DNA of 35,951 nucleotides from positions 1-35,951 of the forward strand of contig CAYMWT010000001.1 of NCBI GenBank assembly GCA_964394055.1. The letters are read 5' to 3'. This DNA is from an uncultured Oscillospiraceae bacterium (GTDB taxonomy: Bacteria > Bacillota > Clostridia > Oscillospirales > Oscillospiraceae). The position numbers were made by a program, and so were the translations under genes. A model generated the notes under the pieces. The model was given only the letters and a program-made list of their open reading frames with translations. It had not been told where the DNA came from and ran no database searches. Below are positions 1 to 35,951 of this stretch, in pieces; position 1 is the first letter of the stretch, and every line of letters begins with the position of its first letter.

Positions 1-85
1 CTTCCTTTTCCGTAAAGCCGAACTTCTGAAAGGCGTCCATGCACAGCCGGTGCAGAATGTCGTAGGACCAATATTGATATGCCAT
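1..85 (-). CDS. 5' end of a probable Ldh_2-family (malate/L-lactate/ureidoglycolate dehydrogenase-like) oxidoreductase, runs off the window edge
   Basis: Manually read: GAGGTG RBS, 5 nt, ATG at 85; MAYQYWSYDILHRLCMDAFQKFGFTEKE... resembles clostridial Ldh_2 N-termini. Only 28 codons visible. Confidence 0.55.
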   Translation of the reverse strand, partial: MAYQYWSYDILHRLCMDAFQKFGFTEKE

Positions 86-132
86 AAAAACACCTCATTT
101 CACGAAAGCTTCAAAATGGAATCTACAAGGAT

Positions 133-1602
133 TTACCCCCGATAAATGGGAGCCAGAGCATCGTGCACTGCCTTGTATCTCTCAAAGAGTTTCTCATATA
201 CCTTCTGATTTTCCGGATCCGGCCTGGAAACCGAGTCGATCCGGACGCAGGTCTCCGCCGCCTGGGCAAAGCTGTCAAACCAGCCAATACCAACCGCCGT
301 CAGCATGGCCGTGCCGAAGGAGGAATCGTCCACCTTGACCTTTTGCAGCTCCAGTCCCAGCACATCCGCCACGATTTGCCGCCAAAGCATTCCCTTCGCG
401 CCGCCCCCAATCACACGAACCCGTTTCATCTCCACCCCCAAGCCGTTGAGGGTGTTCAGGCAGTCTTTCAGGCTCATGGCAACACCCTCCAGTGTTGCCC
501 GGGTGAAATGGGCTGTGGTGTGGATAGAGCCAATGCCTGTATAGCTGCCCTTCAGATCGGGGTCATTATAGGGTGTCAATTCACCGTTGAGGTAGGGATG
601 GAACATCAGTCCGTCACTCCCCGGCGGAATTTTTTCTGCCGGAGCATTCAGATCCTCAAATGGTTCCCGGCCTATGGCATCCCGATACCAGCGGTAGCTG
701 GCAGCACAGCTGGCAGTTGCCGTACCAGGGTACCACAGCCCCGGTACCACATGACGATAGTTAAAGATAAATTGGGAGTCCAACGGATGATCCGTTACGA
801 CACAAATCCGTCCCGCGGTTGCAAGCTTTACCGTGGCGTGGCCCGGTTCAACATTGCCTGCCGCAAAGACTTCCATTACCGTGTCCGTAGTTCCGACCAG
901 AACCAGGGTTCCCTCTGCAAGTCCAAATTCCTCAGCACGTTCTCCGGTAACAATACCTGCCACATCTGTAGGCTTGCGCAGTCTTGGCAGCCACTGCTTT
1001 TGGATGCCGCCTACCGCGCATAGCGCCTCCGACCAGCATTCCCGTCCTACATCGTAGAACATGGAACCGGCCGCATCAATGGTGTCCGTCTCCATGGTTC
1101 CGATCATGCGATAGCGCAAATAGTCCTTGGCAAAGAGAATATGGCGGATCTTTTCCCAAGTCCCCTGCTCATGTCTGCGCACCCACATCAGCTGGGGCAG
1201 CGTCCAGACAGTGGTAGGGGCATTTTTTACCTCTTCCAGGATCTGATCCAGGCAGGTATCCTTCAGCTCCTGCACTTCGGCCTTGCTGCGCTGGTCTGTC
1301 CAGAGAATCGCCCGGCGCAGCACCTCCCCATTCTCATCCAGAAGCACCGCCGTGTGGGTGGCCGCGTCAAAGGATAGCGCCTTGATTTCCTTTGCCTGGA
1401 TGCCGCTTTGCCGCAGGATCTCCCCCAATGCCTTCCTGAATGCCCGGCACCAGTCCTCCGGATCCTGCTCGCACCATCCCACCTGGGGATAATAGGTTGG
1501 ATATTCACAGCCCGCGGTTGCCGTGATAATGCCCTCGTGACTTAAAAGCGTCAGCTTCACACTGCCGCTGCCAATATCCGCGCCCAAAACATAATTTCCC
1601 AT
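133..1602 (-). CDS. FGGY-family carbohydrate kinase (xylulokinase-like)
   Basis: VLGADIGSGSVK, WCEQDP, AILWTDQR, KDYLRYR, PYLNGE, RATLEG, GGGAKG..WRQIVADV motifs; ATG at 1602 preferred over TTG at 1608. Confidence 0.9.
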   Translation of the reverse strand: MGNYVLGADIGSGSVKLTLLSHEGIITATAGCEYPTYYPQVGWCEQDPEDWCRAFRKALGEILRQSGIQAKEIKALSFDAATHTAVLLDENGEVLRRAILWTDQRSKAEVQELKDTCLDQILEEVKNAPTTVWTLPQLMWVRRHEQGTWEKIRHILFAKDYLRYRMIGTMETDTIDAAGSMFYDVGRECWSEALCAVGGIQKQWLPRLRKPTDVAGIVTGERAEEFGLAEGTLVLVGTTDTVMEVFAAGNVEPGHATVKLATAGRICVVTDHPLDSQFIFNYRHVVPGLWYPGTATASCAASYRWYRDAIGREPFEDLNAPAEKIPPGSDGLMFHPYLNGELTPYNDPDLKGSYTGIGSIHTTAHFTRATLEGVAMSLKDCLNTLNGLGVEMKRVRVIGGGAKGMLWRQIVADVLGLELQKVKVDDSSFGTAMLTAVGIGWFDSFAQAAETCVRIDSVSRPDPENQKVYEKLFERYKAVHDALAPIYRG

Positions 1603-1626
1603 ATGCAACCCTATCCTTTTCTGAAT

Positions 1627-1661
1627 ACCCCGGGGAACCTATACACAGGTTTTCCCGGGGT
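1627..1661. other. Imperfect intergenic stem-loop between iolB and the kinase gene
   Basis: ACCCCGGGGAACCT-atacac-AGGTTTTCCCGGGGT; no U-tract on the minus strand, so mRNA stabiliser or pause site is more likely than terminator. Confidence 0.4.
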
Positions 1662-1684
1662 GCCGGAGGAAAATCAGGAAAAAA

Positions 1685-2476
1685 TCACTTTCCGATCCAG
1701 TCGTGTTCAGGGTCATTGCTGCGATTGAAGCCCTGATAGTCACCAGCCATAAGCCACAGGAAGTAGGTCTGGTAACCGGGAGTGGATACCGTGGTGTGGT
1801 AGCCATAGGGGAACTCTACCAGCTCATCGTTTTTCACCCGGTAGGCTTCATCCATGGAGCCATCGGAGGTGTACATGCACTGCACAGCAAAGCCCTGGCT
1901 GGGATCAAACAGGAAGTAGTAAATCTCCTCCGCAATACACTCCGTTGGCATATTGTCCTCGTCGTGCTTGTGGGGCGGGAACCCGGCCCAGTTGCCCTTG
2001 GTGCAATAGGCCTCTCCAATGGTCAGCACCTTGGCGTTGGAGTTGCCATCGATGATGAAGCTGGTCTCCCGCTGATAGGGCTGCTCACCCAGGAGCTTCA
2101 GCACCACATGCTCCTCCCGCAGAACCTGCGGCTCTGTTTTCTCCGAGACAGGTGTCCCGCAGACGGCAATTTTAATATGGTCAATGGCTTCGATTTCCAG
2201 GTGCTGCTCTCTTGGCATATAGAAGCTCTCGGCCTTCCGGTTTTCAAAAACATTGGCCCGGTTGCCGATATTCTTCTGGGTCTCGCCATTGTAGGAAACG
2301 TTGCAATGGCCCTCCAGCATGATAAAGGCAACCTCCCGATCTTCTGTGAAGAACGGCAGCTTTTCCCCCGCGTCCAGTTCTATGATACCAAATTCCAGCT
2401 TTTTCAGACTGCACTGGCCGATTCTGCAAATGGGCGTATACCCCTTGGCAGGAACATATGCTTTCTTGTAATTCAT
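1685..2476 (-). CDS. iolB: 5-deoxy-glucuronate isomerase (IolB/KduI cupin family)
   Basis: GNWAGFPPHKHD, EEIYYF and GYH motifs characteristic of IolB; AAGGAG RBS. Confidence 0.85.
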   Translation of the reverse strand: MNYKKAYVPAKGYTPICRIGQCSLKKLEFGIIELDAGEKLPFFTEDREVAFIMLEGHCNVSYNGETQKNIGNRANVFENRKAESFYMPREQHLEIEAIDHIKIAVCGTPVSEKTEPQVLREEHVVLKLLGEQPYQRETSFIIDGNSNAKVLTIGEAYCTKGNWAGFPPHKHDEDNMPTECIAEEIYYFLFDPSQGFAVQCMYTSDGSMDEAYRVKNDELVEFPYGYHTTVSTPGYQTYFLWLMAGDYQGFNRSNDPEHDWIGK

Positions 2477-2539
2477 AATGTTTACTCCTTTCCTTTGTTG
2501 GCATCTGACATACGCAAAACCGATTCCTTTTTCGTAGCC

Positions 2540-3466
2540 TCATTTTCCGGCGTCTGCTTGCGCCAGCTCTCCCAGAAGTTTGTCAACAACCGCTTGCCAA
2601 TCTCCCACAATACCATAATCCGCATACGCAAAAATCGGCGCCCGGGGATCCGAATTGATGGCAACGATCTTCCCCGACCCGGACATGCCCGCCAAATGCT
2701 GTACCGCGCCACTGATCCCCACCGCAATATACAGCTTTGGGCATACCGTAATTCCGGTCATGCCGACCTGGCATCGGTAGGGCGCAAATCCCGCGTCTAC
2801 CGCTGTTCGGGACGCACCCAGCGCCGCTCCAAGCGCTCTTGCCAGTTTCTTCAGCTTCTCAAAGCCTTCTCTGGAACCGATACCCATTCCGCCGGCAACA
2901 ATGATTTCTGCCTGAGACAAGGGTCTTTCGTCTGAAAAGCCCTCCACAGACAATAGCTTCACCCGCTCAAAAGGATGACAGGCAACAGCTTCCACAATGG
3001 GATCCTCCACCTTTTGCGTCTCCGGGCGAAAGGTGCCCGGGCGGACAGTGGCCATTTGGATCGGACTTAAAGACTGAATATCCGCCATCAGCGAGTTGCC
3101 AAAGGCAGGCCGGGTTTGGATGAGCTGGTTCCCCTCCATACCCAGGGCTGTACAGTCCGCAGTCAGTCCGGCATTCAGCTGCCAGGCAAGCATGGGCATG
3201 ATATTTCGCATCCGCACGGTTGCGGGGGCCAGAATGATCCGACTGCCCCATTGGTGGATCTTCTCTGCCAGAAATGTGGCAAAGGCGCCTTCATCTGCTA
3301 TTTCAGGGGCTTTTAGTTCCACAATATGGGTGGCTCCCCACTCTGAAGCGGCTCTCCACTGCCCTTCCGGCACCAAGGCCCGGAGGCCTCCGCCGGAAAG
3401 CCGGGCAGCCTTGCTCAGCAAGCCCCCATCGATTTCAAAGGGACATAAAACCAGAGGTTCTGTCAT
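2540..3466 (-). CDS. etfA: Electron transfer flavoprotein alpha subunit
   Basis: GLTADCT, QTRPAFG, MATVRP, IVAGGMG, LGASR, QVGMTG, YIAVGISGAVQHLAGM, AINSDP motifs; start moved to 3466 (ATGA overlap with etfB stop, GGAGGTG RBS). Confidence 0.93.
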   Translation of the reverse strand: MTEPLVLCPFEIDGGLLSKAARLSGGGLRALVPEGQWRAASEWGATHIVELKAPEIADEGAFATFLAEKIHQWGSRIILAPATVRMRNIMPMLAWQLNAGLTADCTALGMEGNQLIQTRPAFGNSLMADIQSLSPIQMATVRPGTFRPETQKVEDPIVEAVACHPFERVKLLSVEGFSDERPLSQAEIIVAGGMGIGSREGFEKLKKLARALGAALGASRTAVDAGFAPYRCQVGMTGITVCPKLYIAVGISGAVQHLAGMSGSGKIVAINSDPRAPIFAYADYGIVGDWQAVVDKLLGELAQADAGK

Positions 3467-4239
3467 GGCTTCACCTCCCGGAGAATGGCACACAAGCCCT
3501 GAACACCTTCCTCCACATCCGTTACTTTCGGCCCCTGACGAAGACCGGGGAACCTGGCTTCCATGGCTGTCACCTTTGTCAGGGAGCCTCTCAGCCCACA
3601 CGCTTCCGCGGACAGTCCCAGATCTCCAGCCGTCAGGATCTCCACCGGTGTCTTTCTGGCCCGGCGCATGCCCAGGATTCCCGCCAGCCTCAGAGGATAG
3701 CAATAGCTGGTGAAGCTGACCACCAGGGGGCCGGAGACCTCCATATGCTGGACGCTGTTTTCCAGACGCCGGACCATCCTGAGGGAGGTTCCCTGTTTTT
3801 CGACCTTTTCCACGTTGGAAACGCAGGGAAGGTTCAGGGCTGCTGCCAGCTCCCCGGGCACCTGCCCGGTTTCCCCGTCAATGGCCTTGCAGCCACAGAA
3901 AATGGCATCGAAAGGCCCCAGCTTTTCCGCCGCCGCTGCCAGCGCCCTGGCAGTGGCCCGGGTATCCGCCCCAGCCATAAGCCGGTCTGTAATGAGCACC
4001 GCCTGGCTGGCTCCTCTGGCCAGCAGCTGGGTTAGTGGTTCCTCCAGCTTTCCGGGGCCCATGGTCAGAACGGTGACACGGCCATCCTTGTCCGCCAGGC
4101 GTAAGGCGGCCTCCAGTGCGGACTCATCCGCAATATTCCATTGCAGACTGGCTCCATCCCGTTTCAGCTGATGCTGACCGTCAACCTCAACAGAGGAGGA
4201 AACGGGCACCGCTTTAACACAGACAAGAATGTGCTTCAT
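3463..4239 (-). CDS. etfB: Electron transfer flavoprotein beta subunit
   Basis: ILVCVKAVP, ALEAAL, TMGP, AGADTRATA, AIDGETGQV motifs. Confidence 0.93.
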   Translation of the reverse strand: MKHILVCVKAVPVSSSVEVDGQHQLKRDGASLQWNIADESALEAALRLADKDGRVTVLTMGPGKLEEPLTQLLARGASQAVLITDRLMAGADTRATARALAAAAEKLGPFDAIFCGCKAIDGETGQVPGELAAALNLPCVSNVEKVEKQGTSLRMVRRLENSVQHMEVSGPLVVSFTSYCYPLRLAGILGMRRARKTPVEILTAGDLGLSAEACGLRGSLTKVTAMEARFPGLRQGPKVTDVEEGVQGLCAILREVKP

Positions 4240-4245
4240 ATTTTC

Positions 4246-5313
4246 TTACAAAAGAGCGCCGAAAAGGTCGACCAGCTGATAGCCCTCAGGCACACACAGG
4301 CTGAAGCACTGCCATGTTTCGGGATTTGCCACCAGCATTGCCTTGGCATCGGTACGCATCAGATCCTCCCAGCGGCCTCCGGCGATCCGCTTCACCAGCT
4401 CGGGCATATAGCCGCAGGCCACCGTGGTACCGCAGGATTTGGCCAGCTTCTCGTGGTTGAACATTTCGGTCAGATCATAACCAGCTGCCCCGGCCATGGC
4501 ACGGATGGGCGCGAACTCATGGAAGGTTCGGGCCAGGCGGTCATCGTCGTGGCAAGCGCCCAGGACTCCCACAGGAGCCTTCCCTTCCAGCCGCTTCTCT
4601 TCCAGCAGCCTGGCAACAAACCCGGTGGCCGTGGTAAGGCCCGCGGTGATCTCGCAGCCCCACTCCGGATATTTCTGGGTCATGATCTCAGCATCATAGC
4701 TGTCCAGTACCACAACTGGCAGCTTTGTCTCGTTCAGTGCCTGGGCACAGGCGACAGCCTGCTGACGGACTTCCTCCGTATAGCCCATCAGGTCACCCAG
4801 CATAACGCCGGAAGCCGGCTCCTCTTCCAGTACCTTGGCGGAAACGCCGGCCTTTGCCAGCAGCGCCAGCAGGTTCTTTGCCATATTGGGAGCCTGAATG
4901 GCCGCGGCTTCTCCAATATACACCAGCACATCCGAACCATCCTGTCCATAGGAGGGTTTCTCCACGCCAAAAATGTTGCCGGACGCTTCTATGTTTGCAA
5001 TCAGGTTCATCACACGCTCCGGGGCGATCTCGGATACCACAGCTTCGGTGCGGGCTTCCCGGATAAACAGAGGCGGCTGGTAGCCCGTTGCGCAGTCATT
5101 GGTGCAGGCGTCACACAGAAGGCACTCATACATGGCCTGAGCCATGTCCTTATCAAAGCTTTGGGCCTTCTTGCTGACCATGCTCAGCAGCAGGCCCTTG
5201 GCCCGGGGTGTGTTGATTTCGTTTCCGGTCTGGTGCTGAACCGGGCACAGATGACGGCACATCCAGCAGAAACGGCACTTTTCAGCATGATGCAGGGCAT
5301 TCTGACTTATCAT
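4246..5313 (-). CDS. Fe-S protein of GlpC/GlcF/HdrD type (two N-terminal 4Fe-4S motifs, degenerate CCG domains)
   Basis: CRFCWMCRHLCP and CLLCDACTNDC motifs, TPRAK, GNIFG; GGAGG RBS. Confidence 0.85.
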   Translation of the reverse strand: MISQNALHHAEKCRFCWMCRHLCPVQHQTGNEINTPRAKGLLLSMVSKKAQSFDKDMAQAMYECLLCDACTNDCATGYQPPLFIREARTEAVVSEIAPERVMNLIANIEASGNIFGVEKPSYGQDGSDVLVYIGEAAAIQAPNMAKNLLALLAKAGVSAKVLEEEPASGVMLGDLMGYTEEVRQQAVACAQALNETKLPVVVLDSYDAEIMTQKYPEWGCEITAGLTTATGFVARLLEEKRLEGKAPVGVLGACHDDDRLARTFHEFAPIRAMAGAAGYDLTEMFNHEKLAKSCGTTVACGYMPELVKRIAGGRWEDLMRTDAKAMLVANPETWQCFSLCVPEGYQLVDLFGALL

Positions 5314-5335
5314 ATCTGTTACCTCCTGTTCTTTC

Positions 5336-6766
5336 TTACAGACCCATTTTGTAGGGGTTCATGATACCGTTGGGATCCAGCTCCTTCTTCAGCGCCTGAA
5401 GCACCTGCATGGCAGGGCCGTACTGTTCCTTCACCAGGCGGGACAGCTTCAGTCCCACCCCATGATGGTCGTTCAGGACGCCCCCATTGGCCAGCGCCGC
5501 GCGAACGCCGGCGTTCCAGATCTGGTTATGAACCCGCAGGGCTTCCTCGGGATCCTCAGGAGGATTGTCAATGATAAAACGAGAGTAATTCATTGCGCCC
5601 CAGTCATACCAGTGGGAGCTGTGAGAGATAAAGCGAACCCCATATTCCCCGAAGCCATCCTCCACGGCGTGCTTCATGGCCCAATAGATTTTCTCAATGT
5701 TGTCATGGGTTGCCACCGTGTCCAGGGTACCGAACATCTGAGGCAGATCCATAATGTGGTCGGGATAGAAGAAGGTGATCCGGTTTTCGAACCACTTCTC
5801 TCCGTACTCGTTGCCCAAATACTGGGCATCGTACTTTTCTACGATCCTCAGAACGATCTCCTTCTCCGCTTCCACAATGGATTCATAGCCCTCCAGGGTC
5901 AGATTCATAAAGGAGCCCTTCTTGGCAAAGCCGATGATCTTCTTGATAATGGATACCGTCTCCGCCTCATCAAACAGGCGAATAATGGAGGGCTTCACCG
6001 CCTGGACGATTTCCCGGCAGGCCTGATAGCCGGTGTGAATATCCGGGAACAGGAAAGCGTGGTGGGTTCTGACCTCAGGCTGTCTGACGATCTTGAACTT
6101 GACCTTGGTCATAATGCCCAGAGTGCCCTCGGAGCCGACAAAGACGGGAATCAGGTTGGGGCCGGAGGAGTGCTTGGGTACAGGCAGGGTGTTGATGATG
6201 TCGCCATTGGGCAGCACCACCTCCAGGGACAGACACATATCGTCCATCTTGCCGTATTTGGTAGACAGAATACCGATACCGTTATGGGCCAGCGCGCCGC
6301 CCACGGTGCAGCAGGTCATGCAGGAAGGCAGGTGCATGATGGAGAACCCCTTCTCGTTGACCCGGTCTTCCAGTGTGGCAAAAATAATACCGGTCTCACA
6401 TGTGACGTAGCCCGCCTCCACATTGATATCCAGCACCTTGTCCATCCGCTTCATATCCAGCAGGATGCCCCCTGCCACCGGCAAGGCGCCGCCCTGGCTT
6501 CCGGAACCGCCGCCCCAGGTGGTAACAGGGATTTTATAGTAGTTGGCAATTTTCATGACCTTGGATACTTCTTCTGTGCTTCCGGGACGAACGATCACAT
6601 CCGGCATAGGGCCCATTTCCCCCGCGTCCTGCCACTTGCGGCTCAGCCAGAAATAGTCCACGGAGTAGACCGCCCGCTCCACCTCCCTGGTGGACACATT
6701 CTCCGTACCAACCGCGTCCTCAAGCTCGGAGCGGATCATGTAGAACATCAAAGACTTGTCTTGCAT
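5336..6766 (-). CDS. FAD-linked oxidoreductase, VAO/PCMH family (alkyl-DHAP synthase/YgcU-like or GlcD-like)
   Basis: PDVIVRP, WGGGSGSQGG, TVGG, STKYG, GSEGTLGI, DHHGVG, LDPNGIMNP motifs. Confidence 0.88.
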   Translation of the reverse strand: MQDKSLMFYMIRSELEDAVGTENVSTREVERAVYSVDYFWLSRKWQDAGEMGPMPDVIVRPGSTEEVSKVMKIANYYKIPVTTWGGGSGSQGGALPVAGGILLDMKRMDKVLDINVEAGYVTCETGIIFATLEDRVNEKGFSIMHLPSCMTCCTVGGALAHNGIGILSTKYGKMDDMCLSLEVVLPNGDIINTLPVPKHSSGPNLIPVFVGSEGTLGIMTKVKFKIVRQPEVRTHHAFLFPDIHTGYQACREIVQAVKPSIIRLFDEAETVSIIKKIIGFAKKGSFMNLTLEGYESIVEAEKEIVLRIVEKYDAQYLGNEYGEKWFENRITFFYPDHIMDLPQMFGTLDTVATHDNIEKIYWAMKHAVEDGFGEYGVRFISHSSHWYDWGAMNYSRFIIDNPPEDPEEALRVHNQIWNAGVRAALANGGVLNDHHGVGLKLSRLVKEQYGPAMQVLQALKKELDPNGIMNPYKMGL

Positions 6767-6788
6767 GGTACTTCTCCCTTTCTGAATA

Positions 6789-6917
6789 TGTAATATAATT
6801 TCAGATTTCTGACTTTGTTTCGATTATTATTGAATCTGTATTACATATCTGTACTAAATATACCATATTGTAATTGAGTTTTCAAGTCTTTGTGCAAAAA
6901 ATTGTAACAAAATTACA
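6789..6917. promoter_or_regulatory. Cluster of TGTAA-N5-TTACA-like palindromes, probable RpiR/HexR-type operators
   Basis: TGTAAcaaaaTTACA (6903-6917, perfect arms), TGTAAtataaTTTCA (6789-6803), TGTAAttgagtTTTCA (6869-6884, N6, overlapping the -35). Confidence 0.5.
6857..6885 (-). promoter_or_regulatory. Sigma-A promoter for the flavoprotein/ETF operon
   Basis: Minus strand TTGAAA-17 nt-TATATT with TG extension (TGgTATATT). Confidence 0.6.
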
Positions 6918-6956
6918 GAGTTGGATTTAGTGATTTCGCCAGACCCCATCAACGTG

Positions 6957-6987
6957 CAAACCGCTGCCGTAAAATGGCAGCGGTTTG
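6957..6987 (-). terminator. Stem-loop directly after the rpiR stop, probable terminator
   Basis: CAAACCGCTGCC-gtaaaat-GGCAGCGGTTTG, perfect 12-bp arms; only a short U-run. Confidence 0.55.
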
Positions 6988-6989
6988 TG

Positions 6990-7844
6990 TCAGTATTTCA
7001 GACTTTCCATGCTCTTCTCAATTTGCAGAGACTTGGCGCCATCGGTGCGCATGGCAATGTAGGTATAGATAGAGTCCGCAATGGTCAACGCGGCAACTCT
7101 GGAAGCGATTGACACCACCCGATACCTGGTCTCCTTTGAATTGGTGTTCAGACTGATATCCGCCAATCTGGACAAGGGGTTTTTTCCCGCGCTGGTTAAG
7201 GTAATCACCTTAACGCCCCGTTTTTTCGCGGTCTGGGTGCTATCGACCACACAGCGGGAGCTGCCGGAATGGCTGACAGCAAACACCACATCCCGCTCAT
7301 CCAGATAGTTGCATGCGATCACCTGTAAATGGGGATCTGTATACACAGAGGCATCCAGCCCCAGCCGCAGCATCTTATGGTGCAGATCCATCGCCACAGG
7401 CGCAGAGCCGCCCAGGCCAAAAATCACAATTTTCCGGGCGTTCATCAGGAGCTGAGCCGCTGCCTCCAGCTGCTCCGGCGTCAACATATCCCGTGTGAAT
7501 TGCAGGGCAAGCAGCGCGCTTTGGAAGACCTTGTCTCTAACCGCCTGTACGGAGTCCTCCGGGTGGATTTCCTCGTGAATGATTTCATCCGGGGATACGG
7601 TTGCCTGCGCCAGGGTCAATTTCAGATCCTCATAGCCGCTGAAGCCCAGCTTTTTGTAGGCACGCACCACCGTTGGATCCGATACCCCGGTGGCATCCGC
7701 CAGCGCGGCCACGGACAGATCAATGATTTCCCTGGGATTTTCCCGAATATACTGCGCAACCTTCTGCTCCGATTTGCTCAGATCGGGAATGGAATTTTCA
7801 ATTCTCAGCAGCAGCGCCGCCAAGGAGATACCCTGAACCGCCAT
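6990..7844 (-). CDS. MurR/RpiR-family transcriptional regulator (HTH + SIS)
   Basis: LSKSEQKVAQYI, VSDPTVVRAYKKLGFSGYEDLK HTH; FGLGGS and SHSGSS SIS motifs. Confidence 0.95.
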   Translation of the reverse strand: MAVQGISLAALLLRIENSIPDLSKSEQKVAQYIRENPREIIDLSVAALADATGVSDPTVVRAYKKLGFSGYEDLKLTLAQATVSPDEIIHEEIHPEDSVQAVRDKVFQSALLALQFTRDMLTPEQLEAAAQLLMNARKIVIFGLGGSAPVAMDLHHKMLRLGLDASVYTDPHLQVIACNYLDERDVVFAVSHSGSSRCVVDSTQTAKKRGVKVITLTSAGKNPLSRLADISLNTNSKETRYRVVSIASRVAALTIADSIYTYIAMRTDGAKSLQIEKSMESLKY

Positions 7845-7886
7845 ATTTTTCCACCTTTCGTCCTGATTTCCAGAGGATTTTACAAT

Positions 7887-7915
7887 AGTATAGCACAGGG
7901 CTCTCCAAAATAAAA
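7887..7915 (-). promoter_or_regulatory. Possible extended -10 promoter for rpiR
   Basis: Minus strand TGcTATACT about 42 nt upstream of the ATG; weak -35 (TTTTAT) at 17 nt. Confidence 0.4.
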
Positions 7916-7955
7916 GAGCGCAAATTACAGAAACAGCAAAAGAACACCGTCCATT

Positions 7956-8834
7956 TTACCGGGTATTATTATCCCAATATCCGGCATTCCTGCCCACCTG
8001 GTAACAGCATAGATATTCCTGCCGCCCTCCGGGAGCAATCATCCGCATACCGGGCCGTTCCGAAATTTCACCGCTCCGATTTCCCGCGGCAACGGAAGGC
8101 TCTATACATAAGAATTCCGCATCTCCACGATCCATTGACCAAAGGGTCAGATAGGGAAACTGGCCGCGCCATAGGCGAAGATGCCAGCTGCTTCCGGCAG
8201 GATGCCATTCGACCCACTCTGATTCATACTGATTGGAGCTGTAAGCACCCTTCGCGAACATGTCGGTATCCATCCACAGCCGGTCACTCTCCGTCAGCAC
8301 AGCCTCCATAGAGCCATCCGGATGAAAGGCGGTTACGGTTTCCGGCTTTTCAAATTGAAGGAAGGATTTGCATGTATGGCCCCGCGGCCAAACAAACCCG
8401 GTATGAGCGCCTACGCTGTAGGGCATCGGATCCGCTCCCGTATTTTTGACCTCAAACCGGATTTTTAATGTCATGCCTTCCAATTGGAAGGTAACGCGCA
8501 GAATAAACCCAAAAGGATACTGGCACAGCGTTTCCGGGTTGGCGCGCAGCTCCAGGGTGCATTCGGTTTCGCATTGGGAAGTCACCGCAAATTCCATGGT
8601 TCTGGCAAATCCATTTTTCTGCATATGAAAGGGAATTCCCCCAACGGTGTAGGCATCATTTGGGAAGCCGCCCATAATGGGAAAGGGCGTTGGGGAACTG
8701 CGGCCCCAGATGGTTCTGTCAGCGCCCCAGATCAGTTCTGTGCCATCCTGTATCACATACAGACTTGCCAGCTCCGCGCCGAAGCTTCTGATTTTTGCAA
8801 TCAGGTATTCATTTCTGATTGCTATTTCTGTCAT
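7956..8834 (-). CDS. Aldose 1-epimerase family protein (LacX-like)
   Basis: GAELASL, IW...WGRSSP.PFP, NGFAR (HGFAR in typical members), QYPF, YSVGAHTGF, FLCIEP motifs. Confidence 0.85.
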   Translation of the reverse strand: MTEIAIRNEYLIAKIRSFGAELASLYVIQDGTELIWGADRTIWGRSSPTPFPIMGGFPNDAYTVGGIPFHMQKNGFARTMEFAVTSQCETECTLELRANPETLCQYPFGFILRVTFQLEGMTLKIRFEVKNTGADPMPYSVGAHTGFVWPRGHTCKSFLQFEKPETVTAFHPDGSMEAVLTESDRLWMDTDMFAKGAYSSNQYESEWVEWHPAGSSWHLRLWRGQFPYLTLWSMDRGDAEFLCIEPSVAAGNRSGEISERPGMRMIAPGGRQEYLCCYQVGRNAGYWDNNTR

Positions 8835-10599
8835 TTTGCACCTCGGTTTCGTAATATTCCTCGTCTGTGACAGCAGGAATACAGATCTCGATTCGTTTAT
8901 GATTTTTTGGCAGTGAAAACACCTGGAATGTATACTGGTCCGGATAGAGGATCGCTAAGCGCCTGATGATTCCGGACAGTCCAAATCCCAGCCGGTTGGA
9001 GAAATCCGTCCCCTTTGCCATCATTTGCCCCACCGCGTCCAGCACATCCTGGGGCAGTGCGCCGCTGGAATCCTCCACGCAAAGAAGCAGTCTGTCCTTT
9101 GTGTGCTGTGCCGTCAAATAAATCTGTGTTTGTTCCGCATTGTCATCATTTCGAAAATACTTGAGCGCGTTTTCCACCAGCGGCTGCAACAGCAGGCTGG
9201 GCATCATCATCGTGCGGCATTCCTCATCCACGAAACGCTTTTTATACACCTGAGGCTCACCAAATACGTTCTGATAAAGCGCAATATATTCATCTATGGT
9301 TCGGAACTCCTCATCAACAGTGGACATCTTCTTGTCGATGCTGTCCATATTCCTTCGAATGTATCGGCTGGCATGTACCACCAGCTGTTCCACCTTGTCT
9401 GTTTCCCCGGCTGCCGCGTAGGAGTTCAGCGCCCCCAATATGTTGCTGATGAAATGGGGCGCGATCTGGGCCTGTATGGATCGGAACTGGAGATCCAGCA
9501 GCTCATAGCGGACATTGTCCCGTTCTATTTGCTGATTGAGGATCTGCTGATACATGTCCTCAATCTTGTCGAGCATTTCATTGAAGCTTCCCGCAAGCTC
9601 CGCTATCTCGTCCTTTCCCCCAATGGAAATCCGCTCCTCCGGATGGTTTTCTCCGATGTGCTGTATTTGCCGCATCATGCGGGATGTTTTCTTTGTCAGC
9701 GAATAGGAAATCACATAGGAAAGGACAAGACTCATGGCAATCAGCACAATGCTGATGGCCGTTATGCTGGAATTCATTTTATAATAGGACGCAAGCTTTT
9801 CCTTTTGGCTGATCAGGAACATCACATGCCAATCCGTGGCTCCCTGACTGTGAATGTAAAGGTTATACTCCTCGCCCCCGTAACGCACGCTGTCCATAGC
9901 GTCCACATTTTGGATTCCCGCGGAATAGGCGGTAAGCAGCAGCTCCCTGTTTTCTGCCTCGCTGCCCCATTCGATTACCATGTTGTGATCCGCGTCAAAA
10001 ATACACAGGGTTCCTTCGCTGATCCCGTGAATACCGGTCATGGCAAACATACTCTCCTGGTTGATCTGGACGATCAGGCAGCCAATCCGTTTATACGGAT
10101 ACATCCTGTATATTGCCCTGCTGACATACAGGTAGCCCTGGTCGTCCTGAAACCACTGGGTATCCTTGGGGGTATCAAACAGCCCCTCCTGGTACTTCTT
10201 TTCAAATTCCGAAGGAGAAATCAAGGCATCCGCGCCGGAATAGGTGAAGATATTCCCGTCTTCCTCGTTAATCAGGTACGCGCTTTGAACATAATACGTG
10301 GAGTCCGTTATGCTTTGCAGGAAATGGGTGATTTGCAGCGCGCGGGAACCCGTACTCGTAGGGAAGGCCATCACAGAGGCAATCCCCTCCGAACGGATGA
10401 TATCAAAAAGATAATGCTCAATATCATCCGATATATAGGAAAAGCTCAGCCCCGTCTGGATGGTGGTACTGACAATGCTTGCGTTGCGCTCCTTCTCCAC
10501 GCTTTCTTTCAGCTGCATCAGGGAAATCAGGCTCAGCATCGCAATCATCATCACGCACAGCAGGATCATGGCAAGAGAAATACGCATTTTAATTTTCAT
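8809..10599 (-). CDS. Sensor histidine kinase, YesM/LytS-type (two TM helices, extracellular sensor, HAMP)
   Basis: N-terminal and mid-protein hydrophobic helices, KDEIAELAGSFNEML HAMP, AQIAPHFISNIL H-box, LLQPLVENALKY N-box, GFGL. Confidence 0.9.
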   Translation of the reverse strand: MKIKMRISLAMILLCVMMIAMLSLISLMQLKESVEKERNASIVSTTIQTGLSFSYISDDIEHYLFDIIRSEGIASVMAFPTSTGSRALQITHFLQSITDSTYYVQSAYLINEEDGNIFTYSGADALISPSEFEKKYQEGLFDTPKDTQWFQDDQGYLYVSRAIYRMYPYKRIGCLIVQINQESMFAMTGIHGISEGTLCIFDADHNMVIEWGSEAENRELLLTAYSAGIQNVDAMDSVRYGGEEYNLYIHSQGATDWHVMFLISQKEKLASYYKMNSSITAISIVLIAMSLVLSYVISYSLTKKTSRMMRQIQHIGENHPEERISIGGKDEIAELAGSFNEMLDKIEDMYQQILNQQIERDNVRYELLDLQFRSIQAQIAPHFISNILGALNSYAAAGETDKVEQLVVHASRYIRRNMDSIDKKMSTVDEEFRTIDEYIALYQNVFGEPQVYKKRFVDEECRTMMMPSLLLQPLVENALKYFRNDDNAEQTQIYLTAQHTKDRLLLCVEDSSGALPQDVLDAVGQMMAKGTDFSNRLGFGLSGIIRRLAILYPDQYTFQVFSLPKNHKRIEICIPAVTDEEYYETEVQNDRNSNQK

Positions 10600-10603
10600 C
10601 CTG

Positions 10604-11341
10604 TCATTCCTTTCCGCCGCTTAAATTCTTCCGGAATTCGCTGGGAGAAATTTTTTCACTCCGGACGAACACCTTGTAAAAGGTCAGATAATCGCTGTAG
10701 CCCACCCGCTGGGCAATGTCCGAAATATTCAGATAGGGAACCGCGAGCAGCTCCTTGGCCCGCTGGAGCCGTATGTCTGTAACCAGATCCACATAGCGCA
10801 TATTGGTCTCTTTTTTAATAAGCCTGCCAAGCTTCGACGGGCTCATTTCGAAGTGATCCGCCACCATTTCCAACGTCACGGAATCATAGGCCGCGTTTTC
10901 AAGGTAATCGAGAATGCTGCGCATCATCGGGGAATAGCTGTCTTCTGTATTTTCCGGATGCTCGTCCCTTTTCAGCTCTGTCAATGCTTTGTCAACGGCG
11001 TCTCTCAGCTCGCTCTGTGTAAACGGTTTTATCAGGTAATCGCAGGCATTGAGCTTCAGGGCCTGATGGGCATAGGAAAATTTCTCATAGGCAGAAATAA
11101 AGATCAGTTTGCTGTTTGGAATACAATTCTGGGTCATTTCGATCATTTGCAATCCGGAAAGCCCGGGCATTTCAATATCTGTAATGATGAGATCCGGTTT
11201 GAACCGTTCAATCGCTTCTCTTCCGGAAACACCGTTATGCAGTACCGCTACTACCTTGCAGCCCAGCTCTTCCCAGGGGATGGCATGGAGAATATGCATT
11301 GCAATGGGCTTATTATCATCCATAATTAAAACAGAAACCAT
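10604..11341 (-). CDS. Response regulator with AraC-type output domain (YesN-like)
   Basis: VLIMDD, ITDIEMPG, DYLIKP receiver motifs; C-terminal ISDIAQRVGYSD..F.KVF....SPSEFR AraC signature; start moved to 11341 (GAAGGTG RBS). Confidence 0.92.
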   Translation of the reverse strand: MVSVLIMDDNKPIAMHILHAIPWEELGCKVVAVLHNGVSGREAIERFKPDLIITDIEMPGLSGLQMIEMTQNCIPNSKLIFISAYEKFSYAHQALKLNACDYLIKPFTQSELRDAVDKALTELKRDEHPENTEDSYSPMMRSILDYLENAAYDSVTLEMVADHFEMSPSKLGRLIKKETNMRYVDLVTDIRLQRAKELLAVPYLNISDIAQRVGYSDYLTFYKVFVRSEKISPSEFRKNLSGGKE

Positions 11342-11422
11342 ATCTTCACCTTCCTGGAGGCCTCTGAGAACCCTTTCATGAAATCGGCGGAGGCTGACAG
11401 TCAAGCCCGATTCCGGGGATCC

Positions 11423-12220
11423 CTACCCAATGCTTTCCCAGTTCTTCTGATATTGCAGCAGACATGCGGACACGCCGGAGTCCACCACCAGGCCTGTTCC
11501 GGTTATGGTGGAAGCCTCCTCGGAGGCAAGGAAATACACGGACTTCGCGATATCCTCGGGATAGGACTCCCGGCCCAGAGGCCAATTTGCCCTGCGCTGC
11601 TCCTTCTCCTCCTCGGTCTGCTCCACAAATTGCTGATTGACGATGGCACCGGCTACCACGCAATTCACCCGTATTCCATATTTTCCCAGCTCATAAGCGC
11701 AGTTTCGGGTCATGACCTCAATACCGCCCTTGGATATGGCATAGGGAATGCGGTTTGGCAGAGCTCCCCGGGAATGGACAGAACCAATGAGCACGATGCG
11801 TCCCTTGATCCCTGTCTCAATCATCAGCTTTGCCGCCGCCTGAGTTCCAAAGAAGTATCCCTTCAGGTTGGCATTGACAACGCTGTCGAAGACCTCCTCT
11901 GTGGTGCTGAGAATGCTTTTATAACGGCAAATCGCGCAGGCATTGGCAACGAACACATCCAGCCGTCCGAAAGCCGCTCTGACGCTTTCAAAGGCCGCTG
12001 TGGTTTCCGCCACATTCGGCGGATCCATCTGTACCGGAAGAAATTTCGCCTCCGGTACGGCCTCTGACAACCTCCGCACCGCTGCCTGTGCTTTCTCATA
12101 GCTTCTGGAGGTAACACAGACATCGTAACCTCTCTGGGCAAAGAGCTTTGCTGTGGCAAAGCCTGTATACTGAGTTGCGCCTGTAACCATCGCTACAGGA
12201 CGGGTGTTCCCACTTTCCAT
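11423..12220 (-). CDS. Short-chain dehydrogenase/reductase (SDR)
   Basis: VAMVTGATQYTG (variant Gly motif), FGRLDVFVANA, catalytic S and YAISK, GIRVN, LVVDSG. Confidence 0.9.
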   Translation of the reverse strand: MESGNTRPVAMVTGATQYTGFATAKLFAQRGYDVCVTSRSYEKAQAAVRRLSEAVPEAKFLPVQMDPPNVAETTAAFESVRAAFGRLDVFVANACAICRYKSILSTTEEVFDSVVNANLKGYFFGTQAAAKLMIETGIKGRIVLIGSVHSRGALPNRIPYAISKGGIEVMTRNCAYELGKYGIRVNCVVAGAIVNQQFVEQTEEEKEQRRANWPLGRESYPEDIAKSVYFLASEEASTITGTGLVVDSGVSACLLQYQKNWESIG

Positions 12221-12224
12221 CTCT

Positions 12225-12254
12225 ATTATACCCCTTTCACTGGTTCAATTGCAA
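12225..12254 (-). promoter_or_regulatory. Possible internal sigma-A promoter for the SDR-regulator-kinase-epimerase genes
   Basis: Minus strand TTGCAA-18 nt-TATAAT, ending 4 nt before the SDR ATG. Confidence 0.4.
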
Positions 12255-12265
12255 TCCTCAATTGT

Positions 12266-12300
12266 CAATGTTCCTGAGATTGTCAGTCTCAGGAACATTG
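12266..12300. repeat. Perfect 14-bp inverted repeat after the dehydratase gene
   Basis: CAATGTTCCTGAGA-ttgtcag-TCTCAGGAACATTG; no U-tract on the minus strand. Confidence 0.7.
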
Positions 12301-12326
12301 CTGTTGGCCGCGGAAAAATACGGCGA

Positions 12327-14000
12327 TTACTTCCAGGTAGCGCCCTTGGAGGTGGAGGTTACACTGTTCACGAAGGTGCGCAGCATGGGCTTGACATCCT
12401 TCAAGGTCGGCTCCCAGTGCACCCGCGCCAATCGGGCGTCAATCACATCCTGGGGAACGTCAAGGTGAATCGTCCGATTGGGGATATCGATAATCACCTT
12501 ATCCCCATTCTCTACCGCTGCCAGGGGGCCGCCAATGGCGGCTTCCGGCGCAATGTAGCCTATGGAAAGTCCGGAGGTGCCGCCGGAGAACCGGCCGTCC
12601 GTAATAATGGCAACACTGTTTTTCAGGCTTGCCATACCGGCGATGGTCTTCTGGAAGGTAAATGCCGTGGTACCAAATCGTCCCTTGGGGCCAAGATAAC
12701 GGATCACCACCGCGTCGCCGGGTACGATCTTTCCGGCAAGCAGATCCCTGGTTGCGTCATCCACTTCATGATACACCTTGACAATTCCTTCAAAGTGCAT
12801 CTGGCCCTCATGAACCGCGGCGGATTTTACAATGGCTCCCTCCGGCGCGATATTGCCCTTGAGCACCGCGATCCCTCCGTCATTCATTAAGGGATTGTCC
12901 AGGGAACGAATGATGTCTGTATCGTAAATCGGGGCGTTTTCGTTGTTCTCCCGGATCGTCTTGCCGTTGACGGTCATGCAGTCTCCATGCAGCACCGGAA
13001 GCAGGTTTTTCAGGACGCCCCGCATTCCTCCGGCCCGATCCCATTCCCGGAAGGAATATTTGGTGCTGGGCGCAATGCCCACCAGCCAGGGGATCTTGTG
13101 GGACATTTCATCAAAGTATTCCCACCAGTTGCGATCCAGGCCTGCCTCATGGGCAATTGCCGGCAGATGCAGCAGCAGGTTGGTCGAGCCGGCAATGGCA
13201 ATGTCGGTGATAATGGCGTTTTTAATGGCCTCCTCGGTAATGATGTCCCGGGCAGTGATGCCCTTCTTTACCATCTCCATAACGGCCTTACCGGCTTCGT
13301 AGCCCATAGCGCCCAGACGCTTGTCGCAGGCATCTATGGTGGCGTTTCCGGGAAGCGTCATACCCATTGCCTCCGCCACACAGCACATAGAGCTGGCAGT
13401 CGTCATGGTACCGCAGGCGCCGCAGCCATAGTGCCCGGCATATACCATCTCATCGAAGTCCTCTCTGGGATAGGAGCCCTCCACGACCTTGCCGACCGTG
13501 GACGAGATCTCGGTTAAATTCAGCTCCCTGCCCCGGAAGCAGGCGTTGGGCATATAGCCGCCTGTCACCATAATCGTGGGGATGTCGCATCGTGCCGCTG
13601 CCATCAGCTGGCCCGGAACCACAGAATCGCAGGTAGAAAGCAGAACCATGCCGTCGAACATATTGGATTCCACATTCAGCTCCACCTCGTCCGCCACCAG
13701 GTTTCGGCTGGGAAGCTCAATATACCGGGGATCCTTCAGTACCATGCCATCGCAGATACCGGTGGTGGTGACCTCAAAGGGAAGGCCGCCGGCCTCCCGA
13801 ATGCCATCCTTAACACGCTGCGCGACCTCACGCAGATGTACATGCCCGGGATTGTATTCATTCCAGGAGTTCACAACGGCGATGTAGGGGCGCTTTACCT
13901 CTTCCTTTGTATATCCCATGCCATAGAGCATACCATCACGTTTGACGCTGGCAACGCCAAAATCCCATTTGCTTCGCATGAACATCTTATTTTCTTCCAT
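12327..14000 (-). CDS. IlvD/Edd-family dehydratase (probably sugar-acid dehydratase)
   Basis: NPGHVHL, GICDG, SRNLVAD, TCD..VPG, GACGTMTTASSM, GSTN..LHL, KGNIAPEGAIVK, ITDGRFSG motifs. Confidence 0.93.
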   Translation of the reverse strand: MEENKMFMRSKWDFGVASVKRDGMLYGMGYTKEEVKRPYIAVVNSWNEYNPGHVHLREVAQRVKDGIREAGGLPFEVTTTGICDGMVLKDPRYIELPSRNLVADEVELNVESNMFDGMVLLSTCDSVVPGQLMAAARCDIPTIMVTGGYMPNACFRGRELNLTEISSTVGKVVEGSYPREDFDEMVYAGHYGCGACGTMTTASSMCCVAEAMGMTLPGNATIDACDKRLGAMGYEAGKAVMEMVKKGITARDIITEEAIKNAIITDIAIAGSTNLLLHLPAIAHEAGLDRNWWEYFDEMSHKIPWLVGIAPSTKYSFREWDRAGGMRGVLKNLLPVLHGDCMTVNGKTIRENNENAPIYDTDIIRSLDNPLMNDGGIAVLKGNIAPEGAIVKSAAVHEGQMHFEGIVKVYHEVDDATRDLLAGKIVPGDAVVIRYLGPKGRFGTTAFTFQKTIAGMASLKNSVAIITDGRFSGGTSGLSIGYIAPEAAIGGPLAAVENGDKVIIDIPNRTIHLDVPQDVIDARLARVHWEPTLKDVKPMLRTFVNSVTSTSKGATWK

Positions 14001-14035
14001 AATCGCTTTCCTCCGTTACATAAAAATGAGCGTTT

Positions 14036-14929
14036 TTAATAACAGGAACATAGCCTTTTCCACTGTGAAACAATGCTATCCTTTTGCTGGTCAGTGAATG
14101 ACAGGTAAGGGGATGTCATGGTATCGCCGCAAACTCCCATATGCTCCAATATCACCTTCAGCTCCTGGGGATAGCGTCCCTGGGAGGTGATCACCGCCAC
14201 ATAGTCCAGCAGCTTTTTCTGAAGGATTTCCGCCTCCGCTTCGTTGCCGTCCTTCCATGCCTGGTACAGCCGGGGAGCCAGTGAGGGCGCCACATTCCCG
14301 ACCACGGTAACGCCTGCCTTGCAGCCCCATTGGAAGCTCTTTAAAAAGATCCGGTCACTTCCCTGTATTACAGAAAAATCCTCTCTGAACCGGGTCGCGG
14401 CCACCAGCTCCCGCACCAGCTGCTCATCCCGGTCGCTTTCCTTGATCCCCTGGATTCTGGGATCCGCCGCAAGTCTGGATACCAGGGATGCCGTCAGCTT
14501 TGTACCCACAAATCGGGAGATATTGTAAAGATATACAGGCAAGCGGGTCGCCTGGGCAATCTCCTCATAGTATTTCACCAGCGAATCCTCCCCAAAGGGA
14601 TAGAAGCAGGGAGCCGTCACGATCACGGCGTCCGCGCCACATTCTTCTGCCTGAAGGCAGTTTTCAATGGCCAGCCTGGTGGAGGTTGCGCCGCAGCCCA
14701 CCATCATTGGGGTTTCCGCCGGAATATTCCGGCGCAGCCGCTTCAGGAAGGTCTCCTTAGCCGCCGCCGTGAGGGCGATCTGCTCGCCGGTGGAGCCCAA
14801 AGCCAGAATGCCGTGGATTCCCCCGGTCAGAACCTTCTCCACCAGCTTTTCGGTTCCGGCTATGTCAATGGATTCATCGGAATTCAGCGGCGTGACCAAC
14901 GCGCAGTAAATCCCTTCAGCAGCTTTCAT
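14036..14929 (-). CDS. DHDPS/NanA-family class I aldolase (2-keto-3-deoxy-aldonate aldolase-like)
   Basis: ALVTP, LGSTGE, LYN, GIKES (Schiff-base Lys); adjacent to the dehydratase. Confidence 0.9.
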   Translation of the reverse strand: MKAAEGIYCALVTPLNSDESIDIAGTEKLVEKVLTGGIHGILALGSTGEQIALTAAAKETFLKRLRRNIPAETPMMVGCGATSTRLAIENCLQAEECGADAVIVTAPCFYPFGEDSLVKYYEEIAQATRLPVYLYNISRFVGTKLTASLVSRLAADPRIQGIKESDRDEQLVRELVAATRFREDFSVIQGSDRIFLKSFQWGCKAGVTVVGNVAPSLAPRLYQAWKDGNEAEAEILQKKLLDYVAVITSQGRYPQELKVILEHMGVCGDTMTSPYLSFTDQQKDSIVSQWKRLCSCY

Positions 14930-16142
14930 TCTGTACCTCCTGGCCTATGACCCTTCGTGTGTTCATTGCCACCATCCACTCTTCATCGGTGGGCAGCACC
15001 ATGATTTTTACCCTGGCATCCGCCGCTGAGATCACCGCGCCATCCCCAGGCAAATTGCCTGTAGCCAACCGGTTGGCCTGCGGATCCAGCTGTATGCCAA
15101 AGGATTCCATATCTTTACAGATCATCTGACGCAAATCGCTGTCATTTTCTCCGATTCCCCCGGAAAAGGTAATGACGTCCACCCCGTTCATCTGTGTGAG
15201 AAGCCCGCCAATGTTCTTCTTAATGCAGTACACAAAATGCGCAATGGTCATCTTTGCCCGGGGATCTGTGCTCTCCTTGAGCACCCGCATATCTCCACTG
15301 ATTCCGGAAAGACCCAGCAAGCCGCTGTCCACGCTGAGAATTTCCCGCATTTGCGCCGGTGTCAGATTTTCCTTCTCCATCAGATACAGCACGGAAAACA
15401 CATCCAGATCCCCATTGCGGTTGTTGTTGGGAAGCCCTGCCTGGGGGGAAAAGCCCATGGTCGTATCCAATGACTTTCCATTCCGAATGGCGCACAGTGA
15501 GGAGCTGCCTCCCAGATGACAGCTGATGATCCGCGGATTCTCCCTGCCCATCAGCTGGTTCACTTTCCACGCCACATAGCTGTGGGAGGCACCATGGAAC
15601 CCATATTTTCGCAGTCCGTATTTTTCACGGTACACCTCCGGGAACGGATATACATATGCGGCCTCAGGAATTGTGCGGTGAAACCCTGTTTCAAAGGAAG
15701 CTACCAGAGGTGTGTCGGGCATAAGCTCTCCAAAGGTTCGCATGGCCGCAATGTACGGCGGATTGTGCGCCGGCGCCACAAACGCGTATTTCTCCATCTC
15801 CTGGAGCAGCTTTTCGGTAACCAGCGCCGGATAATTGATCCTTCCCGCGAGAACCGCCTTAAAGCCCACGCCTCCAATGGCCTCCAGTCCCGGGATCATC
15901 CCTGTGGATCCGTCCGTCAGCACCGCAAGCATTCGTTGAATACACCGCTCGTAGCCTGCCGACGCGTCCAGTGTCTCCCTTCCATGCTGCTGTCCGTTCT
16001 GCCAGGTATACCGCGCAGCAGCTGTGAAGACATTTTCGGTCTTCCCCTTCGCCAGGCACCTCCCCTCTGCCATATCAAACAGCTTATATTTAAAAGATGT
16101 ACTGCCCACATTCACCACGAGAATGATGTCTTTTCTATTCAT
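14916..16142 (-). CDS. Acetate/propionate kinase family protein, divergent subtype
   Basis: VVNVGSTSFK, APAHN, FETGFH, RKYGFHGASH, CHLGGSSS, FSGGIGEN, PTDEE motifs. Confidence 0.92.
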   Translation of the reverse strand: MNRKDIILVVNVGSTSFKYKLFDMAEGRCLAKGKTENVFTAAARYTWQNGQQHGRETLDASAGYERCIQRMLAVLTDGSTGMIPGLEAIGGVGFKAVLAGRINYPALVTEKLLQEMEKYAFVAPAHNPPYIAAMRTFGELMPDTPLVASFETGFHRTIPEAAYVYPFPEVYREKYGLRKYGFHGASHSYVAWKVNQLMGRENPRIISCHLGGSSSLCAIRNGKSLDTTMGFSPQAGLPNNNRNGDLDVFSVLYLMEKENLTPAQMREILSVDSGLLGLSGISGDMRVLKESTDPRAKMTIAHFVYCIKKNIGGLLTQMNGVDVITFSGGIGENDSDLRQMICKDMESFGIQLDPQANRLATGNLPGDGAVISAADARVKIMVLPTDEEWMVAMNTRRVIGQEVQNESC

Positions 16143-17412
16143 CCTTCAAACCATATCTTTCTCCATAGCCAAGGATCGCTGCCTCAAAACAGCCCATGGG
16201 CACATGGGCCACACCGGCGCCAAGCCGTTTGCCGCTGGTGGAGATCATGCCTCCATGAATGACAGGCTCCAGACCGGTGCGAAGAACCTTTCGGATGTCA
16301 ATGCCCAGGGGAGAGCCCTGATAGTCCAACGCGGGGATCAGATAGGACTCATGCCGCGCCAGGGTGATCTGTTCCGCGTTGCGGCTGCGTTCTATGCCGT
16401 CCATCCAGCTCAGACCCTGGCTTCTCAAAACTGCGGGCGCCGCCGCCGCGGCACTGCCGCCCAGGCCCACCGCTTCCAGCATACAGCTGTCCCCGATCCA
16501 GGGCAGGACATCCTCGGCCTTGACATCCGATGCCACCAGTTCGCCCTCCAGACGGGGGGCAGGCGCGGTAAACCATTGATTGCCGCAGCCGGAGACCTTG
16601 ATCCCGTAGGTAACCCCGTTGCCTTCCATGGCCGTAACCACCGTGGAATAGGGAATATTTCGTACCGTTTCCAAAGCAGCCATTGCGGATGCCATGCCCA
16701 GAGGATGGAAAAACCGCACCGTGCCAAAAATCAGATCCATGCACAGCTTCTTTTCCTCGGCGCGCATGGTCTCAGTATCAAAGATCATTTTTGCCAGTTC
16801 GTTGGTCAGGATCAGGCCGCAGGCATCCTGTCTGCTGTGAAGCTCGTCGCCCATTTCCACACCGCGGACCATGATCCGCTTCAGGCCCATTCCGCCGACA
16901 CTTTCCAGCATTCTGGTGATGGCAGGGCCAATGGTATCCCGCATCAGATTCAGATGGGCATGGATGGCCTCATTGTAAATGCCCCATCCTGCCAGGCCGC
17001 CGCGGTTGGGGCCTTCAAAGGGGGCGCAAAAGCCCTTTACACCGGAGTATCGATCCTCCACCACATTCATGACCATGTGGGGCGTGGCGATTCCGGAACC
17101 GGGAACCACAATATGGTAGTCATTGCCGGGCGCGAAGGTGATCTCTCCGCTTTTCAGCATCGCCTCCGCTTCTTCCGGGGTTTTGGCGTATCCTTCATAC
17201 AGCACGCCGTTAATTCCACCCTGCCGCTGGGTCTGACACATCTCCTCCCAGGGAATATCCGGGCCGGAGTGGAGAATGATTCCTTCCTTCATGTCCGGAA
17301 CCACTTCGATGGCGGGCTTCATGCCGACCCAATAGGGATCGCTGTTTTGCAGGAAGTCTATCACCTTCTCGTTGGCCAGTTGGATTTCCTTTGCAACAGA
17401 CTTTGTATTCAT
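16135..17412 (-). CDS. DUF1116 protein (YlbE/YahG, AllG-like subunit)
   Basis: ILHSGP.I.W..MC, GDELHSR, TVVTAM.GNG..YGI, IGDS...E..GLG, PLGIDI, P.IHGG.......GAG motifs; ATG at 17412 is best spaced from the GGAG RBS. Confidence 0.85.
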   Translation of the reverse strand: MNTKSVAKEIQLANEKVIDFLQNSDPYWVGMKPAIEVVPDMKEGIILHSGPDIPWEEMCQTQRQGGINGVLYEGYAKTPEEAEAMLKSGEITFAPGNDYHIVVPGSGIATPHMVMNVVEDRYSGVKGFCAPFEGPNRGGLAGWGIYNEAIHAHLNLMRDTIGPAITRMLESVGGMGLKRIMVRGVEMGDELHSRQDACGLILTNELAKMIFDTETMRAEEKKLCMDLIFGTVRFFHPLGMASAMAALETVRNIPYSTVVTAMEGNGVTYGIKVSGCGNQWFTAPAPRLEGELVASDVKAEDVLPWIGDSCMLEAVGLGGSAAAAAPAVLRSQGLSWMDGIERSRNAEQITLARHESYLIPALDYQGSPLGIDIRKVLRTGLEPVIHGGMISTSGKRLGAGVAHVPMGCFEAAILGYGERYGLKDE

Positions 17413-17417
17413 GATCA

Positions 17418-17591
17418 TCACTCCATTTTCTCCAGAATTTTTAGAATCTCAGGACTGAGATGCACTTCCTTCGGAGGGTGCCAGTCGATCATCACCACAT
17501 CCGCCTTCTGGCTCACCAGCGCATCTCCCAGCAGCCGTGCGCCAATGTTCACCGCCCGAATTGGTTCGGAAAAAATACCGGATTCCTTCAT
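17418..17591 (-). CDS. 57-aa FdrA-associated small protein (absent from the ORF track)
   Basis: Manual translation MKESGIFSEPIRAVNIGARLLGDALVSQKADVVMIDWHPPKEVHLSPEILKILEKME; ATGA overlap with fdrA stop; VNIG...L..Q...V..IDW.PP matches the FdrA C-terminal segment. Confidence 0.8.
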   Translation of the reverse strand: MKESGIFSEPIRAVNIGARLLGDALVSQKADVVMIDWHPPKEVHLSPEILKILEKME

Positions 17592-19147
17592 TTTTGCCGC
17601 TCCCTTCTGTACGCGATAATGGAGGCTGCCAGACGGCTGGCTGCTCCGTTATTCTCCATTACAATAACGCCGCAGTCCTCCAGCAGCTTCTTCTGCACAT
17701 CAAAATTCTGCGGGTCAAGATCCGAGCCGCAAATCGACGCGATCACACTCAGATAACGTCCCTGGGCTTCGGCCTCAGCCTTGCCCTGCCGGATCACGTC
17801 CACCATCATTCCGGCGGGGTCGTCACACAGGGCGTATCCCAGCAGGAAATCCATGAGAATGACGGCTGTTTCCGGGTCTCTCGCCTCCTGAAGGAATCGC
17901 TCGATTCTCGGGGCCGGGTCAATGGCAACATGAGGACGGCCAATGGTGAACGTCTCAGCGCCAATGTCAATCATACAGTCTTTCACGCTGACAGTGGGGT
18001 CGGCCAACATATATTCCTGAGAAAACGCAATGTTTCCATAAAGCGGGCCAAGCTTGAATTGGGCCAGCGTCAGCGTTTCTTCCGCCAAAGAGCCTCCGCA
18101 ATAAATTCCCCGCAGGTACTTTTGTTCCGGCGCCATACGACCGGCCTCCGCCTCAGCCAAAGCAGCGACCTCCCGGTACCTTGTATCCTCATCGGGAATG
18201 GAATAGGATTTTCCCTGAGAAAGGGCAATGGCCAGGTTGGCCGTATTCTCAAAGGTATCAGAGATAGCCCCATGGCCCAGATCCAGCCCTGTGAGATCCG
18301 CATTGATAAATTGCACAACCACAGGCTTTTGGCAGACGCGGACTCGCGCCAGGATCTTCTCAATGGTATTGGGCTGGGGCGGCTTTGAGATCAGCACGAT
18401 TACCGCGGTATCCGGGTCGGATTCCAGAATATCCATACTTTGCAGCATGGTAATGCCGCCTACGGCGTCCTGCAAATCCCGTCCGCCAACACCGATTGCA
18501 TGGCTGATACCGAAGCCGTGTCTATGGACAATATTCATGACCTCCTGCATACCGCTGCCACAGGCAGCCGCGATCCCGATCTTCCCCCGGCGCACCTTGC
18601 TGCAAAGGCCAACCGCCACACCGTTAATAAACGACAGCCCACAGTCGGGGCCCATCATCAGCAGTCCATGATCCCGGGCGTATGTCTTTAACTCAATCTC
18701 CTGTTCAATCGGTACATTGTCACTGAACATAAACACGTCCATGCCCATTTGGAGCGCTTTTTTTGCCTCCATTCCGGCAAATTCACCCGCCAGAGAAATA
18801 ACGGCCAAATTCCGATCCTTTACATACCTGCCCATAATATCCAGGGTCGCAAATTCATTTTTCCCGGTTCCCCTGGCCTTTTTCAGCCGTCCCAGGTAGG
18901 TCTCCCTGAGGCGCTCCGCCACCGCATCCGATTCTGCCTCCACTGCAATAATCAGGTCATTGGGGCTGGCCTCACGGCCTTCCGCCAGCAGCAGATTCAG
19001 GTCATTCATGGTATCCTTATTCAATGGGGTACCCATCCCCACGGTCAGCTGCGTGACGCCTTCTGATCTGCCCAGCTCTCCTGCCAGCTTCATCAGCATA
19101 ACCGAGTCATAGTATTTGTTTTTGATGACATAGTTCTTTGTTACCAT
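17588..19147 (-). CDS. fdrA: FdrA (AllF-like; succinyl-CoA synthetase alpha-like fold)
   Basis: YYDSVMLM, MGTPLNK, FMFSDNV, LMMGPDCG, GVGGRDL, LISKPP, RGIYCGGSLA.E, GRPH..IDP, DFLLGY, DPQ motifs; start moved to 19147. Confidence 0.9.
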   Translation of the reverse strand: MVTKNYVIKNKYYDSVMLMKLAGELGRSEGVTQLTVGMGTPLNKDTMNDLNLLLAEGREASPNDLIIAVEAESDAVAERLRETYLGRLKKARGTGKNEFATLDIMGRYVKDRNLAVISLAGEFAGMEAKKALQMGMDVFMFSDNVPIEQEIELKTYARDHGLLMMGPDCGLSFINGVAVGLCSKVRRGKIGIAAACGSGMQEVMNIVHRHGFGISHAIGVGGRDLQDAVGGITMLQSMDILESDPDTAVIVLISKPPQPNTIEKILARVRVCQKPVVVQFINADLTGLDLGHGAISDTFENTANLAIALSQGKSYSIPDEDTRYREVAALAEAEAGRMAPEQKYLRGIYCGGSLAEETLTLAQFKLGPLYGNIAFSQEYMLADPTVSVKDCMIDIGAETFTIGRPHVAIDPAPRIERFLQEARDPETAVILMDFLLGYALCDDPAGMMVDVIRQGKAEAEAQGRYLSVIASICGSDLDPQNFDVQKKLLEDCGVIVMENNGAASRLAASIIAYRRERQK

Positions 19148-20051
19148 ATCTTTTCCCCTCACTTTCCCAATATCTCACCGCCATATCCATACCCGCCAGA
19201 AACCCCATGCACAATTCCGTACCGGAGCTGCTGCCATATTGGATGACATCCATTGTCGCGCAATCCACCAATTCCCCTTGTCCCACGCTGAGCGCTTCCC
19301 CCAGCTGGAAAACAGGGTCGGATAAGACGCCCCGCGCTGTCAGCTCCAGCTGCTGGCAGCTGAGCCGTGTGGTTCGCTCCCATCCCAGTTTCTGGCAGAA
19401 CCGGCTCAGCGTGCACAGAAAAGGCTGCTTACGCATCTCCGGCCAGTAAAGCCACGCGGCTGCCGCCATACCGCAGATCATGTCATCCCCGGAGGGCGTC
19501 AATCCGATCCCCAGCCCTACCGTGTTCATAAGACCGGTCCAAATCCCATCGCCGCCAAAATCGATTGCCTTCATCAGCATGTCCATACGATCAAGCAGAT
19601 TGGCTTTCTTCGGAAGGCGCGCATTCCGCGATACATGATCACACCATGGGCGCAGCCATCGGCCCTCACCATTGGCCTTCCCGAACCGCAGCAGCGCCTC
19701 CTGAAGGAGATCGGTGCCATGTGGCACCGGAAGCGATGGCCGAAGCAGGTTTACTTCTGTTCCGCCAAGCTTGCAGAAAAAGCTTGCGTCGGGAATCCGC
19801 AAATGGTTTTTTTGAAAGGAAGCTGCCTGTCCTTCCTCCAGGGGAAGGCACGCAAAGGTTTCCAAATCGGATATATCGGTGTAAAGAGACATGGGCATCG
19901 TTCTCTTTTCATCCGCGAATACGGTAACGACTCTTCCGTCGTCCAAAAGCAGATGAAAGCATTTTCGATATATCCCAAGGACAAGCCCTGTATGCTCCTG
20001 CCAGAGCAAATCAGCCAGCGCCTTATCATAACGGGTTACGGTACAGTTCAC
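19107..20051 (-). CDS. DUF2877 protein (YlbF/YahE, AllH-like subunit)
   Basis: VGLGIGLTPSGDD..CG, RTTRLS, YGSSSG motifs; directly upstream of fdrA. Confidence 0.85.
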   Translation of the reverse strand: MNCTVTRYDKALADLLWQEHTGLVLGIYRKCFHLLLDDGRVVTVFADEKRTMPMSLYTDISDLETFACLPLEEGQAASFQKNHLRIPDASFFCKLGGTEVNLLRPSLPVPHGTDLLQEALLRFGKANGEGRWLRPWCDHVSRNARLPKKANLLDRMDMLMKAIDFGGDGIWTGLMNTVGLGIGLTPSGDDMICGMAAAAWLYWPEMRKQPFLCTLSRFCQKLGWERTTRLSCQQLELTARGVLSDPVFQLGEALSVGQGELVDCATMDVIQYGSSSGTELCMGFLAGMDMAVRYWESEGKRYGNKELCHQKQIL

Positions 20052-20077
20052 ATCCCTTTCCCACCTTCACACCAAGC

Positions 20078-21637
20078 TTACCCGGATATCAGAATGCTCC
20101 TTTTCCACCGGAGGTCGTCCCGCTCCGGATAGTCCTCACGGAAATGAACGCCTCTGGACTCTCTTCTCTGCTCCGCGGATGCCAGCATGATCCCGCCCAC
20201 CAGAAGCAGATTCCGGGCCTTCATGCAGGTGATCCAATCCTCTATGCGCATAGGTGCTCTTGGCTCAAGCTCCAGATCCCGAAGCCGCCCTGCTGCTGTC
20301 CGCAGAGATTCTCCTTCACGGATCGGGCCCATGGCTTCGCTCAGAACAGAACGGGCCTGCGCTATCATTTGCGTATATGCCTCGGTGGGTTCCGCGGCAG
20401 GATCCACCTCCCATGCCAGGGCAGGTTTTTCCTCATCCCAATTTTTAACCTTTCGGGCATATTCCGCCGCGGCTCTCCCGGCAATGGCGCCAAAGACATA
20501 AACCTCAGCCCCGGCATTCCCGCCCAGACGGCAGGCGCCATGCAGTCCACCCATGGCTTCTCCCGCCGCATACAGGCCCGGTACATCCGTACCGCAATTC
20601 ACGTCCACGCAAAGTCCGCCCATGATCGAGTGTGCCGCAGGCGCTACCTCCACCCGTTCCCTGCACAGATCGATGCCTTCATTGATAAATCGCTGATAAT
20701 ACAGCGCGTGATGGATTCGGATCTCATCCTCCGGCAAATCGGTCAGATCCAGCCAGACCCCTCCGTGGGGTGTTCCCCGACCCGCTTTTATTTCCAGGCC
20801 CACAAGCCTTGCCAGTTCATCCTTGGAAACAGAGCCTTCGCTGGGATACGTTTTCAAGACGAACCGCTCCTCCATAGCATTGGTCAGCCTTCCGCCCTTT
20901 GCCAGCAGTGTTGTGGAAATCCCCAAAGGCTTGGGCCAGATTGCCCGGCAGGGCTCATGCTGGAAGAATTCCATATCCCGCAGTCTGGCGCCTGCCCGGT
21001 AGCCCATGGCGTAGCCGTCTCCTGTCTGGTAAAGGGGATAGGTGCTGCCTTTGAGCATATGGCCGCCTCCGGTGGCCATAACCACTGCCTTCGCCCGTAT
21101 ACACCACAGCTCCTTCTCAAGGGATCTGTATGCCCAGGCGCCTGTTACACGGCTTTCCAGCTGACGAAGTCCACACGCGGTGGTATGCTCCCATATCGTC
21201 ACGCCCAGCTTATTCAGCTCTGCACGCATGGCGATCAACGAATGGGCACCGGTCTTATTTTCACAATGAACCAGTCTGGGGACGCTGCACCCCAGTGGCT
21301 GAAGCAAATGATAGGATCCGTCCGAGGCCTTATCAAAGGAAATCCCCAGTGCCTCCAATTCCCGAACAGCCTGACGCGTTCCATCCACAAAGACTTCCAC
21401 CAGCTTCGGATCGCTCAGTCCCCAGCCGCCCTCCAGAATATCCCCGCAAAACCGCTCCCGGCTGTCCTTTTCAGAAACCAGCGCATTGAACCCCAGAATT
21501 CCTGTAGAAGCGCATGCTCCCTCGGTGATCATCATGACACGGCAGCCATTTCTTGCCGCGTGAATGGAAGCCATCATGCCGGCCGCTCCGCCTCCAATCA
21601 CCAGGACATCCGTTTTTATCTCCTGACACCTCACCAT
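20078..21637 (-). CDS. FAD-dependent oxidoreductase of the SdhA/FrdA/NadB family, stand-alone
   Basis: DVLVIGGGAAG, AVVMATGG, TGDG..M.YRAGA.L.DMEF, HSIMGG, GLYAAGE, LHGACRLGGN, RRESRGVHFREDYP; start moved to 21637 (TAATG overlap, GAAGGAG RBS). Confidence 0.88.
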   Translation of the reverse strand: MVRCQEIKTDVLVIGGGAAGMMASIHAARNGCRVMMITEGACASTGILGFNALVSEKDSRERFCGDILEGGWGLSDPKLVEVFVDGTRQAVRELEALGISFDKASDGSYHLLQPLGCSVPRLVHCENKTGAHSLIAMRAELNKLGVTIWEHTTACGLRQLESRVTGAWAYRSLEKELWCIRAKAVVMATGGGHMLKGSTYPLYQTGDGYAMGYRAGARLRDMEFFQHEPCRAIWPKPLGISTTLLAKGGRLTNAMEERFVLKTYPSEGSVSKDELARLVGLEIKAGRGTPHGGVWLDLTDLPEDEIRIHHALYYQRFINEGIDLCRERVEVAPAAHSIMGGLCVDVNCGTDVPGLYAAGEAMGGLHGACRLGGNAGAEVYVFGAIAGRAAAEYARKVKNWDEEKPALAWEVDPAAEPTEAYTQMIAQARSVLSEAMGPIREGESLRTAAGRLRDLELEPRAPMRIEDWITCMKARNLLLVGGIMLASAEQRRESRGVHFREDYPERDDLRWKRSILISG

Positions 21638-22491
21638 TACAGCGCTCCTTCCAACAAACGCAGGGCGTTCTCTCTGCAAATTTTTCTGTAGTTCTCCTCT
21701 GTAATTCGACGGTTCTTTCTTCCATCCTCCAGGAAATCCACAACCCGTTGGTAAATATCGTACCTTTCCAGATTGTCCGGGGAATGCAGGTCTGTGGCAT
21801 AGAAAATCCTGTCGGGAAACTTTTCGAAAAAGGCCCAGGTAAATTCCGGATCGGCCAGGATCGCGTTTCCTCCGGAAATGGAGGAAAACTCGCAGTAGAG
21901 ATTTGGGAGCTCTTCCATCATCTGTTCCACCTGACCAATGTCCTCCCAGAACTTCGGAGAGTGGCCAATGACCTTCAGCTTTGGCAGCTGTGTCATAATC
22001 CGCCGCAGTCTCGGGAAGCCTTGATCATCCACCACGCCGTAATCGTGTCCCATGTTTCCGAAATGGAACAGCACAGGCATTCCCACCGTTTCACAGCAGC
22101 GCAGCAGATTTACCATACGTTCGTCATCCAGATACACATTAGCGGTTACCTCTCCCATGGCAACCGCTCCCCGGCTCCGGTAGTATTCCAGGTAGCGCGT
22201 AAAATCCGTATCCGGCCCATTGCTGCCCTGCCTTGGATCCAAATTGCAGAACCATGCCCGGTAAACCTCCGGATGGCTCTCTACCAGCTGCCGGGCCTCC
22301 CGTTGACTCATCCGGTCTCCGGTTCCCTCCGGGGCAGAACCCGGCGGGAGCAGGATCCCGTACGCAATTCCCAGCCGGTCATACATGCTTCGCAGCTCCT
22401 GAGGCAGCGGATATGTGCTCCCGTCTGCCCGGAGCAGGTCCGCTTCCGGGATCCCGTGAACATGAATGTCAATCTTCTTGATCTCTTCCAT
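21637..22491 (-). CDS. Amidohydrolase_2-family metallohydrolase
   Basis: IDIHVH, GE, PVLFH, VIGH, IFYATD metal-site motifs; start moved to 22491. Confidence 0.85.
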   Translation of the reverse strand: MEEIKKIDIHVHGIPEADLLRADGSTYPLPQELRSMYDRLGIAYGILLPPGSAPEGTGDRMSQREARQLVESHPEVYRAWFCNLDPRQGSNGPDTDFTRYLEYYRSRGAVAMGEVTANVYLDDERMVNLLRCCETVGMPVLFHFGNMGHDYGVVDDQGFPRLRRIMTQLPKLKVIGHSPKFWEDIGQVEQMMEELPNLYCEFSSISGGNAILADPEFTWAFFEKFPDRIFYATDLHSPDNLERYDIYQRVVDFLEDGRKNRRITEENYRKICRENALRLLEGAL

Positions 22492-22501
22492 AGCCGTACC
22501 C

Positions 22502-23467
22502 TCAGTCAAACAGATGACATGCCACACAGTGGCCCGGTGCCACCTCCCGCATTTCGGGAATTTCCTCACGGCAGATTTTCTTGCATTCAGGACATCTTCC
22601 GCAGAACAGGCAGCCTTTGGTGTCTGTCGTCAGATCCGGGATCTCCCCTTTCATACGCAGGGGTCTGTGGGGAATATCGGGGTCAGGAATGGCGACCGCT
22701 GACATAAGCCCCCTGGTGTAGGGATGCAGGGGATTGTCAAAAATCCCAATGGAGCTAGCGGTTTCCACCAATTTTCCCAGATACATCACTCCCACACGGT
22801 CAGAAATATGCTGCACAGCCGGCATACCATGGGCAATAAACAGATAGCTGATCCCAGTCTGCTCCTGAATATCCTGCATCAAATTCAAAATCTGTGCCTG
22901 TATGGAAACGTCCAGAGCGGAGATCGGCTCGTCGCAGACGATCAGCTTCGGCTTGACCGCAAGCGCCCGGGCAATGGCGATCCGCTGACGCTGTCCGCCG
23001 GAAAACTCATGGGGGTATTTTTTCGCGTTCTGAGGATTCAGGCCCACCATGCGCAGCAGCCGCTCCACCTCATCCCGATATTCTCCCTTTCCGGAAGCCA
23101 GCCTGTGAACCTTCAGCGGCTCGGCGATAATATCCATAATTCGCTTCTGGGGATCCAGGGAGCTGTACGGATCCTGGAAAACCATCTGCATATTTTTTCG
23201 TTCGGCACGCAGCTGCTCCTTATCCATCTGGCAGATATTTCTGCCCTCCAGATATACGTCGCCCCCACTGGGCTCGATCAGCCGCAGAATCGACTTTCCA
23301 ACCGTGGTTTTTCCACATCCGCTTTCTCCCACCAGGCCAAAGGTCTCACCGGCGTCAATGTGGAAGGACACATCATCTACTGCCTTATACCATTCTGTTT
23401 TCTTTATAAACTGTCCCCTGGTCACAGGGAAGCTCTTTTTCAGGTGCTGAACATTGACTAGCTCCAT
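22502..23467 (-). CDS. Opp/Dpp-type ABC transporter ATP-binding protein (OppF/DppF-like)
   Basis: GESGCGKT, FQDP, YPHEFSGGQRQR, DEPISALDVS, HPYT and Cys-rich C-terminal domain. Confidence 0.95.
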   Translation of the reverse strand: MELVNVQHLKKSFPVTRGQFIKKTEWYKAVDDVSFHIDAGETFGLVGESGCGKTTVGKSILRLIEPSGGDVYLEGRNICQMDKEQLRAERKNMQMVFQDPYSSLDPQKRIMDIIAEPLKVHRLASGKGEYRDEVERLLRMVGLNPQNAKKYPHEFSGGQRQRIAIARALAVKPKLIVCDEPISALDVSIQAQILNLMQDIQEQTGISYLFIAHGMPAVQHISDRVGVMYLGKLVETASSIGIFDNPLHPYTRGLMSAVAIPDPDIPHRPLRMKGEIPDLTTDTKGCLFCGRCPECKKICREEIPEMREVAPGHCVACHLFD

Positions 23468-23471
23468 ATCT

Positions 23472-24464
23472 TCAGCCCTCCTTTATTTCACAATAGCGGA
23501 AGCAGCGAACCATATGGCCCTCTCCCGCGTCCACAATGTCAGGGCATTGGGCCCTGCACCGTTCCGTAGCATAGGGACATCTGGGAGCAAACCGGCAGCC
23601 CGATGGCATGTCGGTGATATGGGGCACGACACCCTTGATATCATACAGTCTTCTTTTTTTATCTCCCAGTCTGGGCATTGCCTTCATCAGGCCCATGGTA
23701 TAGGGATGCAGGGTGTTGTGGAACAGATCGTGAACCTCCGCGATCTCCTGTACCATACCGGCATACATGACAACAACCCGCTGGCAGGTTTCCGCAATCA
23801 CGCCCAAATCATGGGTGATGTACATTACGGACATCCCCGTTTTCTTATGGAGCTCCCGGATCAGCTCCAGGATCTGCTCCTGAATGGTGGGATCCAGCGC
23901 TGTGGTAGGCTCATCCGCGATCAGCAGCTCCGGCTTGCAGGACAAGGCCATGGCGATCATTACCCGCTGACGCATACCGCCGGACAGCTCATGGGGGTAG
24001 GCCTTCATCCGCTGCTCCGGCATGGGAATGCCTACCAGCTTCAACATTTCAAGCGCGATCTGCCTTGCTTCCTTTTTGTTTACCTTCTGATGCTTTTGAA
24101 TTGCTTCCACGATCTGATTTCCGCAGGTATAAACGGGATTGAGGGCGGTCATAGGCTCCTGGAAAATCATTGCCACCTTGTTTCCTCTCAAATTCTGCAT
24201 CTGCCGCTCCGAAAGGGCCAGCACATCCTCTCCGTCCAGCCGGATGGACCCGGCCAGCACAGAGCTGGGGGGAGAGGGCAGCAGACGCATGACCGTTTTG
24301 GCTGTCACGGATTTTCCCGATCCCGACTCTCCCACAATGCCCAGGATCTCACCCCGTCCTACATGGAAGGTAACATCCTTTGTTACCGCCACAGGCTTTC
24401 CGCTGAACAGGAAGGCCGTAGAAAGGTTTTCAATTTCCAGAATATTTGTCGTATTGGATTCCAT
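23472..24464 (-). CDS. Opp/Dpp-type ABC transporter ATP-binding protein (OppD/DppD-like)
   Basis: GESGSGKS, FQEPMTALNP, YPHELSGGMRQR, DEPTTALD, GCRFAPRC. Confidence 0.95.
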   Translation of the reverse strand: MESNTTNILEIENLSTAFLFSGKPVAVTKDVTFHVGRGEILGIVGESGSGKSVTAKTVMRLLPSPPSSVLAGSIRLDGEDVLALSERQMQNLRGNKVAMIFQEPMTALNPVYTCGNQIVEAIQKHQKVNKKEARQIALEMLKLVGIPMPEQRMKAYPHELSGGMRQRVMIAMALSCKPELLIADEPTTALDPTIQEQILELIRELHKKTGMSVMYITHDLGVIAETCQRVVVMYAGMVQEIAEVHDLFHNTLHPYTMGLMKAMPRLGDKKRRLYDIKGVVPHITDMPSGCRFAPRCPYATERCRAQCPDIVDAGEGHMVRCFRYCEIKEG

Positions 24465-24475
24465 ATTGCTCCCCC

Positions 24476-25339
24476 TTAATCCGCATTGAGGTGGACATCG
24501 AAGGCATCCCGAAGCCCGTCACCCAGGAAATTCAGTCCCAGAACCAGCATCATAATGAACAGGCCCGGAATAATACAGATCCAGGGCGCCCGGCTGATCA
24601 GCGGATACCCCGCCTTCAGCATCGTTCCCCAGGAAGCGTGGGGAATCTGAACCCCAAGGCCCAGGAAGGACAGGCTTGACTCGGCAATGACGGCTTTGGA
24701 GCAGCACAGCGTCGCTTCCACGATCAGTGTGGACAACAGGTTCGGCAAAATATGGTTGAAGATGATCGCGGGCGTCGCCTGGCCCACCGCTCTGGTAGCC
24801 ATGATGTAGTCCATATTTTTAATGGAGATCACCCGGCTGCGGACGATTCTGTAAAAGCCGGGAATATTCACAATGCCAATGGAAAGCAGGATATTCACCA
24901 GGCTGGTTCCCAGGGCCACATTGATGGCCATTGCCAGAATGATGGTGGGAAGCGCCCACAGGGAGTTCATAAAGCCGGACACGATTTCATCCAGCAAGCC
25001 TCCGATGTACCCGGAAATCAGGCCCAGAACCGTTCCAACAACCAGGGCCAGCAGGCTGGAGCTAAAGGCCACCTTCAGCGTTATTCCGGCGCCATCCACC
25101 ACCCGGGCAAATACGTCACGGCCCAGATCGTCTGTTCCGAACCAATGAACGCCGTTTGGCCCCTGATAGCGGTCCGGCGTATTGGTCTCGTCAAAGGTAA
25201 ACTGGCAGATCAAGGGGCCGAAAATCGCATATACCACAATGGCAGCCACAATGATCAGTCCGAAAACCGCAAGCTTCCGGGAGAAAAAACGCCGGAGGAT
25301 CTTCTGGGCATTGGATCGGGATTTTACAGTCTCATTCAT
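24476..25339 (-). CDS. Opp/Dpp-type ABC permease (OppC/DppC-like)
   Basis: HWFGTDDLGRD, HILPN, ESSLSFLGLG, NFLGDGLRDAFD; start moved to 25339 (ATGA overlap). Confidence 0.93.
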   Translation of the reverse strand: MNETVKSRSNAQKILRRFFSRKLAVFGLIIVAAIVVYAIFGPLICQFTFDETNTPDRYQGPNGVHWFGTDDLGRDVFARVVDGAGITLKVAFSSSLLALVVGTVLGLISGYIGGLLDEIVSGFMNSLWALPTIILAMAINVALGTSLVNILLSIGIVNIPGFYRIVRSRVISIKNMDYIMATRAVGQATPAIIFNHILPNLLSTLIVEATLCCSKAVIAESSLSFLGLGVQIPHASWGTMLKAGYPLISRAPWICIIPGLFIMMLVLGLNFLGDGLRDAFDVHLNAD

Positions 25340-26298
25340 TTGGCACCACCCTTTCTGGCAGTACGGGTTCTGGGATCGATCACCACATACAAAACATCCA
25401 CCAGCGTATTGATGAGGATAATGATAATCGCGATCATCATTACGCAGCCCATTGTCATCTGGTAATCCCGGGAGAAAATGCTTTGTACAATGGCGGTTCC
25501 CAAGCCAGGCAGTCCGAAGATCGATTCGATAACAATGGCCCCGCCAAACAGGCGGCCGGTCTGCATCCCGATAACCGTGACAACGGGGATCAAAGCATTG
25601 CGAACACCGTGCTTCCACACGATCACGCCGTTGGACATACCCTTTGCCTTTGCGGTGCTGATATAATCCGCGTTCATAACATCGATCATATTGGAGCGCG
25701 TCTGACGCATGACAGTTGCCGCGAAGCCCAGCCCCACAGAGAAGGCAGGCAGGATCATCCTCCGCAGATTGTCGCCCAGGCTCTCCCCGATGGGCGTAAA
25801 GCCCGATGCGGGCAGCCAGTGCAGATTCACGGCAAACAGGAGAACCAGCATCATTGCCAGCCAGAAGTGGGGCACGGCAACGCCGATCATGGAGACAAAG
25901 CTGGCCACACTGTCCAAAATCCCGTTGCGGTGGGTGGCGGACAAAACGCCCATAGGCAGCGCAATCGCTACCGCAATCACCATGGACAGCAGTGTCAGCT
26001 CCACGGTAACAGGCAGACGGGTTACAATTTTCTCTGTGACCGAGGCGCCATTGAGCAAAGAGACCCCGAAATCACCCTTTAACACATTTTTCAGCCACCT
26101 CAGGTACTGCACATAAATCGGGGCATTCAGACCCATCGATTCACGCAGTGCTTCCACTTCCTCCGCGGTCGCGTCCGCGGCGGCCATGGAATCCGCCGCA
26201 TCACCGGGCATCACATTCAGCAGGAGAAACAAAATGATGCTGACCACAAGAAGCACTGGAATCACGGTCAATATTTTCTTAATAATGGTTGAAAACAA
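25336..26298 (-). CDS. Opp/Dpp-type ABC permease (OppB/DppB-like)
   Basis: PGD, GDFGVS, RLPVTVEL, DYISTAKAKG, H.VRNALIP, IESIF.LPGLG, DPR; TTG start behind AAGGAGG. Confidence 0.93.
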   Translation of the reverse strand: MFSTIIKKILTVIPVLLVVSIILFLLLNVMPGDAADSMAAADATAEEVEALRESMGLNAPIYVQYLRWLKNVLKGDFGVSLLNGASVTEKIVTRLPVTVELTLLSMVIAVAIALPMGVLSATHRNGILDSVASFVSMIGVAVPHFWLAMMLVLLFAVNLHWLPASGFTPIGESLGDNLRRMILPAFSVGLGFAATVMRQTRSNMIDVMNADYISTAKAKGMSNGVIVWKHGVRNALIPVVTVIGMQTGRLFGGAIVIESIFGLPGLGTAIVQSIFSRDYQMTMGCVMMIAIIIILINTLVDVLYVVIDPRTRTARKGGAK

Positions 26299-26323
26299 GC
26301 TCGTTCCTCCTTGGTTCAGGTAG

Positions 26324-26360
26324 AAAAAGAGCGTACTGCAGAGTATTCTACAGTACGCTC
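26324..26360 (-). terminator. Stem-loop with U-tract between the substrate-binding protein and the first permease (partial terminator or stabiliser)
   Basis: GAGCGTACTG (26329-26338) pairs with CAGTACGCTC (26351-26360), followed on the minus strand by a T run. Confidence 0.6.
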
Positions 26361-26393
26361 CGCTTTCCTTACATATTTAGCTCTGGCGGATGA

Positions 26394-28031
26394 TTACTTC
26401 TCGATATAGGTTTCCGCAAAGTTATAGGAGCCAAAGGATGTCAGGCTGACATTTTTGACATGGTTGCCGAAGGCAGAATAGCTGTAGCTTTGGCACAGCA
26501 GCAGCTTCAGAACATTGTCATGCAGATATTTCTGCAGCTCCGCTGTGGCCGCGTTGCGCTCCTCCACATCGGTAATGGTCTTCAGGGTCTGATACATTTC
26601 CTGAGAGGTAACTGCCTCAGGTATGGCAAGAATGTTGTAGGTGACGAAGGGATCCTTCAGCTGACGGCTCAGGTCAACACCGGCATTTCCGTTCTGACCC
26701 ACCAGCATCTGATAGTCCAGATCATTCTTCGCCTTGGCAAGCCATGCGGTACGCTCCATAGGCTCCAGGTTCAGTGTAATGCCGGCCTTGGCCATCTGGG
26801 CCTGCATCAGCTGCAAAATGGTGTTGTCCGGCTCACGGGAGATGCAGGAGATGGTAACGCTGATGCCATTGGGATAACCGGCGTCAGCCAGCAGTTCCTT
26901 TGCCTTTTCGGGGTTATATTCATTGATTCCGGCGTAGGAATCATACCAGCCCTGATCCTCACGGGAGAAGAAGGGTGTGGTGGTGGCCAGTCCCTCAAAG
27001 ACGACCTCTACGATCTCCTGACGGTCGATGGCGTAGGCAATGGCCTGGCGAACCTCCAGCTTTGACAGCATTTCATCCTCAAAGTTAAAGCCTGCCCAGA
27101 AGTTGATGTTGTAGTTGGGCTGATAGGTGGTTATGCCGTCCATGCCCATGCAGGTCAGCGCGGAGTTGGAGGAGGACTGAATGTCAATGCCGTCCACATC
27201 GCCGGATTGCAGATTGGCAACCTTCGCGGCGTCATCCGGCAGGATCTTGTAAACGATCTCATCCAGGTAAGGCAGGGGCTTGCCATCCTCACCCATACGG
27301 TAATAATCGCCGCGAGCCTTGATGGTAATATGGTCGCCTTCCGCGTACTCAGCCAGGACGAAGGGGCCGGTGCCAATGGGATTGGTGGCGAAGTCACCGT
27401 TGTCAATGTTTTCAGGAGCGCAGAGCATGAAGGAGCCGCCGGCAATCTCCGTCAGCAGGCCTGCGTCGGGAGCGGAGGTGTTAACCTGGATGGTGTATTC
27501 GTCAAGCGCGTCCACGCCAACGATCAGGGCAAGGTCGGCAGCCTTGGAGAAGTGGTTGCATTCTTCGGAGATGTAGTAGTTCATAACCTTGGCGCAGGCC
27601 TCGGCATTGAACTTGGTGCCATTGGAGTAGGTCACGTCCTCACGGAGCTTCAGCTTTAAGCCCAGGCCGTCCCCGGTGAACTCCCAGGATTCTGCCAGAC
27701 GGGGAACGTAATTGCCCTGTCCATCAATATCAATCAGGGTCTCCAGAATCTGATCCATGACATAGGCGTCTGCCTGAATATAGGTGGTGTGGGTGATGTC
27801 AAAGCCGTTGTTTGTCATGTCCATTGTTTTGGCAATCGTCAGGGTGCCGCCGCGGATGATGCCGGTATCCGCAGGCTTTGTGGAATCAATCGAGATAACT
27901 TCCTTTTCTGTGGGCGTTTCCTGTGATACGGGTGCGTCTGACTTGGCGGGAGCATTGGAACTGCCGCATCCTGTCATTGCCAATGCCATGGCGAGTACGA
28001 GAATCAGCGCGATCAAGTTTCTGGTCTTCAT
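26394..28031 (-). CDS. ABC substrate-binding lipoprotein, family 5 (OppA/DppA/NikA)
   Basis: Signal peptide with lipobox LAMTGC; PRLAESWE, KLREDV.YSNG..FNA, PIGTGPF, VRQAIAYAIDR, YNPEKAKELL. Confidence 0.95.
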   Translation of the reverse strand: MKTRNLIALILVLAMALAMTGCGSSNAPAKSDAPVSQETPTEKEVISIDSTKPADTGIIRGGTLTIAKTMDMTNNGFDITHTTYIQADAYVMDQILETLIDIDGQGNYVPRLAESWEFTGDGLGLKLKLREDVTYSNGTKFNAEACAKVMNYYISEECNHFSKAADLALIVGVDALDEYTIQVNTSAPDAGLLTEIAGGSFMLCAPENIDNGDFATNPIGTGPFVLAEYAEGDHITIKARGDYYRMGEDGKPLPYLDEIVYKILPDDAAKVANLQSGDVDGIDIQSSSNSALTCMGMDGITTYQPNYNINFWAGFNFEDEMLSKLEVRQAIAYAIDRQEIVEVVFEGLATTTPFFSREDQGWYDSYAGINEYNPEKAKELLADAGYPNGISVTISCISREPDNTILQLMQAQMAKAGITLNLEPMERTAWLAKAKNDLDYQMLVGQNGNAGVDLSRQLKDPFVTYNILAIPEAVTSQEMYQTLKTITDVEERNAATAELQKYLHDNVLKLLLCQSYSYSAFGNHVKNVSLTSFGSYNFAETYIEK

Positions 28032-28109
28032 TGTTTTCCCTCCTGATTAATATTTAAATGCAAAACACAGCCGGCTCGTCTTTTAGCGAATATGCTCAGC
28101 ATTTACAGG

Positions 28110-28182
28110 ATTATAGTATTCCTTTTTGGGCATAAAGTAAATTGCATCAAGCGGCAAATTTATTGTCCAAAACTGCAAATTT
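28110..28182 (-). promoter_or_regulatory. Activator-dependent promoter: TATAAT -10, poor -35, tandem 21-bp direct repeat
   Basis: TATAAT at 28110-28115; minus-strand repeats AAATTTGCagttttggaCAAT (28162-28182) and AAATTTGCcgcttgatgCAAT (28141-28161) abut the -35 position. Confidence 0.6.
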
Positions 28183-28234
28183 TCGAAAAATCGCAAGAAA
28201 TCGTATGATAAATAAAATTTTTCTTTTATTTTAC

Positions 28235-29923
28235 CTATGATTTTTGTATAATTCGAAAGGTTTTGGCATGATAGTCCACCTCCACCTCTATACCGTTGGA
28301 ATAGCGGGTGCGGTATTTCCCTTCCCCAAGCTTGTCATGCTGCTCCATAAACGCGTAACGGACACAGCGAAGAAGCTCATAATCCTCCGCCATTGTCTTT
28401 ACACGGGCCACGCTTTCACGCATTTGCTCGTCAGTATCGCAAAGCAGATCCTCCCGTCCCATCCAATGGCTGTCACAGAAGTTGGCGTAAAACACCGCCA
28501 GGGGCCTTCCTCCGAATTCGAAATATTTCAGGCGATGATCCGTGTCCTTCGCCGTGTAATTCAGAGTGTAGGTTCCCGGGTTATAGAGGATGATCCCATG
28601 ATAGACCAGCTGCCAGAATGGGATCGCCTCATCGCAGATGGCCGGCCCGCCCTGATTGTCCAGGCAGAAAGAGGAATAGAGGATGTAGTCAAGATCCGAC
28701 GCGGCGAAATCATAGCAGCCCTCCGAGGAAAAACCGCCAAAGGTCTCCCGGGCCAGCTTCATGATTTTTCTATACCACTGGGCTGACTCCTCCCTGGTAC
28801 ACGGATGCCTGGGATCGTAGCATTTCAGAAGCTCCAGAATGGTGATCACGTCAATATAGTGGATCCCCTCAAAGCCAAGGTCGGCGATCCGGGCCATATT
28901 GCTCTGCTCAAAGCGCTCATATTCTCTCCGGGGACAGATCTTATAAGGCTGTCCGCCTGCCCAGAGCTTGGGACGCTTATACAGGCTTCCATCCTGATTC
29001 TTCAGAATGTATTCTTCATCCCAGCAGTCCGCGATCCGGTAGGCAGCGGTTGCGTCATCGTGGCAGACAATGCTGTATCCCAGCGCCTTCCCATGGGCAA
29101 TCAGCGCTCTCAGCCGCTCTTCTCCCCCAAGCTTCGGTTCCACCGGGAATATCTGGGGAAACCGTCCATCGTGGCCGCCGCTGTTCCACCCCACAAGACA
29201 GAATTCCGCTTCTTCAATGCCCTGGGCCTTGCATTCGTCCATCAGCCTGCTTACCCTGTCAAAGGTACAGGCGGCATACATTGGCGGCTCATTTTCCGGT
29301 GTCTGCTCCTTTACCGGAGGCGGTACCGGCTTCCATCCCTGTCTGACGCGTATGTTGATGGCGTTGGCGCTTTTTTCCAGCCGCCGATCCTTTTCTGTCC
29401 GTTCCTTCAGGGGAATACACCCGTTTTCCTCGAGCTGATAGCGGCGGTACCGCCTTGCCATAGCCGAGTAATCTCCGGGTTCCAGCGCGTACAGCCGGAC
29501 GGCGATGTCCTCATAGGGGAAATCTCCATCCAACCGGAATCTGGGATAGGCATAATATACGCCGTCTTTCACACCGGCAACCAGGGAATAATCGTATTTC
29601 ATCCCGGTCACAATGGCAAGGATTCCCCGCTCTCCCTGATTCCAGCCATAGCAGCCCATGCACGAGAATATTGACACATACTCTGTGTCCTCCCGGGGAA
29701 GGAATCTGGTAAGCTGTACGCCCTTCTCCGCTTCAAATGGCAGAACAAAATAGCCGGCGTCCCCCTGCTTCGCCGTAAAGCAATCATACAGAAAGTCCAC
29801 ATGGACGCAGTCCTTCCCAATGCGCTCTCTGGGCAGCAGAAACGTGGTGTACGCCTCATGCCGCTGGCTGGTCACCTCCACAATCCTTTGTTCACCCTGG
29901 GAATATGCCAATCGTGCTTTCAT
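28235..29923 (-). CDS. Putative glycoside hydrolase, DUF5696 / GH129-GH101-like TIM barrel, no signal peptide
   Basis: GWNSGGHDG.FP..FP.E..LGG.E.L, HDD, HYIDV, FSSEG, IPFWQLVYHG motifs; AGGAGG RBS. Confidence 0.65.
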   Translation of the reverse strand: MKARLAYSQGEQRIVEVTSQRHEAYTTFLLPRERIGKDCVHVDFLYDCFTAKQGDAGYFVLPFEAEKGVQLTRFLPREDTEYVSIFSCMGCYGWNQGERGILAIVTGMKYDYSLVAGVKDGVYYAYPRFRLDGDFPYEDIAVRLYALEPGDYSAMARRYRRYQLEENGCIPLKERTEKDRRLEKSANAINIRVRQGWKPVPPPVKEQTPENEPPMYAACTFDRVSRLMDECKAQGIEEAEFCLVGWNSGGHDGRFPQIFPVEPKLGGEERLRALIAHGKALGYSIVCHDDATAAYRIADCWDEEYILKNQDGSLYKRPKLWAGGQPYKICPRREYERFEQSNMARIADLGFEGIHYIDVITILELLKCYDPRHPCTREESAQWYRKIMKLARETFGGFSSEGCYDFAASDLDYILYSSFCLDNQGGPAICDEAIPFWQLVYHGIILYNPGTYTLNYTAKDTDHRLKYFEFGGRPLAVFYANFCDSHWMGREDLLCDTDEQMRESVARVKTMAEDYELLRCVRYAFMEQHDKLGEGKYRTRYSNGIEVEVDYHAKTFRIIQKS

Positions 29924-29953
29924 GGTATCTCCTCCTGTGTGCCTTTTCGGCCT

Positions 29954-32029
29954 TTACAAACTGTGCTCCATGCGCTGAATAATATGATCCTGATACACCT
30001 TGTCCAGTTCCACAAAATATCCGCTCCAGCCCCATACCCGGACAATGAGGTTCTTGTATTTTTCGGGATGCTTTTGCGCATCCAATAGGGAATCTCTGTT
30101 TACCGCGTTGATTTGAAGCTGGTGTCCTCCCATATCAAAGAAGGATTTTACCAGCATCGCCACCTTTCGAATGCTGTCCTCGTTTCGGAATACGGTATCA
30201 TGCAATTCCATGGTCAGCGGCCCACCGTTGACCACCCGGGAAAGGTGCGGCTTTGAAAAAGACTTCAGAATTGAAACCGGGCCTTTGCATTTTATAAACA
30301 GGCTTGGGGAGTAATTGCATCCAAAGGCCTCTCCCGCGTCCCTCCCATCCGGAGAAGCCGCAAGCGCCCTGGAATGCCAAATGTAATACATGGCCGAACC
30401 CGTCCCCGCCCGGAAGATGCCGCCACGGTCATTTCGTTTTCCCTGAAGTGCGTCGGCAAAGCAATCCAGCAGCATCACGCCGATTTCATCCGCGTAGTCA
30501 TCGTCGTTTCCCATCTTTGGCGCTTCAAAGCGAAGACGATTCCGCAGAAGCGCATAGCCTTCAAAATTTGCCAGGACAGCATCCAGCATCGTCTGTCTGC
30601 TGACCGTTCTGTCCTCAAACACATATTTCTTTACCGCGGCCATGGAATCGGCGGCTGTTGCCAGCCCTGTTCCGTGGAAGCCATAGTTATTGTAGATGCC
30701 GCCCTCGGAAATGTCCTTCCCTGTGCTGCCGCAGCAGGACATCATCAGGGACAGGAAGGGAGCAGGGAAGATGTAAACCTTGCGCACCTTTTCGCACAGC
30801 TCCCGGCACCTGTCCCGAATTCTGTCGCAAACGCCCCTCCGGAACTGTTCGTAGTCTTCGCAATGGATCAGCTCCTCCTCCACTGTTTCCTGCACACATT
30901 CCGGGAAGGACAATGCTTCTATATTGGGAATGTCCATTGCCTTTCCCGGGATAATAAACTCCCAGCAGGCCGCGACCACATAGTTGCAGGCATCCTCGTG
31001 AGAATATCCCAGCGCCTCCAGGCCGGGGATGACCACATCATCATTGGAATACTGTGGAAATCCCAGCCCAATTTTCGTCAATTGGGTGCCAAGAATATAC
31101 TGCTCCAGCGTTGTCCGCTTATGTACCCGCAGATTGATTTTCGGATCGATAACATGCAGCTCCAGGCTGGCCTTCAGACAAAGCCTGGAAAGCGGATTAA
31201 AGCAGTCCTGTCCCCGGGCATCCGTACCTCCCAGCACAAGGCTCTGCCCGTTATCTCCCTGCTGTATTCCCGGATACAGGTCGCTGTCCCGATTAAAGGT
31301 CAGGAAGAACTCCTCGACAAGCTCCAACGCTTCGTCCTCTGTCAGTCTTCCTTCATCCAGATCTCTTTTGAAATAAGGATACATATACTGGTCAAAGCGG
31401 CCAATTGTATTGTGGTAATTTCCGCCGCACCACATGACAAAGTGAAGAATGCGAAGCATCTGAAGGGCCTCCGGAAAGGTTTCCGGCGCCTGGGCCGGAA
31501 TCCGGGAAAGGATCTGTGCCGTTACCCGATTCCCCTGTTTCTCCGCCAGCTGACGGTAGCGATCCGCCAGATCCTCAATCGCGTCCAGTATGGCGATCTG
31601 CATGGAAACATAGTCCCTGCAATCCGGCTTCGATTCGCTTTCGAATCTGTCCCGCAGCTTCTGAAGCTCCTGTTTCTTTGCGTCAAGCCCGCAATGGAGC
31701 AGCAGCGTATAGTCAACGCTGATGTTGCAAACTTCCCCCTTTTCATGTATCCAATGCTCCTTTTGAAGCTCTTCCATTTCTTCTTCGGTGAAAATTTCAG
31801 GGATTTTCGTGACCGTCCGGGTAAATACAATGCGCTCATCCTCAAAAATCACCGGTTTTTCCCTGTTGAGGACATAGCACAGCCGCAATGCGGCCCGGCG
31901 CGCCGGCTCTGTTCCCATGCGGGAAAACGTCTCCGCCAGCAAATATGGGTTCTCCGGCTTTTCCCGAACCTCCCTTTGAACCCGCTTGTCTATAAAGAGG
32001 TTTCGTAATTTTGCGATTCTGTCTGTCAT
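29954..32029 (-). CDS. Glycyl radical enzyme (PFL-like family), 691 aa, function unknown
   Basis: IGRFDQYMYPY, GFPQYSNDD, VAACWE Cys loop, PKMGNDD..AD, ASPDGR, HQLQINAV, NLIVRVWGWSGYF Gly loop; start moved to 32029 (ATGA overlap with activase stop, AAGGAG RBS). Confidence 0.92.
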   Translation of the reverse strand: MTDRIAKLRNLFIDKRVQREVREKPENPYLLAETFSRMGTEPARRAALRLCYVLNREKPVIFEDERIVFTRTVTKIPEIFTEEEMEELQKEHWIHEKGEVCNISVDYTLLLHCGLDAKKQELQKLRDRFESESKPDCRDYVSMQIAILDAIEDLADRYRQLAEKQGNRVTAQILSRIPAQAPETFPEALQMLRILHFVMWCGGNYHNTIGRFDQYMYPYFKRDLDEGRLTEDEALELVEEFFLTFNRDSDLYPGIQQGDNGQSLVLGGTDARGQDCFNPLSRLCLKASLELHVIDPKINLRVHKRTTLEQYILGTQLTKIGLGFPQYSNDDVVIPGLEALGYSHEDACNYVVAACWEFIIPGKAMDIPNIEALSFPECVQETVEEELIHCEDYEQFRRGVCDRIRDRCRELCEKVRKVYIFPAPFLSLMMSCCGSTGKDISEGGIYNNYGFHGTGLATAADSMAAVKKYVFEDRTVSRQTMLDAVLANFEGYALLRNRLRFEAPKMGNDDDYADEIGVMLLDCFADALQGKRNDRGGIFRAGTGSAMYYIWHSRALAASPDGRDAGEAFGCNYSPSLFIKCKGPVSILKSFSKPHLSRVVNGGPLTMELHDTVFRNEDSIRKVAMLVKSFFDMGGHQLQINAVNRDSLLDAQKHPEKYKNLIVRVWGWSGYFVELDKVYQDHIIQRMEHSL

Positions 32030-32871
32030 AATACTACGCTCCTTATGCCGTATTCCGAGAATATCTCCTGCCTGATACAAACCTCCGCATCCGGATCAAA
32101 GTCCGGGGTATATTGTCTGTTTACCATTTCGTACTTCGCGCCGGCAGCCTTGTGATATGGCAGCAGCTCAACACGCTCCATGGCCTGTGCCCCGGCCAGC
32201 AGCTGTGCCGTCTGACGGTAATTCCGCTCATCATCATTCACCCCGGGAATCAGCGGGATCCGGATCACAAACGGTTTTTTCCCATGGGCCAGGTATTGGA
32301 AGTTTTCCAATATCCCCCCATTGTCAACGCCCACATATTTTTTGTGCTTTTTCGGGTCAATTACCTTCAGATCCATGATAACGTAATCCAGCCGCTCCAC
32401 CACCGCGGAAAACACCTCGCCCGAACAGTATCCGGAGGTCTCTATGGCGCAATGAATCCCGTCCAGCCGGGCCAGGGTTTCCAGCAGAAATTCCGGCTGC
32501 GCCAAGGGCTCGCCGCCTGAGAAGGTTACCCCGCCTCCGTAGCTTTGGTAGTATGCGTTTGATTTCCGAATTCTGTCCGCAAGCGCTTCCGCGTCCATGC
32601 TTTCTCCCACAATTTTTCGCAGATGAAGCGGACATCTCTCCACACACGCGCCGCAGGCAATACAGGTTTCATTTTTACATACCCGTTCACACGCGCCGCA
32701 GGAAATGCAGGCGCTTCTTTGCACCATCAGCTCCCGTCTGTGAAGCTTTCCTTCCGGATTGTGGCACCAGCTGCATTGAAGCGGACATCCCTTCAGAAAC
32801 ACGACCTGACGGATTCCGGGGCCATCGTATACGGCGAATTCCTCAATATCGAAAATCATCCCCTTCGTCAT
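32026..32871 (-). CDS. Glycyl-radical enzyme activating protein (radical SAM, with ferredoxin-like insert)
   Basis: DGPGIR..VFLKGCPLQCSWCHNPE, two CxxCxxCxxxC motifs, GGVTFSGGEP, ETSG, IRIPLIPG.ND, LLPYH. Confidence 0.95.
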   Translation of the reverse strand: MTKGMIFDIEEFAVYDGPGIRQVVFLKGCPLQCSWCHNPEGKLHRRELMVQRSACISCGACERVCKNETCIACGACVERCPLHLRKIVGESMDAEALADRIRKSNAYYQSYGGGVTFSGGEPLAQPEFLLETLARLDGIHCAIETSGYCSGEVFSAVVERLDYVIMDLKVIDPKKHKKYVGVDNGGILENFQYLAHGKKPFVIRIPLIPGVNDDERNYRQTAQLLAGAQAMERVELLPYHKAAGAKYEMVNRQYTPDFDPDAEVCIRQEIFSEYGIRSVVL

Positions 32872-32931
32872 TGCTTTCTCCTCCTTTCACAGGCAGCCTT
32901 TTTGTTTATATACATTTTGTACTTAATATCC

Positions 32932-32988
32932 ATTATAGCATCCAAAATATTTGTAGAAAATATACCATTTCCGCAAATACACTGTCAA
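32932..32988 (-). promoter_or_regulatory. Tandem sigma-A promoter elements for the GRE unit
   Basis: TTGACA (32983-32988)-18 nt-TATATT with TG extension (32959-32964); second extended -10 TGcTATAAT (32932-32940). Confidence 0.65.
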
Positions 32989-33068
32989 TTTCTGCATCAC
33001 AGCCTGATTTCAAAAGGAAAGACCCATCTGTCAGGCTCCTGTACCCCAAAAATCCCCTTCCCTTCCAT

Positions 33069-33119
33069 AAAAAAACACCTTGCGGATCGGGCCTCAGGCC
33101 CTACGATCCGCAAGGTGTT
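33069..33119 (-). terminator. Rho-independent terminator closing the upstream operon
   Basis: AACACCTTGCGGATCG (33074-33089) / CGATCCGCAAGGTGTT (33104-33119), perfect 16-bp arms, with a T7 run at the 3' base on the minus strand. Confidence 0.85.
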
Positions 33120-33137
33120 ATTGATCTGTGTAAGCTT

Positions 33138-33392
33138 TCAGACATCTGTCCCATTTTTTCCGTGATGTATCCTGCCTCCCGCGGTGTGGTCGGTCTCAAA
33201 GGTCAGATCCGGGCCTTCCTTTATGCGAGAGGATTTCTGACGCTGGTTCAGCATCCTTGCAAGCAGCGCTTCATCCATCGGAAACGTAACACGGCTGTCC
33301 AGCCAGGCGGAAAGGTGCATCGCATTGGACAGCAGCAGCGAGCCAAGGCCCTCTTCCCCACACGCAACCAGCGGTGTTCCATGCCCAATCGC
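33138..33392 (-). pseudogene. C-terminal remnant of a second Gfo/Idh/MocA oxidoreductase
   Basis: Reads AIGHGTPLVACGEEGLGSLLLSNAMHLSAWLDSRVTFPMDEALLARMLNQRQKSSRIKE..., aligning with HIENGGPLVADGREGIRGLMLSNAIHLSGWKGETVELPIDEEAFLKLLNIRRAGSRHKE of the 34152-35315 protein; no start or N-terminal domain. Confidence 0.8.
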
Positions 33393-33399
33393 TTTTTTA

Positions 33400-34155
33400 T
33401 CACCTTGAACCCATCGTTCCGTTCCCGTATTCCTTCATCTCATGGATCAGGGCTTCCAGCGTCTCACCCGTCAGGCCCTCTGTGATAACCGGGACATTCT
33501 CCTGTCCGGCGGCAAATTGGAGCGCCGGATGGGCCTCTTCCAGGTTGGGCTTTTTCCAGTGTATCGCCGAAATCCGGCTTCCGTACAGCGCAATCGCCTG
33601 CTGAGAAATGGCCCGCTCCTTTGCATCGTCCCCCTCTCCTGCAAGGTTGCCCGGATCCAGGATCACATACAGGTTGTCTGAAGCCACATCCTCCAGCAGC
33701 CGCCGTGTTTTTTCGGGGGAGCAGATCGGATGGGCCAGCACTGTCTCCACCGCCACCCGAACGCCATGGTCTGCCCCATCCCGGGCAAAGCCGCGAAATA
33801 CCTCCACCAGGTCACGGTATACCCTTTCATCCTCCTGGAGTTTGGTGGTTCCTACGGCGCTCTCCGTGGCGATCACGCCGGATCCCAGGATTTCCGCGTA
33901 ACGGATGTGGGTATGGAATCGCTCCTGTCCCTCCTTTGTCAGGGGGTCAATATAGCAGCCATACACCGCCACATGAATCCCATACTGGTCGAATACCTGC
34001 TTCAGCTTCTGGATCTCCCTTTCCGAATACCGGAAATCCGGAAAGCTCTTGTGGGCCACAAGCTGAATTTCTCTGACCTGAAGCCGATTCAGACATTGGC
34101 AAAGCGCCTCCGGGCTGTTCGCGGCAATGTCATGTGCTCTGATTCCAATTTTCAT
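33400..34155 (-). CDS. Sugar phosphate isomerase/epimerase (xylose isomerase-like TIM barrel)
   Basis: IGIRAHD, VYGCYIDP, ATES, VAVET...HPI, VILDPGNL, IH.K, TEG; C-terminal part looks shortened. Confidence 0.8.
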   Translation of the reverse strand: MKIGIRAHDIAANSPEALCQCLNRLQVREIQLVAHKSFPDFRYSEREIQKLKQVFDQYGIHVAVYGCYIDPLTKEGQERFHTHIRYAEILGSGVIATESAVGTTKLQEDERVYRDLVEVFRGFARDGADHGVRVAVETVLAHPICSPEKTRRLLEDVASDNLYVILDPGNLAGEGDDAKERAISQQAIALYGSRISAIHWKKPNLEEAHPALQFAAGQENVPVITEGLTGETLEALIHEMKEYGNGTMGSR

Positions 34156-35315
34156 TTTACTTTACTCCCATAGCTTCCGGCGGTATCCATCACCACGTCG
34201 CTTTCCTCCTTATGACGGGAACCGGCACGGCGGATATTCAGCAATTTCAGGAACGCCTCTTCGTCAATGGGCAGCTCCACCGTCTCCCCTTTCCATCCAG
34301 ACAGGTGGATCGCGTTGGAAAGCATCAGGCCCCGGATTCCTTCCCGGCCATCCGCCACCAGGGGGCCGCCGTTTTCGATATGGTCGGCAAAGGCGTTCAG
34401 TACCCCCACATGCTGGGGATTTTCGCCGTCTGTCTCTACCGAAACGCGCTCCACAGGGGGCTTTTCAAAGCCCTGCTGGCAGGTGCCGCACCAGGTGCGC
34501 TCATCCTGCGCTAAGCGCCAGAAGGTAAGCTCGTCATTCTCGCACACCAGCTTGCCCAGGGTTCCGGTCACCTCCAGCCGGTTGGTGCCCGGGGCGTCTC
34601 CCGTCGTTGTGATGAACACACCCGTGGCGCCGTTGGGATACTCCAGATAGGCGGTTACGTCGTCCTCCACCTCAATATCATGCCATTTTCCCTCATGGCA
34701 GAAGGCCCGCACCCTGGAGGGCAGACCAAAGAGCCATTGCATCAGATCCATCTGGTGAGGGCACTGGTTCAGCAGCACGCCACCGCCCTCTCCGGCCCAG
34801 GTCGCCCGCCACGCGCCGGAATCATAGTAAAACTGGGTGCGATACCAGTCCGTCACGATCCAGTTGATCCGCTTGATCTGGCCCAGCTCGCCGCCGTCCA
34901 GCATCTGCTTCAGCTTCCGGTAGACGCAGTTGGTTCTCTGGTTGAACATCATGCCGAAGGTCAGCTCCGGATGGGCGTCCGCGGCATCGTTCATCTCCCG
35001 AACCTGCAAGGTATAGACTCCTGCCGGTTTTTCGCACATCACATGCAGGCCCGCTTCAAACGCCTCCTTCGCAAGCCCTGGATGCTGGTAGTGGGGCGTG
35101 GCAATCAGCACGGCATCGCACAGGCCGCTGTGGATCAGATCGGAGCCTTCCGTGAAAATCGCTGCCCCGGGGATCTGCTCCCGCACCCAGGTTCGACGGC
35201 TCTCCCGCCGGTCAGCAGCCGCTGTGACCTCCAGCCGGGGACATTTCCCGGCCAGAATGTTTCGGATATGGGCGCTGCCCATATTACCGCATCCAATGAT
35301 TCCCAGGCGTACCAT
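34152..35315 (-). CDS. Gfo/Idh/MocA family oxidoreductase
   Basis: RLGIIGCGNMG, AVLIATPHYQH, HVMCEKP, MFNQR, GGGVLLNQCPHQMD, VEDD motifs. Confidence 0.95.
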   Translation of the reverse strand: MVRLGIIGCGNMGSAHIRNILAGKCPRLEVTAAADRRESRRTWVREQIPGAAIFTEGSDLIHSGLCDAVLIATPHYQHPGLAKEAFEAGLHVMCEKPAGVYTLQVREMNDAADAHPELTFGMMFNQRTNCVYRKLKQMLDGGELGQIKRINWIVTDWYRTQFYYDSGAWRATWAGEGGGVLLNQCPHQMDLMQWLFGLPSRVRAFCHEGKWHDIEVEDDVTAYLEYPNGATGVFITTTGDAPGTNRLEVTGTLGKLVCENDELTFWRLAQDERTWCGTCQQGFEKPPVERVSVETDGENPQHVGVLNAFADHIENGGPLVADGREGIRGLMLSNAIHLSGWKGETVELPIDEEAFLKLLNIRRAGSRHKEESDVVMDTAGSYGSKVK

Positions 35316-35317
35316 AT

Positions 35318-35951
35318 TTATGCCTCCTTCACCTTTGTCAGCAAATGGCGAACCGCCTCACAGGCGGCATGGAACGCTTCCCGCTGGCTGGGATAGATCT
35401 CATGATGCCGCACGACCTCCTGCTGCAGCTTACCCAGGCCCTCAAATACCGTCAGGTGCGGCTCGATGGTCAGCAGCAGCTCGCCGCTGCGCTTCCGGTT
35501 CAGGCGGCGGAGGATCTCCTCCACGTTACCGTCGCCATACCCCGCCCGTACCACCGCGCCGTCCGCGGACAGCGCGTCCTTGATGTGCAGGTAGGAAATC
35601 CGGTCGTGGAGCCGGTCAAAGGCCTTCAGGGTATCCACGCCGCACTGGACGAAGTTGGCCGGATCGAAAATAAAGCCCATCCGGTCACCGAAGCGCTCCA
35701 GAAGGAAGGCGCAGTTTTCGGTGTTGTAGCCGAAAATTCCCTTTTCATTCTCGTGCATCAGGTGCACGCCGGCCTTGTCAGCCTCGTCCAGCATTTGCTC
35801 CAGACGGGCGGCCACTTCCTCTTTATACTGATCAGTGTCCATGCCCTCCGGCATAAAGAAGCTGAACATCCGCATCTGGGTACAGCCAAGGTGCTGACAC
35901 AGCGCCAGGCCGTGACGGAACTGCCCAAGATGGGGAGCAAAGGGTTCCTCA
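35318..35951 (-). CDS. Sugar phosphate isomerase/epimerase (TIM barrel), 5' part outside the window
   Basis: Frame stays open upstream of the ORF-track Met (EEPFAPHLGQFRHGLALCQHLGCTQMRMFSFF); HENEKGIFG, FDPANF, HIKD, G.GDG, IEPHL motifs. Confidence 0.88.
   Translation of the reverse strand, partial: EEPFAPHLGQFRHGLALCQHLGCTQMRMFSFFMPEGMDTDQYKEEVAARLEQMLDEADKAGVHLMHENEKGIFGYNTENCAFLLERFGDRMGFIFDPANFVQCGVDTLKAFDRLHDRISYLHIKDALSADGAVVRAGYGDGNVEEILRRLNRKRSGELLLTIEPHLTVFEGLGKLQQEVVRHHEIYPSQREAFHAACEAVRHLLTKVKEA

What the first reader, a model, noticed from the sequence alone, without database searches (positions are those of the whole stretch)
14916..20051. AllFGH-like (FdrA/DUF1116/DUF2877) complex coupled to an acyl kinase instead of carbamate kinase
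Seen: DUF2877, FdrA, a 57-aa FdrA-tail peptide, DUF1116 and an acetate-kinase-family gene are overlapping or tightly adjacent, and no carbamate kinase, allantoinase or ureide genes occur in the window. Established: in E. coli fdrA-ylbE-ylbF (allFGH) encode oxamate carbamoyltransferase, which yields carbamoyl phosphate, and are followed by the carbamate kinase ybcF (allK); the paralogous yahEFG are likewise next to carbamate kinase yahI. Inference: the kinase slot is filled here by an acyl-phosphate kinase, so this complex may phosphorolyse an amide or N-acyl bond to an acyl phosphate and conserve ATP by substrate-level phosphorylation. That would be a new reaction for the family.
Basis: partly seen in the sequence, partly recalled or inferred. 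Interest (0 to 1): 0.85.

Follow-up and report, generated by a model that had tools for sequence, protein, structure and literature searches.

The report
ATP-yielding amide cleavage in amino-sugar catabolism
A conserved gene cluster of gut and anaerobic bacteria pairs a distinct branch of the E. coli oxalurate-cleaving enzyme with an unusual acetate-kinase relative and altered sugar-acid enzymes, and it likely breaks down an N-acylated amino sugar while saving the amide bond's energy as ATP, a reaction predicted here and not yet tested.

Summary
Among 97 non-redundant AllG (DUF1116) proteins, 49 form one side of a 100/99-supported branch. Of these, 28 have an acetate-kinase-family gene within 10 kb and none has carbamate kinase. 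The other 48, including E. coli YlbE and YahG, give 17 carbamate kinases and one ordinary ackA. All 31 linked kinases carry Lys/Glu/Gly in place of canonical Arg/Asp/Asn, as does a microcompartment (PVM-type) kinase.

AllG's most constant partners are an altered SdhA/NadB-type flavoprotein (30 of 32 well-covered loci), an IlvD dehydratase lacking the two residues that read the substrate's C2-OH (29), an SDR (29) and a lactonase-like hydrolase (28). AllF (26) and the kinase (20) are an optional add-on, missing together in a Verrucomicrobiota version.

Best reading (about 0.45): a 2-acylamino sugar, probably galacto-configured, is oxidised and dehydrated to an enamide that resembles oxalurate. 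AllG cleaves the amide, and AllF makes the cleavage phosphorolytic, giving acyl phosphate and then ATP. That an acyl phosphate yields ATP here: about 0.75. The substrate, the acyl group and the flavoprotein's role are untested.

The parts
26394..28031 (-). Solute-binding protein of an oligopeptide-type ABC importer (permeases 25336-26298 and 24476-25618, ATPases 23472-24464 and 22502-23467)
   Evidence: PF00496, PF00528, PF00005; same importer in L008-L010, L034, L036, L037, L039, L057, L058; other loci use family-1 sugar ABC or TRAP systems
21637..22569 (-). Amidohydrolase-2 protein, likely the lactonase; probable start 22491
   Evidence: PF04909; this or a metallo-beta-lactamase-fold substitute in 28 of 32 well-covered loci; no PDB match
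20078..21637 (-). SdhA/NadB-family flavoprotein with one carboxylate site kept (His336, Arg370) and the other changed (Glu228, Lys272); role inferred
   Evidence: PF00890 + PF02910; alignment to E. coli NadB; the four residues invariant in 30 of 30; in 30 of 32 loci
19107..20051 (-). AllH (DUF2877) homologue, accessory
   Evidence: PF11392; 15 of 32 loci at the script's threshold
17588..19162 (-). AllF/FdrA homologue (succinyl-CoA-synthetase-like domains, no ATP-grasp); probable start 19147
   Evidence: PF02629, PF00549, NF004760; best PDB hit E. coli FdrA 3DMY, E 4.6e-63; 26 of 32 loci
17418..17591 (-). 57-aa linker peptide; free here, fused to the AllG N-terminus in many relatives and in E. 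coli YahG
16135..17421 (-). AllG (DUF1116) of the Gln198 branch, the likely amide-cleaving subunit
   Evidence: PF06545; signature and tree; model matches only 3CLQ (TM 0.89, Z 48.8)
14916..16142 (-). Acetate-kinase-family enzyme of the Lys95/Glu151/Gly212 subtype
   Evidence: PF00871, TIGR00016; alignment to solved AckA; subtype table and tree; a separate housekeeping ackA lies on contig C90
14036..14929 (-). DHDPS-family aldolase, likely for the 2-keto-3-deoxy sugar acid
   Evidence: PF00701; replaced by a KDPG/KHG-family aldolase in other loci and by an HpcH-family aldolase in L125
12327..14000 (-). IlvD/Edd-family dehydratase lacking the carboxylated lysine (Ser126) and the C2-OH-binding glutamate (Ala446)
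   Evidence: PF00920; alignment to M. tuberculosis DHAD; Ser126 in 13 of 13 and no Glu at 446 in 13 of 13; Ser in 36 of 36 rows
11423..12220 (-). SDR, likely the aldose 1-dehydrogenase
   Evidence: PF13561; 29 of 32 loci; PDB hits unspecific
8809..11404 (-). AraC-type response regulator and Cache histidine kinase
   Evidence: conserved in the nearest relatives
7956..8834 (-). Aldose 1-epimerase (mutarotase)
   Evidence: PF01263; 12 of 32 loci by BLAST, more by Pfam in Verrucomicrobiota
28235..29923 (-). DUF5696 protein, GH129-like glycosidase, likely releasing the sugar
   Evidence: best PDB hit alpha-N-acetylgalactosaminidase NagBb, E 1.1e-16; Asp358 and Glu401 invariant in 20 of 20; 11 of 32 loci within 10 kb

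Best explanation
The five genes are part of a conserved 11-30 kb sugar-acid gene cluster that likely degrades a 2-acylamino-2-deoxy sugar without phosphorylating it, and the AllF-AllG-AllH proteins are predicted to cleave its amide with phosphate to an acyl phosphate that the divergent kinase would turn into ATP. Steps, all inferred from family membership, residue changes and co-occurrence: (1) the importer and the GH129-like enzyme supply the free sugar, most simply an N-acyl-galactosamine; (2) mutarotase, SDR and lactonase give the 2-acylamino-aldonate; (3) the altered IlvD removes the C3 hydroxyl, and because C2 carries an amide the product is a stable enamide, -OOC-C(=CHR)-NH-CO-R', close in shape to oxalurate, -OOC-C(=O)-NH-CO-NH2; (4) AllG cleaves the amide, by water where AllF is missing and by phosphate where AllF is present; the freed enamine collapses to the 2-keto-3-deoxy acid and ammonia, which would pay for the acyl phosphate; (5) the kinase makes ATP and the aldolase gives pyruvate plus an aldehyde. 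The flavoprotein likely acts on the enoate next to step 4 with no net redox change (tautomerase, or reduce then re-oxidise); this is the weakest step. Shown: gene content, order, conservation, residue changes, phylogenetic split. Not shown: any reaction, the sugar, the acyl group (acetyl, or a 2-hydroxyacyl such as glycolyl or lactyl).
For: Kinase swap tracks an AllG branch: 28 of 49 Gln198 rows have an AckA-family gene within 10 kb and 0 of 49 a carbamate kinase; of 48 other rows 17 have carbamate kinase, 1 a canonical ackA, 30 none (tree 100/99). 31 of 31 linked kinases are Lys95/Glu151/Gly212, like the kinase of a microcompartment locus with PTAC, EutN and class II aldolase; 19 of 19 housekeeping-type ones are Arg/Asp/Asn. 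Of 10 genomes whose first locus lacked the kinase, 8 have the subtype elsewhere, 7 of them beside AllG or AllF. AllF and the subtype are missing together: AllF not found in 5 of 5 AllF-less genomes tested, only canonical kinases in 5 of 5 (four genomes shared). IlvD lacks exactly the carboxylated Lys and the Glu that bind Mg2+ and the substrate C2-OH in solved members (PMC10107998 passages). Three unrelated aldolase families fill the last slot, and a UxaA/GarD-family dehydratase fills the IlvD slot in L078. A 2-keto-3-deoxygalactonate kinase follows the module in L126 and galactonate dehydratases sit beside it in three genomes. The glycosidase is closest to a Tn-antigen alpha-GalNAcase. Precedent for dehydration first and enamide deacylation second: Streptomyces NagS then NagA (PMC12680351 section 14). 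Phosphorolysis precedent: AllFGH (PMC11326118).
Against: No assay exists, and the AllG fold gave no mechanistic clue. The scheme needs no redox step between aldonate and keto acid, yet the flavoprotein is the most constant partner (30 of 32). If the acyl group were plain acetyl, the housekeeping AckA, present in this genome and matched in 340 of 351 genomes of the order, should suffice, so the special kinase is not explained by GalNAc. The glycosidase keeps only one of the residues that the NagBb mutant entry marks as its metal site and has two nearly invariant arginines nearby, so its sugar may be anionic and not GalNAc. Three loci (L080, L081, L087) have AllG, AllF and the kinase with a GHL6 protein and an alpha/beta hydrolase but no dehydratase or flavoprotein, so an enamide cannot be the only substrate type of the branch. 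Two of 10 genomes (G304, G308) with AllG of this branch gave no subtype kinase (fragmented or incomplete assemblies). Loci are related and were partly fetched by similarity to the window, so the counts are not independent trials.
Confidence: 0.45

Rival explanations
1. Same module and still an acyl phosphate, but a different substrate class or order: the acyl group sits on O2 (enol ester after dehydration) or on a C3 amine, the sugar is a uronic or sulfated amino sugar cleaved in another order, or the flavoprotein does a real net oxidation or reduction, for example of the released amino acid or acyl acid.
For: Explains why the flavoprotein is kept and the arginines in the glycosidase. KDPG/KHG-type aldolase occurs without a DgoK-family kinase in G402 and G665, a glucarate-type HpcH aldolase in L125, and tartronate semialdehyde reductase plus glycerate kinase near L080; these fit an acidic C6.
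Against: The only characterised AllG reaction is C-N cleavage. A C3 amine would not explain loss of the C2-OH ligands in IlvD. DgoK in L126 implies a free C6-OH there.
Confidence: 0.22
2. The flavoprotein plus AllF/AllG oxidise the aldehyde released by the aldolase (glyceraldehyde, lactaldehyde or glycolaldehyde) to an acyl phosphate, replacing the aldehyde dehydrogenase and phosphotransacylase of PVM microcompartments.
For: The kinase subtype is shared with a PVM-type locus, where lactaldehyde is the inferred intermediate (PMC4207490 passages). No aldehyde dehydrogenase appeared among the neighbours scanned. AllF has CoA-binding domains.
Against: L126 keeps AllG and the flavoprotein although it has DgoK plus a KDPG-type aldolase, whose product enters glycolysis, and lacks AllF and the kinase. 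The flavoprotein keeps a carboxylate site. The IlvD changes stay unexplained.
Confidence: 0.12
3. The substrate is an N-carbamoyl (ureido) sugar acid; the complex still makes carbamoyl phosphate, and the divergent AckA-family enzyme is a non-orthologous carbamate kinase.
For: Carbamoyl transfer is the only shown reaction of the family. A passage in PMC9843812 says its assay could not separate carbamate kinase from acetate kinase activity. The kinase has changed the Arg, Asp and Asn of the canonical site.
Against: 0 of 49 AllG of this branch keep a carbamate kinase, across Bacillota, Lentisphaerota and Verrucomicrobiota, while several conserved AllG positions change together. The same kinase subtype serves a microcompartment with a phosphotransacylase.
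Confidence: 0.11
4. The module runs the other way: the kinase spends ATP to activate an acid, and AllF passes the acyl group to CoA or to an amine.
For: AllF is built from succinyl-CoA synthetase domains; acetate kinases are reversible (established).
Against: The context is catabolic (importer, glycosidase, dehydratase, aldolase), and the pathway survives without AllF and kinase. The histidine that aligns with the synthetase phosphohistidine is in that column in 1 of 38 AllF rows.
Confidence: 0.06
5. Chance adjacency of an ordinary acetate kinase to a ureide-catabolic AllFGH.
For: None found.
Against:: the kinase is not the housekeeping type, sits in at least four different positions in the cluster and in paralogous modules, and no ureide genes were found.
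Confidence: 0.01

Closest known systems
E. coli oxamate carbamoyltransferase AllF-AllG-AllH with carbamate kinase AllK (allFGHK; PMC11326118, PMC9843812)
   Same: Homologous AllF, AllG and AllH, a kinase directly after AllG, and likely phosphorolysis of an activated C-N bond.
   Different: AllG lies on the other side of a 100/99 branch with Gln198, Trp146 and a changed 389-391 segment; AckA-family kinase instead of carbamate kinase; no allantoin genes; obligate flavoprotein and dehydratase; AllG occurs without AllF.
E. coli yahDEFG-yahI
   Same: Gene order AllH-AllF-AllG-kinase and the linker peptide.
   Different: YahG groups with the carbamate-kinase side; no sugar-acid genes; function unknown (annotation).
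Non-phosphorylative Entner-Doudoroff-type routes (De Ley-Doudoroff, Dahms, L-rhamnose/L-fucose oxidative pathways; pathway names recalled)
   Same: Mutarotase, SDR, lactonase, IlvD-family dehydratase, aldolase.
   Different: The dehydratase lacks two of four Mg2+ ligands; a flavoprotein, AllG, AllF and an acyl kinase are added.
PVM microcompartment acetate kinase (PMC4207490)
   Same: Same Lys/Glu/Gly kinase subtype in a locus with PTAC, EutN and class II aldolase (L106).
   Different: No shell genes, aldehyde dehydrogenase or phosphotransacylase in the window; the acyl phosphate would come from AllFG. I found no assay of the PVM kinase in the passages read.
Streptomyces NagS then NagA (PMC12680351)
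   Same: Dehydration of an N-acetylhexosamine to an enamide followed by deacylation to an unstable enamine.
   Different: Unrelated enzymes, phosphorylated ring sugar, hydrolysis only, no ATP.
GH129 alpha-N-acetylgalactosaminidase NagBb (PDB 5WZN; PMC8106489)
   Same: Sequence match to the DUF5696 protein with both catalytic acids aligned.
   Different: Metal site mostly replaced; weak overall match (E 1e-16); specificity cannot be carried over.

Membership tests
AllFGH oxamate carbamoyltransferase (EC 2.1.3.5) | AllF, AllG and AllH homologues in one operon | tested here: met
AllFGH oxamate carbamoyltransferase (EC 2.1.3.5) | Carbamate kinase adjacent | tested here: not met
   none in the window or in the 82%-complete genome; 0 of 49 in the branch
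AllFGH oxamate carbamoyltransferase (EC 2.1.3.5) | Allantoin or ureide pathway genes (allB, allC, allD, allE) supplying oxalurate | tested here: not met
   none in the window; AllC no hit, an AllD-like gene of 29% identity on another contig; allB and allE not searched genome-wide
AllFGH oxamate carbamoyltransferase (EC 2.1.3.5) | AllG groups with E. coli YlbE and shares its conserved residues | tested here: not met
   opposite side of a 100/99 branch; Gln versus Asn at 198, His versus Asn at 389
AllFGH oxamate carbamoyltransferase (EC 2.1.3.5) | Oxalurate + Pi gives oxamate + carbamoyl phosphate | not testable with these tools
   needs an assay
Canonical acetate kinase AckA | Acetokinase family membership with catalytic His, Arg and Glu kept | tested here: met
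   TIGR00016 over cut-off; His183, Arg242, Glu387 kept
Canonical acetate kinase AckA | Arg, Leu, Asp and Asn at the positions of Arg91, Leu122, Asp148, Asn211 (M. thermophila numbering recalled) | tested here: not met
   Lys95, Ala125, Glu151, Gly212; separate from a 100-supported canonical clade of 19
IlvD/Edd dihydroxy-acid and sugar-acid dehydratases | Three cluster cysteines and the catalytic serine | tested here: met
   Cys83, Cys124, Cys196, Ser472 in 13 of 13; the first Cys is at a different position than in the solved 2Fe-2S members
IlvD/Edd dihydroxy-acid and sugar-acid dehydratases | Mg2+ site of two acids, a carboxylated Lys and a C-terminal-domain Glu | tested here: not met
   Ser126 and Ala/Ser446 against PMC10107998; the equivalence of the Glu rests on the M. 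tuberculosis alignment and the paper's statement that the ligands are conserved
Succinate dehydrogenase / fumarate reductase / L-aspartate oxidase flavoproteins | Dicarboxylate site of two His and two Arg (roles recalled) | tested here: not met
   His to Glu228 and Arg to Lys272, His336 and Arg370 kept, 30 of 30; below all NCBIfam cut-offs shown
Succinyl-CoA synthetase-like ADP-forming ligase | Conserved phosphohistidine and an ATP-grasp domain | tested here: not met
   His in that column in 1 of 38 AllF rows, 4 more one column off; no ATP-grasp family hit
GH129 alpha-N-acetylgalactosaminidase | Catalytic Asp and Glu of the barrel | tested here: met
   aligned; invariant in 20 of 20
GH129 alpha-N-acetylgalactosaminidase | Ca2+ site that supports GalNAc recognition | tested here: not met
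   His288 mostly kept; Cys242 and Val244 in place of His and Asp; Arg192 and Arg194 near the third His (for the role of Ca2+)
PVM bacterial microcompartment locus | Shell genes, class II aldolase, PTAC, aldehyde dehydrogenase | tested here: not met
   none among the 32 long window ORFs scanned; ORFs under 80 aa other than the 57-aa peptide were not scanned

The most novel reading that the evidence does not exclude
This is an undescribed kinase-free pathway for N-acyl amino sugars such as mucin-core GalNAc or bacterial 6-deoxy and uronic amino sugars. A Mg-independent IlvD makes an enamide, a flavoprotein activates it, and an AllG/AllF enzyme phosphorolyses the amide, so the cell gains ATP from an N-acyl group that known deacetylases simply hydrolyse. 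It would also show that AllG is the C-N-cleaving subunit of the whole family and AllF a detachable phosphate-capturing subunit.
Probability: 0.4. Interest if true: 0.9.

Novelty: new variant of a known kind. Interest (0 to 1): 0.78.

Why it matters
AllFGH was assigned only in 2024, has one known reaction and no mechanism. This branch offers natural deletions (AllG without AllF and kinase) that predict which subunit does what, and a cheap surrogate test with 2-acetamidoacrylate. If right, it adds a new source of substrate-level ATP in anaerobes (phosphorolysis of an activated amide), a new route for amino sugars in gut, rumen and digester bacteria, and functions for three altered enzyme subfamilies: an IlvD without its Mg2+ ligands, an SdhA/NadB-type flavoprotein with one carboxylate site, and the Lys/Glu/Gly acetate-kinase subtype. 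A cultured strain, Oligosphaera ethanolica DSM 24202, carries the system (L026, L103).

Tried and rejected
Phosphohistidine in AllF: the window protein has a His aligned with the succinyl-CoA synthetase site, but it is not conserved; rejected. Fold search of the AllG model (pLDDT 85.5) found only the uncharacterised 3CLQ; no mechanistic clue, and absence of other matches proves nothing. PDB sequence searches gave unspecific hits for the SDR and none for the amidohydrolase. The ESM Atlas gave only generic names for the flavoprotein and DUF5696. Promoter and terminator scans were at chance level (15 versus 14.9 and 14 versus 17.1). A kinase-side search of 351 genomes of the order returned the window at 724 bits and then matches of 431 bits or less; the 24 best of these were all canonical, so it showed rarity but could not count subtype kinases without AllG; lower-ranked matches were not checked. 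RNA-library contigs from 4 runs of 2 studies cover scattered pieces of the cluster at low depth; this does not show transcription. Apparent fusions of the flavoprotein, SDR and hydrolase in GC-rich genomes were long upstream frames, not fusions. Sulfoquinovose was considered from the sulfo-ED-like gene set (recalled) and set aside: it gives no role to AllG or the altered IlvD; one sulfoquinovose-isomerase-like gene far below cut-off lies near L020/L021. Complex prediction for AllG with the flavoprotein was not available, so binding is untested. The profile search of protein representatives and the second structure job were not used.


Full report
1. Observation. The five ORFs are present on the minus strand at the stated coordinates, hit the expected families and overlap or nearly touch. 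The 57-aa ORF matches the YahG N-terminus and is fused to AllG in many relatives. The window is contig C1 of a 2.77-Mb, 534-contig assembly, 82% complete. That assembly has one AllG, a separate housekeeping ackA and two weaker acetokinase-family genes, and no carbamate kinase over cut-off or by tblastn. The run of genes continues upstream with an SdhA/NadB-type flavoprotein, an amidohydrolase and an oligopeptide-type ABC importer, and downstream with a DHDPS-family aldolase, an IlvD-family dehydratase, an SDR, a two-component system and a mutarotase.

2. Is the kinase link conserved? An alignment of 38 close AllG proteins fetched 22 genome loci and 29 metagenome loci, from Bacillota, Lentisphaerota and Verrucomicrobiota where named. 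Most repeat the window's gene set, with the kinase after AllG, between AllF and AllH, or several genes away. I added 20 AllG regions from 19 of the 21 other genomes of the window's family that matched among 300, 19 regions from a 400-genome class sample and 19 from a 300-genome sample of the phylum of G307, the second loci described below, and the two E. coli K-12 loci. Of 124 AllG ORFs, 123 were long enough and 97 remained at 95% identity. Forty-nine have Gln at window position 198, all with Trp146 and a Gly-Gly at 390-391; they are one side of a branch with 100/99 support (midpoint root, so monophyly depends on the root; the signature columns were left in). Within 10 kb, 28 of these 49 have an AckA-family gene and none a carbamate kinase. 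Of the other 48, which include YlbE and YahG, 17 rows from 11 loci have carbamate kinase (6 of 6 tested pass TIGR00746), one has a canonical ackA (L138) and 30 have neither. I noticed the signature in a 14-row alignment before fetching the 38 class and phylum regions. In those, three were contigs already seen, one new Gln198 locus had the kinase (L125), nine had neither AllF nor kinase, and none of the 25 others had the subtype kinase. Loci are related, so these are descriptive counts.

3. The kinase. It keeps the catalytic His, Arg and Glu but has Lys95, Glu151 and Gly212 where solved acetate kinases have Arg, Asp and Asn. After removing near-copies, 31 of 31 AllG- or AllF-linked kinases share these three residues, and 19 of 19 housekeeping-type kinases do not and form their own clade (support 100, quick tree). 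The same subtype occurs in an Ereboglobus locus with PTAC, EutN and a class II aldolase (L106), which is the PVM-type microcompartment of PMC4207490 (12 passages seen). Of 10 genomes whose first locus lacked the kinase, 7 have it beside AllG or AllF elsewhere: five in a second, paralogous module (hydrolase-SDR-IlvD-flavoprotein-AllF-AllG-kinase, AllG about 40% identical to the window's), two in an AllF-AllG-kinase locus; G301 also has one just upstream of its importer. One has it in the microcompartment locus, and two (G304, G308) gave none.

4. What is the core? In 32 Gln198 loci with at least 6 kb on both sides, the flavoprotein is in 30, IlvD in 29, SDR in 29, a lactonase-like hydrolase in 28, AllF in 26, the kinase in 20 and AllH in at least 15. 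The six without AllF are Verrucomicrobiota-sample loci with AllG, hydrolase, SDR, IlvD and flavoprotein. AllF was not found in 5 of 5 AllF-less genomes searched (no positive control in that call, completeness given for one), and 5 of 5 had only canonical kinases. So AllG can work without AllF, and AllF travels with the subtype kinase. The inference is that AllG cleaves the bond and AllF makes the cleavage phosphorolytic. In L078 (a one-contig genome with no close IlvD) a UxaA/GarD-family dehydratase and a TRAP importer follow the flavoprotein. In L080, L081 and L087 the AllG-AllF-kinase set sits with a GHL6 protein and an alpha/beta hydrolase and without dehydratase or flavoprotein; this is a different substrate type.

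5. Clues to the chemistry. IlvD: in solved members Mg2+ is held by two acids, a carboxylated Lys and a Glu, and the substrate's C2-OH binds Mg2+ and that Glu (PMC10107998, 12 passages; the Lys is part of the motif in all three classes of PMC9314677, 5 passages). Here the Lys is Ser126 in 13 of 13 sequences from all module types and the Glu is Ala or Ser, while three Cys and the catalytic Ser stay. That points to a substrate whose C2 group is not a hydroxyl. Flavoprotein: against E. coli NadB, one His and one Arg are kept and the other His and Arg become Glu228 and Lys272, in 30 of 30; from recalled family mechanism this fits a monocarboxylic enoate or its saturated partner with a neutral polar tail. 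End product: a DHDPS-, KDPG- or HpcH-family aldolase fills the same slot; L126 ends with a KDPG-type aldolase and a 2-keto-3-deoxygalactonate kinase and lacks AllF and kinase; galactonate dehydratases adjoin the module in three genomes. So AllG and the flavoprotein act before the keto-deoxy acid, which argues against aldehyde oxidation, and the sugar is probably galacto-configured. The window's genome gave no DgoK, in line with a non-phosphorylating aldolase. Glycosidase: DUF5696 is closest to the Tn-antigen alpha-GalNAcase NagBb (PMC8106489, one passage), keeps both catalytic acids in 20 of 20, has no hydrophobic N-terminus, but has largely lost the metal site and gained two arginines.

6. 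Mechanism. Dehydrating a 2-acylamino-aldonate gives an enamide with the same carboxylate, planar C2 and NH-acyl layout as oxalurate, the substrate of E. coli AllFGH (PMC11326118, parts 1-4 of 6 read; supplements not read, and its Table S3 of homologues may bear on distribution). Phosphorolysis of a plain amide is uphill; collapse of the enamine to keto acid and ammonia, plus about 11 kJ/mol from the kinase step (arithmetic on recalled values), could pull it. Streptomyces NagS and NagA give a precedent for dehydration followed by enamide deacylation (PMC12680351, abstract and section 14). I put 0.45 on this scheme, about 0.75 on an ATP-yielding acyl phosphate of some kind, 0.11 on carbamoyl phosphate and 0.12 on aldehyde oxidation. 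Against my reading: the flavoprotein has no required role, plain acetyl would not need a special kinase, the glycosidase site differs from NagBb, and three loci lack any dehydratase.

7. Novelty. It works like AllFGH plus kinase but fails membership as an oxamate carbamoyltransferase on kinase, context and AllG branch. Searches for FdrA with oxamate and carbamoyl (10 papers), DUF1116 with FdrA (4 papers) and DUF5696 (0 papers) showed nothing on this cluster in titles and abstract starts; apart from the papers named above I saw only the listings, and most subscription journals are not in the library. Four earlier notes of this scan describe the same pairing in other genomes; they agree but are unchecked and not independent. 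None was returned for the enamide or amino-sugar reading. Verdict: a real, conserved, undescribed variant; interest 0.78.

Noticed in passing
window 29954-32871 (-): A 708-aa glycyl radical enzyme and its activase lie next to DUF5696; the enzyme is below the cut-offs of the five best NCBIfam models shown and recurs beside DUF5696 in L023 (59%), L034 and L037. Possibly an undescribed GRE acting on a product of the pathway.
   Followed up: no
window 133-7844 (-): RpiR regulator, FAD-linked oxidase, Fe-S protein, ETF pair, IolB-like isomerase and xylulokinase-like kinase. The FAD oxidase also lies near the module in L009, L020 and L021; in the last two a weakly sulfoquinovose-isomerase-like gene adjoins it.
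   Followed up: partly
L080, L081, L087 (G294, G188, G024): A third module type: GHL6 protein + alpha/beta hydrolase + AllG + AllF + subtype kinase, with glycerate kinase nearby in two genomes and tartronate semialdehyde reductase in one.
   Followed up: partly
L078 and L174 (G261): AllF-AllG-AllH-kinase-flavoprotein-TRAP-UxaA/GarD-family dehydratase, followed by 2-hydroxyacyl-CoA dehydratase subunits.
   Followed up: partly
L084:5355-6251: A CitG homologue directly upstream of an AllF-AllG-cyclase-amidase-AllH-molybdoenzyme cluster with no kinase.
   Followed up: no
L085, L116 (and about 930-1000-aa frames in L133, L136): About 1000-aa open frames holding AllG; L085 and L116 look like natural AllF-AllG fusions, while L133 and L136 have a separate AllF and may be long upstream frames.
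   Followed up: no
L083, L086, L089, L079, L092: Loci with two or three AllG paralogues beside carbamate kinase, lactate-permease-like and Nramp-like transporters, or an AtzD-family ring-opening amidohydrolase.
   Followed up: no
L093, L094, L097, L111-L121, L130-L138: A common AllF-AllG-cyclase arrangement, mostly with no kinase within 10 kb, some beside a xanthine-dehydrogenase-type molybdoenzyme.
   Followed up: no
L028: The module in a complete-chromosome record is broken into many pieces in every gene, consistent with long-read indel errors or decay; it dropped out of the AllG count.
   Followed up: no
window 33400-35875 (-): Two xylose-isomerase-like TIM-barrel proteins and a Gfo/Idh/MocA oxidoreductase upstream of the glycyl radical enzyme; Gfo/Idh/MocA genes also occur near the module in L045, L100, L142 and L143.
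   Followed up: no
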